Part shown: in pieces, positions 1 to 64,000 of the stretch
How the letters are laid out: each line of letters opens with the position of its first letter
Numbering within the stretch: the stretch's first letter is position 1
Assembly: GCA_016707705.1 (NCBI GenBank)
Contig: JADJHD010000020.1
Coordinates: 8,918 to 72,917 of the forward strand
DNA length: 64,000 bases
Direction of reading: 5' to 3'
Source: Bacteroidales bacterium
GTDB lineage: Bacteria; Bacteroidota; Bacteroidia; Bacteroidales; UBA4417
Notes under the pieces: generated by a model
The model's database searches: none
What the model was told of the DNA's origin: nothing
Seen by the model: only the letters and a program-made list of their open reading frames with translations
Translations under genes and position numbers: made by a program

Positions 1-2223
1 TACCTGTGCTTTGCATGCCCCTCCGGTTCGTATGTAATGGAACGTGCACCTGCAGCCAGATCAAGATCCAAAACCGGATACCAACCCGCATAATTGAAAC
101 TTGCCTTAAATTGTCCGGTATTTCCTGAAAAATCCCAATCATAACCAAGAATGGTTGTTGCCGTACTTAAGTCGTTCTGTGACATGAATGACAGTCCGGC
201 ACCAGTTTCTGACAAGGGGTAATTAAAGTAAACCGGCGCCCAGCTATGGAAGCTGAATAAATGCGAAGATTTTCTGTAAGGCTTCGATTCATAAACTTTG
301 GTAGGCACAGACAATGAATCCAGCAAACCGGTTTCATCTTTAATTAAGTCTTTATATAGTCCAATTGAATTGTCACTAACATTTGAAACCGGAGTCCATT
401 GGGCTGGGTCAAAATCTGCTTCAACTATCCTGTATCCGAGGGAGTTATAATCAGAATACACAATCTTTCCAAGACTGGGATTAAAATCGGCGTTGCAGGC
501 CCCGAATGGTGCTGAGGTTACCTTATATAAATTTTTGGTGGTGGTATCGATGGAATAAACATTCTCAATACCAGAGTAAGGGCCATTGAACAGGATGTAT
601 TTGCCGGCATATGTTGGATTGGATATTTCAGCAAATGAAGGTTCCAGCATACAGGTATTTACCCGATCAGATATCGAGTACTGATAAATTCCTTTCCCGT
701 TTTTGCTGAGCTGCATGTAGATAAAATGATCTCCATCAGAAGACCATACCGGATTAATGTGAACGTCGGTCGGGGAAGACATAAGCGTTTCCAATTCATC
801 GCCAGTTTGTAAATCGAGCAATACCAATGATGAAACACTTTCAATACTTACTTTCACAGCCAGCAGTTTTGAACCATCCGGAGATATTGAAGGGGAAAAG
901 TACCGCGACTTGCTGGTCAGCCGGCGGATTTCACCAGTTTTGAAATCATAAATCCTTATTACTGAATAGTTTCTGTTTTGCCAGCGGGGATCGGTTTCAC
1001 GTTCGGTCCAGGCCATCAGTCCTTTACAAATCGACAGATTATCTGCGCTAAAGGCTCCGGGCTTGTTTCCTGATGAAAATGCCCCTGTTCCTATATTGAT
1101 AGAAAACACATCAGAGGAATAAAAGCCGGGGGGTACAGAGCACCTTCTCATTGCCAACATGGTCAAGAATAACAAAACGACTGATATCATCCAGACCAGA
1201 ACGTTCGGCAATAATCATGGAGTCGTTGGCGTAATGCGGATACTTGTATCTTCTGTATTCGCCGGATTCCTGAATTGTAACTGGTTTGTACGCTGTAAAA
1301 CTTTCTTTTGCGGCTTGTTGCTTCCACAAGCTATCGAGGGTCTTATAGATGTTTTTATAGAGCCCGGTTTTATTCATTCCTGTTGTTTGCTTTAATCCAA
1401 AATTCAGAGGAGTAATGGTAAACGGATATCTGGCAACATAGTCCATGGTTTTAATCCACTGCCTGTACCCATACTGTGATCTTGCCATGGCAACCAGTGG
1501 ATATCCAAAGGCATACTGGTCAGGCATATAATCCCGGTATGAACCAAAGACAGCCTTATCATAAGAGAAGAGCCCTTTTTCCATAATCTGAGCCCTGATT
1601 TCCATTTCGAAGGAAGGGATTCTGCCCCGTCCGGAATGGCTTAATGCAGTCTCAGCACAAACAGCATCACCTTCCATAAACCACATCGGGACAAAAAGAC
1701 CTGTAACTGCTGCTGTTGCCTGCTCGCCGACAATCCAAGTCATTGCGCGAGTGAATCCACGATTCATCATATCCATCTGCACCACGTGACGATATTCATG
1801 AATGGCAAGTTGCTCAAGCCAATCCTGGGCATAGGTATTTTGAGGGGGGCAGGTGTAGAGCTCAATTCTTTTGGGAGCCCAAAGAGTGAATGCATTGGGA
1901 ACAATATCCCGGTTATGAACAATGAGAGGAACCTTCGAAGGCTTGCAGCCCAGAGTGTGTGTACCGTGATCGTAAACGTAGGTGAACAGATTTATCAGCC
2001 TTTGGGCGTTACCCTCAAAGTCGGCAGGATAAATTAATTTAAAATGCTCTGTATTGATTTGGCGCCACCTGATATTGGAAGGATCCTGACCAAGATTATA
2101 ATATTGGGCACTTGAAAAAAAGAAGCAGCCCAAAAAGGCTACCAGAAGAAATATACGAAATGGAAAATGAGATATTGAATTCGATTTCCTGCACATAAAA
2201 TTTTGGCTGAATGATTCAACCAA
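1..2223 (-). pseudogene. Secreted HExxH (zinc-metalloprotease-like) protein joined to a TolB-like PD40 beta-propeller region. The frame is broken by a 1-nt shift at the G6 run 1128-1133. The 3' end runs off the window start.
   Basis: ORF 1111..2223 has a hydrophobic N-terminus and a HEYRH motif, and stops at 1111. My manual minus-strand translation from about 1133 down to base 1 in the adjacent frame has no stop (PPGFYSSDVFSINIGTGAFSSGNKPG ... SPSISPDGSKLLAV ... NPVWSSDGDHFIYM ...). That stretch shows PD40-type repeats. Confidence 0.6.
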
Positions 2224-2311
2224 AATTACCTAAAAAACTTATGCCTGATTAAATTTCAAGGGTGGCGTACAAGGAAAATAATTCAGTGAGTGTATTACTG
2301 TCAGGAATATT

Positions 2312-2716
2312 TTAGACCAGATTGAACTGATAGAACAGTGCATTAAACTCTTCGAAACTGAAGGGCTTCTGCGCATAACCGTCTACACCTGCCTCAATGC
2401 ATTCCTCCTTGTTAGGATTAGTGGTAATGGCAATGATTGTGGTATGACCGGCCTTTCTGTAATCCTCCTCAATTTTACGAATTTCCTTCACTGCCTGAAG
2501 ACCATCCATTTCCGGCATCTGAATATCCATGATGATGAGATCATACTGTTTATTTTGAAACATCATAATTGCCTCATGTCCATTTTTGGCGACTTCAACC
2601 TCATGGCCTATTCGCCTCAAATAAAAGGAGGTAATTTTTTCAATCATCTCATCATCTTCTGCTAGCAGAATATTTAACTTTTTCATACTGTCAGGCATAT
2701 ATTTTTCAAGTTTCAT
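2312..2716 (-). CDS. Single-domain response regulator (CheY-like receiver)
   Basis: Receiver motifs are present: LLAEDDE, IIMDIQMPEMDG, AITT, AQKPF. The listed 2821 start overlaps the upstream gene. In-frame ATGs at 2716, 2698 and 2686 are more plausible starts. Confidence 0.8.
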   Translation of the reverse strand: MKLEKYMPDSMKKLNILLAEDDEMIEKITSFYLRRIGHEVEVAKNGHEAIMMFQNKQYDLIIMDIQMPEMDGLQAVKEIRKIEEDYRKAGHTTIIAITTNPNKEECIEAGVDGYAQKPFSFEEFNALFYQFNLV

Positions 2717-2741
2717 TAGTTTTTCCTGGATGTTGGGCTGG

Positions 2742-4877
2742 TTAGTCGACGTAGATTTTGTGAGCATAACAAGTGTTTTTGGCAGATACTTTAACAACAT
2801 AAATTCCATGATTTCCTTCAAAAGGAATCATCAATCCTGAGTTGATGTAGCCATTGGTAAGAACTACCTGACGGCCATCAATCCCAATAACCTCTACCTG
2901 GCATTCCTGTTCAGTGTTTCCTGTGATGCTTATCATTCCTTCAACAACCTTTATTGAAGGCTTGTTAAGGTTGATTTCATCTGTTCCGGCAATTATATCG
3001 AAATGAAGAACAAAACGACTTGGATCTGCTGAAACTGAGTTCTGGAAAGTATAAACTGAATCGGAGCGAAGATCAATAACATTTCCAGTAAGCTTATCCT
3101 CAAGGAAGAGAGGGTACCTGAATCCGAACTGATTGGCACCTTCAACACTAAGTTTGAGCTGGGATTCATTATTGAAACTGATTCCGATTGGAATATCAAG
3201 GGAAGATGAAAGAGAAGGCATTGTATTTACTGCCATTTTAACTCCATCCTGTTCTTCTGTATAGATTGAAGGAGCATTTCCTGTTCCTTCCATTTTAACA
3301 GCGTCAAAATCGTCATCGAAGGAGAATGTAGAAGCAGCGTCAAACCTGATAACTGACTCATCAGTGAAACCTGCTCCTTCCAGTTTGAACTTCAGTGCAG
3401 TATTTTGCAGGGAAGCAACCGGGTTCTCAGTCTGGGTAGCAATGGCATTCCTGTTAACCTTAACAACTCCTGATTGACGAGCTTTCACGAAAAAGCCCTG
3501 CATTGGAGCAATAAAGCGGCTGCCATTATTAATTGAAATATCTTCAGATCCAGGCAGATAAACAGAATAGTTTCCTGAACCTGCAGGATCCGGATAGTAG
3601 ATAGCCTTCGAGATTGAACTCCTTTGCCATGCCATTCCGGAAGCATCTTCAGCTTTCCAGTCAATATAGCATGTGTAAGGATTGCCGATCAGGTTCCAGC
3701 CCTCATTAAGTGATGTAATGGATTGAGAGACTTCGCCTGTATTTGGAGTACCTTCAAAAACGCGGGTATCATTATAAGGAGAATACAACTCATAACCTTT
3801 CATGCTTCCCAGTGAAACATTGGTTGGAACAATATATTCACCCCAGTTTGACTGAGCTTCGTCAAAGGCGCGGAGATACATATTGATGAATACTCCTGAC
3901 TGAGCTTCAGCAACAGGAGAAGCAACAAAAACTTTCTGATCCTTTTGAACAGCAATTTCTGATTTGATTTTTCCAATGACTTCACCCAATACTATAAGTG
4001 AACAACGCTGGGTACTGGTATTGATAACATGAAGATCAGCAGATTCTTCAATTTCAAGATTCCTGTCAATTGAAAGCATCCCTCCATTGGTAAGAGTTAA
4101 TTTGCTGTCAGGACTCAAGAGAACTGAGTGTGCAAATGCTTGTTCTTCAATTATTGGAGAATTAGCTACTGCAAGTATTGAAATATTGTCAAGTGAAGTT
4201 GGCACTATGTTCAATGACCAGTTTCCAGCTTCGTTCCATTTGTAATCAACAGCACCTGTCCAGTTATTTACTGAAAGATATGAATTAACAGGGAGGCTGC
4301 CGGCTGCCATGTTTACAATCATGCCAACTCCGGAATAATACTGTGAGCGGATGCTTCCTTCGCCGATAACCTGTGCAGTATTGACTCCAGCATCAGCCCT
4401 GTAAGTTCCCTGAACAATTAACTTTCCGTAAACTGACATTGCTATCTGGGAATTAGCTACCAAATCTCCGGAAACTATAAGATTACTTCCTGATAAAATT
4501 TCAAGTGAAGATGATTCATTAAATTCCAGCTGGCCTACCTGAACTGATCCTGAAATCTGCATGGAAGAGCTACCAAGACCTTTAATAGAGAATGAATGTC
4601 CCTTTAACTGACTTCCTGCAGAAACAATTAACTGTCCATTGCCAGCTAACTGGAAATTGGTATTAAGTATAACGTTGCTTTCAACTATAATGGTGTCATT
4701 CGACTGGGGGATAAAACCACATGAACTGCCACCGGATGCTCTTGACCAGGAAGAAGCGGAATTCCATGGAATATTGTTACCAATAGAAAATAACTTCACT
4801 CCTTCCCTTCCAAAAGCAACAGAAACTGCAGCCAGAAGGAGACATGTGATAGTAATATTTCTCAGGTAAGTGTTCAT
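2742..4877 (-). CDS. Large secreted surface protein with a T9SS C-terminal sorting domain
   Basis: Has an N-terminal signal peptide and a beta-rich Ser/Gly/Asn-rich body. The C-terminal ~80 aa have the Por-secretion-tail pattern (…GIYVVKVSAKNTCYAHKIYVD). Confidence 0.7.
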   Translation of the reverse strand: MNTYLRNITITCLLLAAVSVAFGREGVKLFSIGNNIPWNSASSWSRASGGSSCGFIPQSNDTIIVESNVILNTNFQLAGNGQLIVSAGSQLKGHSFSIKGLGSSSMQISGSVQVGQLEFNESSSLEILSGSNLIVSGDLVANSQIAMSVYGKLIVQGTYRADAGVNTAQVIGEGSIRSQYYSGVGMIVNMAAGSLPVNSYLSVNNWTGAVDYKWNEAGNWSLNIVPTSLDNISILAVANSPIIEEQAFAHSVLLSPDSKLTLTNGGMLSIDRNLEIEESADLHVINTSTQRCSLIVLGEVIGKIKSEIAVQKDQKVFVASPVAEAQSGVFINMYLRAFDEAQSNWGEYIVPTNVSLGSMKGYELYSPYNDTRVFEGTPNTGEVSQSITSLNEGWNLIGNPYTCYIDWKAEDASGMAWQRSSISKAIYYPDPAGSGNYSVYLPGSEDISINNGSRFIAPMQGFFVKARQSGVVKVNRNAIATQTENPVASLQNTALKFKLEGAGFTDESVIRFDAASTFSFDDDFDAVKMEGTGNAPSIYTEEQDGVKMAVNTMPSLSSSLDIPIGISFNNESQLKLSVEGANQFGFRYPLFLEDKLTGNVIDLRSDSVYTFQNSVSADPSRFVLHFDIIAGTDEINLNKPSIKVVEGMISITGNTEQECQVEVIGIDGRQVVLTNGYINSGLMIPFEGNHGIYVVKVSAKNTCYAHKIYVD

Positions 4878-5316
4878 TATTGACTTTAAGTTGTGTGCGC
4901 GTTCTGATTTGGGAAATAATAATTCTTTAACCTTTAATTCATTCAGATTTTAATCATCTGATATCTAACCTTTTGTATCTGTGTATTTCCGTATGCTTCT
5001 TCTTTGGCCTATCCTATGAATCAGCATGCCAGAATAAAAACAAAATATATGCCCCAAATAGCTTATAATTGATTATCAATGCATTAAAACACCTGAGTAG
5101 AATACTGATCAGATTAATTTGTCCGTTTTTGGGAATGAATACAACAATAATATCAAAAATGGAACAGTTTTTCTAGAATTGGAAAATCCGGCCAAAGCCT
5201 TCAAATAGCAGAATACCTTTCAACGGTCTGATGTTGACAAAATAAAGGCCATGAAATTTTTCAGAAAACTAACTCAGGGAGAGAAAACCGCTTCTGCTAT
5301 TCGCCATTAATTGGCA

Positions 5317-6036
5317 TTAAATGGATGCGAAATGGTTCCAGACAGCATCATTTGGCGGAGTCGCAATGACACTGACTGGCTCCTTACGAACAGGATGAAT
5401 AAAGTCGATTTGTCTGGCATGCAGGTGAATTGAGCCATCTGCATTGGAACGTGCAAAACCGTATTTGAGGTCTCCCTTGATAGGGCAGCCCATGCCCGCA
5501 AGTTGCGCCCTGATCTGATGATGGCGGCCAGTTTTGAGATCAACCTCAAGCAAATAGTAATTATCGCTTTTTGCAAGAAGTTTATAGGACAATTCAGCTA
5601 ACTGAGCATTTCCGGTTTTAGTCCGGACCACAAAAGACTTGTTTTTTGCTTCATCACGGCGAAGGTAATCAATCAATGTACCTTCAGGAGAAGGAGGTGG
5701 ATTCTTGACAACGGCCCAGTATTTTTTCTGCCATTCATGCTGCTTGAGCATCTCGTTAAGACGAGAGAGTGCCTTGCTTGTTTTAGCAAACATTATCGCC
5801 CCGCTGACGGGTCTGTCGAGCCTGTGCACAACGCCTATAAATGCGTCCCCCGGCTTATTCCAGCGAAGCCGCAAATATTCAGCAACCAGTTCCGACAATG
5901 GCCTGTCACCGGTTTTATCGCCCTGCACAATTTGCGAAGGCAACTTATTAATTACAATAATATGATTGTCCTCATAAAGGATTTGCGAAGCAACAGGCAG
6001 TGCTGTATAATCCTGATCAGTATTGCTCACGCTCAT
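5317..6036 (-). CDS. RluA-family pseudouridine synthase
   Basis: Catalytic motif [16 protein letters not shown] and [11 protein letters not shown] are present; 239 aa; ATG start. Confidence 0.85.
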
Positions 6037-6829
6037 TGGGGAACTCTAAACTCTTGACATCAGAAATATATCTTTCTACCGAATCAATAATTTCTTCACT
6101 CAAATCAAGATACCTTCTGAGGAATCTGGGTGAGAATTCAGTGGTAATGCCAAGCATATCATGCAATACCAGCACCTGTCCATCCACCTTGGCCCCCGCT
6201 CCTATTCCAATGATAGGGATTCTGGCATTTTTTGCAACTTCTTCTCCCAGTTTGGCGGGTATTTTCTCCAGAACAAGGCTGAAGCAGCCAGCCTTCTCCA
6301 ACAATAAGGAATCTTCAACAAGTTTCTTGGCTTCTGCCTCCTGTGTTGCCCTAACCACATAGGTACCGAACTTATGAATTGACTGCGGAGTCAATCCAAG
6401 ATGGCCCATTACCGGGATTCCGGCTGAAAGTATGCGTTCAACAGATTCAATAACTTCTACCCCACCCTCAAGTTTAACGGCATCGGCTCCTGACTCTTTC
6501 ATAATCCTGATTGCAGACTGAAGTGCTTCCTTCCAGTTCCCCTGATAGGTACCAAAGGGCATATCAACAACTACCAAAGCCCTGCTGACACCCCTGACTA
6601 CCGAAGAAGCATGATAAATCATCTGGTCCAGGGTAATCGGTAAGGTACTGGTATGGCCAGCCATTACATTGGATGCCGAATCACCAACAAGGATTACATC
6701 AATTCCGGCCCTGTCGAGAAGGCGGGCCATTGAAAAATCATAAGCTGTGAGCATGGCAATTTTTACACCCTTCAGCTTCATTTCCTGCAAAACATGCGTC
6801 GTTACTTTTGTCACAGTTCCGGTTTTCAT
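6017..6829 (-). CDS. panB: 3-methyl-2-oxobutanoate hydroxymethyltransferase
   Basis: Collinear with PanB from [34 protein letters not shown] through GIGAG. The listed start at 6859 is TTG; the ATG at 6829 gives a typical length. Confidence 0.88.
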
Positions 6830-7088
6830 GAAAGTTAGTTTAGTGAACACTGTTCTCAAAGCCTTTCAGTTTCCTGATAAACAATTTGAAGACTGTTCCT
6901 TTGGGACAACAAAACTACGAAGAATTGTCAGGGAGTGCTAAAATAAACCTTGATAATACGGGACGCAGCACAAAATATGGCTATTTTTGCAGATGCAATG
7001 ATTTCATTGATAAGCCTGTCAACTTTGATTCCAGCATTCAATGAAGGCAAATTCTTCACAAAACCATTCTGACAAGAATACTATTATA

Positions 7089-8093
7089 ATGAAAAGAATT
7101 CCGCTCATTTTCCTTTTACTGCCAGCCCTTATCCTGTTATTCAATGCCTGTAAAACAGATTTTGATGTAACATCTGACTATAAGGAGATAGCAATCGTCT
7201 ATGGAGTGTTGAATCAGAAGGACAATGTTCATTACCTGAGAGTAAACAAGGCTTTTCTGGGACAGGGCAATGCTGTGATTTATTCCCAGATACCGGATTC
7301 AAGTTCTTATGGCAATGATATTGAAGTGTTTATCAACGAATTAAAAGGCACTCAGCTCATCCGGAAAATATTCTTCGATACTGTAACCATTCATGATAAG
7401 GATACAGGTTTCTTTTATTTCCCTGACCAGCTCATGTACAAGGCATCAGCAACACTCGATTCAAGCATGAATTATGAAATGAAGGTTGTGAATAAGAAAA
7501 CCGGATATGAAGTGAGTTCAATTACAAATCTTATTTCAGGAATAAGGATTGTAAAGCCTATCTCCGGGTCTAAATTCATTGACTTCAAACGTTCGCTCAC
7601 AAATACACAGTCTTTTGAATGGGAATCTGCAAAAAATGGAAGAAGATATCAGCCAACGCTAAGATTCTATTTCTTTGAAGTCGGACAAAACTATGACACT
7701 ACCTCCCGTTATATTGACTGGGAATTATCGGCTTATAAAACTGAAAGGTTAACCGGTGGTGAGAAAATGTTCTTTTACTATCAGAATGAAGAGTTTTTCA
7801 GGCTCTGTGAAACCAAGATTCCATACACTGATACAGAAAAGGAAAACAACCTTGGAAGGGTTGTTGACCACTTTGAATTATTTCTCACTGCAGTAGGTGA
7901 TGAATATTCTACCTATCTGGATGTAAACGGTCCATCAACAGGGCTGCTGCTTGAAAAACCCAACTATTCAAATATCAACAATGGCATTGGCATGTTTTCG
8001 TGCAGATATACATGGGTAAAAAGCTATAAAGTTGGAGAGAATGCAAAAACTGACCTCCAGAGCAAAACCAATCTGCATTTCGTTGTGAACTAA
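7089..8093 (+). CDS. Hypothetical lipoprotein
   Basis: MKRIPLIFLLLPALILLFNAC is a lipoprotein signal with a lipobox Cys. I recognise no catalytic motif. Confidence 0.6.
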   Translation: MKRIPLIFLLLPALILLFNACKTDFDVTSDYKEIAIVYGVLNQKDNVHYLRVNKAFLGQGNAVIYSQIPDSSSYGNDIEVFINELKGTQLIRKIFFDTVTIHDKDTGFFYFPDQLMYKASATLDSSMNYEMKVVNKKTGYEVSSITNLISGIRIVKPISGSKFIDFKRSLTNTQSFEWESAKNGRRYQPTLRFYFFEVGQNYDTTSRYIDWELSAYKTERLTGGEKMFFYYQNEEFFRLCETKIPYTDTEKENNLGRVVDHFELFLTAVGDEYSTYLDVNGPSTGLLLEKPNYSNINNGIGMFSCRYTWVKSYKVGENAKTDLQSKTNLHFVVN

Positions 8094-8317
8094 GCCAGCC
8101 CTGACACATTAGTCTTTCTGGCGAGTTACAAATTTCTGCCGTTTTGTCACAATTTTTCTTTAATAAATGCTTTATTGTCTGACAATGGACAAAAGCATAA
8201 CTTATATACATTATCATTTTTATACTATTGATATTCAGCTATTTAAAATACATAATTATGAATAATCCATTCAATTTCCGATAGTATTCTGTCCAGGGAA
8301 TTCTTAAAAAATAATAT

Positions 8318-8332
8318 TGGCACAATGCTTGA
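8318..8332 (+). promoter_or_regulatory. Sigma-54-like -24/-12 element TGGCAC-N5-TTGA upstream of dnaK
   Basis: Sequence is TGGCACAATGCTTGA. The GG to -12 G spacing is exactly 12 nt, as in the TGGCACG-N4-TTGC consensus. The -12 box reads GA instead of GC. It lies 59 nt upstream of the dnaK ATG. Confidence 0.3.
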
Positions 8333-8351
8333 CAAACAGAGCCTGTCATAG

Positions 8352-10299
<1,948 letters not shown>

Positions 10300-10346
10300 T
10301 CTGAACCCTGATTTTAGAATCAGTTCGCACTATACTTTAATGATTG

Positions 10347-10380
10347 AAAATGCGGCCTGAACAGGCCGCATTTTCTTTAT
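10347..10380 (+). terminator. Rho-independent terminator after dnaK
   Basis: 12-bp stem AAAATGCGGCCT / AGGCCGCATTTT with a GAAC loop and a T-rich tail. Confidence 0.8.
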
Positions 10381-10480
10381 ATTTTGTTGATAAATAAGTC
10401 TCTCAAAATGACTGAGCAGCAGTAATATTTGCAATATTTGCACCTCTCAAAATGAAACCCAAATTTTAACACAATACATC

Positions 10481-12307
10481 ATGAAAAAAATTCTACCATT
10501 ACTTTTCCTGTTTCTTGCCATCACTTGGGGCCGTAGTGTTTCAGCCCAGGCCTATTCATTTGTTGCAGGTCAGTTAACCTATACTGAAACCTTCGATGCA
10601 ATGGGCTCAGCTGGCACCAACTTCCTTCCGGGATGGACCGGAATTCGCTTTGCAGGTACCGGAACTGTCGGAGCTGTTCTGACCATGGCAGTAACCGATG
10701 GTTCTGCAACCTCCGGAAATGTTTACAATGTAGGAGCCAGCGCCTCCGAAGAACGCGCTTTTGGCACATTGGGATCAGGCACAACTGTTCCTCAGTTTGG
10801 AGCTTCATTCTTTAACAACACAGGTTCAGGCATCGTTCAGGTTAGCCTCACCGGAGTTATGGAGCAATGGCGTTCAGGCTCAAATGCTACTGCTAACGAA
10901 ACTGTTATTTTTGAATACAGTCTGGATGCAACTGATCTCACAACCGGCACCTGGGCTCCCCTTACCACCTTTGACCTTGTTGAAAAACTCACCGGATCAG
11001 CAACAGCTGCCGCAGTTGATGGAAACCTTACAGAAAACAAGACAGCCATCTCAGGCACAATTGCAAGCATCAGCTGGGCTCCGGGTGCAAGCATGTGGAT
11101 TCGCTGGACTGATGCCAATGACTTTGGCTCAGATGCTATCCTTGCCATTGATGATTTCAATATGACAGTTACCACTGGTACTGTAGTTACAAAACCTGAA
11201 CCAACCAATTATCCTACCGTTCTGAGTGGTCATGGTCCCGGATTGAACATTAATACTACATGGACTGATGCTACAGGGGCACAACTTCCTGATGGATATC
11301 TGGTTAAGATCTCCTCAACTGACAATATCACCACTCCTGTTGACGGAACCTACACAAATGACGAATTGGATCTGTCAGATGGCAAAGCCTCCAAGAATGT
11401 GCTGCAGGGAGTTCAGCAATACAGCTTCAACGGTTTATCAGAAGGAACCACCTATTACATTAAAATATTCCCTTACACCAATGGAGGATCATTGGTTGAT
11501 TACAAGACTGATGGCACTATCCCTTCAGTTTCTGCGAAAACACAGGTTATTCTCAATCGCCAGAATTTTGAAACCAGTCTTACCCCCTGGACTCAGTTCA
11601 GTTCTGCTGGTGAACAGACATGGGTAGTTGACAGTATTCATGGTATTGATGGCACCCGTTGCATTAAGATGACCGGATTTGTTGATACAACTTCAACCAT
11701 TGCCAATAATGACTGGCTGATTTCTCCCTCCATTTCAATCCCCGGCGGTAGTGAACCAGTTATTGAATTTGTTAGTGCAATGAAATTTGGTACCGGCATC
11801 GAAGGTATCGAGATCTTTGCATCCAACGATTATGAAGGTGGAGATCCTGAAACAAACGGTTCATGGACCGATTTGACTGATCAGGCTGTCTTCTCCGCAG
11901 GAAACTGGGCATGGCAAAATTCAGGCTTTGTAGATCTGTCAGCATTCACCGGAATCAATTTCCACATTGCCTTCAGGTACACCTGCGGCACAGCCAATGC
12001 ACCTACCTGGGAGCTTGACAATATTGTCCTGACCAATAATACTGGTGTAGGAATGAAGGAGAATACAATCAGCAGGAATACCAGCATTGGACCAAATCCT
12101 TGCAGCGACTGGTTTAGCATCCAGAGCAAGCAAACAAGCAACTGGAATGTAAATGTTTATAATGTAGTTGGCAAACTGGTTCTTTCAACCAAAGCAACTT
12201 CATCCGAACATATATCAGTATCAGGACTGTCCACAGGACTCTATTCTGTAATCCTTACCAATCCTGCAAATCATATTCAGGAAACGCATAAACTTATTGT
12301 TGAATAA
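10481..12307 (+). CDS. T9SS-sorted secreted protein with a choice-of-anchor-J-like domain
   Basis: Has a signal peptide. The NNDWLISPSISIPGG...IEIFASNDYEGG...WELDNIVLT block is typical of choice-of-anchor J. The C-terminal sorting domain reads NPCSDWFSIQS...GLYSVILTN...KLIVE. Confidence 0.7.
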   Translation: MKKILPLLFLFLAITWGRSVSAQAYSFVAGQLTYTETFDAMGSAGTNFLPGWTGIRFAGTGTVGAVLTMAVTDGSATSGNVYNVGASASEERAFGTLGSGTTVPQFGASFFNNTGSGIVQVSLTGVMEQWRSGSNATANETVIFEYSLDATDLTTGTWAPLTTFDLVEKLTGSATAAAVDGNLTENKTAISGTIASISWAPGASMWIRWTDANDFGSDAILAIDDFNMTVTTGTVVTKPEPTNYPTVLSGHGPGLNINTTWTDATGAQLPDGYLVKISSTDNITTPVDGTYTNDELDLSDGKASKNVLQGVQQYSFNGLSEGTTYYIKIFPYTNGGSLVDYKTDGTIPSVSAKTQVILNRQNFETSLTPWTQFSSAGEQTWVVDSIHGIDGTRCIKMTGFVDTTSTIANNDWLISPSISIPGGSEPVIEFVSAMKFGTGIEGIEIFASNDYEGGDPETNGSWTDLTDQAVFSAGNWAWQNSGFVDLSAFTGINFHIAFRYTCGTANAPTWELDNIVLTNNTGVGMKENTISRNTSIGPNPCSDWFSIQSKQTSNWNVNVYNVVGKLVLSTKATSSEHISVSGLSTGLYSVILTNPANHIQETHKLIVE

Positions 12308-12330
12308 TTTCAGCAACTAAATTCAGAAAG

Positions 12331-12357
12331 AGCAGCCCCTAAAGGCTGCTTTTTTTG
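12331..12357 (+). terminator. Rho-independent terminator
   Basis: AGCAGCC / GGCTGCT stem followed by T7. Confidence 0.7.
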
Positions 12358-12416
12358 TTTAATCATACTAATCCCTGCATTTAATTGTTATAATTTTGAA
12401 GTATCAAAGGCTCGTC

Positions 12417-14048
12417 ATGAAAAGAACCACTCTCATAATAATTGTAAACCTGTTTTTTCTAGCTCTTGCATGGAGTCAATCCGGACAGCCACTCAGAGTT
12501 GAAATCCCGGTTCGTTCAGGGTCGAATCCATTTAATTATATTCCTTTTGGCGATAAAGGACTATGCCTGTTCTATCCCACCATCAATGATGCAGGTAAGG
12601 ATAGTGTAAGCTGGTCTTTTGTTATGCTCGACAGAAACCTTAAGGAACAATGGAGAAAACTACTTCCTATACAGGAAGATGTGAATTACTTGCAGGGATT
12701 AAGCAGAAATGGAGCAATCTACCTTCTTTTTCACGATACAAGGAAGAATGCTGAAGAGAATATCCATGTCTTCTTCATCTATCCCGATAAGCAAATCATC
12801 ACTGAACACAGAAGTGCAATTCCTGAAAAAGCTGATATTGTCGACTTTGATATCCTTAACGACAATGCACTCATTGGCTATAACCTCCGCAAGGGTACTC
12901 CCGGAATCCTGGGCTTCTCCCTTGTTAATGGTGAAAAAAGGAATTTCACCATCGATGACAAGGATGACGCTCTGCTACTGGACATTTTCGCCGACACTAC
13001 CTATAAAGATGTTTATACTGTTTACAAGGTACAGCCCTCTTCAAGCAAAAACCTTCTTAAACTCAATCAGTACAATAGCTCTTCAGCGCTCAGGAGAACA
13101 ATAAACTTCTCCAATTTGCAGGAAAGAAGAATTCTGAATTCTGCACAGTTTGTTTCAACCGCAGAGGGGAAAGGCATCATTTCCGGAACTTACGGTCCAG
13201 GGAACAGGAGCAAGAGAAACTATGACTACTACAATGACTATTACAATTATTACTATTACAATTCCTTCTACCGCAGGCAGATGAATCAGGATGCCAATCG
13301 TGACAATACCCCTGTTTCCGATGGTTACTTTGTCGCTACTGTGGGAAGCACCGAAACAGGGAATATTCAGTATTTCAACTTCATTGATTTCAACAATGCA
13401 CAGAAATACATGAATGATCCTGAGGCCTTGCGTACAAAACGCAAATCGGACATTAAAAAAGGGAATGACGAAAAGGCAGGGGATTCTGATAAAAACTATT
13501 CCCTTGAATACCATCTGATAAGCCATCCCGTTGAGGTGGACAATGGAAGCTACATTTTGCTTTCAGAGGCTTATGTCCCGGAATATCACACCATGACACA
13601 AATGGTATACGATTATTACGGAAGAGCCATACCTTCCACATATTCCGTTTTTGATGGATACAGGTACACCAATGCATTCATAGCTGCCTTCGACAGTGCC
13701 GGGAACATGAAATGGAATAATGGGATGGAGATGCGGGGAATCCTGACCAATTACCTGAACAGGAAAATGAACTTCTATTCTGATAGTTCAGAAATGCTGC
13801 TATTCTACAATGCCAATCACAAATTGGGATATAAGGCTATCAAAGGATCTGAAATCATTGAGAATACGAACTTCACTCCTATTGCGCCAAAACGTACTAC
13901 CGACCAGTTCATGAGCGAATATCTGGGTACCGCTGAACATTGGTATGGCAATTACTTCCTGATGAGTGGTTATGTAACACTCAGGAATAGCACCATGGAT
14001 GAAAGCAAAAGGAATGTATTCTATCTTAACAAGATGGAATTCAAATAG
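12417..14048 (+). CDS. Hypothetical secreted protein with a Tyr/Asn low-complexity insert
   Basis: The ATG at 12417 gives the signal peptide MKRTTLIIIVNLFFLALAWSQ; the listed start at 12396 is TTG. I recognise no family. Confidence 0.55.
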   Translation: MKRTTLIIIVNLFFLALAWSQSGQPLRVEIPVRSGSNPFNYIPFGDKGLCLFYPTINDAGKDSVSWSFVMLDRNLKEQWRKLLPIQEDVNYLQGLSRNGAIYLLFHDTRKNAEENIHVFFIYPDKQIITEHRSAIPEKADIVDFDILNDNALIGYNLRKGTPGILGFSLVNGEKRNFTIDDKDDALLLDIFADTTYKDVYTVYKVQPSSSKNLLKLNQYNSSSALRRTINFSNLQERRILNSAQFVSTAEGKGIISGTYGPGNRSKRNYDYYNDYYNYYYYNSFYRRQMNQDANRDNTPVSDGYFVATVGSTETGNIQYFNFIDFNNAQKYMNDPEALRTKRKSDIKKGNDEKAGDSDKNYSLEYHLISHPVEVDNGSYILLSEAYVPEYHTMTQMVYDYYGRAIPSTYSVFDGYRYTNAFIAAFDSAGNMKWNNGMEMRGILTNYLNRKMNFYSDSSEMLLFYNANHKLGYKAIKGSEIIENTNFTPIAPKRTTDQFMSEYLGTAEHWYGNYFLMSGYVTLRNSTMDESKRNVFYLNKMEFK

Positions 14049-14065
14049 AAAACCTTACTGTATTC

Positions 14066-15565
14066 TTATTTGATTGACTTAATCTCAACTCTCCTGTTGA
14101 GTGTCATTCCAGCAGCTGTTGAATTGTCGGCAGCTGGCTTGGTTTCACCAAAGAAAGCTTTAACAATCCGGCTCTTATCAATTCCCCTGTCGGTGAAGAA
14201 CTTGATAACATAGTCAGCACGTTTTTCTGACAGTTGCATATTGTAGTTCTTGCTTTCCCTTGAATCTGTATGTCCTTCTACAGAAATGCGAATTCCGGGA
14301 TTATCCTTAAGAGTTTCAGATATCTTGTTTAGTAACTGGTTATAGGAGGCAATCACTATTGCGTTATCGGTATTAAAGTACACAACTTCATTAACCAAAA
14401 CCTTTTCTTCAACCGGACAACCATTATTTGCCAGTGAACCAGCAACTTCAGGACATTTATCCAGGTAATCAGCTACACCATCACCATCCTTGTCAGGGCA
14501 ACCTTCGAGGGCTGTAAGTCCAGCAATATCAGGACACTTATCTTGCTTATCAGCAATTCCATCTCCATCCTTGTCAGGACAACCATTAAGTTCCTTTTTA
14601 CCGGAAACATCAGGGCATTTATCGTCTTTATCAGCAATACCATCACGGTCCTGATCGGGACAACCCTTCATATCCTTATTTCCGGATGCATCCGGACAAG
14701 CATCATCCTTATCGGGAATACCGTCGCCATCTTTATCAGGACAGCCTTTAAACTCTACTTTACCAGCAACTTCCTGACAATCATCCTGGTCATCAGCTAC
14801 TCCATCATTATCCTTGTCGGGACAACCAGCCAATTCAACCTTACCGGCACGATCAGGGCAATAATCTTCCTTATCCTTAACACCATCACCGTCAGTATCC
14901 TTAGGTCCTCCGAATTTGAAATTCACTCCAAAAGAAGCATAACTGTACTGATCCCTGGATTTGGAGGCTGCAAAGAAATCAAGCTTTTCATCACTGAAGG
15001 TGATCCTGTCACCATACTCAATATTTAATCCAAGTTTTTTGCTTATCTTGAATTCCAGTCCGGCTCCTACCGGCACTATAGGACCATTTTGCCTGCTCCC
15101 ACTGTTGTTGAGTTCTACTTCAGTGTCCAGATTTTCAGTAACAGAAGTAAAGGATGTGATTCCGAAACCAGTGAAGATGTAAAGATTGACAAAACGGTTG
15201 GGATTATACTTCCCAAAAAGTTCATTGATATTTATAGTTGGCTGTAAGCTGGCATCCCAAAGATCAGTTGAAAGCTTGATAGCTTTATCCTTATGTTCAC
15301 TGTAAAGAGATCCGGTGAAGAATTGGCCTCTAACACCAAAAACAGGACTGAACTGGTAGCCGAGTGCTCCACCAAATCCTGGTTTGAATTTGCTGTTAAA
15401 CAGATTATCTTTATTCAGGTCACCAAAATACTGGGTAATTCCACCATTGATCTGGACATTCCAATGACCAAGAAATATAGGAGCCTGAACGGTTTCCTGA
15501 GCTATTGACTTAACTGAAAAGAATCCACAAAGGATAATCAAAACCAACAAATACCTCGATTTCAT
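14066..15565 (-). CDS. OmpA-family outer membrane protein with thrombospondin type-3 (Ca-binding) repeats
   Basis: N-terminal signal plus a beta-barrel-like region. Six D-x-D-x-D-G-x-x-D-x-x-D-x-C-P units follow. The C-terminal OmpA peptidoglycan-binding domain ends NRRVEIKSIK. Confidence 0.85.
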   Translation of the reverse strand: MKSRYLLVLIILCGFFSVKSIAQETVQAPIFLGHWNVQINGGITQYFGDLNKDNLFNSKFKPGFGGALGYQFSPVFGVRGQFFTGSLYSEHKDKAIKLSTDLWDASLQPTININELFGKYNPNRFVNLYIFTGFGITSFTSVTENLDTEVELNNSGSRQNGPIVPVGAGLEFKISKKLGLNIEYGDRITFSDEKLDFFAASKSRDQYSYASFGVNFKFGGPKDTDGDGVKDKEDYCPDRAGKVELAGCPDKDNDGVADDQDDCQEVAGKVEFKGCPDKDGDGIPDKDDACPDASGNKDMKGCPDQDRDGIADKDDKCPDVSGKKELNGCPDKDGDGIADKQDKCPDIAGLTALEGCPDKDGDGVADYLDKCPEVAGSLANNGCPVEEKVLVNEVVYFNTDNAIVIASYNQLLNKISETLKDNPGIRISVEGHTDSRESKNYNMQLSEKRADYVIKFFTDRGIDKSRIVKAFFGETKPAADNSTAAGMTLNRRVEIKSIK

Positions 15566-15633
15566 AACTATCGTTTTAGTTAATACAGAAGAAGATTGTG
15601 CACAAAATCTTAAGCAGATTTCACACCTTTATG

Positions 15634-15641
15634 CAAATATA
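15634..15641 (-). promoter_or_regulatory. Bacteroidota-type -7 box (TAnnTTTG) for the OmpA-family gene
   Basis: Minus strand reads TATATTTG, 69 nt upstream of the ATG. Confidence 0.35.
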
Positions 15642-15719
15642 AACTAAAATGTGGACAATTCGCAGATTTGACCGCAGATCTGCCTGAAAGAGATGAGGAA
15701 AGATACCATTTCCCAAAGG

Positions 15720-16268
15720 CTATTTAGCCCTCATTTCATGATTTAATGACTTCAGATAGAAATCCCAGATCACAATCCCGGCAGTTACTGATACATTCAT
15801 TGAATGCTTTGTCCCGAATTGTGGAATTTCAATGCAGGCATCAACCTGAGCCATAACTTCATCGCCTACACCCATGACTTCATTCCCAAAGATTAATGCA
15901 ATTTTCTGTCCTTCAGCAGGTTGAAAATTGTTCAATGGAATACTTCCAGCAGCTTGTTCAACAGCGACTATCAGATAGGATTCTGTTTTAAGTTTTTTAA
16001 TAGCTGCAAGAATATCCTCTTCATACTCCCATGTCATTGACTCAGTTGAGCCTAAAGCCGTTTTCTGAATTTCACGGTTTGGCGGAGTTGCAGTGATGCC
16101 GCAGAGTACAATTTTCTCAAGCCTGAAAGCATCAGAAGTCCTGAAAATAGAGCCAATATTATGCTGCGACCGAATGTTATCAAGAATAATTATGAGAGGA
16201 CTTTTGTCTGAATCCCTGAAAGCATCCACGCTTAAGCGATTCAGTTCATCCATCTGCAGTTTTCGCAT
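15720..16268 (-). CDS. TrmH/SpoU-family RNA 2'-O-methyltransferase
   Basis: SpoU motifs are present: NIGSIFRTSDAF, LIFGNEVMGV, IEIPQFGTKHSMNVSVTAGIVIW. Confidence 0.8.
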   Translation of the reverse strand: MRKLQMDELNRLSVDAFRDSDKSPLIIILDNIRSQHNIGSIFRTSDAFRLEKIVLCGITATPPNREIQKTALGSTESMTWEYEEDILAAIKKLKTESYLIVAVEQAAGSIPLNNFQPAEGQKIALIFGNEVMGVGDEVMAQVDACIEIPQFGTKHSMNVSVTAGIVIWDFYLKSLNHEMRAK

Positions 16269-16287
16269 AAAGAATTATTTGAGTGTG

Positions 16288-16295
16288 CAAAGGTA
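16288..16295 (-). promoter_or_regulatory. -7 box (TAnnTTTG) for the trmH-family gene
   Basis: Minus strand reads TACCTTTG, 20 nt upstream of the ATG. Confidence 0.35.
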
Positions 16296-16345
16296 AAAAT
16301 TATCAACAGCACGGGGTAGAAGGACTGAGGATCGGCAGATAATTC

Positions 16346-16353
16346 TAAATTTG
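16346..16353 (+). promoter_or_regulatory. -7 box (TAnnTTTG) for mutS
   Basis: TAAATTTG lies 23 nt upstream of the GTG start. Confidence 0.35.
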
Positions 16354-16375
16354 TGAATCAGATACTCAAACAGAA

Positions 16376-19012
16376 GTGGCAAAAGAGAAAGAACAAAAGG
16401 ATCCAGCCCTTACCCCATTAATGAAGCAATACAACACCATCAAGGCGAAATACCCTGATGCAATACTATTATTCAGGGTGGGGGATTTTTATGAAACCTT
16501 TGGTGAGGATGCAATCAAGGCTTCTGAAATCCTAGGAATAATACTAACCAGAAGGGCTAACGGTTCTGCGCAGTATATTGAACTTGCAGGATTTCCTCAT
16601 CATTCTCTGGATACCTATTTGCCAAAACTGGTTCGGGCTGGCTTCCGGGTTGCAATTTGCGATCAGCTTGAAGACCCGAAACTTACCAAGACTATTGTTA
16701 AAAGAGGAGTTACCGAACTTGTAACACCCGGAGTATCATACAATGATAAAATTCTGGATAATAAGGAGAATAATTTCCTTGCATCCATTCACCTTCTGCC
16801 AAAGTCATCAGGAATAGCCTTTCTGGATATCTCGACAGGAGAATTCATGCTGGCTCAGGGCTCTAACGACTATATTGATAAGCTCCTTCAGACCTTTAAA
16901 CCCTCCGAGGTAATTGTCCAGAAAAACAAGAGGCAGCAGTTTACCGAAGGTTTTGGAGACCTGTTCTACCTCTCCTATTTTGAAGACTGGGTATTCACCT
17001 ATGATTTTGCCCATGATTTGCTGAAGAAGCACTTTGGCACCACTTCCTTGAAGGGATTTGGCATTTCTGAACTGGATAATGCTGTAATAGCAGCCGGTGT
17101 TGCCTTGCATTACCTGTCGGAAACACAGCATGATAAGGTTCAGCATATCTGCAAACTATCCCGCATAGAGGAAGATCATTATGTGTGGCTCGACAGGTTC
17201 ACAATCCGGAACCTTGAGCTGGTTCATTCACCCAATGATCCATCTGCAACTTTACTATCCGTTCTGGATAAGACCATCTCGCCCATGGGCTCAAGGTTGA
17301 TGAGGAGGTGGCTGATGCTGCCACTCAAGGATCGGAAACCTGTGAAGGAGCGACACGAAATGGTGGAAGATCTTATAAACACACCACAACTCGCAGGAGA
17401 ACTTGAACACAATATCAAAATCATTGGAGATCTTGAAAGGCTCATCTCCAAAGTAGCAGTGGGAAGGGTTAGTCCAAGGGAAGTGCTGCAAATCAGGCGT
17501 GCACTTGAGGCGATTGTTCCAATTAAGGAAGCTTGTGGAAATTTTGCACATGAGGCAATGAAGCATCTTGGCGGACAACTGAATCCGTGTGAACTGATTG
17601 CAGAGCAAATAGGCAAAACCATCAAGCCGGATCCACCTGCCATGGTTTCAAAGGGAATGGTAATAGAGGAAGGTATTTCACCCGAACTGGATGAACTCAG
17701 AAAAATGGCCTTTTCTGGCAAGGATTACCTGATCCAGATGCAGCAGCGTGAAATTGAGCGTACTGGTATCAGCTCCTTAAAAGTGGGGTTTAATAATGTT
17801 TTCGGTTATTTTCTGGAAGTCACCAATTCGCATAAGGATAAAGTTCCCGAGGAGTGGATTCGCAAGCAAACTCTCGTGAATGCTGAACGTTACATCACAG
17901 AGGAACTGAAGGATTACGAGCAAAAAATACTTGGAGCAGAAGAGAAAATACTGGAGATAGAAAGCCGGCTTTTCAATGAGCTGGTCTTAAAGCTTGCTGA
18001 TTATGTGCAGCCCATTCAGTTGAATTCACAACTGATTGCGCGGCTTGACTGCCTTCTGTCACTTGCACGTGTAGCCGTTGAAAATCGCTACACAAGGCCG
18101 GAAATCAATGATTCGTTCAGGATTGACATTAAACAGGGACGGCATCCGGTAATTGAAAAGCGGCTGCCAACCGGTGAAGAGTATATCGCCAATGATGTCA
18201 GCCTCGACAATGAAGATCAGCAGATTATTATGCTGACAGGCCCCAATATGTCAGGAAAATCAGCACTTCTGCGACAAACTGCTTTGATTGTCCTGATGGC
18301 TCAGGTTGGGAGTTTTGTCCCGGCAGAATCAGCCAAAATTGGGATTGTCGACAAGATTTTTACACGTGTAGGTGCTTCCGATAACATTGCATCCGGTGAA
18401 TCTACCTTTATGGTGGAGATGAATGAAACAGCCAGCATCCTGAATAATATTTCGAATCGCAGTCTTATCCTGCTTGATGAAATCGGGCGTGGTACGAGTA
18501 CTTACGACGGCATTTCCATTGCATGGGCGATTGCTGATTACCTTCATGAGCATCCATTATACAAAGCCAAGGTGTTGTTTGCCACCCATTATCATGAATT
18601 GAATGAGATGGCATCCAGTCATTCAAGAATCCGGAACTATCATATTTCGGTGAAGGAAATTGGCAATAAAGTAATTTTTCTTCGCAAGCTAACACCGGGT
18701 GGAAGCGAGCACAGCTTTGGTATCCATGTAGCACGAATGGCAGGAATGCCTGGAAGTCTGCTGAATAAGGCCGAACTTATGCTTGGATTGCTTGAAAAGA
18801 AGCATGGAGTTGAAAATCTTGGTCCTGCAGCTATGACCAAAAAAACCGATCAGAAGCAGCAGGATCAGTTCCAATTAAGCTTTTTCCAGCTTGATGATCC
18901 TTTATTGGAACGTATCAGGGATGACATCAAGTTGCTTGACATTGACACCCTTACGCCGGTTGAGGCACTGATGAAGCTAAATGAGATTAAAAAAATGTTG
19001 CAAAAATATTAG
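16376..19012 (+). CDS. mutS: DNA mismatch repair protein MutS
   Basis: TPLMKQY N-terminus, Walker A GPNMSGKS, and the STFMVEMNE and [14 protein letters not shown] motifs; 878 aa; GTG start as listed. Confidence 0.93.
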
Positions 19013-19040
19013 CGGTTTTTTTGCAATTTAAAAATAGTTG

Positions 19041-19048
19041 TATATTTG
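19041..19048 (+). promoter_or_regulatory. -7 box (TAnnTTTG) for tRNA-Gly, with TTTG about 17 nt upstream
   Basis: TATATTTG at 19041-19048 and TTTG at 19020-19023. The tRNA starts at 19071. Confidence 0.45.
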
Positions 19049-19070
19049 CACTCCCAAACACAATACTCCT

Positions 19071-19143
19071 GCGGAAGTAGCTCAGTTGGTAGAGCACAAC
19101 CTTGCCAAGGTTGGGGTCGCGAGTTCGAGTCTCGTTTTCCGCT
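19071..19143 (+). tRNA. tRNA-Gly (anticodon GCC)
   Basis: Manual cloverleaf fold. Acceptor GCGGAAG/TTTCCGC, D arm GCTC..GAGC, anticodon arm CAACC-TTGCCAA-GGTTG, T arm GCGAG-TTCGAGT-CTCGT. Length 73 nt; no encoded CCA. Confidence 0.9.
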
Positions 19144-19156
19144 CAGATGATGAAAG

Positions 19157-19188
19157 CCTCCTGTTATTCTGACATGGAGGTTTTTTTT
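19157..19188 (+). terminator. Hairpin plus T8 between the two tRNA genes
   Basis: CCTCCTGT ... ACA(T)GGAGG stem with one bulge, followed by TTTTTTTT. Confidence 0.6.
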
Positions 19189-19197
19189 CAGACCAGT

Positions 19198-19285
19198 GCC
19201 CGGATGGTGAAACTGGTAGACACGAAGGACTTAAAATCCTTTGGCCATTGCGGCCATGCCGGTTCGATTCCGGCTCCGGGTACCA
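19198..19285 (+). tRNA. tRNA-Leu (anticodon TAA), CCA encoded
   Basis: GCCCGGATGGTGAAACTGGTAGACAC...anticodon loop CTTAAAA...long variable arm...GGTTCGATTCCGGCTCCGGGTACCA. Closely resembles E. coli tRNA-Leu(UAA), including the G1-U72 pair. Confidence 0.9.
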
Positions 19286-19297
19286 ATACAAAAGCAA

Positions 19298-19339
19298 AAT
19301 GCAAGGTTCAAATTTTTACCATTTGAATCTTGCATTTTT
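19298..19339. terminator. Strong, probably bidirectional terminator between tRNA-Leu and the convergent DoxX operon
   Basis: 16-bp stem AATGCAAGGTTCAAAT / ATTTGAATCTTGCATT with one G-U pair. An A-run lies 5' and a T-run lies 3'. Confidence 0.75.
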
Positions 19340-19378
19340 CGTTTCTGACAACGCTCTACTGTCTTTGTAATTGATTCC

Positions 19379-19741
19379 TTAAAACCTGTTCAACGCCACA
19401 AAAACAGACAATCCGAGAAAAATAATTGTAGCCGGAATATCTTTGAATTCTTTTTTCCTGATATGATATCCCATAGCCAGAATCATAATTGTTGCTATGC
19501 CACATGCAGCTATGGGAGTCAGAACAGGAAGAATGTTCAGGAATAAGGGAAGGATCAGACCAAAAGCCCCGGCAATCTTTGAGGAGCAGATGAAATAACG
19601 TAACCAGTTTGGGAATTCCTTTACCCAGGAAAGTTTAGGTGCTAATTTTTCTTTCGGCATCAATAGTATGATTAATCCGGAAGAGAAGAAGACAATGGCA
19701 AGAATGCCTTGAATAATCCATAATGTTGTGTTCATGATCAT
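19379..19741 (-). CDS. DoxX-like small membrane protein
   Basis: 120 aa with 4 predicted TM helices and a DoxX-like pattern (WIIQGILAIVFFSSGL...KIAGAFGLILP). Confidence 0.65.
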   Translation of the reverse strand: MIMNTTLWIIQGILAIVFFSSGLIILLMPKEKLAPKLSWVKEFPNWLRYFICSSKIAGAFGLILPLFLNILPVLTPIAACGIATIMILAMGYHIRKKEFKDIPATIIFLGLSVFVALNRF

Positions 19742-19755
19742 TGGTTTTTAGTTAT

Positions 19756-20412
19756 TTAATGGTTTGTTATTATTTCAATTGTTGCATTATTGTTAAATAC
19801 CAGGGATTTTGAATATCCAAGACCTTCCTTTGCTGCGAATTCTTTCAACCAGTTTTGTCTTTGCCATTTCCGCCCACTTTGTGAAGTAGCAATGCGCCAA
19901 ACAGGGAATGTCCAGTTAAAGGAAGATGCAGGAAAGGTGGACATTTCAATAAATGCCGAAATGAATGACCGTTGTCCGGTAGGTGTCAGAACAATTAATT
20001 TCCCTCCCGGCTTGAGCACCCTCAGAGCTTCGCACATTAACTGTGATTTCGTAGAGTCATCAACAAGGAACAGAACTGAGCAAAGAGTCACCACATCAAA
20101 AGCATCTGTCAGAAATTCAAGAGGGGCATTTCTTTTTTGATAGAAGAATGAGATGTTCTCTGATTTCAGATTTCTCCTTGCCTCGTCAATTAAAGCGATA
20201 TTTATATCAATTCCTGTGACTAGAAGACTGGCATCCTGAGAATTCAGTAGTTCGGGCAATCTTCCCGGACCGGTTCCTATATCAAGCATTCTTTTGCTTG
20301 AAGAGTCGTTTATGATATTTTCCACCACAGGCATTAAAAATTCCCGATACCAGGAGCTTTGGGTTGCTTTTAAAAAGAGAGACATGTCATGAATCTTATG
20401 AATGAGTTGCAA
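19756..20412 (-). CDS. Class I SAM-dependent methyltransferase
   Basis: Motif I MLDIGTGPGRL and the post-I/II motifs VLKPGGKLIV are present. Confidence 0.8.
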   Translation of the reverse strand: MQLIHKIHDMSLFLKATQSSWYREFLMPVVENIINDSSSKRMLDIGTGPGRLPELLNSQDASLLVTGIDINIALIDEARRNLKSENISFFYQKRNAPLEFLTDAFDVVTLCSVLFLVDDSTKSQLMCEALRVLKPGGKLIVLTPTGQRSFISAFIEMSTFPASSFNWTFPVWRIATSQSGRKWQRQNWLKEFAAKEGLGYSKSLVFNNNATIEIITNH

Positions 20413-20467
20413 TGTTATTTATTAATTATTCTTAATATGTTGTTTATTTAGTTTAGGATAAAAAAAA

Positions 20468-20887
20468 TTATGAGTCAAGTATATCCTTCAGGGTTGTTCT
20501 CTGTAATTCAGCCTTCATAACCTCTTCTACCCTCATTAGCCTGTCGGTTACAGCTTTCTTTACTGAATCGGGCCTTTGTCCGGCAGCTTTAATTTCAAAA
20601 TTGGTTTGAAACAATGATTTTTGATTTTCCATGGCAAGCAGAATATCAAGAAGATTAATCTGCTCATTGCTCTTGGCGAAGCGCACTCCCCCATTAATTC
20701 CTTCCTTCGATTCCAGGATTCCAGCTCTGATGAGATTATTAAAAATCACTGTTAACGTAGGCTTGGGAATATCCAGTAATTCCGAAATTACTTTAGTGGA
20801 AATATATTCGGTTTCTCCCCTTCTGATCTTATCGGAGATAAAAACCAGAACCAGAATTGATTTGGAAAAGGAGAGTGAGTATGCCAT
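20468..20887 (-). CDS. Rrf2-family transcriptional regulator
   Basis: Winged-helix segment ISTKVISELLDIPKPTLTVIFNNLIRAGILESKEGINGGVRFAK; 139 aa. Confidence 0.75.
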   Translation of the reverse strand: MAYSLSFSKSILVLVFISDKIRRGETEYISTKVISELLDIPKPTLTVIFNNLIRAGILESKEGINGGVRFAKSNEQINLLDILLAMENQKSLFQTNFEIKAAGQRPDSVKKAVTDRLMRVEEVMKAELQRTTLKDILDS

Positions 20888-20914
20888 AACTAAATATTCT
20901 CAATATTGAGTTTG

Positions 20915-20922
20915 CAAATATA
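20915..20922 (-). promoter_or_regulatory. -7 box (TAnnTTTG) for the Rrf2-MTase-DoxX operon
   Basis: Minus strand reads TATATTTG, 28 nt upstream of the ATG. Confidence 0.4.
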
Positions 20923-21027
20923 CACCAGTTTTTCTGTTTTCCTATTTTATTTCATTTTTTCTCCAGAAGTATTGAAATTTAATTCAGATGAGAAAGCTGT
21001 CTAAAAACCGATTTCACTAATTAGACT

Positions 21028-21035
21028 TACCTTTG
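21028..21035 (+). promoter_or_regulatory. -7 box (TAnnTTTG) for the helicase gene
   Basis: TACCTTTG overlaps the listed TTG start at 21033, which argues for the ATG at 21057. Confidence 0.35.
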
Positions 21036-21056
21036 CCACCTACCCACACACTGCAG

Positions 21057-22361
21057 ATGATACAAAGAATACTTGAGAACCTGAAGATTGCAGCACTCAA
21101 TGAAATGCAGCTGGCGTCAATTGAAGCCAATAAAGCCGGAACTGATATTGTTCTGCTCTCCCCTACCGGATCAGGTAAAACCCTGGCATTTCTATTGCCT
21201 GTTGTAAGTCAGCTCGACAACTCCATCCCAACAGTTCAGGTTATGATTCTGGCTCCTTCAAGGGAACTGGCCATCCAGATTGAGCAGGTATTTCGCTCAA
21301 TGGGGACTGAATTCAAGGTGAATTGCTGCTATGGTGGACACCCTATGAAAGTTGAAATCAATAATCTCAAACATCCGCCTGCAGTCCTGATTGGCACTCC
21401 CGGAAGAATTGCCGACCATATGCGGCGGGGCACTTTTGACACTGATACAATACAGACTATTATTCTGGATGAATTCGACAAATCCCTGGAATTCGGATTT
21501 CAGGAGGAGATGTCGTTTATAATCAGCGAGCTTTACAATCTAAAAAAGCGCATTCTGACTTCTGCTTCTGAAGCTATCGCTATTCCAGAATTTGCTGGGG
21601 TTACATCCCCTCTCAGAATTAACTATTTATCTGACTCTCAACCTAAAGGACTTAAACTGAAAGCCGTCACCAGCGAAGGCCGGGATAAACTGGAAGCTCT
21701 TTTCTCACTCATTTGTCATTTAGGTAACTCTACAACCCTGATTTTCTGCAATCACAGGGAAGCCGTGGAGCGAATCAGCGAATTGTTGTATGACAAGGGC
21801 CTTGTCCATGGAATATATCATGGCGGATTGGAGCAGGAAGAACGTGAACGTGCTCTGATCAAGTTCCGTAATGGCAGCCACCAAATCCTGATTACAACAG
21901 ACCTTGCCTCGCGCGGACTGGATATTCCTGAAATTGAAAATGTCATCCATTATCAGTTCCCCACAACTGCTGACGCATACATGCACCGCAATGGCCGCAC
22001 AGCCCGCATGCATGCCGAAGGAACCGCCTATCTTATCATGGGAGAAGGCGATCATCTGCCTGCATTCCTCAAAGAAAAGCCCGAATATGTCAAACTGGAC
22101 GCCATCCCCCTATTGCCTGAAAATTCAAAATGGGATACCCTTTTCGTTGCAGCTGGAAAAAAGGATAAGATCAATAAGACAGATATTGTCGGACTCCTGA
22201 TACAAAAGGGGAAACTGCATAAGGATGAAATCGGATTGATTGAAGTGCTTGATTATTCATCTTTTGTAGCAGTGAAGCGTGAAAAGATCAATAAGGTAGT
22301 CCAGTTGCTGCGTTTTGAGAAAATCAAGAAGAAATCGGTGAAGATTGAGGTTTCGATATAA
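21057..22361 (+). CDS. DEAD-box-family ATP-dependent RNA helicase with a DbpA-like C-terminal RNA-binding domain
   Basis: Helicase motifs: I SPTGSGKT, Ia PSRELA, Ib GTPGRI, II DEFD (variant of DEAD), III SAS, V SRGLDI, VI HRNGRTAR. The C-terminal ~70 aa look DbpA-like. Confidence 0.85.
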   Translation: MIQRILENLKIAALNEMQLASIEANKAGTDIVLLSPTGSGKTLAFLLPVVSQLDNSIPTVQVMILAPSRELAIQIEQVFRSMGTEFKVNCCYGGHPMKVEINNLKHPPAVLIGTPGRIADHMRRGTFDTDTIQTIILDEFDKSLEFGFQEEMSFIISELYNLKKRILTSASEAIAIPEFAGVTSPLRINYLSDSQPKGLKLKAVTSEGRDKLEALFSLICHLGNSTTLIFCNHREAVERISELLYDKGLVHGIYHGGLEQEERERALIKFRNGSHQILITTDLASRGLDIPEIENVIHYQFPTTADAYMHRNGRTARMHAEGTAYLIMGEGDHLPAFLKEKPEYVKLDAIPLLPENSKWDTLFVAAGKKDKINKTDIVGLLIQKGKLHKDEIGLIEVLDYSSFVAVKREKINKVVQLLRFEKIKKKSVKIEVSI

Positions 22362-22684
22362 GCAAGCTGAATCCAACAGCAATTAGTTTGTTTCAAATAT
22401 CAGTCTCTTTTTATGAATTAAGCAAAGATTCATTCTCAATTCCTGCAGATTGAGTTATATCGTGCATGGCAGATTAGCCGTGGATCTCAAAGATTTGTAT
22501 ATTGAATTGGCACAGGTATAATTCATCTCTGTCTCATCTTTCAATTTGGGAAGTAATCCATATCCTGAAAATGCTCATCCAGGCTGGAATCAAGAACTGC
22601 GGCTTTCACTACATTTTGCAATTATATCACGGGGAAAGGTCAAATTGACTACTTTTTTCAATTATCTGATTTGGAATATTAGAA

Positions 22685-22692
22685 TACATTTG
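22685..22692 (+). promoter_or_regulatory. -7 box (TAnnTTTG) for the ECF sigma gene
   Basis: TACATTTG lies 17 nt upstream of the ATG. Confidence 0.35.
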
Positions 22693-22708
22693 TGTAAAAG
22701 AGAGTGAC

Positions 22709-23299
22709 ATGTCCGATTTAATGGCTTCGTACGAAAAAATACTGATCGGAAAGCTTATCAACAGTGATCAGACAGCCTTTACCATCATCTTCAAGCGGTA
22801 CTATGAAGACCTTGTTCGTTTCTCATTTGGGATTACAAGACATCAGGATTCATCAGAAGAAATTGTTCAGGATGTATTCCTGAAACTTTGGGAGAATCGC
22901 TCTAAACTGGAGATACACTACTCACTTAAATCTTACCTTTTAAAGTCGGTCCAGAACAAGAGCATAGATAACCTCCGTCATGCAAGCATTACCAATGCCT
23001 ATGCTTCAATTATGCTGGAGCATCCGGTCCTATTTGAGAACGACACAGAGAATTATGTTTTTTTCAGTGAGTTGGCGAATAACTTCCAACAAGCCATGGA
23101 AAAAATCCCGGCTCAATATGCTGAAGTTTTCAGGATGAGCCGCCTTGAGTCACTTAACTATCAGGAAATAGCTACCAAACTGGGAATCTCCGTCCGCACG
23201 GTAGAGGTTCGTATTAGCAAAGCGATTTCTCTGCTTCGAAATGAATTAAAGGATTTTCTTATTGCCTTATTTATTATTCTTCAATTATTTCATTATTAA
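22709..23299 (+). CDS. ECF-type RNA polymerase sigma-70 family factor
   Basis: Region 2 (EEIVQDVFLKLWE) and region 4 (LNYQEIATKLGISVRTVEVRISKA) are present. It sits upstream of FecR and SusC. Confidence 0.85.
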   Translation: MSDLMASYEKILIGKLINSDQTAFTIIFKRYYEDLVRFSFGITRHQDSSEEIVQDVFLKLWENRSKLEIHYSLKSYLLKSVQNKSIDNLRHASITNAYASIMLEHPVLFENDTENYVFFSELANNFQQAMEKIPAQYAEVFRMSRLESLNYQEIATKLGISVRTVEVRISKAISLLRNELKDFLIALFIILQLFHY

Positions 23300-23399
23300 C
23301 TCATTAAACATAAACAAGATCAAGTCAGCCGACAATTTTTCGATAAAAAGAAAAATAATGTCAGAAACCAATGTGGTTTGCAAACCCTAAAACGTCTTT

Positions 23400-24458
23400 A
23401 TGTTGACAGAAAGAAATATGAATACATCAGGTTCGGATCAAATTGACCAGTTAATTGCCAGGTTTCTGGGTGGACAGTCCACTGCTGAAGAAATCCAGCA
23501 GCTCGAACTATGGATCAAGGAATCAGACAACAATCGCAAGTATTTCCTTCAGATGAAAAACCTTTGGGATGCCTCAGTTCAGATACCAGTCTCAACTGAT
23601 AAAGCATTAAATAAGGTTATACAGAAAATCAAGCCTGAGCCAACACGAATAAGTATATGGCAATTCATGCAGAAAGTTGCGGCTATTCTATTTATCCCTT
23701 TGCTAATCACAGCAATTTGGATGGGTTTGTCAAAAAGCTCTGATAATAATAGTTCTGCCTTAAGCTACCATCAGGTTGTTGCTGCATTTGGCACATTCTC
23801 CAAGGTAGATTTGCCTGATGGCTCGAAAGTGTGGCTAAATTCAGGGAGCAGTCTGAGATATCCTGAAAAATTCAATACCAGCAATCGGGTAGTATACCTG
23901 ATCGGGGAAGGCTATTTCGAGGTAAATGCCAATAAATCCGTTCCATTTCTTGTAACTACCCCATACTTTACTGTAAAGGCTACAGGTACAAAATTCAATA
24001 TCAGGGCTGAAAGGAACTTCAGGTCACCTTCAGTCACTTTGGTTGAAGGGACTGTCGCCATACAAAAAAATGTTGCCGGGCAACCCAAGGATTTGATCAC
24101 CTATCTAAAGCCAAGTCAACATCTGAGTTATGATACACTGACCGGTCACTTCAATATTCAAACGGAGGATACTTATAAGCATTTTGCCTGGATAGATGGC
24201 AAGCTGGTCTTCAGAAATGACAATATCAGTGAGGTTGCGCGAAGGATAAGCCTTCAGTACAATGTTGACATTGAAATAAGAGGAAACGAAATAAAAAAAT
24301 ACCGTTACAGGGCTACCTTTGAGAGCGAACCTCTCGGCGAACTCCTCAGACTCCTTAAAATCTCTTCCCCTATCGATTATCTTGAAGTAAAGCCAAAAGC
24401 ATTACCTGATGGAACTTTTTCCAGAAGAAAAATCATCATATTCTCTTCAACCAATTGA
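23400..24458 (+). CDS. FecR-family anti-sigma factor
   Basis: N-terminal anti-sigma segment, one TM helix (VAAILFIPLLITAIWMGL) and a periplasmic FecR-type domain. It lies between the ECF sigma and the SusC-like gene. Confidence 0.85.
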   Translation: MLTERNMNTSGSDQIDQLIARFLGGQSTAEEIQQLELWIKESDNNRKYFLQMKNLWDASVQIPVSTDKALNKVIQKIKPEPTRISIWQFMQKVAAILFIPLLITAIWMGLSKSSDNNSSALSYHQVVAAFGTFSKVDLPDGSKVWLNSGSSLRYPEKFNTSNRVVYLIGEGYFEVNANKSVPFLVTTPYFTVKATGTKFNIRAERNFRSPSVTLVEGTVAIQKNVAGQPKDLITYLKPSQHLSYDTLTGHFNIQTEDTYKHFAWIDGKLVFRNDNISEVARRISLQYNVDIEIRGNEIKKYRYRATFESEPLGELLRLLKISSPIDYLEVKPKALPDGTFSRRKIIIFSSTN

Positions 24459-24673
24459 TTGATTAATCGTGCCAATACCACTGTCCTTTTAAACCTAAGC
24501 ACAGATAACTGTCGAATACAGCATTAGGTTTAAAAATACCGGACTAAACAAAAGCAAACTCGATTAATAATCAATCAATTCTGAATGCAAGATTAAGTTG
24601 AGTTTTCTCTAACTGGAAATTGAAGTCATAAGGAATCACTTCATCGTTTTTCATACCTAAAACTAACCAGTTT

Positions 24674-27600
24674 ATGAGAATACTTCTACTTAATGGATTA
24701 TTCCTGCTTCTCTTTCTTTTACCATCACATCTGGATGCACAGTCTACCAAAATCACATTGAATCTGGTAAATGTCCCACTGAATGATGTTTTGAATGAAA
24801 TTGAGAAAAATAGTGACTACACCTTTTTAGTTAATCAGGAGGTTGTTGATGTAAACAGAAAGGTTGATGCTGTCTTTGCAAATACATCGATCAAGGATAT
24901 CCTGGATCAGATATTCAAAGGTGCTCAGATTAAATATGTCACGAGTGATCACCAGATCATTATTACGCCAACCAATGGTAAAGGCGGGGATTTTCAATCA
25001 AAAAAAGTCACAGGAAGGGTAACTGATGAAAAAACCGGTGAAACTCTTGTTGGTGTCGCTATTCAAGTAAAGGGCACCACCTCAGGTACAACAACTTCCG
25101 TCGACGGCACATACTCTATTGAATTTCAAACTGAAAAAGCAGTCTTAGTATTTTCCTATCTGGGCTATGAACCCAAAGAAATCCCTGTTGGTGAATCCCT
25201 TATAGTCAATATTGCCTTAAAGCCGGTTGCAACCCAGCTTGAAAGCATTGTAGTCACTGCGCTTGGAATCAAGCGTGAAGAAAAAGCATTAGGTTACGCT
25301 GTCCAAAAAGTTGATGGAAAAGGCCTGCAGACGGTCAGAACTGTTGATGTCGGAACCTCACTCACCGGAAAGATTGCAGGTCTTTCGGTTTTAAACAGCA
25401 CTGAATTTGGTGAAGCTCCTGAATTGTATATCCGTGGAGAAAAGCCAATTCTTGTTATTGACGGTGTGCCCTATGGAAACATGACACTGAGGGATATTCC
25501 ACCTGATGATATTGAAAGCATCAGCGTTCTTAAGGGTGCGACAGCTTCGTCCCTTTATGGATATCGGGGAGGCAGCGGAGCCATTATGGTAACAACCAAA
25601 AAGGGAAACAATGAAAAGGGAATAACAGTGTCAATCAACAGCAGCACCATGTTTGCTGCTGGATATCTGGCAATTCCTGAATCACAGTCTACCTATGGCC
25701 GGGTAGTAAATACAGCTACCAATACTGCAGTTACCAATGGAGATGGAGCCTGGGGGCCTCCACTTGAAGGGCAGGAAGTTATCCAATGGGATCCTATTTC
25801 AAGGACAATGAAAGCAATGCCCTGGCTGGCTGTTGGAAAGGATAATTTCAAGAACTTTCTGGAACCGGGCTATGTTTTGAACAACAACTTGAATATAGTG
25901 CAGCAGGGTGAATTCGGAAGCTTCAGAGCATCTGCAAGTTGGGTAAAAAACAAGGGGCAGTATCCAAATTCAATGTTTGACAAATATTCCTATACCATCG
26001 GAGGAGACATCAAACTCAAAAAACTAACCTTATCTTCAAGTATTTCCTACAATAAGCAATCTTCGCCAAATATTGGATTTAACGGATATACAGGATATGA
26101 TCCGATGTATTCCATGTTGATTTGGTCTTCACCTGACTGGAATGTTTTGGATTACCAGAACTATTGGGTTGTTCCAAATGAAAGTCAGAATACAAGTTAT
26201 ACCGATACAAACAATAATCCTTTCTTTGATAGAAATGAGAGAACACACAGCTTGAATAAGGATATTTTTAATGGTACCTTTTCATTGAACTATGATCTTT
26301 TCTCCTGGCTCAAGGCAACAATCCGCTCTGGCTTTGACACATATAGCAACCGACAGGTAATTCAGATTTCCAAAGGCTCCCTGGTAAGTGCTGGATCTGC
26401 AACCGTAATTGAGAACGGCGGACAAGTTTGGGGAGAAAGCAAGTTAGGATCATACAATTTAGGACTTGGCAGAGGATATAGTTTCAATAATGATTTTTTA
26501 CTCGCAGCAAATCAGAAGATTGAGAAATTTACAGTAGATGGAGTTGTTGGTGGAACCATATTTTACCGTCAGGATGAAGGAACGGATTCCCGTACACAGG
26601 GAGGTCTCTCAATCCCCGGCTTCTACTCACTAAAGGCCTCTGTATTACCGGCTTATGTTGCTTCAAGTTTAAGCAGGCAACAGGTAAACAGTCTTTACGG
26701 CCGACTGGCATTATCGTGGAACAGTCTTATTTATGCAGAAGGAACAATGCGAAATGACTGGAGTTCTACTTTGTCAGCAGCAACCCGTTCTTACCTCTAC
26801 CCTTCTGTTGCAGGTAGCTTAATTGTTTCAGAACTTTTACCTGAGATGAATTGGCTATCCTTATGGAAAGTAAGAGGATCATGGACTTCCTCAAAAACGC
26901 CTGCAGGAATTTACGATATTAATCAGGTATTCAACATCACCAATAATGCCTGGACCAATCTAACTTCTGCCTCTCTACCGGCAACAATTTACAGTAGTGA
27001 TGTTTTTCCGGAATCAGCATCAACCTGGGAAGTAGGCACGGCCGTAAATCTGTTTACCAACAGAGCGTCATTTGACATCGCCTACTACAGCAAGCGCATG
27101 TTCGACTTCCTTCAGGAAGCTGAGATATCACCAGCAACCGGATATTATAACAGTTATATTAACATTGACGAAGAAATTACCCGCAAAGGACTGGAGGTGA
27201 CTTTGAATGGAACACCTGTCAAGAACAATGATTGGCAGTGGGACATCTCACTAAACTGGTCAAAATATGCAAGGTTCTATACAAAACTGGATTCAACCTA
27301 TTCAGCTGATAAACCCTGGATTAACGTTGGTGAAAGAGCAGATCCATTTGTCCTTTATGATTTCCAAAGAGATCCTGAAGGAAACCTAATTCATAAAAAC
27401 GGAGTGCCACTCTATTCGGCTTATGCTACAAAATATGGAAACTATGATCCTGATTGGATTTGGGGTATAAATACCACCTTAAAGTACAAAAGCTGGATTT
27501 TATATGCATCTGTCGACGGCAGGGTTGGCGGATTAGCCCAAACCACAACAGAGATGTATATGTGGAGATCTGGCTCACATCCCAATTCAGTTACCGAAGC

Positions 27601-28039
27601 CAGGTATCTTGATGCTACTGTGGAAGGTTCGAAAAACTACACAGGAGAGGGCGTGAAAGTTGTTTCAGGGTCTGCAACCTATGACACCTATGGAAATATC
27701 ACCAGCGATGACAGGGTTTATGCTCCAAATGATGTAGCCGTAACCTATGAATCGTACATCAACACCATACATAGTGGAACAGCCTGGGGTGGATCACCTT
27801 CACCACTAGAAACCTATAGTACGACATTTTTCAAAATCAGGGAAGTATCCCTATCCTATGCTCTGCCAAAAGAGATTTGTACAAAGTTCAACTCATCAGG
27901 AGTTTCTGTTTCTGCCGTTGGACAGAATATGTTCCTTTGGTCAAAACAGTTCAAATATTCTGACCCGGATGGAGGATATGAAAATTTCAGTGACCCTTCT
28001 ATTCGCTATGTAGGATGTAACTTAAAGTTCAATTTTTAA
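24674..28039 (+). CDS. SusC/RagA-family TonB-dependent outer membrane transporter with an N-terminal signalling (STN) extension
   Basis: Signal peptide, STN-like segment, carboxypeptidase-regulatory-like domain (GRVTDEKTGETLVGVAIQVKGT), plug and a large barrel. The C-terminus ends in F; 1121 aa. Confidence 0.9.
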   Translation: MRILLLNGLFLLLFLLPSHLDAQSTKITLNLVNVPLNDVLNEIEKNSDYTFLVNQEVVDVNRKVDAVFANTSIKDILDQIFKGAQIKYVTSDHQIIITPTNGKGGDFQSKKVTGRVTDEKTGETLVGVAIQVKGTTSGTTTSVDGTYSIEFQTEKAVLVFSYLGYEPKEIPVGESLIVNIALKPVATQLESIVVTALGIKREEKALGYAVQKVDGKGLQTVRTVDVGTSLTGKIAGLSVLNSTEFGEAPELYIRGEKPILVIDGVPYGNMTLRDIPPDDIESISVLKGATASSLYGYRGGSGAIMVTTKKGNNEKGITVSINSSTMFAAGYLAIPESQSTYGRVVNTATNTAVTNGDGAWGPPLEGQEVIQWDPISRTMKAMPWLAVGKDNFKNFLEPGYVLNNNLNIVQQGEFGSFRASASWVKNKGQYPNSMFDKYSYTIGGDIKLKKLTLSSSISYNKQSSPNIGFNGYTGYDPMYSMLIWSSPDWNVLDYQNYWVVPNESQNTSYTDTNNNPFFDRNERTHSLNKDIFNGTFSLNYDLFSWLKATIRSGFDTYSNRQVIQISKGSLVSAGSATVIENGGQVWGESKLGSYNLGLGRGYSFNNDFLLAANQKIEKFTVDGVVGGTIFYRQDEGTDSRTQGGLSIPGFYSLKASVLPAYVASSLSRQQVNSLYGRLALSWNSLIYAEGTMRNDWSSTLSAATRSYLYPSVAGSLIVSELLPEMNWLSLWKVRGSWTSSKTPAGIYDINQVFNITNNAWTNLTSASLPATIYSSDVFPESASTWEVGTAVNLFTNRASFDIAYYSKRMFDFLQEAEISPATGYYNSYINIDEEITRKGLEVTLNGTPVKNNDWQWDISLNWSKYARFYTKLDSTYSADKPWINVGERADPFVLYDFQRDPEGNLIHKNGVPLYSAYATKYGNYDPDWIWGINTTLKYKSWILYASVDGRVGGLAQTTTEMYMWRSGSHPNSVTEARYLDATVEGSKNYTGEGVKVVSGSATYDTYGNITSDDRVYAPNDVAVTYESYINTIHSGTAWGGSPSPLETYSTTFFKIREVSLSYALPKEICTKFNSSGVSVSAVGQNMFLWSKQFKYSDPDGGYENFSDPSIRYVGCNLKFNF

Positions 28040-28130
28040 AATTATGCCAATGAGTTAGTCACATAAAAATTAACTCAATGGCAAGAAAAAAATCATTTTG
28101 AAACCTGAACTAAAAAAGACAACTATTCCC

Positions 28131-29654
28131 ATGAAAAACAAGAACAGATATATCACGATAATTGCTGCAATTTTGCTAATATCCTTTACCGGTTGCAGCA
28201 AATTTGAAGAAATAAATACCAACCCTGATACAACTACTCAGGTTCCTGCATCGATGGAATGCACTAATGTCATCCTCAGCATGCTCGAACATGGTGGCGA
28301 TGCAATGAGCTTTATTTCAATGAATGCACTACCCAAATATGTTGGCTTTACAATTCTGGGTAAAAACAGTTCGCAATACAATAACACCGGAAGCGGTGGA
28401 TTTGGATCGATGACCATCCTTCCAAATATCGATGCAATGCTAAAAGCAGCAGAAGGAAGTGTTATGGAAGATTCGTACAAGGGAGTTGGCAGTTTTGCAA
28501 AAGCTGTAACTTTCTATAGAATGACGATGTGGATGGGAGATATACCTTACAGTGAAGCCGGCAAAGGTGCTGAAGGACTTTTTGAACCTAAATACGACAC
28601 TCAGGAAGAAATCTTTATTGGCATACTCAATGACCTGAAGGCTGCTGATCAGTATTTTGCCAATGGCGCCAATTTCACTGGTGACCCCAGTCCGTATAAT
28701 GGAGATCCGAAGAAATGGAGGAGGGCTGTAAATGCATTTACACTGAAAGTATTGATGAGCCTGAGCAAAAAAGAAGGTCTGGCAACTTTGGATATTAAGA
28801 ATCGATTTGCTGAGATTGTAAACAGTGGCAATCTATTGGAAAGTACAACAGGTTATTGGGGACTGGCATTTTCAACTCAAAATAAGCATCCGCTCAGTGC
28901 AAGCACCATGTTCGCCACCAAAACCATTGTAAGCAGCCTTGTCATTGAGAACCTCAAACTCTTGAATGACCGTCGCCTGTTTTACTACTGTGAACCTGCA
29001 GCAGCAGAAATTGCAGCAGGAAAGCTTCAAACAGATACAGCAGCATATGTAGGCGTAGACGTTTCAATGGATTACGATCTCATGAATCAGGAATACAAGG
29101 CAAACAAATTCTCTGTAATTAATCTCAGGTACCTTAAAGAGGATGCATGTGAGCCCAATCAGCTGATGACATTTGCTGAACAGCAATTAACAATTGCTGA
29201 GGCAAGAGTTAGGGGCTGGATTTCAACCGGCACAGCACAGGAATACTATGAATCTGGAGTGAAGGCTGCATTGGCCGATAAAATGGCTACAAAGGCAAGC
29301 TATGCCCATACTCTTGCAATTGATCAGGCATATATTGACGGATATTTCACAGGAGAGGCATCATTTAAATCAACCGCAGAAGAGCAACTAAAACAAATCT
29401 GGATGCAGGAGTATTTGCTGCGTTTTATGCAGGATGGAGATTTCAGCTATTTTGAATACAGAAGAAATACCTACCCTGAGTTCCCGATCAATCCGGCATC
29501 GAGCCTTAATGAGAATAATACCTCTGCCATACCTATGCGCTGCCTGTATCCGGGATCTGAGTCCAATTACAACCGAAAAAATCTTACTGATGCCCTCAAC
29601 AGACAGTATGATGGTTATGATGAAATCAATAAGATCATGTGGTTATTAAAATAG
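28131..29654 (+). CDS. SusD/RagB-family nutrient-binding lipoprotein
   Basis: Lies immediately downstream of SusC. Lipoprotein signal ...ISFTGC. The size and helical/TPR-like composition fit SusD. ATG at 28131. Confidence 0.85.
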   Translation: MKNKNRYITIIAAILLISFTGCSKFEEINTNPDTTTQVPASMECTNVILSMLEHGGDAMSFISMNALPKYVGFTILGKNSSQYNNTGSGGFGSMTILPNIDAMLKAAEGSVMEDSYKGVGSFAKAVTFYRMTMWMGDIPYSEAGKGAEGLFEPKYDTQEEIFIGILNDLKAADQYFANGANFTGDPSPYNGDPKKWRRAVNAFTLKVLMSLSKKEGLATLDIKNRFAEIVNSGNLLESTTGYWGLAFSTQNKHPLSASTMFATKTIVSSLVIENLKLLNDRRLFYYCEPAAAEIAAGKLQTDTAAYVGVDVSMDYDLMNQEYKANKFSVINLRYLKEDACEPNQLMTFAEQQLTIAEARVRGWISTGTAQEYYESGVKAALADKMATKASYAHTLAIDQAYIDGYFTGEASFKSTAEEQLKQIWMQEYLLRFMQDGDFSYFEYRRNTYPEFPINPASSLNENNTSAIPMRCLYPGSESNYNRKNLTDALNRQYDGYDEINKIMWLLK

Positions 29655-29830
29655 TGAAGAAGGGGTATCATTACTTACTCTATGAAATTTGCTGGTAATG
29701 AATCAGGTTTTAACTTTCAGAAAGGATTTCACTCAAATCACAGCTAATCTAAATCTCTCAATTGTACAAGAAAACCAAATACATAATAACAAGCAACCAA
29801 TTAGATCAATAACCTTAAAACAAATTAATT

Positions 29831-32602
29831 ATGAAAAAAACTTTACTAAGTTTAGTCATAATACTAGCTTTTGCCAGTTTCGCAAACGCCCAGGTACCTG
29901 ACAGAACTGGATGGTGGAAATTTGATGATGCCCTGGATATGCTGAAGGCAGAAACTGGTCTGGCACTTTCACTAACAGGAACACAGACTTCAGTTCCAGG
30001 TCCTGTAGAAGGAAATCTGGCTACCCAGATTTCGCTTGGGAGCTACCTTTCCATGGCTCATGGGATTTCTGCCAATGGAGGTGGAGATTCAGTGAATGAA
30101 TACACAATCCAAATTGATTTCTCCCTGCCTGAAATTGACAAATGGCATGCATTTATTCAAACTGATCCTGCAAATGGCGGAGATGCGGATTTATTTACAA
30201 AAGCCAGCAATAACACTATCGGAACAGCTGCCACGGGTTATTCCACAAATGCTGTAGCCGTTGACACCTGGTACAGGATGCTGATTTCTGTAAAGAATGA
30301 AGAGGTCTTCAATATTTATCTCAACGGAGAACTCTGGTTAACCGGTACTCCACAAGCTATTGATGGAAGATGGGCACTTGTAAATGAGCTTCTGATATTC
30401 GCAGACGATGATGGCGATGATGCAACGATAAATTGCTCTGAATTGGGAATTTGGAATGTTGCTCTATCCGCATCACAAGCCGCTGAATTGGGAGATGCTA
30501 CAACAATTCCACTGGTAGCCAGAAAGGGTTGGTGGAAATTTGATGATGCAGCCGACATGCTAAAAGCTGAGATTGGCCTGCCATTGGCATTATCAGGAAC
30601 ACAGACATCGGTAAACGGTCCAGAAGAAGGTAATCTTGCAACATTGGTGCCTCTCGGAAGCTATTTGACTATGTCCCACAATATTGCCGCCAACGGTGGA
30701 GGGGACTCTGTAAATGAATATTCAGTGCAAATCGACTTCTCTGTTCCTGAAATCGGAAAATGGCATGCATTCTTCCAGACTAATCCCGCAAATTCCGGTG
30801 ATGCTGATTTGTTTACCAAAGCAAGCGATAACACTATCGGAACATCTGCCACAGGATATTCTACCAACTCTGTCCTCATGAATACCTGGTACAGAATGAT
30901 AATCTCGGTAAAAAACGGTGAATTCTTTAACGTATACCTGAATGGTGAAATCTGGCTTACAGGAACTCCACAGGATATTGATGGAAGATGGGCCCTGGTA
31001 AATGACTTGCTCATTTTTGCTGATGATGATGGGGATGATGCTGAAATTAACTGCGCTGAACTTGCAATTTGGGATGTCGCATTATCAGCAGCTGAAGCAG
31101 CTCAACTTGGAGGATTTGCCGGAAATATTCTGGTGACACAGATCAATGTCACTGGCACCGATGGTGTAAATGTGATTGACACTCAAAGCGGAACCTTGCA
31201 GATGCTCGCAGAAGTACTTCCAATTGATGCAACTGACAAGACTATTACATGGTCAGTAACCAATGACAGTGGTGAAGCAACCATCGGCACCGACGGATTG
31301 CTTACAGCTGTTAAAAATGGCACTGTAACTGTAATTGCAACTGCAAATGATGGAAGCAATATTACAGGAAGCATGGAGGTTACAATCTCGAATCAGGCAG
31401 TTATTGCTGTTACTTCCATTACCGTTACTACCGAAAGTGGGGCAACAAGCATTAGCACTAAAGGCGGGACTCTGCAGATGATAGCCACAATAGCACCAGA
31501 GAATGCTACAGAAAAGAGCGTCACCTGGTCAGTTTCCAAAGTATCGGGAGATGCAACCATAACTACTGATGGAGTGCTTGCTGCAGTTAGCGATGGAACT
31601 GTTACAGTTATTGCTACAGCAACTGATGGAAGCAATGTATTTGGAAGTATTGGAATCACAATATCCAATCAGACAACAGTTCGTGAAAGGAAAGGATGGT
31701 GGAAATTTGATGATGCCACTGACATGGTTAAGGCAACCATTGGCGAACCTCTGGTTTTGAGTGGCACACAAACGTCAGTTACTGGTCCGATTGCCGGAAA
31801 TCTTGCTACATTGGTACCACTGGGAAGCTACCTTGATATGAATCACGGAATTGCACCTAATGGAGGTGGCACTTTAGTTAACGAATGGACTGTACAAATC
31901 GATTTTTCAGTACCCCAAATTGACACGTGGTATGCCTTCTTCCAGACGCTTGACGGTGATGCAGACCTCTTCGTTGCAAAAACAGAAGCTCCGGATATAG
32001 GCCGCGTTCCAAACAGTATTGGTTGTGGATCGACCAGATATACTGAAGCTACAATTACAGCAGAAACATGGTACAGAATGCTTGTTTCGGTAAAGAATGG
32101 TGAATTCTTCAGAATCTATATGGATGGAACACTATGGTTGGATGCAGAGCCGCAGGCAATTGATGGCAGGTACGGACTAAGCCCATTATTCCAAATTTTC
32201 CAGGATGATGATGGTGATGATGGAGATATCAACTGCTCTGAACTGGGAATTTGGGATGTTGCTCTAACTGAAGCTGAAGCCATTGCTTTGGGAGATGCAA
32301 CTAAAGATCCAAATGGCATCAATAATCTGGCATCCAGCAAGCATTCTGCCCTGGGTGTAAATTATCCGAATCCATTTACCACAAGCACCACATTCCCTTA
32401 TCACCTGACTGAATCCGGGTCAGTATCTTTCAGAATATTTGATATTACAGGAACTGAAATGGTAAGCCTTAACGAAGGTGTGTTATCACCTGGTGATTAC
32501 ACATTAAATTTAACATCAGAAAATCTAAAGAGTGGAGTTTATACAATTCACATGATTACCAATGGACAAACGAGTGTTCAGAAAATGATTGTGTTGAAAT
32601 AA
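29831..32602 (+). CDS. T9SS-sorted surface protein: three LamG/concanavalin-like modules, two Big_2 Ig-like domains and a C-terminal sorting domain
   Basis: The ~206-aa module (R)xGWWKFDD...GSYL.M.HGI..NGGG..VNEY..QIDF...WHAF.QT...DADLF...WYRM.ISVKN...DGRW.L...LLIFADDDGDD..INC.EL.IW occurs three times. Two VTWSV...TVTVIATA Big_2 units follow. The tail reads NYPNPF...GVYTIHMI. Confidence 0.75.
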   Translation: MKKTLLSLVIILAFASFANAQVPDRTGWWKFDDALDMLKAETGLALSLTGTQTSVPGPVEGNLATQISLGSYLSMAHGISANGGGDSVNEYTIQIDFSLPEIDKWHAFIQTDPANGGDADLFTKASNNTIGTAATGYSTNAVAVDTWYRMLISVKNEEVFNIYLNGELWLTGTPQAIDGRWALVNELLIFADDDGDDATINCSELGIWNVALSASQAAELGDATTIPLVARKGWWKFDDAADMLKAEIGLPLALSGTQTSVNGPEEGNLATLVPLGSYLTMSHNIAANGGGDSVNEYSVQIDFSVPEIGKWHAFFQTNPANSGDADLFTKASDNTIGTSATGYSTNSVLMNTWYRMIISVKNGEFFNVYLNGEIWLTGTPQDIDGRWALVNDLLIFADDDGDDAEINCAELAIWDVALSAAEAAQLGGFAGNILVTQINVTGTDGVNVIDTQSGTLQMLAEVLPIDATDKTITWSVTNDSGEATIGTDGLLTAVKNGTVTVIATANDGSNITGSMEVTISNQAVIAVTSITVTTESGATSISTKGGTLQMIATIAPENATEKSVTWSVSKVSGDATITTDGVLAAVSDGTVTVIATATDGSNVFGSIGITISNQTTVRERKGWWKFDDATDMVKATIGEPLVLSGTQTSVTGPIAGNLATLVPLGSYLDMNHGIAPNGGGTLVNEWTVQIDFSVPQIDTWYAFFQTLDGDADLFVAKTEAPDIGRVPNSIGCGSTRYTEATITAETWYRMLVSVKNGEFFRIYMDGTLWLDAEPQAIDGRYGLSPLFQIFQDDDGDDGDINCSELGIWDVALTEAEAIALGDATKDPNGINNLASSKHSALGVNYPNPFTTSTTFPYHLTESGSVSFRIFDITGTEMVSLNEGVLSPGDYTLNLTSENLKSGVYTIHMITNGQTSVQKMIVLK
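29903..31138 (+). repeat. Tandem intragenic duplication, two 618-nt units (29903-30520 and 30521-31138). Diverged copies lie at about 31688-32305 and in the next gene at about 32897-33514.
   Basis: Unit starts were located from the repeated AGA/AGG-xxx-GGx-TGG-TGG-AAA-TT(T/C)-GA codon string. By eye, units 1 and 2 are about 70-75% identical at the nucleotide level. Confidence 0.8.
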
Positions 32603-32819
32603 TTGAGGTTTAGTTCTTTGATTTCCAAGAGGATGCTTCATTTTCCGAGGCATCCTCTTTTACAATCAATCGCAATGATTTTGCAGTGCAAGATTGGTGT
32701 TGATTGAATCATGACTGAGAGACAAAGCCGCAAAAAGTTAATACTAACAATATCAGCATCAGCCTAATTACCCTGACCAAGAAAATTCGGCAAAAATCAA
32801 TTTACACTGATTCAAAGTG

Positions 32820-35324
32820 ATGAAAATTTCGAAACACTACACCCTCCTCCTATTCCTGTTTCTTATTAACTTACTAACCAATGCCACCGTGCCTGATAGA
32901 ACAGGCTGGTGGAAATTCGACATCCCCTCCAATCTGCAGAAAGCTGAGTCAGGCTATGGCGCTGACCTTATCCTTTCCGGTTCGCATTCTTCGGCTTCTG
33001 GTCCGGAGGCTGGAAATGGGGCTACAAAAATAGGAGCCGGAAGTTATTATAAGATGCAGCATCTGATTCCTGGCAATGGAGGTGGAAGCTTTGTAAATGA
33101 ATATACTCTTCAATTCGATTTTAAGGTATCATCAACAACAGCCTGGCACGCATTCTTCCAAACGTCTCAAGGCAACAGCAATGACGGAGACTTTTTTATT
33201 AATCCAAGCGGTAATATAGGTGTTGCTGCTGTAGGTTACAGTGCTTATTCGGTAAACCCAAATGAATGGTACCGACTGATTATATCAGTTAAAAACGGAA
33301 GTTTTTTTAATTGCTACCTTGACGGACAATTTCTTACAGTTGGTAATGTTCAGGATGTCGATGGACGTTTCTCCCTTGAAAATCTATTGCTCATTTTCGC
33401 TGATGATGATGGCGAAGATTCAGAAATATACTGTTCCGAACTTGCCATCTGGGATCAAGCCCTGAATACCGAACAAGTCAATGAATTAGGAGGCTTCGGA
33501 CATAACGCCGGACTCTTTCTGATGACCAGGATCCCCTATCTTCAAGCCCCTGGTAAAACCTCAATGACAGTTTGCTGGCATGATGTTGCTTCAACCAATA
33601 CCCGGGTGAGCTATGGAATAGATAGTACTCTGGGAACCGTAATAAATGGCACCAATGAACTCATTAGCGACCCATTTCGCTGGCATTCAGTCTCATTAAC
33701 TGGTCTTCAGGCAAATACCCGATATTATTACAAGGTTGGAAGCGGAGATGGAGAATCCGGAATCTATTCCTTTAAAACCTTGCCGGATAACACCTATAAT
33801 GGCAAGCTTCGTTTCATTCTCCTAAGCGATACACATGCCTCTGACACAACAATGGCGGGCAAGGTATTGAGAGCTGCCCGGCAAAAAATAATAGATTCCT
33901 ATGGCCCGGATATCGAAAATCATCTGAATGGAATACTACATTCCGGAGATATCGTTGTCAGTGGTGATGTACCAAAACAATATTCCATGCAGTATTTTCA
34001 GCCATTATCGGCATTATCAGCTAATGTCCCAACTATGGTTGTTGCCGGAAATCACGAACTGGAAAGTCCTTATTTCTATCAATACCTGAAAATGGATGAA
34101 TTATCGGCATTCCCACAGAATCCAGCTCTGAAAGAGAAAATCTGGCAGATTCAGTATGGGAATGCGCTGTTTATTGGCCTTAATACAAACATTTCTGATC
34201 AGTATGGAGAAACACAGGCAAACTGGCTTGACTCCAGGCTTAACGAAGCAGAAACTGATGCCAGTATTGATTTTGTATACATTTTCTTCCACCATCCCCC
34301 TATTTCAGAGCTATGGATTGTTGGAGGAACTGAATATGTAAATAGCAGATTACTACCTGTAATGAAAAAATACTCCAAGGTGCGGGAAATTCACTATGGT
34401 CATACCCATGGATATGAGAGAGGTACAGAAACATCTGAAATACCCGGCGGAGATATACGAATGATATGTAATGGAGGCGGTGGTGGCGGACTTGATCCAT
34501 GGGCTGCAGGTGAAAATCAGGACTATAATGATATCCATATCTGCATAAGCAACTATTTCTTTCAGCTGCTTGAAATAGATGTAGAAGATCATTCATACCA
34601 AAGTTCAATCTTTAGCCTAGGTACTCTATCTAAACCCAAGAACTCCGAACTAATCGACCAATGGCATAAGGTTAAAAATCAATCCAGGCCAACAAAACCA
34701 TCCATAGAAAGCATCACATCAACAGAAAATTACATTGAATTCACAAGCTCTGTATTCTCCGGAATTGACTCAATTATGTCTGTAAGGTTTCAAGTCATCG
34801 ACAGCAGCATGATTCAATCTGTTGCAATAGATTCCACAATAAACTGGACTAACACTTATGGTGTCGACTCTAATGGAAATCCGATAGACCTAAATAAGTA
34901 CATCAATCTTTATCAAAACAGAATTAACAAGTCGCAATTATCAGAATCGGGAAAATATTATTTAAGGGTTCAATACAGGGATCAAAATTTGAACTGGAGC
35001 AACTGGTCTGAGATGACTGCATTCAACCCACTTGGGGTGAAACAAAATCCAAAAGTGGAGCATGGCTATCTATTGGAACAGAACTACCCTAACCCCTTCC
35101 GTGAAAAAACTACCATTTTATACAGCCTGCCCAAAAGTGGTGACGTCAGTTTTTACATCTATGATATCAACAACAAGTTGATTGAGGTAATTCAGCAGGG
35201 TAAAAAGTCTAAGGGAACACATGAATTTATTTACTCACCCCGGAATCTTAATACTGAAACCTTGTTGTATGAAATGAAAGTCAACAACATCGTCATTTCA
35301 AGAAAAATGATTTGCTCAAAGTAA
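32820..35324 (+). CDS. T9SS-sorted fusion protein: LamG-like module, purple-acid-phosphatase-like metallophosphoesterase and a C-terminal sorting domain
   Basis: Has the same N-terminal module as the upstream gene. Metallophosphoesterase motifs follow: LLSDTHA, GDIV, GNHE, FFHHPP, GHTHGYER. The tail reads NYPNPFREKTTILYSL. Confidence 0.75.
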   Translation: MKISKHYTLLLFLFLINLLTNATVPDRTGWWKFDIPSNLQKAESGYGADLILSGSHSSASGPEAGNGATKIGAGSYYKMQHLIPGNGGGSFVNEYTLQFDFKVSSTTAWHAFFQTSQGNSNDGDFFINPSGNIGVAAVGYSAYSVNPNEWYRLIISVKNGSFFNCYLDGQFLTVGNVQDVDGRFSLENLLLIFADDDGEDSEIYCSELAIWDQALNTEQVNELGGFGHNAGLFLMTRIPYLQAPGKTSMTVCWHDVASTNTRVSYGIDSTLGTVINGTNELISDPFRWHSVSLTGLQANTRYYYKVGSGDGESGIYSFKTLPDNTYNGKLRFILLSDTHASDTTMAGKVLRAARQKIIDSYGPDIENHLNGILHSGDIVVSGDVPKQYSMQYFQPLSALSANVPTMVVAGNHELESPYFYQYLKMDELSAFPQNPALKEKIWQIQYGNALFIGLNTNISDQYGETQANWLDSRLNEAETDASIDFVYIFFHHPPISELWIVGGTEYVNSRLLPVMKKYSKVREIHYGHTHGYERGTETSEIPGGDIRMICNGGGGGGLDPWAAGENQDYNDIHICISNYFFQLLEIDVEDHSYQSSIFSLGTLSKPKNSELIDQWHKVKNQSRPTKPSIESITSTENYIEFTSSVFSGIDSIMSVRFQVIDSSMIQSVAIDSTINWTNTYGVDSNGNPIDLNKYINLYQNRINKSQLSESGKYYLRVQYRDQNLNWSNWSEMTAFNPLGVKQNPKVEHGYLLEQNYPNPFREKTTILYSLPKSGDVSFYIYDINNKLIEVIQQGKKSKGTHEFIYSPRNLNTETLLYEMKVNNIVISRKMICSK

Positions 35325-35495
35325 ATTAATTTACACTTCAATCAACTGATTAACTGTGTACTACAATTTCGCATACCTTCTATTCGGCAATTAAAACGCC
35401 ATTCTGGATATTAGAAACTAATTTGGGATTTTAGCTTGGTTGATAATCTTTCCAAAATTCAAACAAGTAACTCCCGTCTTAATTAAAACCTGAAT

Positions 35496-36266
35496 ATGAT
35501 GAAACATTTTTCGATTACTCTAGTCTTCTTCTTCCTTCTAATTGCAGTGAACCTGAATGCACAACCCAGGGAAGGATATAAATTGGTATGGGAAGATGAG
35601 TTTGACCGGCCTGCACTTGATTCATTATCATGGAGTCATGAACTGGCAGAACCCGGATGGGTGAACAACGAATTGCAGAGATATACGAATGAGAATATTG
35701 AGATTTCAGATGGTGCCCTTAAAATAATTTCAAGAAGGGAGAATAATGAATATACCTCTGCCAGATTAATTACCCGGGACAAACGAACTTTCACTTACGG
35801 TCTCTTTGAAATCAAGGCTAAACTTCCTGAAGGCACTGGCACATGGCCGGCACTATGGATGCTGGGTCAGAATATTGGCAAAGTAGGTTGGCCTGCATGC
35901 GGTGAATTGGATATCATGGAACACGTTGGGAAGCACCCTGATTTTATTCACTCTACTGTCCATAATCCTTCAGGATATGGTGCCACTCCATACACAGGAA
36001 TCATTCAGATTGAAGATCCCTTTAACACCTACCATATCTACAGCATGGAATGGACCAAGGATTTTGTTGATTTCTATACTGATGGTAAGCTAGTGTATCA
36101 TTATCAGCCTGAAATTAAAAATGCTGATAACTGGCCATTTGACAAACCCTGCTATTTCATTTTCAATATAGCCATAGGTGGAAACTGGGGTGGGCCAGTT
36201 GTTGACGACAAGATATTTCCGGTAACAATGACTGTTGATTGGATCAGAGCATTTGAGAAAAAATAA
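35496..36266 (+). CDS. GH16-family beta-glucanase (laminarinase-like)
   Basis: The GH16 catalytic signature E-x-D-x-x-E is present as GELDIMEHVG, with WPALWMLG upstream. Has a signal peptide; 256 aa. Confidence 0.85.
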   Translation: MMKHFSITLVFFFLLIAVNLNAQPREGYKLVWEDEFDRPALDSLSWSHELAEPGWVNNELQRYTNENIEISDGALKIISRRENNEYTSARLITRDKRTFTYGLFEIKAKLPEGTGTWPALWMLGQNIGKVGWPACGELDIMEHVGKHPDFIHSTVHNPSGYGATPYTGIIQIEDPFNTYHIYSMEWTKDFVDFYTDGKLVYHYQPEIKNADNWPFDKPCYFIFNIAIGGNWGGPVVDDKIFPVTMTVDWIRAFEKK

Positions 36267-36319
36267 GTGGCAGAATACAAATTTCGGAGTCCTTGATTTT
36301 GCTTAATCATGAATTGGAA

Positions 36320-37423
36320 ATGAATGCAGGAATCACAAAAAATCGTCGAATTGCATCAATTGATGCGTTAAGGGGATTTGATATGTTGTTTATCATATTT
36401 CTAGACCATCTTTTTAACTCAATCAATGTTGGAGCAGGATCACCCTTTACCAAAGCAGTAGCTCGCCAATTTGATCATCCTGAGTGGTTTGGTTCAACGA
36501 TTTATGATATCGTTATGCCGCTCTTCCTTTTCATCGTTGGTGCAGCTATTCCATTTTCTTTATCAAAATATGGGGAGAAAGGATCAAAATCGACTGGCAT
36601 TTACATGAAACTAATCCGGCGATTTATCATCCTGTTTATACTTGGATGGATAGTTCAGGGGCACTTACTCGATTTTAATATAGAGACCTTCAGTATCTTC
36701 AGCAATACGCTGCAAGCCATTGCAGTTGGCTACTTGTTTTCAGCACTTTTCTTCCTCCATTTCAAAAGAAATACTCGCCTCATAATATTCGCATCTTGTT
36801 TGATATTGTATGTTATGCTGCTCACCATTCCGAATGTACCCGGCGTTGGGCGGGGAGTATTATTGCCAAGCAGCAGCTTTGCATGGTATGTTGACCAGAT
36901 TGTATTTGGCAGATTTCAGGATGGCACACAGTACACCTGGTTTCTGAGCGGTTTGGGCTTTGTAGCTACAACCATGTCTGGAGTGTTTGCAGGCGAACTA
37001 ATCAAATCGGATCTTCCGGGAAAGAAGATTGCATTATACCTTTTTCTAATTGGATTAACTGGACTATTGCTGGGTATGTTTGCAGGTATCTGGCATCCAA
37101 TTATCAAAAAGCTCTGGACAAGTTCATTTGTGCTTGCCTCTTCCGGCGTATGTTTCATGCTGCTTGCACTCTTTTACTGGATAATTGATGTTAAGGGTAA
37201 AACCAGATGGGCCTATCCTCTCAGGGTAATTGGGATGAATGCCATCGTTGCCTACGTGCTTTCCCATGTATTCAATTTTCACCTGATAGCTGAACAGGTC
37301 CTCTTTGGACTGAAGCAGTATGTTGGCAATTTCAATTATCTGGTCCTGACAATCGGAGGCTTTGGGATACTCTATCTTATTCTTTGGTACATGTATAAGA
37401 ATAAAACTTTCATCAAGGTCTGA
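36320..37423 (+). CDS. Polytopic membrane protein, DUF5009 / heparan-alpha-glucosaminide N-acetyltransferase-like acyltransferase
   Basis: RIASIDALRGFDMLFIIF N-terminal motif and about 10 TM helices. ATG at 36320; the listed start is TTG. Confidence 0.6.
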   Translation: MNAGITKNRRIASIDALRGFDMLFIIFLDHLFNSINVGAGSPFTKAVARQFDHPEWFGSTIYDIVMPLFLFIVGAAIPFSLSKYGEKGSKSTGIYMKLIRRFIILFILGWIVQGHLLDFNIETFSIFSNTLQAIAVGYLFSALFFLHFKRNTRLIIFASCLILYVMLLTIPNVPGVGRGVLLPSSSFAWYVDQIVFGRFQDGTQYTWFLSGLGFVATTMSGVFAGELIKSDLPGKKIALYLFLIGLTGLLLGMFAGIWHPIIKKLWTSSFVLASSGVCFMLLALFYWIIDVKGKTRWAYPLRVIGMNAIVAYVLSHVFNFHLIAEQVLFGLKQYVGNFNYLVLTIGGFGILYLILWYMYKNKTFIKV

Positions 37424-37545
37424 TATCCGAAAAAGTTAAATTTTTGCTCAGAATGTCAGTTTGCAGGATAATGAGGTCCGGTTACTAAATCCAATTGAAT
37501 TAAATCACTCTTGAATTCTTCATGCATATTATAAACACAATTAAG

Positions 37546-38406
37546 ATGAGGAAAAGCATTATTCCCTTAATTACAATTCTTCTAACTGGTCTTTGTTCCT
37601 ATGCTCAGATTGAGATAAAACTTTACAACAATGGTGCTGAGGAGAATAACGGCATTATCGAAAAGGAAGAATTGCATGGTACCTCTTGGGTCACCAATGT
37701 TACTGAAGCAAGGATGTATGCCTATTTTGCACCAAAGGATATTAACACAGGAACGGCAGTACTGATCTGTCCCGGAGGTGGATATGGAGGACTGGCTGTA
37801 GAGCATGAAGGATCAATGGTTGCAAGTTGGTTGAATTCAATTGGAATTTCTGCATTTGTCCTTTATTATCGTATGCCAAACTTCCATTCTGAAATTCCTT
37901 TGAAAGATGCTCAAACAGCTATTGAACTTATTCGCAGCAATTCTGCAAAGTGGAGTATAGACACCATTAGAGTAGGAATATTAGGTTTCTCAGCAGGAGG
38001 ACATCTGGCATCTGTTGTGGGCACCTGTTTTGACAAGGAAAATCGTCCGGATTTTATGGTTCTTATCTATCCGGTAATCATGATGACTTTGGGGGACGGT
38101 ACCTGCAGAAACCTGCTGGGTGAAAATCCGACAGACCAGCAATTGAAAAAATTCTCAACCAATCTTCAGGTCAGTAAAACTACCCCTCCTACCTTTATTG
38201 TTGCGGCAATTGATGATGACGTAGTATCCATTGAACATAGCTATAAATTTTATCAGGCTTTGCAAGAGCAACATATCTTATCGGAGATACTGGCATTTCA
38301 ATCCGGTGGACATAGTTTTGGAATGAAGAAGAGAGGGCTGGAGACTGACAACTGGACCGAAATTCTGCACTCCTGGCTAAAGAAAAACAAATGGGCTGCA
38401 GAATGA
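37546..38406 (+). CDS. Secreted alpha/beta-hydrolase (acetyl-esterase-like)
   Basis: Signal peptide MRKSIIPLITILLTGLCSYAQ, oxyanion-type CPGGGYGG and the nucleophile elbow GFSAGGH. Confidence 0.75.
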   Translation: MRKSIIPLITILLTGLCSYAQIEIKLYNNGAEENNGIIEKEELHGTSWVTNVTEARMYAYFAPKDINTGTAVLICPGGGYGGLAVEHEGSMVASWLNSIGISAFVLYYRMPNFHSEIPLKDAQTAIELIRSNSAKWSIDTIRVGILGFSAGGHLASVVGTCFDKENRPDFMVLIYPVIMMTLGDGTCRNLLGENPTDQQLKKFSTNLQVSKTTPPTFIVAAIDDDVVSIEHSYKFYQALQEQHILSEILAFQSGGHSFGMKKRGLETDNWTEILHSWLKKNKWAAE

Positions 38407-38479
38407 TATTAAATCTGCAACCCAATGAAGTAGTTTTATTTAACGGGCCAAAATGGACCGGGCTTAAAGAGGTATGAGG

Positions 38480-39211
38480 CTACTTAACTTGTATCTCAGC
38501 ATCCTCCAAAATAATCTTAAAGAAATATCCTGCACCGAAATCCTTGTTCAGACTTACCTTGCCTTTAACAGTCAGAATCTGATCTAAAGAAGCTGTATCA
38601 TCGGTAGTAAAAGTAAGGTCAAAATTTCCTGAAAAATCACTTCCATCCTGAATATGAACCCAGTTCTTACCCATAATCATTGGGTTGTATTTAGTAACCT
38701 TACCTGATATGGTTACTACCTGATTTGCATATTGGGTATGATTTTCATAAAGTTCAGCAATTGTTATTCCTCCTTTGGCTTTTGGAACTGATGCATCAAT
38801 CTTTTCCGGGGCTTCCTGCTTTCTCTCTGCTGCAGGAGCAGCTGCGGTTTCATTGCCTGTTAATGGCTGATCACTGATATTCTGGACAAAAAATACGGTT
38901 TCGAAGGTCTTTCCAAGCTCCTTGCTTTCAAAGTTGTTCATCTCCAATGGGTTGGTGTAATAATAAACATCACCTTCCTTTGCTTCACGCTTTGTAACAG
39001 CAATCCAGCTTTCAGCTCCGCCTTCTTCCATCAACAGATAGGTATATTTGGTGGTTTGAAGAATTTCAACCACTTCACCTTTAAACACTCCTTCCGGAAG
39101 TTTTTCCTTTTCCGATTTCTTCTGTGAATTATTCCAGAACGGAACAGAAATAACTACGATACCGAAAACTATAAGTAAAATGGTTATGAGTTTTTTGGAG
39201 TTGATCTTCAT
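38480..39211 (-). CDS. Membrane-anchored protein with two OB-fold-like halves; paralogue of 50587..51360
   Basis: N-terminal TM helix. The C-terminal half ITIAELYENHTQYANQVVTISGKVTKYNPMIMGKNWVHIQDGS...KGKVSLNKDFGAGY aligns with 50587..51360. The pattern resembles bacterial OB-fold (YgiW-like) proteins, but this assignment is weak. Confidence 0.55.
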   Translation of the reverse strand: MKINSKKLITILLIVFGIVVISVPFWNNSQKKSEKEKLPEGVFKGEVVEILQTTKYTYLLMEEGGAESWIAVTKREAKEGDVYYYTNPLEMNNFESKELGKTFETVFFVQNISDQPLTGNETAAAPAAERKQEAPEKIDASVPKAKGGITIAELYENHTQYANQVVTISGKVTKYNPMIMGKNWVHIQDGSDFSGNFDLTFTTDDTASLDQILTVKGKVSLNKDFGAGYFFKIILEDAEIQVK

Positions 39212-39252
39212 TGTTTTCTTTTTATTTATTGACTTGATTAAAAAGTATAAAC

Positions 39253-40869
39253 CTAGAAACGCTTACTAAGGTTCACATAGACATTATTATAATTTTTCCC
39301 TTTTTCAAAAGTTCCTTCATAATTCAATGAACAGGAAAGCTTGCTCATGATGCGCCAGTTAAGTCCCAGTTCGCCCATATGCTGCCTTACAGCTGTTTCC
39401 TGACTTACAAAGGTATAATGTACCATTCTGTATCCCAGATCGGCATATACCTTGCCTTTGAAAATATCACGCGCAAACGACAACCCGTAAATATCACTGT
39501 TCAGATAGGAGGTTTCCATGATGGTCGCTGATAAGGTTGCAGAGGCATTCAGCCATGGGACTGCAGGAAATGTCAGATATCCATAGAGATTCTTACTGGC
39601 TCGTGAATCATTGGTACCGAGCCTGTATCCTCCATTGCATCCCACAGTGAAATGCTTTGTCCTGTAGTTTAACTGAGCATTGTAACCGGTTGTACTTGCA
39701 CTTTCCAGCAATCGCTGAATGAAATCCTTGTAGGTTTCATAGTAGATCACATTTTTTCTCTCGCTATACGACAGTGAAACACTAAATCTCTTTGTCACCC
39801 TGTATCTGACAGAAGCGTAGAGATTTGAGATCCTTGGTGATCTATCGTTCATCAGGATAGAATCCTGGCTGTTAAATACCTTATTATACAAATCCAACTC
39901 CATGGAACCAAAGAGTGTAATGTTCTTAACCGGTGTATTGGAATGCTGTATATAGGCAAATCTTCGGTCAGTGAGACCTGCATTTTTCTGTTCAACAAAT
40001 GCCAGAGATGTTTGGAAGGAACTCAATTTCCCAGAATGCTCATGATTGATATAGCCTCCGTACTGCAGCAAATTGAAGTTGAAACCATAATCCCTTGAAT
40101 CAGGACGACTCCCTGCTATAGCCCCAACAGTAAACTGACCAGCCTTGAATTCGTACTGAAGTCCATCTACTGCACCCATATTGGAAAGCCGTGGATTTAT
40201 TCTTCGTCCGATCCATATAGAGTTTTTGGGGTTGAGAGCATAATTAAAAGCCAGACTGTAGATCTTCAATCCGTTGAACAGATTCTGACTTATCAGATTC
40301 CAATCTCCCAATTTATGCGAGAATGTAACATAGGTTTCTGCGGAAAGCTTGCTCCCTCCAATATTCCTGTAATTGGAAACAAGAGTATAACGCAGCCGCT
40401 CCGATAAATCCGAATTGCTTGAAATACCAGTATAGGAGGCAACTGATAATCTTCCGGAAAAATCAGCTTTCTTTTTAGTTACCTGCACATCTGCTACTGA
40501 ATCCTTCACAATAAGTTTGGTCCTAGTCCCAGGAGTAACTTCTTCAGCAACACTTTCACTTGAAGTAGTAGGAACCAATCCTTTATGGGCCAATGTTTTA
40601 TCCCCAACTTTAAAGGTATTGCCATCCATGGGTGAACCAACACAGGAGATGGAAGATAGTTCTTCAACCTTGATACCGGGAACAAAACTTCCATTCTTAG
40701 AAATAAAGAGGGTATCCCCAGCTTTAAGGTTTTCAGTTGAAGTAAACTTGACATATACATGCTGACCGGTAACGAAAGTTACTGTTCCAACATTATCAGT
40801 ATCAAGTTCCTGGGAAAAGGCATAAACCCCAACCAGCATTAAGATGGCAAAAACTATTAAATGTTTCAT
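39253..40869 (-). CDS. Predicted outer-membrane beta-barrel protein, candidate porin partner of the cytochromes
   Basis: Signal peptide MKHLIVFAILMLVGVYAFSQ. Alternating hydrophobic beta-strand patterns run throughout. The C-terminus ...VYVNLSKRF ends in Phe. It starts 6 nt after the 960-aa cytochrome stops. Confidence 0.6.
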   Translation of the reverse strand: MKHLIVFAILMLVGVYAFSQELDTDNVGTVTFVTGQHVYVKFTSTENLKAGDTLFISKNGSFVPGIKVEELSSISCVGSPMDGNTFKVGDKTLAHKGLVPTTSSESVAEEVTPGTRTKLIVKDSVADVQVTKKKADFSGRLSVASYTGISSNSDLSERLRYTLVSNYRNIGGSKLSAETYVTFSHKLGDWNLISQNLFNGLKIYSLAFNYALNPKNSIWIGRRINPRLSNMGAVDGLQYEFKAGQFTVGAIAGSRPDSRDYGFNFNLLQYGGYINHEHSGKLSSFQTSLAFVEQKNAGLTDRRFAYIQHSNTPVKNITLFGSMELDLYNKVFNSQDSILMNDRSPRISNLYASVRYRVTKRFSVSLSYSERKNVIYYETYKDFIQRLLESASTTGYNAQLNYRTKHFTVGCNGGYRLGTNDSRASKNLYGYLTFPAVPWLNASATLSATIMETSYLNSDIYGLSFARDIFKGKVYADLGYRMVHYTFVSQETAVRQHMGELGLNWRIMSKLSCSLNYEGTFEKGKNYNNVYVNLSKRF

Positions 40870-40875
40870 AAGCCT

Positions 40876-43758
40876 TTAATCGATCCTGATATTGCCGGGT
40901 TTGAAATGATCGCTGTTACCATTAGGATGACAGTTCAGGCAGGCTGCACTGTTATAGGAATATCCGCTAACACCCTGATGATCGTTATTGGTTGATGATT
41001 GAGGGTGGCAGGATGTTGTACAGGTAAATTCTCCAAAATTTGATGGATTTGGATGGCAATCAGAACAAGTATTCCATTCACCGTTATGCTGCCCGGAATA
41101 AATCGGGAAATACTGTGAGTCATGATTGAAGGTCGATGGCTGCCAGGAAGATTGCGTATGGCAATCCTGACAGCTGGTAGGGAATTGAGCAGTTTGATGA
41201 TCAGGGTCGTTAGTCTGGTTATAATTGTTAATATGGCATCCTGCACAGGTGTTTGGAGTAGAATTGTAGTTGCCATTATGACAATCGCCGCATTGGTTTG
41301 CAATCGAAACGTGGGCTCCGGCCAAAACATAATAATTGTTGTGAATTGGGAAAGTAGCTGGTGCCCATCCCGGATTTGTAGTATGACAAGTTGCACATTG
41401 ATTCGGAATGCCTAATGCCTGATGATTGGGATTGGCACTTTGATTATAAGCCGACTGGTGACAACCCTCACAATTGGTAGGCGTATTCGCATAGCCATTC
41501 ACATGGCATAGGCTGCAGTTGGTTATGGAAGCATGAGCCCCGGTAAGTGGATAAACATTGTTATGATTGAATGTTGAAGGCACCCATGCAGTCTGTGAAT
41601 GGCAGCTTTGGCATTCAGTTGAAAACTGTGAAGTCTGATGATTAGGATTCGTGGTTTGGTTATAATCATCGGAATGACATCCAAAACAAGTATTTGGAGT
41701 ACTGGTATAATTCCCCTGATGGCAGGCAGCACAATTTGTAGCAATAGCTGTATGAGCTCCCTGAATGACGTAATAATTGCTGTGAGTCGGGAAACTTGCC
41801 GGCGTCCAGCCCGGACCAGTGGTATGACATTGTGCACAATCACTGGAAATGCCTATTCCATTATGATTTGGATTTGATGTTTGATTATAGTTATTAATAT
41901 GGCAATTGGCACAGACTGTTGTGGTGCCGCTGTACCCATTAGAATGACATGAAGCACAGTCATTGATAGCATGTCCTCCGGTTAATGGAAAATTCGAGCT
42001 TGAATGATTAAAGCTTCCTTCAGATGAACCTGTAGGATGACATTCAAAACAAGCCACACTGTTGTATGCATACCCTCCTACTCCCTGATGTTCATCATCG
42101 GTATCAGCCTGATTGTGTTCATGGCAATCAATGCAACTGTATAATGCATAGTTTGCAGGATTGGTATGACACTCAGAACAGCTGTTCCATTCACCATTGT
42201 GTTTCCCTGAATAAATTGGGAAATATTGTCCATCATGGTTAAAGGTTGAAGGCTTCCATGCTGTTGAATTATGGCAATCCTCACAGGTAGTAGGGAACTG
42301 AGCACTCACATGCGGAGGATCGGTTGATTGGGTAAAATCAGTCTCATGGCATGCAAAGCACGTATTTGGAGTGTTCTGATAATTACCATTATGGCATTTG
42401 GCGCATTCATTAGCTATGGTTAAATGTGCTCCCTCCAGGACATAATAATTGGCATGGGTTGGGAAACCAGCTGGTTTCCATCCCGGATCTGTGGTATGAC
42501 AAGCCTTGCAATCTTCAGAAATGCCGGCTGCTGCATGATTTGGATTTGAAGTTTGATTGAAGTTGTTAATATGACAACTTGAACACTCCATGGATGTGTT
42601 CGAATATCCATTGGTATGACAATCAGTGCATCTGACCGTTACATGTGCCCCGGTTAGCGGAAAATGGGTTGAACTATGATTGAAAGCCCCATCAGTTGAA
42701 CCTGTTGGATGACAAGCATAACATGCAAGTGAGTTGTAATCATACCCGCTTACTCCTCCGTGTTCATCGTCAACCTTGCTTTGCCTGTGTTCATGGCAAT
42801 CCGTACAGCTGAATTGTCCGTAGTCATTGGGATTGGTATGGCATTCTCCGCAACTTTCCCATTCTCCCTTATGATTCCCTGAATAAATCGGGAAATAGGA
42901 TGCATCATGGGTTGTAAAACTGGCTGGTTTCCAACCCGGATCAAGCGAATGGCATAATTTGCAGTCAGTTGAAAAATCAAGTGAAATATGATTGGGATTC
43001 TGTGCAGAAGCATAGTCAGGCTGGTGACAACTGATACATTCATTTGATAAGCCAGCGTATGTGCCAGATGTATGACATTTGGCGCAATCAGTTGTTTCGT
43101 GTCCACCGGTAAGCGGGAAAAAGTTATGGTTCACTCCTGCCCCAGTCCAGGTGAAAGCATTGATATTATGGCACTCTGTACAATTGGTCGAATACTGATT
43201 TGCTATATGATCAGGATGTTTGGCAGCTTCAAAGTTTTGCCTGTGGCAATCATAGCATTCTATTCCCAATGGATCAAATCTGAGTCCTGAGGCTGAGCCT
43301 CCTGCAGATGCAGCAGGAAAAAGGTTAGTGTGACAGCTCTTGCAGTCAGTTGCAGCATGTGCTCCCAACAGTGGAAACCTTCCCTGCTGATGAAGTTGGG
43401 TAACATTACTGACCACCCAGGAATTGGGTGTATGACAGCGGGAACAATCTGGTCCGACTGTCTGCTCATGTACATCAATATGGCACTTATTACATTCTGT
43501 TGGAGCATTTGTAAAATTCATTGCAGCGTGGCAATCCTTGCAGTTTGCTGACTTATGCTGCCCGATCAACGGGAAACTGGTGCTTGAATGATTGAATCCG
43601 ATGGATTTTGCATCCACTTTCCAACTGTCAGTTTTATGACAGTCCATGCAGCTCATCTTAAAGTTCTCACCATGCGGCGACTTCTGCGCAAACAGAGGTG
43701 CAGCTGTAAAAACCCAGCTCAGGATTAGCAGCAATACTAACGATGACAATCTTCGCAT
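40876..43758 (-). CDS. Giant multihaem c-type cytochrome, about 37 haem-binding sites
   Basis: Signal peptide MRRLSSLVLLLILSWVFTAAPLFAQ. I counted 36 CxxCH motifs plus one CxxxCH (CTTSCH) in 960 aa. Internal modules are repeated. Confidence 0.9.
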   Translation of the reverse strand: MRRLSSLVLLLILSWVFTAAPLFAQKSPHGENFKMSCMDCHKTDSWKVDAKSIGFNHSSTSFPLIGQHKSANCKDCHAAMNFTNAPTECNKCHIDVHEQTVGPDCSRCHTPNSWVVSNVTQLHQQGRFPLLGAHAATDCKSCHTNLFPAASAGGSASGLRFDPLGIECYDCHRQNFEAAKHPDHIANQYSTNCTECHNINAFTWTGAGVNHNFFPLTGGHETTDCAKCHTSGTYAGLSNECISCHQPDYASAQNPNHISLDFSTDCKLCHSLDPGWKPASFTTHDASYFPIYSGNHKGEWESCGECHTNPNDYGQFSCTDCHEHRQSKVDDEHGGVSGYDYNSLACYACHPTGSTDGAFNHSSTHFPLTGAHVTVRCTDCHTNGYSNTSMECSSCHINNFNQTSNPNHAAAGISEDCKACHTTDPGWKPAGFPTHANYYVLEGAHLTIANECAKCHNGNYQNTPNTCFACHETDFTQSTDPPHVSAQFPTTCEDCHNSTAWKPSTFNHDGQYFPIYSGKHNGEWNSCSECHTNPANYALYSCIDCHEHNQADTDDEHQGVGGYAYNSVACFECHPTGSSEGSFNHSSSNFPLTGGHAINDCASCHSNGYSGTTTVCANCHINNYNQTSNPNHNGIGISSDCAQCHTTGPGWTPASFPTHSNYYVIQGAHTAIATNCAACHQGNYTSTPNTCFGCHSDDYNQTTNPNHQTSQFSTECQSCHSQTAWVPSTFNHNNVYPLTGAHASITNCSLCHVNGYANTPTNCEGCHQSAYNQSANPNHQALGIPNQCATCHTTNPGWAPATFPIHNNYYVLAGAHVSIANQCGDCHNGNYNSTPNTCAGCHINNYNQTNDPDHQTAQFPTSCQDCHTQSSWQPSTFNHDSQYFPIYSGQHNGEWNTCSDCHPNPSNFGEFTCTTSCHPQSSTNNDHQGVSGYSYNSAACLNCHPNGNSDHFKPGNIRID

Positions 43759-45344
43759 TTGATTTGATCCAGTTTATAGAGTATGAAAGTAACACCTTGC
43801 TGTTCAACAGTTTTATGGCATTTCCCGCAAGGAAGCTTATTATGCTTTCCATCAAGCTTGAACCTGGTATTGTTGTGGTCAAAGCCATCAGCAGGAAGGA
43901 AGGAGGACTGATTATGGCACCTGCTGCAGTCAGAAGTACCATCAATAACAAATTGATTCTGATGTATATCTTTATGGCATGAACTGCAGGATGTCAATAA
44001 TCCGGAGAATCGCTGGCTGTCATGACCTTTTGCCTGCTTGTTGAAATGACAATCGCGGCAGGTCTTTTTCTGGTGGGCTCCCTTTAAGGCAAAACGTGTG
44101 CTGTCGTGATTAAATTGCACCAAACTCCATTTCGAGGGTGTATGGCAATTCTGGCAACCATTAACAGCATAGTACTTTTCACTGATCAAACCCTTGTGAA
44201 TATCGTCATGGCAATCAGCGCATACCTTTCCTATATTCTTGAATTTCCACTTATCGGTTTTCTTGTGACAAGCAAAACATGGTGTTGCAAGATGCGCGCC
44301 CTGCAAGGGATAAATAAGCTGGTGCTTCTCAATTGAATAGGATGATCCGGGAAATCCATTTACTGAGTGGCATTCGGAACAATCAGGTGAAATTTTATTG
44401 CGTGTGAACTGTCCTTCATGATAATCAACATGGCAATCCCTGCAGTTCTTATGATTCAACGGAGTTGTGAGTTTAAGCTTATGGCAGGATTTGCAGTTAG
44501 TATTCTGGTGTTTACCTTCGAGCTTAAAATCAGTTTTGTTATGATCAAATCCCTTTACTCCGCCACCTACAGCAAATGATTCTGTATTATGGCAATCAGC
44601 ACACTTTTGACCGAACTTATTATTATGGACATCCATATGGCAACTGGAGCAGGAGGAGAACTGCAAACCCTTGAACTCCTGATACTTTTGTCCATTCTTG
44701 TTCGAGATCTTATGACATTCAACGCAAGCCACTGACTGATGCTTGCCTGTCAGCTGATATTTTGCCTTCCGATGATCGAATTTGGGTGCAGGCTTAAATT
44801 TTTCGTTGTTATGGCAATCAGCACAATTCGAAGAGAGCGTCTTTTGATGATAATCGGCATGACAAGCCTGGCAATCGGTTTTCAATCCAAGGTAAGTTGT
44901 TTTCTTAGCTTTTAATTTAACATCCTGAATGAACTCCGGCTTATGACAATCCTCACATTTCTTTTTACTGTGAGCTCCGCTCAGGGTATAACCTGTTAAC
45001 TTATGATCAAATTTTGCTTTATCAAATTTAATGATCTGGAAATTAACCCCATGATGATCATTATGACATGCAGCACATTGTTTCGTTTTAACTCCTGCCG
45101 ACGAATGATACCCTTTGTTCTGGTCAATTCTTGTCTTGATGGCTGTATGACAGGCCAGACATTTTGCATTGGTAACTTTTTCGCCAAGTATATGACATTT
45201 CGTGCAGTTCGACATTCCCTCAAGGTGGGAATGCACTTTTGCAAGATCTCCCGGAGAAATCTGAGCAAGAAGTTTTTGATTAGCAATCAATGAGATGATT
45301 GCAATCAATGTAAACTTTAGGAATTTGCTTAAGATTGATTTCAT
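43737..45344 (-). CDS. Multihaem c-type cytochrome, 20 CxxCH
   Basis: Has a signal peptide. 20 CxxCH motifs in 535 aa, set in repeated F(D/N)H..H...L.G.H....C..CH units (c3/c7-like). Its 3' end overlaps the next gene's start by 22 nt. Confidence 0.9.
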   Translation of the reverse strand: MKSILSKFLKFTLIAIISLIANQKLLAQISPGDLAKVHSHLEGMSNCTKCHILGEKVTNAKCLACHTAIKTRIDQNKGYHSSAGVKTKQCAACHNDHHGVNFQIIKFDKAKFDHKLTGYTLSGAHSKKKCEDCHKPEFIQDVKLKAKKTTYLGLKTDCQACHADYHQKTLSSNCADCHNNEKFKPAPKFDHRKAKYQLTGKHQSVACVECHKISNKNGQKYQEFKGLQFSSCSSCHMDVHNNKFGQKCADCHNTESFAVGGGVKGFDHNKTDFKLEGKHQNTNCKSCHKLKLTTPLNHKNCRDCHVDYHEGQFTRNKISPDCSECHSVNGFPGSSYSIEKHQLIYPLQGAHLATPCFACHKKTDKWKFKNIGKVCADCHDDIHKGLISEKYYAVNGCQNCHTPSKWSLVQFNHDSTRFALKGAHQKKTCRDCHFNKQAKGHDSQRFSGLLTSCSSCHKDIHQNQFVIDGTSDCSRCHNQSSFLPADGFDHNNTRFKLDGKHNKLPCGKCHKTVEQQGVTFILYKLDQIKCEDCHR

Positions 45345-45367
45345 GATTATGTCGTCTCTTCTGGCTG

Positions 45368-46701
45368 TTAGTTATGCTTAAGCAAAGCTTCACCGTATTT
45401 GCGGGTGATGATAACCCCGGCCTTCTTTAGGAATTCAATAGGTAGTTCTCCTCCAGCAAATATGAATACCAGATCATTCTTAATCATTATCTCCTCTGCA
45501 TTCTTAATGCCTTTCAGCACTACCGATTCCTTTAGAATATTCACAGGCAAAGTTTCGAAGATGACCTTCAGCTTCCCATCATTCATAGCTTGCTTAATGT
45601 TCTCGGCATTTTTAGGCTTTAACCGGCTAAACACATCACCACGATAGGAAAGCGTAACCTTGTTTTGATCGCATAGCAAAAGTGCGGATTCAATGGCTGA
45701 GTCTCCTCCTCCAACAACCAGGACTTCCTTTCCAGAAATTTCTTCAGGTTCAAGTAAGCGGTATGCTACTTTCTCCATCATTTCTCCCGGGACTCCAAGT
45801 TTCCTGGGAGTTCCCCTTCTGCCTACTGCCAGTAAAACAGTATTTGATGTAAGGATCTTCCCATTTCCGGTTTCGACCCTAAAAACTCCGTTTTCCTGTG
45901 TAATAGACTCTACTTTTGAGTTTTCCCTGATATTAATCCCATTCTTCAATAGGGCTTCATTCCATAAATCGAGAAGCTCAGGTTTGGAGGTTTCAAACAG
46001 CTTAATCTTACCTATAAAGGAAGATCCATTGCTGAAGTCATTACAATTTTCTGCCTTGGGAAAGTGTACACAGTACCTCCAAGAGTATCCTGTTCAAGAG
46101 TGGTGAATCGAAGATTGTGCTTTTTTGCAGTCAGGGAGGCAGAGATTCCTGCAGGCCCCGCTCCCACTATGATGAGGTCAAACTCAGCATGATGGGGCAA
46201 TTTGTGATACTTTGCGATATTTTCAACAGCCTGTTTACCCTGCTCTACAGCATTCTTGATAAGGCCCATTCCTCCCAGTTCACCGGCGATATAAATGCCA
46301 TTGACGTTGGTCTCAAAATTCTGATTGACATGTGGAAGGTCTACACCTCTTTTCTCAGTTCCAATACACAAAGTGATGGCCTGAGTTGGACAAGCATGAA
46401 AGCAGGCTCCATGTCCTATGCATTTTGAGGCATTGATGGTAGTTGCCTTACCATCCTTGATTCCTATGATATCTTTCTCAGGGCAGGCTGACACGCATGC
46501 ACCGGTACGAATGCAGCTATTGATATCAATAACAGGATGAAGTGACACCGGTTCAAACAGGCCTTCCTGTTTCGCCTTATTAATTTTCTCTTCAACAATC
46601 TTCGATTCCCGCTTTTGCTTTCGGAGATATATCCACACAACGAGGATGCAAAAAAGCGCAACTCCTCCATAGATTGCAATTTGCTCAAGGGCAGATTCCA
46701 T
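45368..46701 (-). pseudogene. Membrane-anchored 2x[4Fe-4S] ferredoxin-domain / FAD-NAD(P) pyridine-nucleotide-disulfide-type oxidoreductase, split by a 1-nt frameshift near 46012-46022
   Basis: ORF 46012..46701 carries a TM helix, CIRTGACVSACP and CIGHGACFHACP, and the GxGxxG motif DLIIVGAGPAG. It stops after ...AMDLPL. The next frame reads FIGKIKLFETSKPELLDLWNEALLKNGINIRE and runs straight into ORF 45368..45949, which carries the second Rossmann motif LVVGGGDSAIESA. Confidence 0.8.
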
Positions 46702-46705
46702 AGTT

Positions 46706-47575
46706 TTAGAATATCCAGCGGTAACCGAAAGTAATGGTTACTGCTACGTGAATAATCATGATTACAAGCATTACAAGTGCAAATGGCAAATGAGCTACAT
46801 GCCAGTATTTGAATAAGTTTTGCATGGTGGTTAAACGCTCTATCCTATGATTCAGTGATATTTCCGATTTAACGGATTTAATAATGCTTTTCACCTGATC
46901 ATTGGGGACTTGCTTATCTCTAAGGAGTTTCCTGACATTTCGAAGGTTACGTCTCTCCTTTCCGTATTGACGAATTATCCGGACGAAAAAATTCTCATCC
47001 ATTCTCTTTATACCAACCTGAGTCAGTGCCTCTATTTGCCGGGCACTTTCTTCATCCACCTGAACTGCCATCTGAATGGTTGCATTCATTTCACCCTTAA
47101 GTTCACGGATCTCATTCAAACTCAGTGCACGTCCCTCTATACTTCTTGGTATCTGAATATAGATAAACCTTCCAATAATGCCACTGAGGAATACCGCAAC
47201 CATACTCCAGAAGCTAATGGCGACAATACCTCCAAACTTAAAGGAAGTATGGAACAAAACCAGAATCGGACCAAGAGTACAGAGAAAAATGTGAAACTCA
47301 AGCCAATGTTTCAGAATTCCAAGTCGGCCAAGGCGTCTGACTCTTTTTCTGACCATATAAATAAGGACGCCAAATATCATAAAGAGAGATCCAATAATTC
47401 CCACTCCATGTCCCAAACTTCCACTAGGTTTCAGTTCAGAATGGTCAGCGTGAAAGAATCTTTCTTCAAGTCCGGTATTGTAATAGGAGTAACCTTTCTG
47501 AATAAGCAGAAAGAGTGCCGTTGCTACGAGCAGCGACATAATGGCAATGTAAATACCGTGTGTTACCCTTGACAT
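46706..47575 (-). CDS. Polytopic membrane protein with intramembrane His pairs (possible b-haem binding), unknown family
   Basis: Five predicted TM helices. His residues lie inside TM3 (KHWLEFHIFL...LVLFH) and TM5 (WHVAHLPFALVMLVIMIIHV). A ~115-aa charged helical cytoplasmic loop separates them. It is the first gene of the operon. Confidence 0.55.
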   Translation of the reverse strand: MSRVTHGIYIAIMSLLVATALFLLIQKGYSYYNTGLEERFFHADHSELKPSGSLGHGVGIIGSLFMIFGVLIYMVRKRVRRLGRLGILKHWLEFHIFLCTLGPILVLFHTSFKFGGIVAISFWSMVAVFLSGIIGRFIYIQIPRSIEGRALSLNEIRELKGEMNATIQMAVQVDEESARQIEALTQVGIKRMDENFFVRIIRQYGKERRNLRNVRKLLRDKQVPNDQVKSIIKSVKSEISLNHRIERLTTMQNLFKYWHVAHLPFALVMLVIMIIHVAVTITFGYRWIF

Positions 47576-47629
47576 TTAACCGTATTTCGTTATATTAACA
47601 CTCAGCAATCAAAATCAACAATTTAGATA

Positions 47630-47637
47630 CAAAGTTA
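47630..47637 (-). promoter_or_regulatory. -7 box (TAnnTTTG) candidate for the cytochrome operon
   Basis: Minus strand reads TAACTTTG, 55 nt upstream of the ATG at 47575. Confidence 0.3.
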
Positions 47638-47909
47638 GAAGTAATCATAAAGACTACTTATTGCAGATTCTATTTAGAGCCATTCCAAATAATTAATCAT
47701 CAGATTTACAAAAAGTAACACTAAAAACACTATTAAAATTTAGCGTTAAGATTGGTGGTTGGTGAGGAGTATAACGTCAAATTCTTCCATGTTATTTCGA
47801 GAGATGCCCGAATATTATCTTTCTGCCTTAGGATTTGACATTTGCAATAGAAAATGGATAGATAAAACTATTCAATGGACTTGGATTCAATATTTCTTAA
47901 ATTTGCATC

Positions 47910-48209
47910 ATGAAAGAGAGAATCACAAAATCCTTCTCATATGCCATTATACTGCTGTCACTGCTAATGTGCATAGATGAGAGTTTATTGTTCTTCTCCG
48001 ACAATACGAACAATATCTGCTTAACCATTCCAGATTGCAATTCGAATGTTCATCATGATAACTCGGGCTCTCCCGAACATTTTTATCAAAAGAATTCCAT
48101 ACACTTGGATTCTTCCCATAAACTGATAGCAAAGCAAGGCCTCCTGCCTGATTATCCACTTATCAGTCAATATTCTGCCTCCATTTGGCAGCCACCAAAG
48201 GTTTCCTAG
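47910..48209 (+). CDS. Small hypothetical exported or membrane protein
   Basis: 99 aa with a hydrophobic N-terminus (FSYAIILLSLLMCI). The C-terminus ends ...SIWQPPKVS. I recognise no family. Confidence 0.4.
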   Translation: MKERITKSFSYAIILLSLLMCIDESLLFFSDNTNNICLTIPDCNSNVHHDNSGSPEHFYQKNSIHLDSSHKLIAKQGLLPDYPLISQYSASIWQPPKVS

Positions 48210-48289
48210 ATCACCCAGTTGAAGTTAATTCAGAATAATAAGCACATTAGCTTGTTATTCAATTATTTCACCATGCAAACCTTTGCAAT

Positions 48290-48664
48290 ATGGATATTTC
48301 CGAATTATTTGAAGATGGCCGGAGCCACAAGAAACATTATTCCAAAAAGTCTGATTACAGATATCATCAAAAGGATAATCACTTCACACCAGAACACCAT
48401 CATGAACATTATGATGACAACTACAGTCGACCTCATAATAAACATGGCTTTTCAGGTCACAGGAGCAATGACTTTTTGATGCGAGTTGCTCAGCATCTGA
48501 AAGCTAATCCCAGGCTTAGGTTGCTGATTATTGTAATCTGCCTCATCCTGGCAATTCTTATCATCGGACTAATAGTAATGATACTGCCCGCAATACTCTC
48601 TTTCCTTGAGCGATTGCTTTCAGGGGATTTGGTTAAGTCTTTTCAAAATCTTCTAAAAGACTAA
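48290..48664 (+). CDS. His-rich small membrane protein (putative metal-binding)
   Basis: The N-terminal 60 aa are rich in His, Lys and Asp (HKKHYSKK..YHQKDNHFTPEHHHEHYDD..HNKHGFSGH). A single C-terminal TM helix follows. It lies directly upstream of the CDF transporter. Confidence 0.55.
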   Translation: MDISELFEDGRSHKKHYSKKSDYRYHQKDNHFTPEHHHEHYDDNYSRPHNKHGFSGHRSNDFLMRVAQHLKANPRLRLLIIVICLILAILIIGLIVMILPAILSFLERLLSGDLVKSFQNLLKD

Positions 48665-48677
48665 TACCCGCTGAAAA

Positions 48678-49535
48678 ATGGAAAAAGAGAAAAAGTCCGT
48701 AGCAGGTTGGTCAGTGGTAGCAGCTGTGTTCCTTACAGGTTTCAAGCTTATTGTCGGGCTATTTACCGGAAGCTTGGGAATCCTGTCGGAAGCATTGCAT
48801 TCCGGCCTTGACCTGGTTGCAGCTGTTATAACCTATTTTTCTGTTAGAATCTCCGATAAACCAGCAGATATAAAACACCCATACGGACATGGAAAGGTTG
48901 AGAATCTTTCTGCCCTGCTCGAAACATTGCTATTGATAATTACATGCTTTTGGATAATCTATGAAGCTGTTGAGCGACTTGCGTCCGGGAAAACACATAT
49001 CGAGGTTAATATCTGGAGTTATATTGTTGTCGTGACATCCATCGTGGTGGACTATACCAGGTCCCGGGCATTGTACAGAACGGCCCGAAAATACAACAGT
49101 CAGGCTCTTGAAGCGGATGCATTGCATTTCTCAACAGATATCTGGAGCTCTTCCGTAGTATTGATAGGCCTGATCTGCGCCAACTTTGGCTACCATATAG
49201 CTGATCCAATTGCAGCACTAGGCGTTGCAGCAATAGTGCTGGTTGTTTCTTTCAAACTGGGAGAAAGAGCAGTAAATGTACTTTTAGATACAAGTCCAGC
49301 TCCGGCGAGGGAAGAAATAGCTGCTTTATTGGACGACACAACAGGAATATTAGCATACAATGACCTTAAAGTCAGGGTATCAGGTGCTGATACATTTGTA
49401 AATGTAACCCTGAAATTTGAACCTTCACTTAGCCTGGAAGCTGCACACAGGCTTTCTGATACTATTGAAGAACAGATTCATCAAAGGATTGAGCGCTGCA
49501 ATGTTCATATCCATTATGAACCAGCATCAAGTTAA
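48678..49535 (+). CDS. Cation diffusion facilitator (CDF) family divalent-metal efflux transporter
   Basis: Six TM helices with CDF motifs (SEALHSGLDL, HFSTDIWSS) and a C-terminal cytoplasmic domain; 285 aa. Confidence 0.8.
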   Translation: MEKEKKSVAGWSVVAAVFLTGFKLIVGLFTGSLGILSEALHSGLDLVAAVITYFSVRISDKPADIKHPYGHGKVENLSALLETLLLIITCFWIIYEAVERLASGKTHIEVNIWSYIVVVTSIVVDYTRSRALYRTARKYNSQALEADALHFSTDIWSSSVVLIGLICANFGYHIADPIAALGVAAIVLVVSFKLGERAVNVLLDTSPAPAREEIAALLDDTTGILAYNDLKVRVSGADTFVNVTLKFEPSLSLEAAHRLSDTIEEQIHQRIERCNVHIHYEPASS

Positions 49536-49562
49536 ATTTTTCGATAACTAAAATTCTGCAAA

Positions 49563-50270
49563 ATGAGAACTTACGTTTGGAGTCTGCCAACCAGAATATT
49601 TCATTGGTTGCTCGTAATTGGAGTTGTACTGGCTTATGTGCTTGGAGAGGAAGAGGAGCTTTTAAATCTGCATTCCTCCATCGGATATGCCCTGGGTATT
49701 TTAATGCTGTTCCGAATTCTTTGGGGTCTTGCAGGACCTTTATATTCAAGATTCCGGGATTTCCCCATCAGCTTGAAAAATCTGATGTTCTTTTTCAAAA
49801 CCTTAGGTAATAGAAAATCCGGGTTCATTGGTCATAATCCGGCAGCCTCACTGATCATGCTGGCAATTATACTGGATGTTTTGTGCATTGTTGGAACGGG
49901 AATAATAATGATGTCATCAAGAGGAGAAGGTCTCTTCGGAAATTTCACCCCGGGATTTGACCCTGAAACCTATAAGGAATTGCATGAAGTATTTGTCAAC
50001 TTCCTGATAATCATAATTATTATGCACCTTTTGGGACTGGCAACCGACTTCTTTTTCCATCCCAAGGACAGAACAATACTTTCAATGTTCAATGGTTATA
50101 AAAATCTTGAAGGACCTAAAGTAAAAGTGAACAGTATCCAATGGATACTTGCAATAATCGGAATAACTGCAGCATTTACAATAATACCCTATTCACTGCT
50201 AAACCAGCAAATCAATCCTGAAAATAACCAATCTGAACAGTCAGAATTTGAAGAAATGGATGAGGATTGA
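49563..50270 (+). CDS. Cytochrome b (b561 / Ni-Fe-hydrogenase b-type subunit family) membrane protein
   Basis: The N-terminus WSLPTRIFHWLLVIGVVLAYVLG is typical of this family. Four TM helices carry conserved His residues. Confidence 0.7.
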   Translation: MRTYVWSLPTRIFHWLLVIGVVLAYVLGEEEELLNLHSSIGYALGILMLFRILWGLAGPLYSRFRDFPISLKNLMFFFKTLGNRKSGFIGHNPAASLIMLAIILDVLCIVGTGIIMMSSRGEGLFGNFTPGFDPETYKELHEVFVNFLIIIIIMHLLGLATDFFFHPKDRTILSMFNGYKNLEGPKVKVNSIQWILAIIGITAAFTIIPYSLLNQQINPENNQSEQSEFEEMDED

Positions 50271-50335
50271 TTAACTGCATTACAATAGTGCAATCTTCAG
50301 GGAAACTTACAAACTTGTGGGATTGCTAACATTCT

Positions 50336-50374
50336 ACCGGTCAGAATTAATAGTGGATAATAATTCTGGCCGGT
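50336..50374 (+). terminator. Hairpin terminator candidate after the cytochrome b gene
   Basis: 14-bp stem ACCGGTCAGAATTA / TAATTCTGGCCGGT with one G-U pair and a 10-nt loop. The tail is T/A-rich. Confidence 0.55.
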
Positions 50375-50526
50375 TTAATTCAATGAAGGAACAGCGGCAT
50401 AGTATAGGCTGTCAGAAATTAGACCTGCGAAAATTGAGGTCAGGACATTTTGAGCACTCACCTTATTAATGAAATGCTAAAATCTTCCAGCCGACTTATC
50501 TAATATGTCACATATATAATACTGAC

Positions 50527-50534
50527 TATATTTG
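50527..50534 (+). promoter_or_regulatory. -7 box (TAnnTTTG)
   Basis: TATATTTG lies 53 nt upstream of the ATG at 50587. Confidence 0.4.
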
Positions 50535-50586
50535 CAGTTCTAAACCATGCTCATACTACTAATCCAATCAACTGCATACTTCTGCT

Positions 50587-51360
50587 ATGAAAACATCAGA
50601 AAAAAACAAGAGTCAAAATAAACGTATTTTACTGATAACCATGAGCCTGGCTTTAGTTATCCTTACATTTTCATGTAGTCATGGAAGTACCGCCTCAATC
50701 AATCTCAAGGAGAAGGGAATATTTCAGGCAACTGTTAGTGAAGTACTGCAATCAAAAGGATACACCTATTTGAAGGTTCAGGAGGAGAAAACGGAGAAAT
50801 GGCTTGTCGTTCCAACTATCAATATCAGCATCGCATCAAAGGTTTATTACAGAGAAGGTTTCAGGATGACAGAGTTTTCAAGCAAGGAGTTGAACAGGTC
50901 TTTCAGTGAGGTATACTTTCTTGAAACGATTGCAACCGATCCTGCACAATTATCAATTGATACTTTGCCTGTTCCCTCTAAATCTGTGCATCAGGAAATG
51001 AATTCGCCTGCAGCACAGGAAGATACTGTTATCAACAATCCGAATCAGGTTCCAATTTCTGACGGCAACAAGATTACTATTGAAAGTATATACAGAAATA
51101 AAGAAACTCTAAACGGTAAACTTGTGGTGATAAGTGGTAAAGTGACAAAATTCAATGAACGCATCATGGGAAAAAACTGGATCCATATTCAGGATGGCAG
51201 CAGCTTTGACAAATATAATGACCTCACTGTCACCACCAGGGAAACAGTAAAAGTCGGAGAAACCGTAAAACTCCAGGGGAAGTTGGTGTTAAACCAGGAT
51301 TTCGGATACGGATATTCCTATGAAATACTTCTCGAGGAAGCCATAATAATTACACAATAG
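50587..51360 (+). CDS. Lipoprotein with two OB-fold-like halves; paralogue of 38480..39211
   Basis: Lipobox ...LTFSC. Both halves align with 38480..39211, for example ISGKVTKFNERIMGKNWIHIQDGS...QGKLVLNQDFGYGY. Confidence 0.55.
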   Translation: MKTSEKNKSQNKRILLITMSLALVILTFSCSHGSTASINLKEKGIFQATVSEVLQSKGYTYLKVQEEKTEKWLVVPTINISIASKVYYREGFRMTEFSSKELNRSFSEVYFLETIATDPAQLSIDTLPVPSKSVHQEMNSPAAQEDTVINNPNQVPISDGNKITIESIYRNKETLNGKLVVISGKVTKFNERIMGKNWIHIQDGSSFDKYNDLTVTTRETVKVGETVKLQGKLVLNQDFGYGYSYEILLEEAIIITQ

Positions 51361-51409
51361 GTAGTCATATTCAACAATAAATCAATCCTTAAACTTTCAG
51401 TTCCATAAC

Positions 51410-52015
51410 ATGAGCAAACTATTAGGAATACTATCAGTAGCTGGCTTTTGTCTATTGATAGCAACACTTACTTCCTGTCAGGACAATAGTTCAGGTAAGA
51501 AGAACGATGTTGCAGATAATCAAAACGTTAAACAGCTTTCAACTCTTTCAGTCGAAAATCCCGAAGAAATGGAAAAAGCATTGGTTAATGACTCTCTTAA
51601 TACAGAAATAAGGTTAAGGCTAGCAGCCCATTACTATTCGGCCCAAGACCTGAATAAAGCATTATACCATAATTTAACCGTCAACAGGATTTCTCCCGAC
51701 AATATGGCTGCCACTTTTAACCTGGGCAATATTTATTATGATTTGAATCAGAATGAACCGGCTATCCGATTCTATGAGAAATTCCTGACTGTTGAGAAGA
51801 CCAATTGCAACGTTCGCTGCGATCTGGCAACCTGCTATATGAGATTAAACAAGCTGGATAAGGCAGAGAAATTGTTAAAGGAAAATACTTCAATTGATTT
51901 CAATCATCCCCAGTCACATTATAACCTGTCAATGGTACTAAAGCAGATGGGAAAAACTGCAGAAGCTGAAAAGGAAATGAAAATTTATCAGGATATGAGT
52001 TCGAAAAGCAATTGA
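51410..52015 (+). CDS. TPR-repeat lipoprotein
   Basis: Lipobox LTSC. It carries 3-4 TPR-like units (LGNIYYDLNQNEPAIRFYEKFL, LATCYMRLNKLDKAEKLL, NLSMVLKQMGKTAEAEKE). Confidence 0.7.
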   Translation: MSKLLGILSVAGFCLLIATLTSCQDNSSGKKNDVADNQNVKQLSTLSVENPEEMEKALVNDSLNTEIRLRLAAHYYSAQDLNKALYHNLTVNRISPDNMAATFNLGNIYYDLNQNEPAIRFYEKFLTVEKTNCNVRCDLATCYMRLNKLDKAEKLLKENTSIDFNHPQSHYNLSMVLKQMGKTAEAEKEMKIYQDMSSKSN

Positions 52016-52414
52016 TAAGCATCCTGAAATTGATGAGAACAGCCGACTCTCAGAAGCTGTAATAGGAATATAATTTAATCGGAACCATGTCTGCAAAGTA
52101 CCAAGGCCCTTCCGGACATTCTAACATCAAACCAAACCCATCGAACAAAGGGCTATGTTTCTGGCTCAGAGGTTCCTTAATGGGTTAGCTTATTGATGAA
52201 TCATGAAAACTGGTAAACTGCCTTTAAACTGTATCCCAACGATAATTATCCCTCCCTGTTGATCCCTTCAAAGTTCAAGAATGAAATAAACCTGCAATTC
52301 TGCCTGCCAGATAGCATTGGATTCAGCAGTACAACTGCTGCCAAATGGGATTTCACAATAAAACATGAATTATTATTATATTTATCTCGCTAATTGACAA
52401 ACACTTAACCTTTC

Positions 52415-52429
52415 TGGCGATTGATTTGA
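52415..52429 (+). promoter_or_regulatory. Sigma-54-like -24/-12 element TGGC-N7-TTGA upstream of the NHL / 12-haem genes
   Basis: TGGCGATTGATTTGA has correct -24/-12 spacing. It overlaps the listed TTG start at 52426, which argues for the ATG at 52516. Confidence 0.35.
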
Positions 52430-52515
52430 TAAATCGTAGCATGAAATTTGCACAATACCCTGAGCACTATAAAAAACTCATTACTACAAGTGTTTACTGC
52501 CCAACCTCAGAATAC

Positions 52516-53538
52516 ATGATCAAGTCATTGAAAATCATACTGGTAATAGCATTTGTTCTGGGTCTCCAGACACAGTATAGTTTGGCTCAAATAACTGACG
52601 AGCCGCCATTAAATGACTCAATTACTAAGGTTGATATAAAATGGACAGGCACCTGGCCTCCTGAAGACCAACCTGCCAAAGCCAGAAGCCTGAGAAACAG
52701 CTTCAATTCAATTGTGCTGGGAATGCAAACCCCAGAATTGGTAAACCCTGTAGCTATTCTGGCCAATAGTCCGGATGATTATCTGATTCTTGACCAGGCT
52801 AACCGAACAATTTTTCAGATCTCAGGAAAATTGGGTGATATCCCCCAATTTATGAAAAAGAACACCTATGATCTTGCCTCCCTGGTTGGCATTTGCTCAG
52901 GACCTAATTCCAGCGTACTATTCACTGACTCATATTCGGGACAGGTTTTTATAAAAAAGTCAGGTCACAAGCGGCCGGAACTGCTTAATGATTCACTAAA
53001 GTTGCAGCAACCTACAGGGATAGCTTATTTAGAGCAAGAGCATCAGATCTGGGTACTTGAAACCAAGGAGCATTCCATAGCAATACTTGATGAAAGTGGA
53101 AACAGAATTGGGAAAATTGGAAAAAGAGGAAATGCCAAAGGTGAATTTAACTTTCCAACACATATCTGGGCAGATGCTAAAGGCTTGGTTTACATAACCG
53201 ATGCCATGAATTTCAGGGTACAGGTTTTCAATTCGAATGGTGAAGTAGTTTCTGTATTCGGACAGGTTGGAGATGCTTCAGGATTTATGGCAAGGCCTAA
53301 GGGAATAGCAACTGATTCACATGGAAACATTTATGTAGTGGATGCTTTATTCCATACTGTTCAGGTATTTGACCTGAATGGAAGATTGCTCATCAGTTTT
53401 GGAAATCAGGGTCATGGGAACGCTGAGTTCTGGATGCCTACCGGAATTTTTATTGACAAACAGGACCATATTTTTGTCGCAGACACCTATAATTCAAGAG
53501 TACAGATTTTTCAAATAACTCACGAAGACAGAAAATGA
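52516..53538 (+). CDS. NHL-repeat beta-propeller protein (secreted)
   Basis: Signal peptide MIKSLKIILVIAFVLGLQTQYSLAQ. It carries NHL units (GEFNFPTHIWADAKGLVYITDAMNFRVQVF, ARPKGIATDSHGNIYVVDALFHTVQVF, WMPTGIFIDKQDHIFVADTYNSRVQIF). Confidence 0.8.
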   Translation: MIKSLKIILVIAFVLGLQTQYSLAQITDEPPLNDSITKVDIKWTGTWPPEDQPAKARSLRNSFNSIVLGMQTPELVNPVAILANSPDDYLILDQANRTIFQISGKLGDIPQFMKKNTYDLASLVGICSGPNSSVLFTDSYSGQVFIKKSGHKRPELLNDSLKLQQPTGIAYLEQEHQIWVLETKEHSIAILDESGNRIGKIGKRGNAKGEFNFPTHIWADAKGLVYITDAMNFRVQVFNSNGEVVSVFGQVGDASGFMARPKGIATDSHGNIYVVDALFHTVQVFDLNGRLLISFGNQGHGNAEFWMPTGIFIDKQDHIFVADTYNSRVQIFQITHEDRK

Positions 53539-55208
53539 AAAAACTCGAACTGCTAATTATACTGACCATCATAGGCGCTTTATCAACTCAGGCGCAATCT
53601 GTTGTTAACACCAAGCACAACCTTTCCATAAGTGGACCCGGATCTGTTAAGGCAATTTCAGAGGATGAAATCTGTGTGTTTTGCCATACTCCTCATAACA
53701 GCCGTCCTGTTGCTCCACTTTGGAACAGGAATGATCCTGGTACCACCTACACTTTATATGCGAGTTCCACCTTACAGGCTTTGCCCGGACAACCTGATGG
53801 CTCCTCCATTCTGTGTCTTTCATGCCATGACGGCACAGTTGCTCTCGGCAGCGTCATAAGCAGACCTTCCACCATACCTATGAATGGTGGAAATTTTATG
53901 CCTGCCGGTGTAGGAAATCTGGGAAACAACCTTAAAAACGACCACCCCATATCATTCAGTTACACATCCGCCCTGGCTGCAGCTGACGGACAGCTAAAAA
54001 CTCCTGCCAGCATTACACCTCCTGTGAATCTCAGGAATGGCAAGGTCCAATGTACTTCCTGCCATGAACCTCATAAAAACCTGTACTCTGATTTTCTGCT
54101 GGCCAGTACACAAAACTCCAACCTCTGCAATAGTTGCCATCAAAGAACCTACTGGACAACCAGTTCGCATAATACTTCTGTAAAAACATGGAATGGAACC
54201 GCACCGGATCCATGGCCCTATTCACCCTGGACAACAGTAGCTGAAAATGGTTGTGAGAATTGTCATAATCCTCATAATTCAAACAGCACCAAATTGTTGT
54301 TGAAATACTCCACTGAAGAAAACAATTGCCTCGATTGTCACAATGGAAATGCATCTACAAAAAACATTGCGGCTCAGTTTGCCAAGGCATATAAGCACAA
54401 TATTACCAGTTATAATGGTATTCATGACGCCAATGAAGCCGCACAGATAACAAATATGCATTCGGAATGTGTTGATTGCCATAATCCTCATGCAGCAAGA
54501 AACCAGGCTGCAACAGCACCTGCCGTCAACGGATTCCTGCTGGGGGTTAAGGGAATCAATCAGAGTGGCACAGCTGTTAACCCGGCAACCAACTCCTATG
54601 AAATCTGCTACCGCTGCCATGCAGGTAGTGCAGGTGCACCTGCAGCTTCAACCCCAAGGGTCATTGTTCAAAACAATGTCAGGCTTGAATTTGCACCAGG
54701 CAACCCCTCCTATCATTCAGTTGCTGCTGTTGGCGTGAACACTACCGTTCCCAGTCTTATTGCACCCTGGACAACCAGCAGCAGGATGTATTGTACTGAC
54801 TGCCATGCAAGTGATGGCACTGGCTCACCAGCCGGCCCTCATGGCTCCATCTACCCGCATATCCTGAAAAGGCAGAACAATACAACTGATAACACCGCGG
54901 AATCCGCTGCAGCTTATGCCTTATGCTATGGATGTCATAATCGCACCTCCATTCTTGGAGATATATCTTTCAAAGAGCATTCCAAGCATATTGTGGGCGA
55001 AAGAACACCCTGTATTACCTGCCATGACCCGCATGGAATCAGCAGCACCCAGGGAAACAGTACCAATAACTCAAATCTGATAAACTTTTGGACAACAGTT
55101 GTAACCAACAGTTCCGGCGGAATCCGTAGATTTGATGATCAGGGAAATTTTAAGGGAAGATGCTATCTCACCTGCCATGGAGAGAACCATAATCCGCTGA
55201 GTTACTAA
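53535..55208 (+). CDS. Multihaem c-type cytochrome, 12 sites (11 CxxCH + 1 CxxxCH)
   Basis: Has a signal peptide. The CxxCH(T/N/E/D)PH motif recurs. The N-terminal ~200 aa are paralogous to 58510..59130. Its ATGA start overlaps the NHL gene's stop. Confidence 0.88.
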   Translation: MKKLELLIILTIIGALSTQAQSVVNTKHNLSISGPGSVKAISEDEICVFCHTPHNSRPVAPLWNRNDPGTTYTLYASSTLQALPGQPDGSSILCLSCHDGTVALGSVISRPSTIPMNGGNFMPAGVGNLGNNLKNDHPISFSYTSALAAADGQLKTPASITPPVNLRNGKVQCTSCHEPHKNLYSDFLLASTQNSNLCNSCHQRTYWTTSSHNTSVKTWNGTAPDPWPYSPWTTVAENGCENCHNPHNSNSTKLLLKYSTEENNCLDCHNGNASTKNIAAQFAKAYKHNITSYNGIHDANEAAQITNMHSECVDCHNPHAARNQAATAPAVNGFLLGVKGINQSGTAVNPATNSYEICYRCHAGSAGAPAASTPRVIVQNNVRLEFAPGNPSYHSVAAVGVNTTVPSLIAPWTTSSRMYCTDCHASDGTGSPAGPHGSIYPHILKRQNNTTDNTAESAAAYALCYGCHNRTSILGDISFKEHSKHIVGERTPCITCHDPHGISSTQGNSTNNSNLINFWTTVVTNSSGGIRRFDDQGNFKGRCYLTCHGENHNPLSY

Positions 55209-55235
55209 ACTTGGGTCAAATAAGGAATAATCAGG

Positions 55236-56681
55236 ATGAAGTCCTTTAGTTTCAGGGTTAAGATAATTGGAATGATTGTAATAGTGGTAACGCTGTTTTC
55301 GGTTATCTCATTTACAGTATTCAATTTTTACCTGAAGGACAAACTTATCACCCATACAGAGGAGACTTACAATCACATGAATCTCCTTCGTGATCAGTAT
55401 TACTTTACAATCAGCCAGCATGATGGTAAGGTTATCCGGTCCATGCTTAAAAATCTGGAACAGGATCCTGATGTACTCAGAACTTTCCTTATTAATAGCA
55501 AACGGAAACTTGTCTATCCCAAAAACCATAAGACTCCGGGTATTGATTCAGCAAATGTTGAACAGTACTTCAGCAGCCGGAAAGATATATCCATTGTCTC
55601 ATTCAGCAAGGAAAATCCTCCTTATTCCAGAGTTTTCATCCGACTGCAGAACATTGAGTCATGTCAGGAGTGCCATAACCCTTCGACCAAAGCACTTGGT
55701 TTGATTGTCATGGATCTTTCAAACCATGAAACTCAAAGCATAGTAAACCTGACCAAAAATTTCAGCATTTTCTATACCATTGCCATTCTGCTGGCCATCT
55801 TTACAATGGTAGCCTATCTTCACTTTAAGTATATCCGGAAAAGCATGCAGCAATTCCGGGCTGCCATTAGACGAATAAACAAAGGCGATCTGGAAAAACG
55901 TCTTGATATACCTGAAGTAAGGGAACTGGGAAGTCTGGGAAGGGATTTCAATGAAATGATGGCGACATTTGAAAGAACACAGTACCAGCTTCGGGAGTAT
56001 CATGAAAAGGAGCTTCAGAATACGCAGAAACTAGCTACAATAGGTGAAATGTCGGCAAGAATTGCTCACGAAATCAGAAATCCGGTCACCGGAATTGCCA
56101 GAGCAATGGAGGTCATTATAACTGAAATGAAGGATTCAGCCAATAAGCCGATTCTTGAAGAAATCCAGCGACAGGCAAATCGGGTCAATCAGGCAATTAC
56201 CAATCTATTGCGTTTCTCCAGGACAAAGGAACTGATACTGGAAAAAGGGAATATTAATGACATCCTGAAGTCTGTAACCTTCTTCCTTCAAAACCAATCA
56301 CTTGAAAAATCAGTGAGATTTGAGCTTCAAACAGATGATCTGCTTCCAAAAGTTTCATTTGATCACGAACAATTAGAGAATGTAATCATGAATTTGATTA
56401 TCAACTCAATACAATCTATTCAGGAGGAGGGAGTTATCATCATAAAATCATCTTTCATCGATAAAAAGAACAAGGTACTGATCTCTATTTCTGATAATGG
56501 CAAAGGGATTCCGGAGGAAGCAGCAGCTGAAATATTCAAGCCATTTTTTACGACGAGAACTAAGGGAACAGGACTGGGACTTGCAATCAGCAAGGATATT
56601 ATTCAGAAGCACGAAGGAGAAATATGGTTTAAAAATAATGAGGATTCAGGCTGTACCTTCTTCTTAACTTTACCTGCCTGA
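55236..56681 (+). CDS. Sensor histidine kinase with a periplasmic domain carrying one CxxCH (putative c-haem sensor), HAMP, HisKA and HATPase
   Basis: Two TM helices flank a ~145-aa loop containing SCQECHNPS. HAMP follows (INKGDLEKRLDIP), then the H-box ARIAHEIRNP and G-boxes DNGKGIP / GTGLGLAI. Confidence 0.85.
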   Translation: MKSFSFRVKIIGMIVIVVTLFSVISFTVFNFYLKDKLITHTEETYNHMNLLRDQYYFTISQHDGKVIRSMLKNLEQDPDVLRTFLINSKRKLVYPKNHKTPGIDSANVEQYFSSRKDISIVSFSKENPPYSRVFIRLQNIESCQECHNPSTKALGLIVMDLSNHETQSIVNLTKNFSIFYTIAILLAIFTMVAYLHFKYIRKSMQQFRAAIRRINKGDLEKRLDIPEVRELGSLGRDFNEMMATFERTQYQLREYHEKELQNTQKLATIGEMSARIAHEIRNPVTGIARAMEVIITEMKDSANKPILEEIQRQANRVNQAITNLLRFSRTKELILEKGNINDILKSVTFFLQNQSLEKSVRFELQTDDLLPKVSFDHEQLENVIMNLIINSIQSIQEEGVIIIKSSFIDKKNKVLISISDNGKGIPEEAAAEIFKPFFTTRTKGTGLGLAISKDIIQKHEGEIWFKNNEDSGCTFFLTLPA

Positions 56682-56719
56682 AAAAGAGATTGAATTGATT
56701 TAAAAACTGCTTAAGATAG

Positions 56720-58132
56720 ATGAAACAGTTAAAAATCCTGGTAATTGATGATGAGAAGCTGATTCGCTGGTCACTCGAAAAACATTTGAGTGCAAAGGGA
56801 TACCAGGCAATTGGAGCGGAATCAGGTGAAGAAGGAATTAAAATATTTGAGCAGAATCATCCTGAAATAGTTCTGGTGGATAATAAATTACCTGGAATTC
56901 AAGGACTTGAAGTAATAAAAAAAATCAAGTCCCTTGATGAAGAGGCTGTTATAGTATTCATGACAGCATATGGTTCCATTGAGACAGCAGTAGAAGCAAT
57001 GAAATCAGGAGCTACTGAATATATCAACAAGCCCTTTGCCTTTGAGGAGGTTGAAGTCATCCTTGATAACATCAAGAACAAGCTAAAGATAATCAAGGAA
57101 ATACAAGTTCTAAAGAGACAACAAAAAGACATAGTAACCTTTGATCACATTATTGGAGAATCAGTTCAGTTTAAGCAAATTGTACACTTAGCCCGAAAAA
57201 TTGCCCGGACTAAAACAACAACGATACTTCTTTTAGGTGAAAGTGGAACCGGAAAGGATATGTTTGCCCATGCTATTCACAATGACAGCACCAGACATGA
57301 TAAGCCATTCATAACAATAAACTGTTCTTCATTACCGGAAACTCTCCTTGAAAGCGAACTGTTCGGACATGAAAAAGGAGCTTTTACAGATGCAAAGCAA
57401 ATGAAAAAGGGATTGTTTGAACTTGCTGAAGGAGGGACTGTATTTCTGGATGAAATTGGTGAAATAAATGCTGCAACACAGATAAAATTGCTTGGTGTGC
57501 TGGAAAACAGGGTAGTAAGACGAATAGGAGGCACCCAGAGTATTCCTGTGGATATACGAATCATCGCCGCAACCAACCGGGATCTGAAAAGAGCAATTGA
57601 TGATAAGTCCTTCAGAGAGGATCTCTATTACAGGCTAAAAGTCTTCCAGATTATCCTGCCACCTCTTCGTGAGAGACGTGATGATATTCCATTAATAGCA
57701 AACCATTTCATTACCCATTACAATAGCCAGTTCCAGAAGAATGTGAGCCATCTGAATGAAGGTGTCCGGGCTATGTTTCTTGAGTATAACTGGCCAGGAA
57801 ACATAAGAGAACTCCGGAACGTAATTGAAAGGGCTGTGATTTTGGAAACTATGACTAGCTTACAACCAGATAACCTTCCAAATGAGATGATTGGAAAAAT
57901 CGAGCAAGCCGATAATTCATCAAAAGAAAATTACACCCAAGGCAACATAGGAACTTCAGGATCAATTGTTGAATTTAATATTCCAAATGAAGGTTTTTCA
58001 TTATATGAAATTGAAAAACAACTCATTATTCATGCTTTGAAAAAATCTGACAATAACCAGACACGGACTTCAAAGATGCTGGGAATTTCAAGAGACACAT
58101 TACGATATAAAATGAAAAAATATAAACTTTAA
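56720..58132 (+). CDS. Sigma-54-dependent response regulator (NtrC family enhancer-binding protein)
   Basis: Receiver domain (VLVDNKLPG), AAA+ domain with GESGTGKD, the GAFTDA variant of GAFTGA, and ESELFGHEKG. A C-terminal Fis-type HTH is present (QTRTSKMLGISRDTLRYKMKKY). Confidence 0.9.
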   Translation: MKQLKILVIDDEKLIRWSLEKHLSAKGYQAIGAESGEEGIKIFEQNHPEIVLVDNKLPGIQGLEVIKKIKSLDEEAVIVFMTAYGSIETAVEAMKSGATEYINKPFAFEEVEVILDNIKNKLKIIKEIQVLKRQQKDIVTFDHIIGESVQFKQIVHLARKIARTKTTTILLLGESGTGKDMFAHAIHNDSTRHDKPFITINCSSLPETLLESELFGHEKGAFTDAKQMKKGLFELAEGGTVFLDEIGEINAATQIKLLGVLENRVVRRIGGTQSIPVDIRIIAATNRDLKRAIDDKSFREDLYYRLKVFQIILPPLRERRDDIPLIANHFITHYNSQFQKNVSHLNEGVRAMFLEYNWPGNIRELRNVIERAVILETMTSLQPDNLPNEMIGKIEQADNSSKENYTQGNIGTSGSIVEFNIPNEGFSLYEIEKQLIIHALKKSDNNQTRTSKMLGISRDTLRYKMKKYKL

Positions 58133-58448
58133 ACACCCTGGGTTATTTCACCCACAATCAATTGGGTCATATAGCCCAGTCTTTATCCATTTTTTTAAGG
58201 GAATCTGCAGAATAATCTTCAAACAGGGTCCAATAACTTTATAAAAGCAATTGCGAATAACCTCTGAAACACCTATTGGCAAAAGAAAAATGCTGAAACG
58301 CCTTTTTCTGCTTTCAAATTCTATTCAAGTCAAAGGTCAAATGCAGCTTTAAAGGCAACAGTCAAAAAACAGCTAATTTTATTTGAACGCTACATACAAT
58401 GTACGTATATAAACCATAAGAACTTAATTGTTAATCACATACATTTTG

Positions 58449-58463
58449 TGGCATATAATTTGA
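58449..58463 (+). promoter_or_regulatory. Sigma-54-like -24/-12 element TGGCAT-N5-TTGA upstream of the tetrahaem gene
   Basis: TGGCATATAATTTGA has correct spacing and lies 47 nt upstream of the ATG at 58510. It sits directly downstream of the sigma-54 activator gene. Confidence 0.4.
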
Positions 58464-58509
58464 AAACAGCAGGCAACAACGCTAGTATCTCTCCTAAAAA
58501 CCTCACACA

Positions 58510-59130
58510 ATGAAAAAAATTAATTGCCTCTTACTCGTTATTGCTTTCGCAACTCTGTCACAATTTGGGTTTGCACAGATTGCAGGAACAGGACATGACT
58601 TTTCAGGTCAGAGCTGGAACACTACAACTGAAATCTGCATTGTTTGCCACACTCCGCACAATGCTGACAATACAGTTGCAAATGCTCCCCTTTGGAATCA
58701 CAGCCTTTCAAATGTTGCTGCCTACTCAATTTATTCAGGTGCAACAATGAATGCAACTGTTGGTCAACCTGATGGAAGTTCAAAACTCTGTCTCAGCTGC
58801 CATGACGGAACTGTAGCTCTTGAAAACTTTGGTGGTGTTACCACCGGAACCAACCCCATGACTGGTAATGCCAATATGGGAACCGATTTAAGCAATGACC
58901 ATCCTGTTTCATTTACCTATGATGCAGCTTTGGCTTCAACTGATGGTGGATTGTTCAATCCAACCACTACTCAGTCAGGTTTGGGTGGAACCATCACAAA
59001 CACCATGCTTATCTCTGGCAAGATGCAATGTTCATCATGCCATGATGTGCACAATAGCGCCAATATCAACGGCCTGCTGCTGAAATCAAACTCAGCCAGC
59101 GCACTTTGCCTTACCTGCCATAACAAGTAA
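58510..59130 (+). CDS. Small secreted tetrahaem c-type cytochrome
   Basis: Has a signal peptide and 4 CxxCH motifs (CIVCHTPHN, CLSCHDG, CSSCHDVHN, CLTCHNK-stop); 206 aa. Confidence 0.88.
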   Translation: MKKINCLLLVIAFATLSQFGFAQIAGTGHDFSGQSWNTTTEICIVCHTPHNADNTVANAPLWNHSLSNVAAYSIYSGATMNATVGQPDGSSKLCLSCHDGTVALENFGGVTTGTNPMTGNANMGTDLSNDHPVSFTYDAALASTDGGLFNPTTTQSGLGGTITNTMLISGKMQCSSCHDVHNSANINGLLLKSNSASALCLTCHNK

Positions 59131-59152
59131 GCTAAGCTTTAAAAAAATCTTT

Positions 59153-59182
59153 AAAAGGGCGAAGTTTCCTTCGCCCTTTTTT
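59153..59182 (+). terminator. Strong rho-independent terminator after the tetrahaem gene
   Basis: GGGCGAAG-TTTC-CTTCGCCC stem-loop flanked by AAAA and TTTTTT. Confidence 0.85.
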
Positions 59183-59254
59183 ACGATGACAATACCTGGT
59201 CATCATTCAATCGGAATGCTCATTGTTTAGGTTCCGCTCCAATCCAAGGAAAAC

Positions 59255-60376
59255 ATGCTCAGAATACTGATCCCTGCTTTAATTGCTGCCATTTTTCTTC
59301 AATCCTGCGCCAAAAAAGTCATTACGGGGCAGGATAGTTTAGTTATTTATCCTTCCCCTCCCGACACTGCAAGGATTCAATTCCTGACCAGGATCAGCAG
59401 CTCTCATGATGTTACAGGTGACCGGAATCCATTTTCTAGGTTAATTCTTGGAGAGGATGAGGATATCGCCATCAATAAACCATATGGTGTTGCAGTGTCT
59501 GGCGATAAGATCTTTATCTGTGATACTTTCATTCATGGACTGGACGTAATTGACATGAAGGATAATTCCTTCGAACAATTCATTCCAACAGGAAAGGGTG
59601 AACTAAAGCAACCTATCAATTGTACAGTGGATAGTCTGGGAAATGTTTACGTAGCAGACTCAGAACGCAAGCAGGTAGTTATTTTTGACAATGAAGGCAA
59701 TTATACTGGAAGCTTCGGAGACCCTGAATCCTTTAAACCTGTTGACGTTGCCGTTAAATATGGCAAAATATGGGTTACCAATCTGGCACAGCATCAGGTA
59801 ATGGTCTTCAGTTGTGATTCTTCACATGAATTACTGTCGGTTTGGCCGGAATTTGATAAATCAAACCCTTCCAGCCTGTTCTCCCCAACAAACCTGTATA
59901 TTTCTGACAACAAGGTTTATGTCACTGACTTTGGGGACTTCAAGATTAAGGAATATACCCTTGACGGTGAATTTATTACTTCATTAGGTACTTACGGACA
60001 AAATCCGGGGCAGTTCGTTCGTCCAAAGGGACTCGCAGTTGATAAGGATGAAAATCTGTACGTAGTTGATGCCGGATTTGAGAATGTTCAGATATTCAAT
60101 CCGGATGGAAAACTACTGATGTTCTTCGGAGGTAATTATAAAGGCCCCGGTGATATGTGGCTTCCGGCAAAAGTGACTGTTGATTACAATCATACTGCCT
60201 ATTTTGAAAAATATGTGGATCCATCCTACCATCTGAAGTATGTTATCCTTGTTTCAAATCAATTCGGCCCCGATAAGTTAAATATCTATGGAGCGATTGA
60301 ACCGGTTCGTCCCGGCCAAAAAGGTGGTTTGAGGAATCTTGAAAAAAAAGGTAAAAGAAAGCCTCCTATGTTCTGA
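59255..60376 (+). CDS. NHL-repeat / six-bladed beta-propeller lipoprotein
   Basis: Lipobox FLQSC. It carries NHL-like units (PYGVAVSGDKIFICD, GNVYVADSERKQVVIFDNEG, RPKGLAVDKDENLYVVDAGFENVQIFNPDG). Confidence 0.75.
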   Translation: MLRILIPALIAAIFLQSCAKKVITGQDSLVIYPSPPDTARIQFLTRISSSHDVTGDRNPFSRLILGEDEDIAINKPYGVAVSGDKIFICDTFIHGLDVIDMKDNSFEQFIPTGKGELKQPINCTVDSLGNVYVADSERKQVVIFDNEGNYTGSFGDPESFKPVDVAVKYGKIWVTNLAQHQVMVFSCDSSHELLSVWPEFDKSNPSSLFSPTNLYISDNKVYVTDFGDFKIKEYTLDGEFITSLGTYGQNPGQFVRPKGLAVDKDENLYVVDAGFENVQIFNPDGKLLMFFGGNYKGPGDMWLPAKVTVDYNHTAYFEKYVDPSYHLKYVILVSNQFGPDKLNIYGAIEPVRPGQKGGLRNLEKKGKRKPPMF

Positions 60377-60412
60377 TTACAGTCTCTGCCATAAAACTCA
60401 CAATACACTACA

Positions 60413-61000
60413 ATGACCTGTAACAACTATTTCCATCACAAACAACTGCACAGATTCCTTTTGATTCTGATGGCCGGGATAATTGTGTTTGGAGTTACAG
60501 CATGTTCTTCATCCTATAAACATAAAGTATTATCATTCTTTTTCGATGGGGTGCCTGAAGTTTCAAGCTCTGAAACTCCTGTAGCTGCATCCGAAACAAA
60601 AGTAGATTCCTCAATTATTGCAACTCCATCCCTTGCAGCAGTAGCAATGAATGTACACCCTCCGTATCAGGATAAACAATGCCATTCATGCCATGATCCC
60701 GGGAAAATGGGCAAACTGATTATAGCCCAGCCGATGGTTTGCTATGCATGCCATGATGACTTCTCAAAAAAATACAAAAACACTCACGGTCCTGTTGAAG
60801 GCGGACAATGTACCATGTGCCATCAGCCACATCAGTCAGGGAATGAGCATCTCCTCACCCGCAAGGGTTCACTTGTTTGCCAGTATTGTCATGAATCTGA
60901 TGACCTGAGTACTATCAGTGAACATCAGGATCCTGAGAATTCTTCCTGTATGACCTGCCATGACCCACATGGAGGCGATAATCCTTATTTTATCAAATAA
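60413..61000 (+). CDS. Pentahaem c-type cytochrome lipoprotein
   Basis: Lipobox GVTAC, a Ser/Thr/Ala-rich linker and 5 CxxCH motifs; 195 aa. Confidence 0.85.
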   Translation: MTCNNYFHHKQLHRFLLILMAGIIVFGVTACSSSYKHKVLSFFFDGVPEVSSSETPVAASETKVDSSIIATPSLAAVAMNVHPPYQDKQCHSCHDPGKMGKLIIAQPMVCYACHDDFSKKYKNTHGPVEGGQCTMCHQPHQSGNEHLLTRKGSLVCQYCHESDDLSTISEHQDPENSSCMTCHDPHGGDNPYFIK

Positions 61001-61002
61001 CC

Positions 61003-62988
61003 ATGAACAGGGCATTCCGACATATAATCGTATTGTTGGCCTTGTGCATTTCCGGCCTGCATGCTTCTGCATATTATGGCAAGTATGGTAAGTCGAAGCA
61101 GAAGCAGTTCTATTTCTGTAAGCTTGACTATCTTACCGGAGAAGTGCGATTCTCGAGTCTCTATCGGGAACAGGAAAGAATTGGTATCAGTATAAATGAA
61201 CACCAGAACAGTAAGTATTTTTCAGGAGGGCTGGTAATCCGATCGAGCAGTTCGATAATCCATAAAAACTTTCTGGTGCTGGACCTTGATGCAGCCTACC
61301 TGCCTGAATCCAATAAGGACAACTTTTTAGTCATACCAGACCAGTCAGAGGTTCGATCAACTAAAAAGCTTGACCTCACAGCATCCTTCTTCAAGGAAAA
61401 AGACTTCAACCTTAGTTTATTCGGCAACTACGATGAAAGCTATTCCACCCGCGAAAACCTGACCAATATACGCACCAATAACCAGCACCTGGGGGCATCA
61501 ATGGGTTATAACAACCTTTTTGTTCCGTTCAGGCTTGATGTTCATCAGCGTTTCTGGAATGAAGAAGAAATTGGTGGAAGCCGATCATACAAATTTGACC
61601 AGTTCTCAGTCGGCGCCACTTTTAACAAATCCTTCAGGCAGTCCGACCGTTCCGAACTAAGACTCAACCACGACAGGAATATCAGCATCAATCAGTATCA
61701 ATTCAGAATTGCCAATACTTTGAATACTCTGGATTTCCACAACTCCATACACCTCGACAAGGGCCAGAGATACAATCTTATAACAAGTGTCAATGGAATC
61801 GATCAATTCGGGAATCTTAACATGCGCAGGATTCAAGCCATGGAATTGTTGAATTTCAAGCTGTCAGAAAATCTGAATTTCCTCACAAATTACACATTCC
61901 AGTCTACACGTCAGGATTCAGCAAGGCTAAAGCAGAATGGTTTCAGTACAACCCTTCAGCATACACTCTTCAGCAGTCTGCGTACTTCAATTCATTTCGA
62001 CTATGACAGATTGAAACATACCGCTTTCAGGGAAGTAAACAGAAAAACCGGAATCGAATTGAACTATACCAAGAAAATTCCCGGAGGCCATCTTAACATT
62101 GTATACAAACTTGATACCTACAGGCAGGATCACACATCCGGTTCGATTGATCTTAGAACTCTTGGTGAAGAATACACCCTCTCAGATAACCGGATTACAT
62201 TGTTGAAACTTCCTTATATTATTCTTAGTTCTGTTGTTGTCAGGGATATTTCCGGAACATTAATTTATGAAGCCGGACTTGATTATATGCTCATCCAGCA
62301 AAATACCTTTATCGAAATCAGGCGAATTCCGGGCGGTGCTATTCCGAATGAGGGAATTGTTCTGGTGGATTACACTGCTACCCGACCCGGAGATTACAGG
62401 TATGATGCAATTACCAATGCAGTTAATGTAAACCTGTATCTGTTTAAAAACCATCTGTCAGTCTATTACAGGTTCTCGAATCAGGATTACTTCGGACTTC
62501 ATACCACTGATTTTGTGACCCTGAATTACTTTACACAGAACATGGCCGGACTTAGGCTTGATTTAGGTGTTGTAAGTTTGGGAGCGGAGCATGAAGACTA
62601 TCAAAGCTCAATTCTCCCCTACCGCATGACACGTTATTATGTAAACTATCAGCAAAACCTTGGTGAACGGCTAATATTGCTCCTGAATGGAAATTTGCAG
62701 GATTATGTAATGCTAAATGATGACGAATCAAGAAATCAACGATATATTGATGTATCCGGCAAGGTATCCTACAATGTTTTCCGCCAGACCAATCTGAATA
62801 TGGATATTATGTACAGGAACCAATCCGGAAGGGGAATTGACCTTGACTTGTTTACTGGCCGCGCCGAGGTAACCTCTACTATAAACAGGCTATACCTTGC
62901 GGGTGGTGTGGAAGTTTACAGACGAAATTACATTGGTGAAAAAATCAATTTCAAGGGAGCCTATATCAAGCTTATCCGTAAATTCTGA
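61003..62988 (+). CDS. Predicted outer-membrane beta-barrel protein (porin-like partner)
   Basis: Has a signal peptide, pervasive amphipathic beta-strand patterns and no Cys-haem motifs. The C-terminus ...YIKLIRKF ends in Phe. It is separated from both flanking cytochrome genes by 2 nt. Confidence 0.65.
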   Translation: MNRAFRHIIVLLALCISGLHASAYYGKYGKSKQKQFYFCKLDYLTGEVRFSSLYREQERIGISINEHQNSKYFSGGLVIRSSSSIIHKNFLVLDLDAAYLPESNKDNFLVIPDQSEVRSTKKLDLTASFFKEKDFNLSLFGNYDESYSTRENLTNIRTNNQHLGASMGYNNLFVPFRLDVHQRFWNEEEIGGSRSYKFDQFSVGATFNKSFRQSDRSELRLNHDRNISINQYQFRIANTLNTLDFHNSIHLDKGQRYNLITSVNGIDQFGNLNMRRIQAMELLNFKLSENLNFLTNYTFQSTRQDSARLKQNGFSTTLQHTLFSSLRTSIHFDYDRLKHTAFREVNRKTGIELNYTKKIPGGHLNIVYKLDTYRQDHTSGSIDLRTLGEEYTLSDNRITLLKLPYIILSSVVVRDISGTLIYEAGLDYMLIQQNTFIEIRRIPGGAIPNEGIVLVDYTATRPGDYRYDAITNAVNVNLYLFKNHLSVYYRFSNQDYFGLHTTDFVTLNYFTQNMAGLRLDLGVVSLGAEHEDYQSSILPYRMTRYYVNYQQNLGERLILLLNGNLQDYVMLNDDESRNQRYIDVSGKVSYNVFRQTNLNMDIMYRNQSGRGIDLDLFTGRAEVTSTINRLYLAGGVEVYRRNYIGEKINFKGAYIKLIRKF

Positions 62989-62990
62989 CC

Positions 62991-63908
62991 ATGAACAACT
63001 CTTCATTTCTATATATCCTCCTGCCTTTCCTTTCTCTTCTGATGTTTTGGGAAAGCAGCAGGCTGCCTGAAAATGAATCTGGCAGAAATCCGATCAGCGC
63101 ACCCACCCAGTGCATAGATTGCCACAGTGATCTGATTGAAAGCCCCAATCAGCATAAACCTGCCGCTGAATCCTGTGGAAAATGCCACACCGTTGACTTT
63201 GTAGCTCACACCGAAAATGGTGCAAGAGGTCTTAATCTGAATTTTGAAATGCCTTTTCTTTGCCTTAATTGTCATGAGGATACCAAACAGAGCATCGAAA
63301 CAGTAAAGACACCTCACCTTGCTCTAAATACTGAAAAGAAATGTGCCAACTGCCATTCCCCCCATTCATCCGATCAAAAAGCCCTTCTGGTCTCTGAAGA
63401 GAAAAAACTATGCCTTTCCTGCCACAACAAAGATGTCACACTCGAAGGCAAACCTGCCGTAAACATCAAGAAACTGTTGTCAGTCAGCAAGGTAGTTCAC
63501 CCACCTGTTGAAAAAGGATGCAAGGTATGTCATCAGCCTCATGGTTCCGATAATAATTACCTGCTGATCAGTGCTTTTCCACGGACAAAATATCTGCCTG
63601 CTGTTCAGGACTCCTTTGCCTTTTGCTGGGAATGCCACGACAGCGATCTGCTCTCACTAGAAAAGACAACCACCTCCACTAATTTCAGGGATGGAGACCG
63701 CAACCTGCATTTTGTGCATATGAATGGAAAAAGGTCAAGATCATGCATAATGTGCCATAACGTACATGCAGCTCCCAATGAACATCTTATTGAGGATAAG
63801 GTTAAGTACGGCAAATGGGAACTGCCGATTAAATACACTGCAAATGAAAAGGGTGGTTCATGTTTCCCTGGATGCCATTCAGCAAAGCAATACAGCAGAC
63901 CTGAATGA
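62991..63908 (+). CDS. Multihaem c-type cytochrome, 9 sites (8 CxxCH + 1 CxxxCH)
   Basis: Hydrophobic N-terminus. Motifs are CIDCH, CGKCH, CLNCH, CANCH, CLSCH, CKVCH, CWECH, CIMCH and CFPGCH; 305 aa. Confidence 0.88.
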   Translation: MNNSSFLYILLPFLSLLMFWESSRLPENESGRNPISAPTQCIDCHSDLIESPNQHKPAAESCGKCHTVDFVAHTENGARGLNLNFEMPFLCLNCHEDTKQSIETVKTPHLALNTEKKCANCHSPHSSDQKALLVSEEKKLCLSCHNKDVTLEGKPAVNIKKLLSVSKVVHPPVEKGCKVCHQPHGSDNNYLLISAFPRTKYLPAVQDSFAFCWECHDSDLLSLEKTTTSTNFRDGDRNLHFVHMNGKRSRSCIMCHNVHAAPNEHLIEDKVKYGKWELPIKYTANEKGGSCFPGCHSAKQYSRPE

Positions 63909-64000
63909 AATTGAATCATTTTATAATTGAACAAGGCTTTTATAATCCTGTTTTATTTTAACTCGTTAACCCAGAATGTAGAACAAAATGCTGATTCCCG

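Follow-up and report, generated by a model that had tools for sequence, protein, structure and literature searches.

Porin-cytochrome clusters of the PCC3 and PCC4 types were described by He, Barco, Emerson & Roden (2017; PMC5566968), with Sideroxydans lithotrophicus ES-1 as the reference, in this and other Proteobacteria. PCC3 comprises a porin and two cytochromes, one periplasmic with about 21 haems and one extracellular with about 34 (medians 21 and 34), and the inner-membrane protein (IMP) of PCC3 and PCC4 is a protein of about 300 aa with five transmembrane (TM) helices, SGXXG on TM4 and WX3HX13H on both TM3 and TM5 (PMC5566968). A 'giant PCC cluster' of Lentimicrobium, with 61- and 20-haem cytochromes and a porin, was reported in 2026 (PMC13013709), and putative PCCs had been noted earlier in Bacteroidetes MAGs (PMC6344600; bioRxiv 2020.04.01.018762); the portions of these three sources drawn on here describe a porin and cytochromes only, with 'no synteny to any characterized PCC'.

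The cluster analysed here lies in a 64,000-nt stretch of Bacteroidales DNA (the window) and shares with PCC3 a porin and two very large cytochromes, here of 20 and 37 haems. Compared by published description, its g1 protein carries the full IMP signature of PCC3/PCC4, and the cluster is also like PCC4 subgroup II, in which an Fe-S protein gene adjoins the IMP gene. PCC3 differs in its hosts (Proteobacteria, as opposed to Bacteroidota here), in gene order and in its porins, which have up to 42 predicted TM regions whereas g5 has about 22 strands. Furthermore, an anchored NAD(P)H-type FeS-flavoprotein belongs here as an obligate neighbour, whereas PCC3 as published does not include one and was assumed to be linked to the quinone pool. 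The Lentimicrobium cluster and those of the Bacteroidetes MAGs, as far as the portions cited describe them, very probably belong to the same family as this one; the 61 + 20 haems of Lentimicrobium fit the 20 + (22+3n) pattern seen here, and related locus L064 has 20 + 61. Relative to those portions, the inner-membrane b-type protein, the flavoprotein and the distribution of the family are additions. The first-pass annotation, made from the sequence without database searches, had set the cluster apart by its parts list and named no characterised equivalent in a Bacteroidota-type host. Taken as a claim that nothing equivalent is known, this was overstated, given PCC3/PCC4, which share the g1 signature, and the putative PCCs of Lentimicrobium and other Bacteroidetes; that there is no characterised equivalent is still true, because no experimental test is reported for PCC3-type or the Bacteroidetes clusters (PMC12442390). 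On the best reading, the cluster would be a PCC3-like trans-envelope conduit supplied by cytoplasmic NAD(P)H, a new form of a type already described, though uncharacterised.

Gene content, conservation and neighbourhood

Five neighbouring genes (g1 to g5) and the gene of a small anchored protein (g6) are tightly spaced on the minus strand, with gaps of 4, 23, -22, 6 and 41 nt (Table 1). Coordinates, strand and gaps agree with the six genes at spacings of -22 to +41 nt reported at first pass, as do the lengths and haem motif counts of the two cytochromes.

Table 1. Features of the cluster and its surroundings, in window positions
Feature	Position	Strand	Description
g1	46706..47575	-	289-aa inner-membrane protein, five predicted TM helices, putative di-haem b cytochrome
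g2	45368..46701	-	N-terminally anchored FeS-flavoprotein, about 444 aa once repaired; frameshifted here
g3	43737..45344	-	535-aa Lys-rich cytochrome c, 20 CxxCH, Sec signal peptide
g4	40876..43758	-	960 aa, 36 CxxCH + 1 CxxxCH (residue 913), Sec signal peptide
g5	39253..40869	-	538-aa outer-membrane protein, signal peptide, ends NLSKRF
g6	38480..39211	-	243 aa, N-terminal anchor, optional accessory member of the cluster
g6 paralogue	50587..51360	+	257 aa, on the opposite strand, 3 kb away on the upstream side of the cluster
Candidate operon promoter, TAACTTTG	47630..47637	-	precedes the start codon of g1 by 54 nt; weak evidence

The order g1-g2-g3-g4-g5 was kept in 57/57 related Bacteroidota loci with enough upstream DNA, a count that covers only loci long enough to show the five-gene core, and the barrel (g5) is encoded in at least 537 species genomes. 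The host belongs to the Bacteroidota, as assigned at first pass; several of the closest loci are from Lentimicrobiaceae MAGs, and the hits inspected included no cultured carrier. The hosts are Bacteroidales-type heterotrophs, and polysaccharide-utilisation genes are present in the window. In 12-13 close relatives, genes for CDF cation efflux and for cytochrome b561 are divergently oriented neighbours of the cluster.

Pfam and NCBIfam profile searches of the cluster proteins gave no match at threshold to the NapC/NirT, ImcH/CbcL, MtrA/B/C or Geobacter Ext family models, in line with the first-pass reading that NapC/NirT- and ImcH/CbcL-type proteins are absent. No quinol dehydrogenase was conserved in the neighbourhood, as judged by profile searches and the survey of related loci. 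With regard to a respiratory operon for a soluble substrate, the alternative raised at first pass, the same survey found no catalytic reductase as a conserved neighbour, and a catalytic haem motif (such as CxxCK), a molybdopterin or a sirohaem subunit was absent in and near the cluster.

The gene g6 lies near the cluster in 34/80 loci, in variable position and orientation. Its product is 36% identical to that of the paralogue (E 2e-48), which itself matches g6-like genes of related loci, and had no Pfam, NCBIfam or PDB match at threshold. The length and anchor given at first pass stand, but the only trace of the 'OB-like' fold claimed there is a sub-threshold match to tRNA_anti-like (E 0.047). 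The candidate promoter fits TAnnTTTG, the Bacteroidota -7 promoter consensus; a scan for sigma-70-type promoters found no enrichment.

The inner-membrane protein g1 and its flavoprotein neighbour

The His pairs noted at first pass in two of the five TM helices of g1 are those of WLEFH-x13-H (TM3) and WHVAH-x13-H (TM5), which were invariant in 34 homologues together with SGIIG (TM4). The family comprises 3097 clusters at 50% identity, and g1 carries a charged cytoplasmic helical insert at about residues 141-250. The AF2 model shows five long helices at low confidence (pLDDT 64), and a fold search with it gave no significant match. Among g1-family members, sub-threshold Pfam matches were to DUF4405 (28/34 close and 15/22 distant members), Ferric_reduct (13/22 distant) and cytochrome b561 (4/34 close and 4/22 distant), with a weak match to Ni_hydr_CYTB in 4/22 distant members. 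Every one of these Pfam links is below threshold, and their recurrence points to a relationship with di-haem cytochrome families.

Eukaryotic NOX/FRE and the E. coli MsrQ, which is reduced by the flavin reductase Fre, are ferric-reductase-domain (FRD) systems, in which a cytoplasmic NAD(P)H-flavin module feeds transmembrane electron transfer. The g1 protein resembles these in having two putative bis-His pairs, with 13-residue spacing, on two TM helices, and five distant loci have an FNR-type partner (FAD_binding_6 + NAD_binding_1). However, PF01794 of the FRD systems was matched only below threshold and only by distant g1-family members, g1 has five TM helices as opposed to six, the flavoprotein is separate and anchored with an added Fe-S relay, and the acceptor would be a multihaem cytochrome chain in place of O2, an Fe(III) chelate or MsrP.

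In g2, a TM helix is followed by a two-cluster ferredoxin domain (Fer4_10/Fer4_7) and then by a FAD/NAD(P)H domain of TrxR fold that lacks the CxxC disulfide (Pyr_redox_3/Pyr_redox_2), for which the nearest solved structures are YpdA/Bdr (7a76, 7a7b) and a TrxR-type ferredoxin-NADP reductase (3ab1); SYR-x5-R is conserved after the second GxGxxG. Positive residues after the TM helix and the lack of a Tat motif suggest that the soluble domain is cytoplasmic. The Fe-S motifs, CxxTxxCxxxCP and CxxHxxCxxxCP, have three Cys each and are kept in 56/56 relatives, so the clusters could be [3Fe-4S] or have non-Cys ligands; the first-pass assignment of 2x[4Fe-4S] is borne out by the Pfam domain call but not by four-Cys motifs.

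The same annotation was right about the anchor and the FeS and FAD/NAD(P) domains of g2, but missed that it is not one intact ORF in the window. The gene is split into 46012-46701 (229 aa) and 45368-~46009, in another frame, by a 1-nt deletion between positions 46013 and 46012 of the window, where a Tyr codon has lost one T, and the description of the conduit as 'complete' thus needs a caveat, although the parts are present. The deletion does not fall in a long homopolymer; it stems from an assembly error or is a strain-level knockout. The sequence as given carries the frameshift, as it would if the deletion were real, the locus decaying or phase-variable and the system inactivated in this strain, but this appears unlikely as g2 is intact in L081, an independent assembly that has TTATATGGTAAG here and is 99.66% identical over 4650 bp, and the remaining genes of the cluster are all intact. 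In 56/57 related loci g2 is a single ORF.

The pairing of g1 with a flavoprotein extends beyond the Bacteroidota. In 9/9 distant g1-family members from other phyla an FeS-flavoprotein gene lies upstream and a multihaem cytochrome gene downstream; four of these loci have a g2-type flavoprotein (Fer4+Pyr_redox), and the other five an unrelated FAD_binding_6+NAD_binding_1+Fer2 reductase of FNR-type FAD/NAD(P)-binding families. Judged from these domain assignments, the swap is a non-orthologous replacement that keeps the function of a 'pyridine-nucleotide flavoprotein with FeS'. That the pair adjoins cytochromes in all 57 Bacteroidota and all nine distant loci supports the first-pass proposal of a flavoprotein plus a b-type-like membrane module as the point of entry.

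Di-haem b proteins of the cytochrome b561 type are often quinone-reactive, and g1 could likewise be a quinol- or quinone-active cytochrome b with input from the menaquinol pool, the flavoprotein being an accessory or alternative input, a regulator or a repair partner. He et al. 2017 (PMC5566968) read the PCC3/PCC4 IMP in this way, as quinone-active by analogy with the b cytochromes of bc1 and of hydrogenase; published accounts give proteobacterial PCC3 four genes, none of them for a flavoprotein, and the weak Ni_hydr_CYTB matches agree with quinone input. We nevertheless regard quinone input as improbable, since no quinone-site motif was identified and the flavoprotein gene adjoins g1 in 57/57 and 9/9 loci; a partner that is replaced by another NAD(P)H-type FeS-flavoprotein, and never lost, is hard to explain if it is dispensable.

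Multihaem cytochromes and the outer-membrane barrel

The 20 and 37 haem motifs in two adjacent genes (about 57 haems in total) cannot be due to chance. The g3 protein matches the Pfam families Cytochrome_C7/c3, its homologue has 20 haems in 56/59 loci, and its N-terminal motif SPGxLxxxHxxLEGxxxCxxCH is present in 61/63 loci and recognisable in other phyla, next to g1. The g4 protein is N/S/T/A-rich and built of trihaem repeats (motif spacing 35/15/25 aa, 26 aa per haem), and its homologues carry 16-67 haems, nearly all of them 22+3n; the extracellular cytochrome of PCC3 is also repeat-rich, and rich in S/T/A/G. As read off the sequence g4 lacks a lipobox, which bears out the first-pass statement that there is no lipoprotein outer decahaem, Pfam gave no match to a T9SS C-terminal domain in g4, and no surface-exposure signal was recognisable. 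A g3 fixed at 20 haems and a g4 variable in trihaem steps fit a fixed periplasmic span and an unconstrained outer part. We therefore propose g3 as a periplasm-spanning wire and g4 as a barrel-threaded or extracellular one, 'extracellular' being suggested by just two properties, its variable length and its composition.

In its structural model g5 forms an outer-membrane barrel with some 22 strands, in agreement with the first-pass reading of its C-terminus. A small N-terminal beta domain (26-93) and a disordered linker (95-156) precede the barrel (157-538), and the pLDDT of the AF2 model is 71.7 overall and 80-92 in the barrel. Its Foldseek matches in the PDB are all outer-membrane barrels (FimD/PapC ushers, TonB-dependent receptors, MtrB 6r2q_B and porins), and none of its homologues, at least 1828, is annotated. 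Identity with ExtJ was considered and rejected, as the match occurs in 1/40 family members.

The Shewanella MtrCAB and CymA system follows a common logic with this cluster, in which a multihaem cytochrome in the periplasm is combined with a barrel in the outer membrane and a cytochrome on the outside. The fold matches of g5 include MtrB, yet MtrB has 26 strands as opposed to about 22 in the smaller g5, and there was no MtrB_PioB Pfam match here; scores against the DmsE/MtrA family model were 39.7 and 28.9 bits, below its cut-off of 192. Shewanella has the lipoprotein decahaem MtrC and the NapC/NirT protein CymA, neither of which is found here, haem counts are 10 and 10 compared to 20 and 37, and its input is menaquinol where NAD(P)H is proposed for this cluster. 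Geobacter OmbB-OmaB-OmcB and ExtABCD/EFG/HIJKL are similar in that a barrel adjoins periplasmic and outer multihaem cytochromes and in the c7/c3-like domains of both g3 and g4. The Geobacter Ext family models were, however, matched only below threshold (for g3 the NCBIfam models of ExtN/ExtO, cytochromes of the Geobacter selenite/tellurite operon, at 34 bits against a cut-off of 200), and the ImcH/CbcL and lipoprotein outer cytochrome of Geobacter are both lacking here.

In sulfate reducers, the transmembrane complexes Hmc/Tmc/Nhc join a multihaem cytochrome c on the periplasmic side to a cytochrome b in the membrane and an Fe-S protein in the cytoplasm, and so couple the redox chemistry of the two compartments; g3 has a weak sub-threshold match to HmcA (E 9e-4). 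Those complexes have an HdrD/CCG-type subunit where a flavoprotein with an NAD(P)H domain is found here, and this cluster adds an outer-membrane barrel and a second giant cytochrome, with proposed flow outward.

Proposed route of electrons

Taken from its gene content, the cluster may well encode a PCC3-type porin-cytochrome conduit that crosses the whole envelope and is fed by cytoplasmic NAD(P)H, with an input like a split NADPH oxidase/ferric reductase. Electrons would pass from cytoplasmic NAD(P)H to the FAD of membrane-anchored g2, and through its two Fe-S clusters to two stacked b-haems of g1, across the inner membrane. The 20-haem g3 would dock on g1 and span the periplasm, and g4, with 37 haems here, would pass through or sit in the g5 barrel of about 22 strands and deliver electrons to an extracellular acceptor, for instance humic substances or minerals of Fe(III)/Mn(IV), or else a conductive particle or a cell acting as partner. 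The observations behind this route are the genes and their motifs, the modelled barrel, the strictly kept gene order and the broad occurrence of the family, whereas the binding of cofactors, the contacts between the proteins, NAD(P)H as donor, outward flow and the acceptor are proposals. To our knowledge, the inner-membrane entry of every characterised system is a quinol dehydrogenase; the unusual point here is an entry that resembles an NADPH-oxidase-type module, with no quinol dehydrogenase.

The outward direction of this conduit is itself inferred. Multihaem wires are reversible in principle (PMC10734462), and PCC3 has been discussed as a candidate system for Fe(II) oxidation or electron uptake and proposed as an iron oxidase in Gallionellaceae, so electrons from Fe(II), reduced humics, a cathode or Fe(0), or a syntrophic partner might instead flow inward to cytoplasmic NAD(P)+. 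From established bioenergetics, however, reduction of NAD(P)+ (about -320 mV) by Fe(II) or humics would be uphill, and the membrane potential would oppose electron entry into a negative-inside cell. The hosts are also heterotrophs with polysaccharide-utilisation genes in the window, and no carbon-fixation or reverse-electron-transport partner was found in the loci inspected, and inward flow is thus considered very unlikely.

In other organisms, modules of the NOX/FRE type act on O2 or Fe(III) chelates as reductases, and a periplasmic or cell-surface role in the redox of one soluble or toxic compound (O2/ROS, nitrite, sulfite, selenite/tellurite, chromate), or in reductive iron assimilation, would agree with the weak ExtN/ExtO matches of g3 and the divergent CDF cation-efflux and cytochrome b561 genes of 12-13 close relatives, but it is highly doubtful given the strict synteny of the barrel gene, the absence, both within the cluster and around it, of a catalytic haem motif such as CxxCK and of molybdopterin and sirohaem subunits, and a cost of 57 haems in c7-like wires, with an expandable second cytochrome, that is needless for a soluble substrate.

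The favoured route, from NAD(P)H outward, would skip the quinone pool and move negative charge outwards, so that its main use would be to dispose of surplus reducing equivalents. If this is true, the cluster would provide fermentative or anaerobic Bacteroidota with an electron sink, and not with a proton-pumping respiratory chain.

Gene content of the cluster

The six genes lie on the minus strand, separated in order from g1 to g6 by 4, 23, -22, 6 and 41 nt (see table). Their description in the first-pass annotation was borne out gene by gene by the ORF listing and motif counts, but a frameshift in g2, the anchored FeS-flavoprotein, had been overlooked. One T of a Tyr codon is lost between positions 46013 and 46012, and this single-base deletion creates a TAG stop. 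Relatives encode ...MDLPLYGK(V/I)KLFETSK... within a single ORF of ~445 aa. The missing T is present in a locus from an independent assembly of another sample (L081, Logan SRR28161541; 99.66% identity over 4650 bp), and g2 is intact in 56 of 57 related loci; the break in the frame thus reflects misassembly or else a strain-level mutation of very recent date, and is no feature of the system itself. A scan for sigma-70 promoters and terminators, uninformative for Bacteroidota, gave counts no higher than shuffle expectation.

Coordinates of the cluster genes and of other features of the window
Feature	Position	Strand	Details
SusC-like/SusD-like pair, then two large secreted proteins	24674-29654 and 29831-35324	+	SusC-like 1121 aa; SusD-like 518 aa
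GH16 gene	35496-36266		
g6	38480-39211	minus	243 aa
g5	39253-40869	minus	538 aa, C-terminal NLSKRF
g4	40876-43758	minus	960 aa, 36 CxxCH + one CxxxCH
g3	43737-45344	minus	535 aa, 20 CxxCH
g2, split between two frames	46012-46701 and 45368-~46009	minus	flavoprotein
g2, codon with lost T	46012-46014	minus	
g2, Fe-S motifs	~46380-46520	minus	residues 63-105
g1	46706-47575	minus	289 aa
Genes divergent from g1	48290-50270	+	His-rich 124-aa protein; CDF cation-efflux transporter (PF01545 + ZT_dimer); cytochrome b561 (PF01292)
g6 paralogue	50587-51360	+	257 aa, 36% identity, E 2e-48
Second set of putative EET genes	52426-63908	+	the eight features below
NHL beta-propeller	52426-53538	+	overlaps next gene
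11-haem doubled-CXXCH cytochrome	53535-55208	+	
HAMP histidine kinase	55236-56681	+	
Sigma-54 response regulator	56720-58132	+	
4-haem cytochrome	58510-59130	+	
Second NHL protein	59255-60376	+	
661-aa protein, possible OM barrel	61003-62988	+	no Pfam match; C-terminus ...KLIRKF
8-haem cytochrome	62991-63908	+	

Pfam matches of g2 comprise a ferredoxin-type di-cluster domain and Pyr_redox_3/Pyr_redox_2. Two [4Fe-4S] clusters had been proposed from the sequence; the two-cluster domain stands, but its motifs, CxxTxxCxxxCP and CxxHxxCxxxCP, are non-canonical, as the second cysteine is absent from both, and this three-Cys form is kept in 56/56 relatives (related loci L001-L079). With only three Cys ligands per motif, [3Fe-4S] clusters, or [4Fe-4S] with a His ligand, may be present in place of a canonical [4Fe-4S] pair. 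The flavin half is nearest to YpdA/Bdr and TrxR-type ferredoxin-NADP+ reductases, lacks CxxC, contains a single Cys and, past its second dinucleotide-binding motif, shows a conserved SYR-x5-R. RKQKRESK directly after the TM anchor, together with the lack of a Tat motif, points to a cytoplasmic domain.

Homologues of the five-TM protein g1 number >7000 sequences. W91, H95, H109, S131, G132, G135, W258, H262 and H276 are invariant, as are the motifs WLEFH-x13-H, SGIIG and WHVAH-x13-H, and the W/H/SG pattern persists in distant family members. Two predicted, non-adjacent TM helices carry the invariant H-x13-H spacing, and the neighbouring gene is in every case one for an NAD(P)H-type flavoprotein; haem binding and coupling to that flavoprotein are predicted. 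Sub-threshold Pfam matches in the family were to DUF4405 (28/34 of the close set, 15/22 of the distant set), cytochrome b561 (Ni_hydr_CYTB; 4/34 and 4/22) and, for 13/22 of the distant set, Ferric_reduct (PF01794), where E values reached 1.5e-4 but scores fell short of the 28-bit cut-off. g1 itself has no PF01794 match and does not reach the gathering threshold of the ferric reductase domain family. Its AF2 model shows five long helices at low confidence (pLDDT 64) and is too weak to inform a Foldseek search, which returned no PDB match at E<=0.001; a profile search of PDB sequences with g1 likewise gave nothing below E=1.

The two cytochromes, g3 and g4, have Pfam matches to Cytochrome_C7, c3 and MtrC/MtrF domain II/IV. 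The g3 homologue carries 20 haem motifs in 56 of 59 loci, within 529-564 aa, and the g1-adjacent cytochrome keeps an N-terminal SPGxLxxxHxxLEGxxxCxxCH in 61/63 loci. The g4 homologue carries 16 to 67 motifs across 59 loci, and nearly all counts equal 22+3n (22, 25, 28, 31, 34, 37, 40, 46, 49, 55, 61, 64, 67). In the g4 of the window a motif spacing of 35/15/25 residues is repeated, giving a trihaem unit of ~75 aa and 26 aa per haem. N, S, T and A are abundant in g4, and Lys in g3. A fixed count of 20 haems would fit a fixed distance, the periplasm; MtrA, with 10 haems, spans ~80-100 Å by published estimates (PMC5566968). A trihaem polymer of unconstrained length would fit a part extending beyond the outer membrane. 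There is no lipobox in g4 and no T9SS domain among its Pfam matches, and threading through g5 is the simplest model for how it could reach the surface.

g5 has an N-terminal signal sequence and an aromatic C-terminus (...KRF). Its AF2 model, built on 40 homologues, predicts a small N-terminal beta domain (26-93), a disordered linker (95-156) and a barrel of ~22 strands (157-538; pLDDT mostly 80-92). Foldseek against the PDB gave 202 matches at E<=1e-3, and the top 50 are all OM barrels, the fold matches including FimD/PapC ushers, TonB-dependent receptors, MtrB of the Mtr complex (rank 13) and porins. This upholds the barrel prediction, on which the first-pass annotation had beforehand made its reading depend. 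None of the >1800 g5 homologues is annotated, and all named ones are Bacteroidota. An ExtJ-like domain in g5 was rejected as a chance match (E 0.003-0.004, over the signal-peptide region, in 1/40 family members).

The small anchored protein g6 has no Pfam, NCBIfam or PDB match, nothing stronger than a sub-threshold tRNA_anti-like (OB) match, and no internal repeat between its halves. It is optional, being found in 34/80 loci on either side of the cluster and in either orientation. The g6-like genes of these 34 loci match both copies in the window, indicating a small anchored protein family linked to the cluster.

Conservation of the cluster and of its inner-membrane module

In a scan of one genome per GTDB species, g5 relatives were found in at least 537 genomes. 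The best 80 of these are all Bacteroidota MAGs (Bacteroidales, Lentimicrobiaceae, Salinivirgaceae, Prolixibacteraceae, Draconibacterium, Marinilabiliales, Cyclobacteriaceae), with no cultured carrier among the 80 loci. Searching these loci by tblastn with the proteins of the window recovered g1-g2-g3-g4-g5, in this order and on a single strand, from 57/57 with enough upstream DNA; in all 23 loci lacking g1/g2 the sequence ends < ~4.6 kb upstream of g5. The flanking GH16, DUF5009 and esterase genes are not conserved across the related loci (tblastn).

Elsewhere in the window, a pair identified as SusC-like/SusD-like purely on size, position and sequence ends precedes two large secreted proteins whose N-termini are alike (VPDRTGWWKFD); one of the two has purple-acid-phosphatase, metallophosphatase and laminin-G domains; together with GH16 these genes fit a polysaccharide-degrading Bacteroidota host. 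Divergent from g1 are a His-rich protein, a CDF transporter and a cytochrome b561. Only 12-13 of the closest related loci retain the CDF and b561 genes at this place, and L081 has the same genes. A tie to metal (Fe2+/Mn2+) handling is speculative.

The g1 family extends to other phyla. A profile search of 1.84 billion representatives gave 3097 clusters at E<=1e-3, with named members including Ca. Schekmanbacteria and Acidobacteriota, and no named proteobacterial member among the matches listed. Nine distant family members on long contigs were sampled. In 9/9 an Fe-S flavoprotein gene lies immediately upstream of the g1 homologue and a multihaem cytochrome gene immediately downstream, and the flavoprotein N-terminus is hydrophobic in the 6/6 loci whose sequence was read. 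The flavoprotein is of the g2 type (Fer4 + Pyr_redox, 434 aa) in four loci, and in the other five an unrelated reductase of 447-468 aa with FNR-type FAD and NAD(P)-binding domain families (FAD_binding_6 + NAD_binding_1 + Fer2). The downstream cytochromes keep the SPG..L...H..LEG start and are either 20-haem proteins of ~540-570 aa or much larger (35-60 haems where counted). An unannotated 437-560 aa protein ending in F follows just downstream in 5/9.

In two loci the two cytochromes are apparently fused into a single giant protein (L083, 10998-15530, 1510 aa, 60 haem motifs; L088, 9046-13890, 1614 aa, 35 haem motifs) and followed by a smaller protein of 437-455 aa ending RF; their g1 homologues resemble proteins named as Acidobacteria. 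Two others (L089, 344-6223; L093, 1-6395) hold the flavoprotein-g1-cytochrome trio without a barrel of its own, back-to-back with a Uet-like array (NHL, small cytochrome, SurA-like PPIase, 609-aa protein, NHL, large cytochrome), which suggests that one inner-membrane module pairs with a range of outer-membrane modules. From the nine loci, the conserved unit is an NAD(P)H-type FeS-flavoprotein, g1 and a periplasmic multihaem cytochrome, with varying outer modules; it would be spread over hundreds of Bacteroidota species and occur also in Acidobacteriota and other phyla. The window itself carries a second set of putative extracellular electron transfer (EET) genes, whose composition resembles the Uet type (undecahaem/NHL/barrel) of Tenderiales and Gallionella (PMC10734462).

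Comparison with known porin-cytochrome systems

At threshold, g1, g5 and g6 have no Pfam or NCBIfam match, and no NapC/NirT, MtrA/B/C or Geobacter Ext family model reached its cut-off for any cluster protein in Pfam or NCBIfam. Compared with MtrCAB/MtoAB/PioAB, g5 lacks an MtrB_PioB Pfam match and has ~22 strands vs 26 for that family, and the MtrA/DmsE-family decahaem model TIGR03508 gives no more than 39.7 and 28.9 bits (cut-off 192.2). The NapC/NirT-type inner-membrane entry (CymA) is absent, as had been noted from the sequence, there being no Cytochrom_NNT match in any of the six proteins (Pfam). As for Geobacter Pcc/Ext, none of the proteins could be assigned to the OmaB/OmbB/OmcB or ExtA-L families, and the NCBIfam matches are all sub-threshold (ExtN/ExtO 34 bits vs 200; ExtJ 18 bits vs 52.5, in 1/40 members). 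The lipoprotein outer cytochrome of those systems has no counterpart either, since the signal peptides of g3 and g4 lack a lipobox Cys, in agreement with the first reading.

The closest likeness is to PCC3, a putative porin-cytochrome c cluster described from Alpha-, Beta- and Gammaproteobacteria and consisting of a porin, an extracellular cytochrome (median 34 haems), a periplasmic cytochrome (median 21) and an inner-membrane protein (IMP) (PMC5566968); it has been called 'functionally unverified' (PMC12442390). The IMP of PCC3/PCC4 is ~300 aa with five TM helices, SGXXG on TM4 and WX3HX13H on TM3 and TM5 (PMC5566968), a signature that g1 matches exactly, the likeness being to the published description. 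Published PCC3 cytochromes comprise a periplasmic one of ~21-27 haems and an 'extracellular' one that is variable, repeat-rich and S/T/A/G-rich, with 10-85 haems (PMC5566968, PMC10734462); here there are likewise two giant cytochromes, one fixed at 20 and one of 37 (16-67 across 59 loci) with a trihaem period and N/S/T/A-rich composition. The barrel g5 lies 6 nt from g4 and is syntenic in all loci. The 'different parts list' first proposed for the cluster is an overstatement, its kind being not categorically new but that of a PCC3-like porin-cytochrome cluster; the variant itself is distinct and widespread.

Putative, unclassified PCCs in Bacteroidetes MAGs are mentioned in lake metagenome studies (PMC6344600; bioRxiv 2020.04.01.018762), and the Lentimicrobium 'giant PCC cluster' (PMC13013709) fits the family described here, e.g. 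L064 with 20 + 61 haems. The Bacteroidetes_1 cluster (PMC8258643), with six cytochromes and one barrel, is another architecture and was rejected as the same system. A literature search found no paper on the flavoprotein partner, the fixed-20 or 22+3n rule, or the cross-phylum module, and the NOX-like, NAD(P)H-linked entry module appears to be previously undescribed.

Proposed electron route and its significance

A trans-envelope conduit with a predicted non-quinol entry is supported by comparative evidence. The most economical path would take electrons from cytoplasmic NAD(P)H to the FAD of g2 and on to its two Fe-S clusters, then across the inner membrane via two b-haems of g1 to g3, and from there to g4, in or through g5, and an external acceptor. 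Such export would be downhill and assisted by the membrane potential. The route as drawn would conserve no energy, and its benefit would be redox balancing for fermentative anaerobes.

The main rival as regards entry is quinone coupling of g1, the model of He et al., who likened the PCC3/PCC4 IMP to the ferric-reductase domain, a binder of two b-haems (PMC5566968). The bearing of the distant loci on this is that one flavoprotein family is swapped for another while the neighbourhood is unchanged, which argues that a cytoplasmic pyridine-nucleotide/flavin/Fe-S function matters to g1. A further main rival reverses the direction, with the conduit taking up electrons inwards. A soluble-substrate or detoxification role is the third, and a soluble-substrate operon was rejected because there is no catalytic subunit in the cluster and no catalytic reductase among its conserved neighbours.

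We favour export from NAD(P)H, and in its full form propose, as a tentative reading to which we give a little short of an even chance, a quinone-independent, NOX-like trans-envelope NAD(P)H:extracellular-acceptor oxidoreductase, in which a periplasm-spanning 20-haem 'ruler' would receive electrons directly from the anchored NAD(P)H FeS-flavoprotein and a five-TM di-haem b protein, and the inner module would be portable.

To our knowledge, every characterised Gram-negative EET pathway begins at a quinol dehydrogenase. With cytoplasmic NAD(P)H as its direct source, a conduit would follow another bioenergetic logic, that of a redox-balancing sink in place of a coupling site, and, if true, it would be a fourth major EET entry route beside CymA, quinol dehydrogenases of the ImcH/CbcL type and the flavin-based Ndh2 route of Gram-positive bacteria. 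PCC3/PCC4, long unverified, have a 'conserved hypothetical' inner-membrane protein that would gain a testable function, as would the fixed 20-haem count of the first cytochrome and the modular 22+3n count of the second. Many 'fermentative' Bacteroidota would then have an external electron sink. This would explain how abundant anaerobic members from lakes, sediments, digesters and groundwater, the Lentimicrobiaceae, Prolixibacteraceae and Salinivirgaceae among them, could pass electrons to iron minerals, humic substances or conductive particles, or join interspecies electron transfer. The consequences would reach to carbon, iron and methane cycling and to bioelectrochemical systems.

What the first reader, a model, noticed from the sequence alone, without database searches (positions are those of the whole stretch)
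40876..43758. 960-aa cytochrome with about 37 haem sites and an internally repeated module
Seen: I counted 36 CxxCH and one CxxxCH by hand, about one haem per 26 residues, behind a classical signal peptide. One block occurs three times, near aa 290, 505 and 878: FPIYSG.H.GEW..C..CH.NP......C..CH(E/P)....(D)(D/N)(E/D)H.GV.GY.YNS.AC..CHP.G. Between the copies lie repeats of the type C..CH..GY......C..CHI.N(F/Y)NQT..P(N/D)H. This pattern indicates growth by internal duplication.

Established: cytochromes with more than 25 haems are rare and are mostly reported from metal-reducing Desulfuromonadia and some archaea.

Inference: the protein could act as a long periplasm-spanning or barrel-threaded haem wire. 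It has no T9SS sorting domain and no lipobox, so any surface exposure would have to go through the adjacent barrel.
Basis: partly seen in the sequence, partly recalled or inferred. Interest (0 to 1): 0.75.

Follow-up and report, generated by a model that had tools for sequence, protein, structure and literature searches.

The report
Modular 37-haem cytochrome wire, Bacteroidales
This gene really encodes a secreted protein with 37 haem-binding sites built from twelve repeated three-haem units, and it is one mid-sized member of a large, noticed but uncharacterised Bacteroidota gene cluster that probably carries electrons from inside the cell to the outside.

Summary
The ORF lies on the minus strand at 40876-43758 and encodes 960 aa. 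It has 36 CxxCH and one CxxxCH, and every cysteine sits in a haem motif. Its 79 His are enough for bis-His ligation throughout.

The architecture is signal peptide, one haem, then 12 triheme modules of about 74 aa in three subtypes. DNA copies are at most 75% identical, so this is not an assembly collapse.

The protein is not rare. Orthologues in Bacteroidales, Lentimicrobiaceae, Saprospiraceae and Ignavibacteriales carry 16-67 haems, nearly always 3n+1, with conserved ends and a variable middle.

The gene sits in a conserved six-gene cluster:
- a membrane protein with a di-haem-b His pattern
- an FeS-flavoprotein, frameshifted in this window
- an invariant 20-haem cytochrome
- this variable cytochrome
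- a roughly 22-strand outer-membrane barrel
- an OB-fold protein

The most likely role is the long haem wire of a porin-cytochrome-type conduit for extracellular electron transfer. This is inferred, not shown.

A 2026 paper reports a gigantic Lentimicrobium porin-cytochrome cluster with adjacent 61- and 20-haem cytochromes, matching this architecture, so I file this as a new member of a known but uncharacterised kind.

The parts
40876..43758 (-). 37-haem c-type cytochrome gene (960 aa): signal peptide, one haem, then 12 triheme modules
   Evidence: ORF and translation. Motif scan: 36 CxxCH and 1 CxxxCH. Pfam Cytochrome_C7 106.9 bits and Cytochrom_c3_2 77 bits. Module HMM finds 12 full and 1 partial copy.
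43687..43758 (-). Sec signal peptide (aa 1-24, MRRLSSLVLLLILSWVFTAAPLFA|QK), no Cys
   Evidence: By inspection and a hydrophobic segment at aa 6-24. The N-terminus is conserved in orthologues as MR(R/K)LSS...AQ(K/S)SPHG.
42226..43686 (-). Conserved N-terminal core: single haem (aa 37) plus modules X-Y-B-A-B-C (aa 25-511)
   Evidence: Module grammar across orthologues begins X-Y-B-A-B-C in most complete proteins. These modules are 62-72% identical to their best-matching modules in P0007, the positional counterpart for five of the six.
41338..42222 (-). Variable middle: modules A-B-C-B (aa 513-807). This is the region where orthologues gain or lose ABC, BC, B or C units.
   Evidence: Grammar comparison. 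The closest relative, P0007, has 17 modules and 52 haems against 12 and 37 here.
40879..41334 (-). Conserved C-terminal cap: modules C-A (aa 809-960), ending in a short tail after the last haem
   Evidence: Almost all orthologues end ...C-A. These modules are 77-80% identical to the last two modules of P0007.
41005..41022 (-). CxxxCH site (CTTSCH, aa 913-918), haem 2 of the last A module
   Evidence: The same TC(T/A)(T/S)(S/A)CHPQ variant recurs at this position of A modules in about 45 other species. Counting it restores 3n+1.
43737..45344 (-). Partner 20-haem cytochrome (535 aa, Lys-rich, pI about 9), overlapping the 37-haem gene by 22 nt
   Evidence: 20 CxxCH. It matches the triheme-module HMM (E 3e-43, 7 domains). 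It has exactly 20 haems in nearly all syntenic loci.
39253..40869 (-). Outer-membrane beta-barrel protein (538 aa): signal peptide, small N-terminal beta domain (aa 27-94), disordered linker, barrel of about 22 strands, C-terminal Phe
   Evidence: AlphaFold2 mean pLDDT 77.9. Foldseek matches only large outer-membrane barrels: FimD usher, OccK, TonB-dependent receptors, and MtrB at rank 44. No Pfam or NCBIfam family. More than 1800 homologues and 1366 clusters at 50% identity.
38480..39211 (-). 243-aa protein with an N-terminal hydrophobic anchor or signal and a weak OB-fold match; last gene of the cluster
   Evidence: Weak Pfam tRNA_anti-like match only. Found directly downstream of the barrel in about half of the loci and upstream of the cluster in others. 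A paralogue lies at 50587-51360.
45368..46701 (-). Membrane-anchored FeS-flavoprotein: N-terminal TM helix, ferredoxin-like domain, then a TrxR/FNR-like FAD and NAD(P)-binding domain. In this window a -1 frameshift near 46010-46016 splits it into two ORFs.
   Evidence: Pfam Fer4 families and Pyr_redox_3/2 on the two halves. A single ORF of about 444 aa in 57 of 58 related loci. Frameshift read directly: TTA TAG GTA where relatives encode L-Y-G-K.
46706..47575 (-). 289-aa five-TM membrane protein with invariant His pairs H95/H109 (TM3) and H262/H276 (TM5); putative di-haem b transmembrane electron carrier; first gene of the cluster
   Evidence: No significant Pfam or PDB match. His56, 95, 109, 259, 262 and 276 are conserved in 98-100% of 52 orthologues. 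TM segments from hydropathy. More than 7300 homologues, all unnamed.

Best explanation
The ORF encodes a Sec-exported c-type cytochrome with 37 covalently bound haems, all probably bis-His ligated. It is built as one N-terminal haem plus twelve triheme modules of about 74 aa. It is the length-variable component of a six-gene operon conserved in Bacteroidota.

The proposed path has four steps, all inferred from domain content, topology and synteny:
1. A membrane-anchored cytoplasmic flavoprotein takes electrons from NAD(P)H and passes them through FAD to its FeS clusters.
2. A five-helix membrane protein carries them across the inner membrane on two b-haems, held by two His pairs.
3. The basic 20-haem cytochrome collects them in the periplasm.
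4. The acidic (3n+1)-haem cytochrome, 37 haems here, acts as a long wire that docks to or threads the roughly 22-strand outer-membrane barrel and delivers electrons to extracellular acceptors such as Fe(III) minerals, humic substances or partner cells.

Both ends of the wire are conserved while the middle expands and contracts by whole modules. This suggests fixed contacts at the two ends and a spacer whose length is tuned by evolution.

Shown here: the motif count, the modular architecture, the 3n+1 rule, the synteny, the barrel prediction and the His conservation. Inferred: haem occupancy, the direction of electron flow, the location of each cytochrome and contact with the barrel.
For: Motifs and composition:
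- 36 CxxCH and 1 CxxxCH; all Cys lie in haem motifs.
- 79 His against the 74 needed for bis-His ligation; only 5 Met.
- Six conserved His per module.

Modularity:
- 12 modules in subtypes A, B and C.
- Orthologues next to the barrel carry 16-67 haems, and 57 of 64 complete ones obey 3n+1.
- 100 of the 120 database homologues also obey it.
- The conserved grammar is X-Y-B-A-B-C...(B)C-A with a variable middle.

Synteny:
- In about 58 loci with enough flank, the order is the TM protein, a single-ORF FeS-flavoprotein, the 20-haem cytochrome, the variable cytochrome and the barrel, with the OB-fold protein alongside in about half.
- The same order occurs in Saprospiraceae (L001), Ignavibacteriales (L082) and the closest relative (L083).
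- Genes are separated by 41 nt or less, or overlap.

Other components:
- Barrel: pLDDT 78, about 22 strands, C-terminal Phe; structural matches only to large outer-membrane barrels.
- TM protein: H95/H109 and H262/H276 are each spaced by 13 residues on TM3 and TM5 and are conserved in 98-100% of 52 orthologues. The positive-inside rule puts one pair near each membrane face.
- Flavoprotein: an N-terminal TM helix followed by a basic stretch, then Fer4 and Pyr_redox_3 domains with GxGxxG and GGGDSA motifs and no redox-active CxxC.

Literature:
- Novel porin-cytochrome clusters were reported in lake Bacteroidetes, and a 51-haem cytochrome on an unbinned contig (PMC6344600).
- Many-haem cytochromes were reported in Saprospiraceae (PMC11495043).
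- Source names of the related MAGs point to anoxic lake water, groundwater and sludge.
Against: - There is no experimental evidence for any member of this family: no expression, haem occupancy, localisation or phenotype data.
- The AlphaFold2 model of the 37-haem protein is unusable (mean pLDDT 57, pTM 0.25). A linear wire shape is therefore assumed, not seen.
- Neither cytochrome has a lipobox or a T9SS domain, so there is no independent signal for surface exposure. Both could stay in the periplasm.
- The barrel has no detectable sequence relation to MtrB or the Geobacter porins. Its best structural matches are ushers and substrate channels with low TM-scores of 0.3-0.45.
- The TM protein matches no cytochrome b family above threshold (DUF4405, E 0.05) and has no solved relative.
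- The ferredoxin-like domain has only six conserved Cys.
- In this window the flavoprotein gene is frameshifted. If that is real, the proposed cytoplasmic feed is broken in this organism.
Confidence: 0.6

Rival explanations
1. Periplasmic electron store ('capacitor'). The 20- and 37-haem proteins stay in the periplasm and buffer tens of electrons during redox fluctuations. The barrel and the other genes do something else, for example import or export of a soluble redox shuttle.
For: Both cytochromes have only Sec signals, with no lipobox or T9SS domain. Haem number varies widely, from 16 to 67, which would scale storage capacity. The authors of PMC11495043 suggest capacitor-like functions alongside electron transfer for the Saprospiraceae proteins.
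Against: A store does not need conserved, distinct N- and C-terminal modules with a variable spacer. It also does not need strict adjacency to a large outer-membrane barrel in about 58 of 58 informative loci. Storage and conduction are not mutually exclusive.
Confidence: 0.15
2. Inward electron flow. The conduit takes electrons from extracellular Fe(II), reduced humics, a cathode or a partner cell and passes them to periplasmic or membrane acceptors.
For: Haem chains are reversible. Homologous porin-cytochrome systems work in both directions (Mtr versus Mto/Pio; discussed in PMC6344600 and PMC5566968). The source names of the related MAGs include sites that I take, from my own knowledge, to be iron-rich or ferruginous lakes, such as Lac Pavin and the Experimental Lakes Area.
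Against: The operon encodes a cytoplasmic NAD(P)-linked flavoprotein and no quinone-linked or oxidase partner. Pushing electrons uphill from Fe(II) to NAD(P)+ through this route would need an energy input for which no gene is present. The relatives named in the records are Bacteroidales, which I take from general knowledge to be fermentative heterotrophs, and the window carries a SusC/D polysaccharide-use locus.
Confidence: 0.1
3. Exported wire. The barrel with its N-terminal periplasmic domain acts as a dedicated, usher-like translocon that moves the folded, thin cytochrome out of the cell. There it works as a free or surface-tethered extracellular nanowire of variable length.
For: The top structural matches of the barrel are FimD and PapC ushers (E 6e-10 to 1e-7). 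It has a separate N-terminal domain on a flexible linker. The cytochrome is very lean at 25 residues per haem, acidic, and 30% Asn+Ser+Thr, unlike the basic 20-haem partner. The freely variable length argues that it is not confined to the width of the periplasm.
Against: TM-scores to ushers are low (0.32-0.45), and generic barrels score similarly. No plug, C-terminal usher domains or chaperone gene are present. No polymerisation or anchoring signal was found.
Confidence: 0.1
4. Non-functional or artefactual locus. The gene is a relic or an assembly product, and the operon is dead in this organism.
For: The flavoprotein gene upstream carries a -1 frameshift that creates a TAG stop, whereas 57 of 58 relatives have an intact gene.
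Against: The 2.9-kb cytochrome ORF is intact. All 37 motifs and the distal His are conserved, and its modules are 62-84% identical to their best-matching modules in the nearest relative, mostly the positional counterparts. DNA repeats are too diverged to have been collapsed. A single-base indel is a common sequencing error.
Confidence: 0.04

Closest known systems
Bacteroidota 'giant porin-multihaem cytochrome cluster' reported only from metagenomes (Lentimicrobium MAG with adjacent 61- and 20-haem cytochromes, PMC13013709; novel porin-cytochrome clusters in lake Bacteroidetes, PMC6344600; many-haem Saprospiraceae cytochromes, PMC11495043)
   Same: The gene order matches: a 20-haem cytochrome, a giant cytochrome, then a barrel. 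The taxon is the same phylum. Loci from Lentimicrobiaceae MAGs (L007, L012, L021, L024, L025) are syntenic with the window and share homologues of the cluster proteins. No member has been characterised.
   Different: This copy has 37 haems rather than 61. The papers do not describe the triheme-module grammar, the 3n+1 rule, the conserved CxxxCH variant, or the two upstream genes (the di-haem-b-like membrane protein and the FeS-flavoprotein) found here. I did not compare directly with the published MAG's sequence.
MtrCAB of Shewanella (and MtoAB/PioAB)
   Same: It probably works like this system. A lean, bis-His multihaem chain is encoded next to a large outer-membrane barrel and presumably carries electrons across the outer membrane.
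   Different: There is no family membership. The DmsE/MtrA model TIGR03508 scores 28.9 bits against a cutoff of 192.2. The barrel matches no MtrB model and aligns to MtrB only generically (rank 44, TM 0.34). There is no lipoprotein MtrC equivalent. This system has 20 + 37 haems rather than 10 + 10. The inner-membrane partner is not a CymA or NapC type.
GSU1996-type 'nanowire' cytochromes of Geobacter, built from concatenated c7-type triheme domains (PDB 3OV0; wire shape and origin by c7 duplication as summarised in PMC11492766)
   Same: A single polypeptide made of tandem triheme units of about 75 aa. Pfam Cytochrome_C7 and Cytochrom_c3_2 score above threshold. The module profile gives a weak hit to 3OV0 (E 1e-5).
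   Different: TIGR04257 (nanowire_3heme) gives no match for the 37-haem protein. From my own knowledge, GSU1996 domains have one His-Met haem each; here no Met is conserved and there are six His per module. This protein has 12 modules, and relatives up to 22, against 4. The genomic context with a barrel and an inner-membrane module is different.
Geobacter porin-cytochrome clusters (OmaB-OmbB-OmcB, ExtABCD, ExtEFG, ExtHIJKL)
   Same: An operon that combines a porin-like protein with two multihaem cytochromes. There is a very weak resemblance between the barrel's N-terminus and ExtJ (E 0.003).
   Different: All Ext and Omc model scores fall far below their cutoffs: ExtJ 18.1 against 52.5, ExtN and ExtO about 34 against 200. 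There is no lipoprotein cytochrome. Haem counts are much larger.
NADPH oxidase / ferric-reductase type transmembrane electron transfer (for the two upstream genes only)
   Same: Two His pairs, each spaced by 13 residues on two TM helices, sit beside an FAD and NAD(P)-binding dehydrogenase. The logic is the same: electrons move from cytoplasmic NAD(P)H across the membrane on two b-haems. The spacing in NOX proteins is from my own knowledge.
   Different: No Pfam ferric-reductase or cytochrome b family is matched. The dehydrogenase is a separate protein of the TrxR-like fold and carries an extra ferredoxin-like domain. Haem b binding is untested.

Membership tests
Bacteroidota giant porin-cytochrome cluster (Lentimicrobium type, PMC13013709) | Two adjacent multihaem cytochrome genes, one with 20 haem sites and one much larger | tested here: met
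   43737-45344 has 20 CxxCH. 40876-43758 has 36 CxxCH and 1 CxxxCH. The two genes overlap by 22 nt.
Bacteroidota giant porin-cytochrome cluster (Lentimicrobium type, PMC13013709) | Porin-like outer-membrane barrel encoded directly beside the cytochromes | tested here: met
   The 538-aa product of 39253-40869 is predicted as a barrel of about 22 strands, pLDDT 78. It starts 6 nt after the cytochrome gene's stop.
Bacteroidota giant porin-cytochrome cluster (Lentimicrobium type, PMC13013709) | Homology and synteny with loci from Lentimicrobiaceae and other Bacteroidota | tested here: met
   tblastn with all six window proteins finds the same order in about 58 loci, including Lentimicrobiaceae L007, L012, L021, L024 and L025. 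I did not compare with the exact MAG of the paper.
Bacteroidota giant porin-cytochrome cluster (Lentimicrobium type, PMC13013709) | Large cytochrome built as 1 + 3n haems from triheme modules (a feature defined here, not in the literature) | tested here: met
   37 = 1 + 12x3. 57 of 64 complete orthologues and 100 of 120 database homologues obey 3n+1.
MtrCAB / MtoAB porin-cytochrome complex | Periplasmic decahaem of the MtrA/DmsE family (TIGR03508, cutoff 192.2 bits) | tested here: not met
   28.9 bits for the 37-haem protein and 39.7 bits for the 20-haem protein.
MtrCAB / MtoAB porin-cytochrome complex | MtrB-family 26-strand porin | tested here: not met
   No Pfam or NCBIfam match. The model has about 22 strands. 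MtrB (6r2q_B) is only rank 44, with TM 0.34/0.29.
MtrCAB / MtoAB porin-cytochrome complex | Extracellular lipoprotein decahaem (MtrC/OmcA type) | tested here: inconclusive
   No lipobox in either cytochrome. Pfam PF22113 scores 55.9 bits against a cutoff of 30, but no single stretch is significant, so the hit is probably driven by the haem motifs.
c7-type multidomain 'nanowire' cytochromes (GSU1996 family) | Match to the c(7)-type triheme domain model TIGR04257 (cutoff 40 bits) | tested here: not met
   No hit at E <= 0.01 for the 37-haem protein, and 21 bits for the 20-haem protein. The module profile against 3OV0 gives E 1e-5, and against PpcA E >= 0.13.
c7-type multidomain 'nanowire' cytochromes (GSU1996 family) | Tandem triheme domains of about 75 residues | tested here: met
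   Twelve modules of 65-85 aa. Pfam PF14522 scores 106.9 bits against a cutoff of 24.8.
c7-type multidomain 'nanowire' cytochromes (GSU1996 family) | One His-Met ligated haem per domain (from my own knowledge of the GSU1996 structure) | tested here: not met
   Only 5 Met in 960 aa, with at most one in any module (two modules, m1 and m5). Each module has at least six His.
c7-type multidomain 'nanowire' cytochromes (GSU1996 family) | c7 fold and extended, wire-like haem arrangement | not testable with these tools
   The AlphaFold2 model without haems has pLDDT 57 and pTM 0.25. No haem-aware predictor was available.
Geobacter Pcc/Ext clusters | Matches to NCBIfam Ext or Omc equivalog models above their cutoffs | tested here: not met
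   ExtJ 18.1 against 52.5; ExtN 33.9 and ExtO 34.4 against 200; GSU2203 19.9 against 325.
Ferric-reductase / NOX-like or cytochrome b561-like di-haem membrane proteins (for the 289-aa protein) | Two conserved His pairs on two TM helices, positioned to bind one haem near each membrane face | tested here: met
   H95/H109 and H262/H276 are conserved in 98-100% of 52 orthologues. TM segments come from hydropathy.
Ferric-reductase / NOX-like or cytochrome b561-like di-haem membrane proteins (for the 289-aa protein) | Sequence membership in a known cytochrome b or ferric-reductase Pfam family | tested here: not met
   The only hit is DUF4405 at E 0.05 and 14.5 bits, against a cutoff of 26.7. There is no PDB relative.

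The most novel reading that the evidence does not exclude
The six-gene operon may be a previously undescribed, self-contained electron conduit across the whole cell envelope, specific to Bacteroidota and bypassing the quinone pool. A NOX-like pair (an FNR-type FeS-flavoprotein plus a new di-haem b membrane protein) would feed cytoplasmic NAD(P)H electrons directly into a 20-haem periplasmic cytochrome. From there they would enter a modular (3n+1)-haem wire whose length, 16 to 67 haems, is tuned by gain and loss of whole triheme modules. The wire would reach the outside through a new family of 22-strand barrels. This would give fermentative Bacteroidales an extracellular electron sink.
Probability: 0.3. 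Interest if true: 0.8.

Novelty: new member of a known kind. Interest (0 to 1): 0.5.

Why it matters
Bacteroidota are abundant polymer degraders in anoxic lakes, sediments, groundwater, sludge and bioelectrochemical reactors. They are usually treated as plain fermenters.

At least 537 species-representative genomes carry this barrel. In essentially every locus examined it sits beside a 20-haem and a (3n+1)-haem cytochrome. If the cluster is an extracellular electron-transfer conduit, a large and overlooked guild could dump electrons onto iron minerals, humic matter or partner cells. That would affect carbon, iron and methane budgets.

For protein science, the family is a natural series of single-chain haem wires from 16 to 67 haems with fixed ends. 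This makes it a good test bed for how conduction scales with length. The upstream genes also suggest a testable route from NAD(P)H that bypasses quinones.

Tried and rejected
- AlphaFold2 on the whole 37-haem protein with a 46-sequence alignment gave mean pLDDT 57 and pTM 0.25. I drew no shape or length from it and ran no fold search on it.
- phmmer of the protein against PDB sequences found nothing at E <= 0.01. A 12-module profile gave only weak, motif-centred hits: HmcA 2e-10, GSU1996 1e-5, MtrC 5e-5, MtrA 6e-4. No solved relative can be named.
- A profile of the 289-aa membrane protein against the PDB gave nothing meaningful. Its homologue search returned more than 7300 proteins, and all 120 listed are unnamed or uninformatively named.
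- The sigma-70 promoter and terminator scan of the operon gave counts no higher than in shuffled sequence. Bacteroidota promoters are in any case not covered by this scan.
- An exact look-up of the window's own protein in public assemblies found no record, so I could not name the source organism. The closest context is JGI metagenome contig L083.
- I considered an enzyme role (a reductase with an open haem site) and rejected it. There are enough conserved His for bis-His ligation of all haems, and there is no CxxCK or other catalytic motif.
- I considered collapsed-repeat misassembly and rejected it.
- I considered T9SS or lipoprotein surface targeting and rejected it.

Full report
**1. Observation**

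The ORF at 40876-43758 is on the minus strand and encodes 960 aa. All 74 cysteines belong to these motifs. There are 79 His and only 5 Met.

In 20,000 shuffles of the protein's own, already Cys- and His-rich, composition the mean was 0.46 CxxCH and the maximum 5. The N-terminus is a Sec-type signal (hydrophobic segment at aa 6-24, LFA|QK) without a Cys. Pfam finds no T9SS C-terminal domain. The count, the density of 25.9 residues per haem, the signal peptide and the absence of a lipobox or T9SS tail are therefore all confirmed.

**2. Internal architecture**

Haem spacing repeats as 35/15/25 residues. Cutting on that period gives one N-terminal haem followed by twelve triheme modules of 65-85 aa. 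Each has at least six His, and three non-motif His positions are conserved across the modules: before haem 1, after haem 2 and after haem 3. [quoted passage not shown]

The modules fall into five types:
- A: m4, m7 and m12, 60-68% identical.
- B: m3, m5, m8 and m10.
- C: m6, m9 and m11.
- X and Y: two unique N-terminal modules.

The order is X-Y-B-A-B-C-A-B-C-B-C-A. A profile built from the modules recovers 12 full copies and a partial one at the single N-terminal haem.

At the DNA level the copies are only 60-75% identical, with spacings of 672 nt (A-B-C), 441 nt (B-C) and 1113 nt. Tandem Repeats Finder reports nothing. Internal duplication is confirmed, but it is old, and a collapsed-repeat assembly artefact is very unlikely.

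**3. The protein is one of many**

A search of 5.8 billion proteins returned more than 5000 matches. Among the top 120, those that carry names are almost all named as Bacteroidota: Saprospiraceae, Bacteroidales, Chitinophagales, Lewinellaceae and Ignavibacteriales. They carry 34-67 CxxCH, with a median of 61. The window's protein is therefore a mid-to-small member.

In 64 complete orthologues taken from species-representative genomes, total haem motifs (CxxCH, CxxxCH and Cx4CH) range from 16 to 67. The total equals 3n+1 in 57 of those cases, and in 100 of the 120 database hits.

Annotating the modules with type-specific HMMs gives a grammar:
- A conserved start, haem-X-Y-B-A-B-C.
- A conserved end, (B)-C-A.
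- A middle that varies by whole ABC, BC, B or C units.
- The smallest common form is X-Y-B-A-B-C-A, with 22 haems.

The nearest relative, P0007 (61% identity by BLASTP), has 17 modules and 52 haems. The window's modules are 62-84% identical to their best-matching modules there, mostly the positional counterparts. They are only 46-68% identical to their own paralogues. The duplications therefore predate the split, and later change is by gain or loss of whole modules.

The odd CxxxCH is not a one-off. The variant TC(T/A)(T/S)(S/A)CHPQ occupies haem 2 of A modules in about 45 other species, and it must be counted to obtain 3n+1. This argues for a conserved, functional site.

**4. Genomic context**

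The gene is the fourth of six co-directional genes between 47575 and 38480. They are separated by 41 nt or less, or overlap.

- **289-aa membrane protein (46706-47575).**
  - It has five hydrophobic segments and no Pfam family.
  - H56, H95, H109, H259, H262 and H276 are conserved in 98-100% of 52 orthologues.
  - H95/H109 on TM3 and H262/H276 on TM5 are each 13 residues apart.
  - By the positive-inside rule, one His of each pair lies near each membrane face. This is the classic signature of a transmembrane di-haem b carrier. That reading is an inference.
- **FeS-flavoprotein (45368-46701).**
  - It has an N-terminal TM helix, a ferredoxin-like domain and a TrxR/FNR-like domain that binds FAD and NAD(P).
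  - It has no redox-active CxxC.
  - It is a single ORF of about 444 aa in 57 of 58 related loci.
  - In the window a one-base deletion splits it: TTA TAG GTA where relatives read L-Y-G-K.
- **20-haem cytochrome (43737-45344).** It is Lys-rich with pI about 9 and is built from related modules. It has exactly 20 haems in nearly every locus.
- **37-haem cytochrome, the subject of the finding.** It has pI 5.9 and is 30% Asn+Ser+Thr.
- **538-aa protein (39253-40869).**
  - AlphaFold2 (mean pLDDT 78) gives a small N-terminal beta domain, a disordered linker and a barrel of about 22 strands ending in Phe.
  - Foldseek returns only large outer-membrane barrels: FimD and PapC ushers, OccK channels, TonB-dependent receptors, and MtrB at rank 44. 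TM-scores are low.
  - The family has no Pfam or NCBIfam model. It comprises 1366 clusters at 50% identity and occurs in at least 537 species genomes.
- **243-aa protein (38480-39211).** It is OB-fold-like and present in about half of the loci.

The same order occurs in about 58 loci with enough flanking sequence. It is also found in Saprospiraceae, in Ignavibacteriales and in the closest relative, where even the neighbouring genes match.

**5. Mechanism**

The best-supported reading is a porin-cytochrome-type conduit for extracellular electron transfer. Both termini of the (3n+1)-haem protein are conserved and its middle varies in length. That fits a wire with fixed contacts at each end, for example the 20-haem partner at one end and the barrel or the external acceptor at the other. 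The free variation in length argues that at least part of it is not confined to the periplasm.

The two upstream genes suggest that electrons enter from cytoplasmic NAD(P)H through FAD and FeS clusters, and cross the inner membrane on two b-haems. That logic resembles NOX and ferric reductases and bypasses quinones.

None of this is demonstrated. Haem occupancy, localisation, direction of flow and barrel contact are all inferences. The haem-free AlphaFold2 model of the cytochrome was too poor to use (pLDDT 57). The main rivals are a periplasmic electron store, inward electron uptake, export of the wire through an usher-like barrel, and a dead locus given the frameshift.

**6. Comparison with known systems**

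- **MtrCAB and the Geobacter Pcc/Ext clusters.** By function the closest analogues, but every membership test by sequence fails. TIGR03508 scores 28.9 bits against a cutoff of 192.2, and the Ext models score far below their cutoffs. There is no MtrB-family match and no lipoprotein cytochrome.
- **GSU1996-type cytochromes.** By construction the closest. These are concatenated c7-type triheme domains, described as wire-like in PMC11492766. However, TIGR04257 does not match, there is no His-Met haem, and similarity to 3OV0 is weak (E 1e-5).
- **The metagenomic cluster.** This is the family it appears to belong to, and it is known only from metagenomic reports.
  - Novel porin-cytochrome clusters were reported in lake Bacteroidetes, and a 51-haem cytochrome on an unbinned contig (PMC6344600).
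  - 'Undescribed' many-haem cytochromes dominate in Saprospiraceae (PMC11495043).
  - A Lentimicrobium MAG carries a 'gigantic' porin-cytochrome cluster with adjacent 61- and 20-haem cytochromes and no synteny to characterised systems (PMC13013709).
  - The window is syntenic with Lentimicrobiaceae loci of that architecture and shares homologues of the cluster proteins.

**7. Verdict**

The duplication inference is right. The rarity claim is outdated for this phylum.

The finding is a new member of a known but uncharacterised kind. What this analysis adds:
- the 3n+1 modular grammar with fixed ends
- the conserved CxxxCH variant
- the invariant 20-haem partner
- the barrel model
- the two upstream genes that suggest an NAD(P)H-fed route

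I score interest as moderate (0.5). The strongest reading, a quinone-independent conduit across the whole envelope in fermentative Bacteroidota, would be of high interest, but I give it about 0.3.

Noticed in passing
window 46005-46020 (minus strand), within 45368-46701: A one-base deletion gives ...CCT TTA TAG GTA AGA... where 57 of 58 relatives encode P-L-Y-G-K. It splits the Fer4/FAD oxidoreductase into two ORFs (46012-46701 and 45368-45949). This is either a sequencing error or a real inactivation of the operon's second gene.
   Followed up: partly
window 52426-63908 (+ strand): A second multihaem locus. It contains two NHL-repeat proteins (52426-53538, 59255-60376) and cytochromes with 12, 4, 5 and 9 haem motifs (53535-55208, 58510-59130, 60413-61000, 62991-63908). 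It also holds a histidine kinase and a sigma-54 response regulator (55236-58132) and a 661-aa protein with no family (61003-62988). In total the window carries about 87 haem motifs.
   Followed up: partly
window 48678-51360 (+ strand): A CDF cation-efflux gene (48678-49535), a cytochrome b561 (49563-50270) and a 257-aa paralogue (36% identity) of the operon's last gene (50587-51360) lie divergently upstream of the cluster. The CDF and b561 pair occupies the same position in the closest related contig, L083.
   Followed up: partly
window 40636-40644 (minus strand; barrel protein aa 76-78): The barrel's N-terminal domain carries a C-V-C motif that is conserved in at least 90% of 33 relatives. 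The window's protein reads C-V-G, so it lacks the second Cys.
   Followed up: no
window 46390-46515 (minus strand; oxidoreductase aa 63-104): The ferredoxin-like domain has two C-x5-C-x3-C-P motifs, so only six invariant Cys instead of the canonical eight. Thr and His occupy the positions of the missing Cys. This suggests 3Fe-4S or non-Cys-ligated clusters.
   Followed up: partly
window 40879-40920 and the C-termini of orthologues: After the last haem, most orthologues keep a short tail of 10-20 residues. It is often G-x-x-G-K-M-M...R-x-N; here it is GNSDHFKPGNIRID. It could be a docking strand.
   Followed up: no
L001 17457-20585: In a Saprospiraceae genome, a fused ResB-CcsA (System II cytochrome c maturation) gene lies directly after the cluster. 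No such gene was seen among the ORFs of 150 aa or more that I scanned in the window.
   Followed up: no
L043 11717-15262; L057 5350-7524: Some relatives carry a further giant cytochrome, of 45 or 28 haems, downstream of the barrel. The cluster can therefore hold three multihaem genes.
   Followed up: no
L082 5503-6111: The Ignavibacteriales version of the cluster has an extra TPR gene between the membrane protein and the oxidoreductase. It gives a faint CcmH/CycH-like TPR hit. A TPR protein with a similar weak hit also lies at window 51410-52015.
   Followed up: no
window 10481-12307, 22709-32602: The surroundings are typical of a Bacteroidota chromosome. They include an ECF sigma and anti-sigma pair with a SusC/SusD pair (22709-29654) and two proteins with T9SS C-terminal sorting domains (10481-12307, 29831-32602). 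The organism therefore has T9SS cargo, but the cytochrome is not among it.
   Followed up: partly

Follow-up and report, generated by a model that had tools for sequence, protein, structure and literature searches.

To our knowledge, the inner-membrane entry to porin-cytochrome conduits has been established only for CymA of Shewanella and for ImcH, CbcL, and CbcBA of Geobacter, all of which are fed by the quinol pool. PCC3-type clusters are found widely, the family of their membrane protein comprises thousands of sequence clusters, and their link to metabolism has so far been assumed in the literature to be quinone based. He et al. (2017; PMC5566968) predicted that the PCC3 inner-membrane protein (IMP), a protein of about 300 residues with five transmembrane (TM) helices, SGxxG on TM4, and Wx3Hx13H on both TM3 and TM5, binds two b-haems, and proposed that it is quinone active; that paper names no flavoprotein partner for PCC3, and FAD, 4Fe-4S, and pyridine nucleotide do not occur in it. 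PCC3 and PCC4 IMPs have been described only in Proteobacteria (and, for PCC4, a few Planctomycetes), in the context of Fe(II) oxidation (PMC5566968, PMC10734462). In NOX and ferric reductases (PF01794; FRE, SpNOX; PMC5676040, PMC11031084), NAD(P)H reduces a flavin, which feeds two bis-His b-haems and through them an outside acceptor. In the "two-component NOX-like" MsrQ-Fre system of E. coli (MsrQ reviewed in PMC12525009), the flavin reductase Fre, an NAD(P)H flavoprotein of the cytoplasm, feeds the di-haem b membrane protein MsrQ, by which a redox protein in the periplasm is reduced. DUF4405, PepSY-TM (FoxB), and FezC proteins (PMC11334425) have four central His residues and two b-haems and are proposed to transfer electrons from the cytosol to the extracytosolic side; for two of these, DUF4405 and FezC, binding of haem b has been demonstrated (PMC11334425). 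In Tmc and Hmc of sulfate reducers (PMC4215793), a membrane cytochrome b joins periplasmic multihaem cytochromes c and cytoplasmic Fe-S proteins, a precedent for transfer between the cytoplasm and periplasmic cytochromes without an obligatory free quinone.

We analyzed a 64,000-nucleotide stretch (the window) of contig JADJHD010000020.1 from a Bacteroidales bacterium, in which two adjacent minus-strand genes, gene 1 (46706..47575) and gene 2 (45368..46701), lead a cytochrome operon. Judged from their sequences, the two genes probably encode, with slightly better than even confidence on our part, the module through which electrons enter a PCC3-type porin-multihaem-cytochrome conduit at the inner membrane, fed from the cytoplasm by an NAD(P)H-type donor and running outward. 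They are followed on the same strand by the gene context that defines PCC3. A 20-haem cytochrome c with a signal peptide (43737..45344; domain and motif counts, comparison of loci) matches the PCC3 "periplasmic MHC," and a 960-residue cytochrome c with 36 CxxCH motifs and one longer motif (40876..43758; motif counts, comparison of loci) matches the "extracellular MHC"; the haem number of its counterparts ranges from 13 to 64 across orthologous loci. The operon ends with a conserved 538-residue exported protein (39253..40869), presumed from comparison of loci to be the outer-membrane barrel, for which no family match was found in Pfam or NCBIfam. PCC3 clusters likewise encode a barrel together with two cytochromes, one periplasmic with about 21 haems and one extracellular that is larger and variable.

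In gene 1, the earlier note had seen His residues inside TM3 (HWLEFH...LFH) and TM5 (WHVAH...IIH) and a long charged cytoplasmic loop, all of which were indeed found. The five hydrophobic segments of this 289-residue protein (residues ~7-25, 57-75, 92-112, 116-140, and 263-281; Kyte-Doolittle peaks) coincide with the helices of an AlphaFold2 model (pLDDT 92, pTM 0.82), and the charged loop (residues 141-256) makes up a large conserved cytoplasmic helical domain. This loop, together with the basic loop at residues 76-89 (mean of 5.7 K+R versus 0.1 D+E in 55 sequences), indicates an N-in, C-out topology. Wx3Hx13H occurs at residues 91-109 (WLEFH...H, TM3) and 258-276 (WHVAH...H, TM5), and the four His residues form two H-x13-H pairs, with one His of each pair near each membrane face. 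Among 55 diverse relatives (28-56% identity), H95 was kept in 54 and H109, H262, and H276 in all 55, whereas H90 (8/55) and H259 (48/55) were less conserved. H-x13-H was present twice in every relative, both complete Wx3Hx13H motifs in 51, and SGxxG (SGIIG at residues 131-135, on TM4) in 52. The haem ligands are predicted to pair as H95/H262 toward the cytoplasm and H109/H276 toward the periplasm, and the protein is very probably a di-haem cytochrome b. Every motif of the PCC3 "conserved inner membrane protein" (He et al., 2017) is found in the gene 1 sequence, and gene 1 is taken as a PCC3-type IMP by this published motif definition and by gene context.

No match above threshold was obtained for gene 1 in Pfam or NCBIfam, and its family counted 2893 representatives at E ≤ 0.001. 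The di-haem b families to which the earlier note had pointed did recur as sub-threshold matches of the relatives, with DUF4405 in 37, Ferric_reduct in 23, and Ni_hydr_CYTB (cytochrome b561) in 16 of 55; all three are transmembrane haem-b families. Gene 1 itself had no match to PF01794 (best E value among relatives, 1.5e-4, below threshold) and reached 14.5 bits (E = 0.051) against the 26.7 bits set for DUF4405 (PF14358). By hhalign, gene 1 aligned with DUF4405 over TM2-TM3 only (probability 20%, E = 0.0011), with H95 and H109 falling on the H-x13-H of true DUF4405 proteins. The family profile matched PDB sequences only by coiled-coil noise on the cytoplasmic domain, and Foldseek of the model against the PDB returned nothing below E = 0.2, so that solved structures give no support for a NOX, MsrQ, or b561 fold.

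Gene 2 encodes, when intact, a TM-anchored Fe-S flavoprotein of 444 residues (as P0122; ORFs and domain matches). The earlier note's description of a single N-terminal TM helix followed by basic residues proved correct: an acidic tail precedes the helix (residues 8-26; 46624..46680; a long N-terminal helix in the model), RKQKRESK follows it, and no signal or twin-arginine motif was found in the sequence. From the helix and the basic residues behind it, the flavoprotein body is predicted to lie in the cytoplasm. The two ferredoxin-type and two Rossmann motifs described earlier were found as well. The two-cluster ferredoxin domain (residues 56-112; 46366..46536; Pfam Fer4_10 and alignments) passed Fer4_10 (41.3 bits; cut-off, 25.5) and Fer4_7 (37.6 bits; cut-off, 27). 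Its motifs, CIRTGACVSACP and CIGHGACFHACP, read Cx2Tx2Cx3CP and Cx2Hx2Cx3CP and hold three Cys each, six in all, where two complete CxxCxxCxxxCP motifs would hold eight; H97 is invariant, and in distant relatives, some of which have a canonical first motif, T66 is replaced by Ser or Cys. Because there are only three Cys per motif, the cluster type is uncertain and may be [3Fe-4S] or His-ligated [4Fe-4S]. The first Rossmann motif (VGAGPAG, for FAD; 46147..46170; domain match and alignment) and the second (GGGDSA, for NAD(P); 45695..45712; alignment) belong to a body in which a Pyr_redox_3 domain was also found, and GGGDSA is followed by an invariant Y-R...R (SYRGDVFSR) that aligns with YRGIEYSPS of Bdr. 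The FAD, NAD(P), and Fe-S motifs are all conserved in relatives down to 43-46% identity; with its predicted cytoplasmic location, this argues against a periplasmic or nonfunctional flavoprotein body, either of which the earlier note had held to be fatal to its reading.

The segment GIYIAGELGG ahead of the first GxGxxG, which had been taken earlier as a hint of rearranged domain order, marks a true circular permutation. With HMMER, residues 176-438 aligned to residues 6-275 of the bacillithiol disulfide reductase Bdr/YpdA, and residues 122-165 (46207..46338; ...NGIYIAGELGG...) aligned to the adjoining downstream segment of Bdr and of the Chlorobaculum FNR; when gene 2 was artificially re-permuted, the alignment ran in one piece (6-300 to 6-298) and scored higher. 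By these alignments, the body is a circularly permuted TrxR/YpdA-like FAD/NAD(P) fold in which the C-terminal FAD-binding strand and helix stand before the first Rossmann motif. A strand (136-140) and a helix (148-165) lie inside the relocated segment in the AlphaFold2 model, which is of moderate quality (pLDDT 70; below 50 and unreliable in the Fe-S domain). With Foldseek, this model matched structures of TrxR, Bdr, and TrxR-like FNR at E values of 1e-19. In sequence and fold, the body is best matched by YpdA/Bdr and TrxR-like ferredoxin-NADP+ reductases (PDB 7a76, 7a7b, 3ab1, and 2zbw), which share its two-Rossmann FAD/NAD(P)H architecture and its lack of CxxC; unlike them, gene 2 is circularly permuted and carries a fused TM anchor and a two-cluster Fe-S domain. 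Its two halves scored 48 and 95 bits against the TIGR04018 (YpdA/Bdr) cut-off of 339.9. The redox-active CxxC of the NADPH domain that characterizes TIGR01292 (thioredoxin reductase) is missing; neither a CxxC nor another conserved Cys pair was found in the flavoprotein body across 32 sequences, and gene 2 is thus not a disulfide reductase. A thiol-reductant exporter like DsbD/CcdA was ruled out, as conserved Cys pairs are absent from both proteins outside the Fe-S motifs. For enzymologists, a TrxR-fold flavoenzyme that is circularly permuted in nature is of interest.

Set beside the described systems, gene 1 shares with NOX and ferric reductases the His pairs on TM3 and TM5, their spacing of about 13 residues, and the N-in orientation of TM1-5, but has five TM helices and a separate dehydrogenase where these have six and a fused FNR-type domain. 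Gene 2 differs from the NOX dehydrogenase in its own TM helix, its TrxR/YpdA rather than FNR fold, and its two Fe-S clusters, and the proposed acceptor is a multihaem cytochrome instead of O2 or an Fe(III) chelate. MsrQ, in contrast to gene 1, is a true FRD-family protein; Fre is soluble, lacks Fe-S clusters, and is not encoded beside msrQ; and the acceptor there is the molybdoenzyme MsrP. DUF4405, FoxB, and FezC have helix counts other than that of gene 1 and other partners (flavinylated proteins, siderophores, and ferrosomes). Tmc and Hmc are built from unrelated subunits (NarI-type cytochrome b and a CCG-domain Fe-S protein) without an NAD(P)H flavoprotein, and carry electrons inward to sulfite reduction without an outer-membrane conduit. 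The earlier note had called the module unusual. Gene 1 is less unusual than this suggests, a protein of its kind (the PCC3 IMP) having been predicted to be a di-haem cytochrome b in 2017. For the flavoprotein partner, no description of electrons entering PCC3 or Bacteroidota cytochrome clusters from NAD(P)H or a flavoprotein was found in the searchable literature, whose journal coverage is incomplete.

The two genes are closely tied to each other and to cytochromes. Of 401 evenly sampled Bacteroidota genomes, 44 carried gene 1 and 43 carried gene 2, all 43 being among the 44, so that about 1 in 9 sampled genomes carries the module; in 37 of the genomes with both, the two were on one contig at most 10 kb apart. 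The carriers are Bacteroidales, Prolixibacteraceae, and Lentimicrobium-type and similar lineages, typically fermenters of sludge and sediment; assembled genomes with the cluster include relatives of Draconibacterium. In 74 of 80 Bacteroidota loci, collected with a closer alignment, gene 1 and the flavoprotein were directly followed by a multihaem cytochrome gene with at least 10 sites (20 or 23 haems in most cases); of the other six, two kept such a gene but were degraded or interrupted, two ended at a contig edge, and two were without cytochromes. The pair is hence not widespread in the absence of cytochromes; had it been, this would have spoken against the earlier reading. The second cytochrome and the barrel were also present in 55 of the 80 loci, and the rest ended at a contig edge or differed downstream. 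In four distant loci, Rhodothermales included, which were retrieved by single look-ups, the five genes were kept while their orders and orientations differed. We also observed a nonorthologous variant, in which a gene 1-like protein is accompanied by a cNMP-binding 4Fe-4S protein and an FHA/2Fe-2S flavoprotein. Shorter gene 1-like proteins encoded beside decahaem cytochromes had no flavoprotein within 5 kb, which indicates that a gene 1-like cytochrome b can be fed in some other way.

The earlier note had proposed that cytoplasmic electrons pass through a b-haem-like protein to periplasmic cytochromes, bypassing the quinone pool. The route itself is supported by our results; that gene 1 binds haem b, that the two proteins touch, that NAD(P)H is the donor, that electrons run outward, and that quinones are not needed is what we infer. 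In the proposed mechanism, electrons would pass from NAD(P)H through FAD, Fe-S clusters, two b-haems, and the 20-haem and 37-site cytochromes to the outer-membrane barrel. Gene 2, cytoplasmic and tethered by its one TM helix, would oxidize NAD(P)H at the FAD, which would hand single electrons to the two Fe-S clusters; the circular permutation brings these clusters directly beside the FAD-binding strand in the sequence. Gene 1, with two bis-His b-haems stacked across the membrane (H95/H262 toward the cytoplasm and H109/H276 toward the periplasm), would pass the electrons on to the 20-haem cytochrome in the periplasm, and the 37-site cytochrome and barrel would deliver them to Fe(III), humics, a partner cell, or another acceptor outside the cell. 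In function, the module would be a two-component, NOX-like NAD(P)H:extracellular-acceptor oxidoreductase. Because export of electrons from the cytoplasm dissipates membrane potential, its role in a fermenter would be that of an electron sink rather than a coupling site.

A more specific form of this proposal, which we advance tentatively and with somewhat less than even confidence, is a "split NOX," a quinone-independent, NAD(P)H-driven electron exporter in which the 5 + 1 helices of the two proteins rebuild a six-helix ferric-reductase-like bundle and a permuted YpdA-type flavoprotein with unusual Fe-S clusters replaces the FNR-type dehydrogenase. It would constitute a third inner-membrane gate for cytochrome-based extracellular electron transfer, beside the CymA-type and ImcH/Cbc-type quinol oxidases, through which fermentative Bacteroidota and their relatives could shed reducing equivalents onto minerals, humics, or partner cells without a respiratory chain. 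More generally, the nearly one-to-one association of the flavoprotein with the membrane cytochrome b offers a concrete, testable answer to how electrons enter these conduits. If it is right, nonrespiring fermenters that live in sludge, sediments, or digesters could discharge electrons onto Fe(III), humics, conductive particles, or partner cells, and the five genes would be a compact cassette for engineering NAD(P)H-coupled electron export.

Quinone linkage, the published hypothesis for the PCC3 IMP (PMC5566968), would instead make gene 1 a quinol-oxidizing or quinone-reducing di-haem cytochrome b that connects the conduit with the menaquinone pool, and the flavoprotein an accessory (an NAD(P)H feeder, redox poising, or regulatory). 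The weak similarity of gene 1 relatives to Ni_hydr_CYTB, a quinone-active family, is in line with this, as are the short gene 1-like proteins that lack a nearby flavoprotein and the two loci in which the pair has no adjacent cytochromes. In addition, a canonical cytochrome b561 gene adjoins the operon in divergent orientation and is conserved at that place, which leaves room for a quinol route. We nevertheless consider an accessory flavoprotein unlikely: its coupling to gene 1 (43 of 44 genomes) survives gene-order shuffling, which argues for an obligate partner, and the independent variant likewise pairs a gene 1-like protein with cytoplasmic Fe-S and flavoproteins. Both predicted haem planes of gene 1 are fully His ligated, no conserved quinone-site motif was identified in it, and its large, conserved cytoplasmic domain (141-256) suits the docking of a protein. 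The electrons might also run inward: the cytochromes would take them up from outside the cell (from Fe(II), reduced humics, cathodes, or partner cells), and the b-haems would pass them to a flavoprotein that reduces NAD(P)+ or a different acceptor in the cytoplasm. PCC3 clusters first came to light in Fe(II) oxidizers (PMC5566968), in which electrons run inward; multihaem conduits are reversible in principle, and TrxR-like FNRs run both ways. For donors at the level of Fe(II), however, such transfer would be uphill twice over, since the cell is negative inside and the electrons have to reach the NAD(P) couple. The carriers, moreover, are typically fermenters, and the neighboring Fe(II)/metal efflux and storage genes (CDF and VIT1) fit the production of Fe(II); inward flow is therefore, in our judgment, very improbable.

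A last alternative to the outward, NAD(P)H-fed module is that the copy in the window is dead. Gene 2 is read there as two ORFs (46701..46012 and 45949..45368) separated by a premature TAG (46012..46014, minus strand), where one base has been lost from a Tyr codon (TAT); a comparison with run assemblies shows TTATA-GG here against TTATATGG in a near-identical contig, a 1-nt deletion. Were the frameshift real and inactivating, the function could be carried by a paralogous operon on contig C52 of the same genome, which is intact and encodes a 444-residue flavoprotein. We give this only a slight chance, as the extra base behind 46012 was present in all four public metagenome assemblies of near-identical strains (three studies) and the two halves of gene 2 are free of further lesions. 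Similar scattered breaks in these genes in other assembled genomes (loci L027, L029, and L050) are typical of indel-prone assemblies, and the likeliest cause of the break is an assembly error or a lesion private to this genome copy. A programmed frameshift was ruled out, since in near-identical strains the additional base simply leaves the Tyr codon whole, and so was an extra base in the run 46016-46018 (giving DLPFIGKIK), as the assemblies place it behind 46012 (giving DLPLYGKIK). Near-identical sequence came mainly from activated-sludge metagenomes, and activated-sludge metatranscriptome contigs covered all five genes and ended at 47591, just upstream of the start of gene 1.

The two genes of interest open a tight five-gene operon on the minus strand (39253-47575). 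Gene 1 (47575..46706) encodes a 289-aa membrane protein, and only four bases separate its stop codon from the start of gene 2 (46701..45368), which encodes an Fe-S flavoprotein and is split into two ORFs (46701..46012 and 45949..45368) in the window assembly. These are followed on the same strand by genes for a 535-aa cytochrome with 20 CxxCH motifs, a 960-aa cytochrome with 36 CxxCH motifs and one longer motif, and a 538-aa exported protein without family match (the presumed outer-membrane barrel). Contigs of an activated-sludge metatranscriptome (95 to 100% identity) were located on all five genes and stop at 47591, 16 nt ahead of gene 1; no contig of this set was placed between 47596 and 48200. 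A Bacteroidetes-type TAnnTTTG (-7) box, TAACTTTG, lies just upstream of this contig end, at 47637-47630. Contig end and box fit a transcript that begins with gene 1 and starts approximately 20 to 45 nt upstream of its ATG, although this evidence is weak because depth was low and DNA carry-over is possible.

The break in gene 2 consists of one base lost from a Tyr codon, which splits one gene into two ORFs: the window reads TTATA-GG, whereas TTATATGG stands in a contig of 99% identity, whose gene 2 encodes an intact 444-aa product (P0122). The extra base, behind 46012, was present in contigs of all four public runs (three studies), and the same genome has a paralogue of the entire region on a different contig, again with an intact gene 2 of 444 aa. 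An assembly error or a lesion private to this genome copy is thus the most likely cause of the break. A programmed frameshift was rejected, as the contigs of near-identical strains have the extra base. In three loci of related assemblies (L027, L029, and L050), flavoprotein, cytochrome, and barrel genes were chopped into many short ORFs, a pattern typical of indel-prone assemblies that bears on how the single break in the window is read.

No Pfam or NCBIfam model matched gene 1. Its family is nonetheless very large, with over 7000 clusters (90% identity) and 2893 representatives (50% identity; E ≤ 0.001; library of 1.84 billion proteins). Its His residues form two H-x13-H pairs, one each in hydrophobic segments three and five. 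In an alignment of 55 full-length relatives (28 to 56% identity), H95 was kept in 54 and H109, H262, and H276 in all 55, so that four of the six His residues that the earlier note had placed inside TM3 and TM5 are invariant or nearly so; W91, W258, S131, G132, and G135 were likewise conserved. Loop 76-89 contained a mean of 5.7 K+R versus 0.1 D+E and domain 141-256 was also net basic; loop 110-116 and the C terminus were nearly uncharged. Hydropathy, this positive-inside bias, and a confident AlphaFold2 model (pLDDT 92, pTM 0.82) give a predicted topology of N-in, five TM helices, and C-out, in which H95 and H262 would lie toward the cytoplasm and H109 and H276 toward the periplasm. Such placement is the ligand geometry for two b-haems stacked across the membrane (predicted haem sites).

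Searches for a remote kinship of gene 1 with di-haem b families gave mixed results. When the 55 relatives were scanned against Pfam at a permissive threshold, the recurrent matches were three transmembrane haem-b families, DUF4405 (37 of 55, best 4e-5), Ferric_reduct (23 of 55, best 1.5e-4), and Ni_hydr_CYTB (16 of 55, best 1e-4). On the other side, a Foldseek search of the model against the PDB returned no match, and a profile search of PDB sequences with the family returned noise only. Profile-profile comparison with bona fide DUF4405 proteins of the same phylum set H95/H109 on their H-x13-H with a probability of just 20%. Gene 1 was therefore regarded as remotely related to these three families but not as belonging to them.

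A computational study of 2017 had already described this kind of membrane protein and this type of cluster. The conserved inner membrane protein (IMP) common to PCC3 and PCC4 porin-cytochrome clusters is defined by a length of ~300 aa, five TM helices, SGxxG on TM4, and two Wx3Hx13H motifs on TM3 and TM5; it was likened to a ferric-reductase domain, predicted to carry two b-haems, and suggested to be quinone-active (He et al. 2017; PMC5566968). In gene 1, Wx3Hx13H occurs twice (residues 91 and 258), and SGIIG is found at residue 131. A PCC3 cluster combines the IMP with a porin, a periplasmic cytochrome that has a median of 21 haems, and a larger cytochrome outside the cell (PMC5566968), exactly the composition of the window operon, which by its sequence features is thus classed as a PCC3-type cluster on the criteria of He et al. 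Neither that study nor the Gallionellaceae pangenome paper (PMC10734462) mentions a flavoprotein for PCC3, or Bacteroidota. In the searchable literature we found no membrane-anchored, circularly permuted Fe-S flavoprotein, no near-obligate partnership of such a protein with the IMP, and no report of it across the Bacteroidota sampled here, Saprospiraceae and Rhodothermales genomes among them.

The intact gene 2 product begins with an acidic tail, one TM helix (residues 8-26), and RKQKRESK; conservation of this anchor is only moderate outside Bacteroidia. Residues 56-112 form a Fer4-type domain, and the body matches bacillithiol disulfide reductase (YpdA/Bdr), thioredoxin reductases (TrxR), and TrxR-like ferredoxin-NADP+ reductases (FNRs) by sequence (E = 5e-25) and Foldseek (E = 1e-19). 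It carries VGAGPAG (FAD) and GGGDSA plus SYR...R (NAD(P)), the latter aligning with the matching Bdr stretch; CxxC is absent from the body. A rearranged domain order had been suspected and proved to be a circular permutation. Residues 176-438 align with Bdr 6-275, and the gene 2 product stops there; the part of Bdr that comes next (273-298) is matched by residues 122-165 (NQNFETNVNGIYIAGELGG plus a helix), as is the corresponding part of Chlorobaculum FNR (282-326). Moving residues 119-168 behind the C terminus in silico yielded a single-piece alignment with Bdr (6-300 versus Bdr 6-298) and, for several TrxRs and FNRs, alignments over almost the full length; scores rose in both cases. The permutation was retained in relatives from other lineages at 43 to 46% identity. 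It joins the Fe-S domain directly to the strand lying against FAD, and the electron-exit domain therefore adjoins the flavin in sequence and may also be close to it in space. The Fe-S motifs (46366-46536) have three Cys each, Cx2(T/S)x2Cx3CP (Cx2Tx2Cx3CP in the window) and Cx2Hx2Cx3CP with an invariant His; the second Cys is absent from both, and the first motif is canonical (CxxCxxCxxxCP) in some distant relatives. This pattern suggests [3Fe-4S] and/or His-ligated [4Fe-4S] clusters; the AlphaFold2 model was unreliable in the Fe-S domain. The same permuted core (model positions 115/120-437; E ~1e-80) also occurred within ~780- to 1060-aa ORFs in 11 genomes, for example, at G121:C1:2267043-2267996 and G009:C44:14852-15823 (genome:contig).

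The co-occurrence of the gene pair with multihaem genes, raised in the earlier note, was borne out by locus comparisons, and a genome sample showed that of the two genes with each other. Among 80 genome loci with gene 1 at 53 to 66% identity, spanning Bacteroidales, Marinilabiliales, Prolixibacteraceae, Draconibacterium, Saprospiraceae, Lewinellaceae, and others, the flavoprotein gene lay beside gene 1 in all 80 (fragmented in a few), and a multihaem cytochrome gene (at least 10 CxxCH, mostly 20 or 23) lay directly downstream in 74. A second cytochrome (13 to 64 haems) and the barrel were also seen in 55 of these 74, the rest reaching a contig edge or differing downstream. Of the remaining six loci, two still had the cytochrome gene, either in fragments or shifted by an insertion, two reached a contig end, and two had the pair without a multihaem cytochrome within the contig; in the latter, the pair was followed by a convergent 816-aa gene (L035, 8973-11256) or a gene for a 599-aa exported non-haem protein (L067, 2923-5244). 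Four distant members (~30% identity; one from Rhodothermales, the others near Gemmatimonadales-named sequences) had the same five components rearranged, with the flavoprotein gene either behind gene 1, (TPR), two cytochrome genes, and barrel or divergent from gene 1, two cytochrome genes, and barrel. Among 401 evenly sampled genomes of the phylum, 44 had full-length gene 1 (E ≤ 1e-80) and 43 the full-length flavoprotein (E ≤ 1e-130), all 43 within the 44. Both lay on one contig within 10 kb in 37 of the 43, about half adjacent and half at opposite cluster ends; in the other six, the matches were near contig ends. Linkage kept through shuffling and near-perfect phyletic coupling argue strongly for a joint function of the two proteins and the cytochromes.

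We propose a two-component, NOX-like chain. Electrons would pass from NAD(P)H via FAD to two Fe-S clusters on the flavoprotein, then to a cytoplasmic-side b-haem (H95/H262) and a periplasmic-side b-haem (H109/H276) in the gene 1 protein, and onward via the 20-haem periplasmic cytochrome and the 37-site cytochrome plus barrel to an extracellular acceptor. It is probable that gene 1 encodes a transmembrane di-haem b relay that acts with the flavoprotein; the full mechanism is favored by a modest measure, and donor identity, direction, and quinone independence are each held with lower confidence. An electron sent out of a negative-inside cell leaves a proton behind and dissipates membrane potential, and NOX enzymes behave electrogenically. 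Such export would make the module an electron sink rather than a coupling site, and by analogy with NOX enzymes it may serve redox balance in fermenters. More speculatively, the flavoprotein helix might enter the membrane from outside, where gene 1 TM5 ends, five plus one helices making the six of a ferric-reductase domain.

The rival that matters is that the IMP is quinone-active, as originally proposed, with the flavoprotein an accessory. Shorter gene 1-like proteins (~200 to 250 aa), which match TM2-TM4 (E ~1e-12) and keep the C-terminal W..H...H helix, are encoded immediately upstream of a gene for a decahaem cytochrome c (L092, G098:C1, 7495-9087; L096, G097:C1, 8152-10451, the latter followed by a CDF transporter), with no flavoprotein within 5 kb, and this cytochrome b can therefore be fed by other routes. 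Full-length gene 1 had the flavoprotein in 43 of 44 genomes, and we consider the quinone reading unlikely. Inward electron flow, as in Fe(II) oxidizers, would use the same components and appears improbable; the conserved neighbors of the operon (CDF efflux, b561-type cytochrome b, and, in orthologous loci, VIT1 and ResB/CcsA) fit an Fe(II)-making system. There is likewise little chance that the window copy is a pseudogene; its gene 2 is split, but near-identical contigs carry the lost base.

A cassette divergent from the operon (47910-51360), conserved in orthologous loci, codes for one small exported protein, one His-rich protein that has a TM helix at its C terminus, a CDF cation-efflux protein (Pfam E = 7e-47), a cytochrome b561 of the Ni_hydr_CYTB family (E = 8e-25), and a lipoprotein-like protein of 257 aa without family. 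In the orthologous loci, a VIT1 iron transporter gene and ResB/CcsA genes for cytochrome maturation are also present. The paralogous region (L087; G000 contig C52:1-20000) shares 67% (gene 1) and 76% (gene 2) amino acid identity and comprises genes for a gene 1 paralogue, the unbroken flavoprotein of 444 aa, a cytochrome with 20 haems, and a second cytochrome in fragments; in divergent orientation are genes for a small exported protein, CDF, cytochrome b561, OB-like, TPR, ResB/CcsA, and NHL proteins, an 11-haem cytochrome, and a histidine kinase. Short gene 1-like proteins occurred in ~60 of the 401 genomes, mostly in one family with 2- to 3-Mb genomes, often with DUF4405 genes within 3 kb. 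In an independent variant cluster (L094, G009:C31, 3141-10694; L095, G321:C2), a distant gene 1-like protein (278 aa, E = 1e-25) sits between a 545-aa protein with three cNMP-binding domains and 4Fe-4S and a 559-aa decahaem cytochrome, near a 781-aa Pyr_redox, FHA, and 2Fe-2S flavoprotein and more multihaem genes; this arrangement resembles a signal-gated variant of the same scheme. Finally, a Saprospiraceae and a Lewinellaceae locus (L055, 16401-17840; L077, 16384-17709; both minus strand), with a 23-haem cytochrome and no barrel nearby, carry a second flavoprotein paralogue (56 to 58% identity) ~4 kb downstream on the opposite strand.
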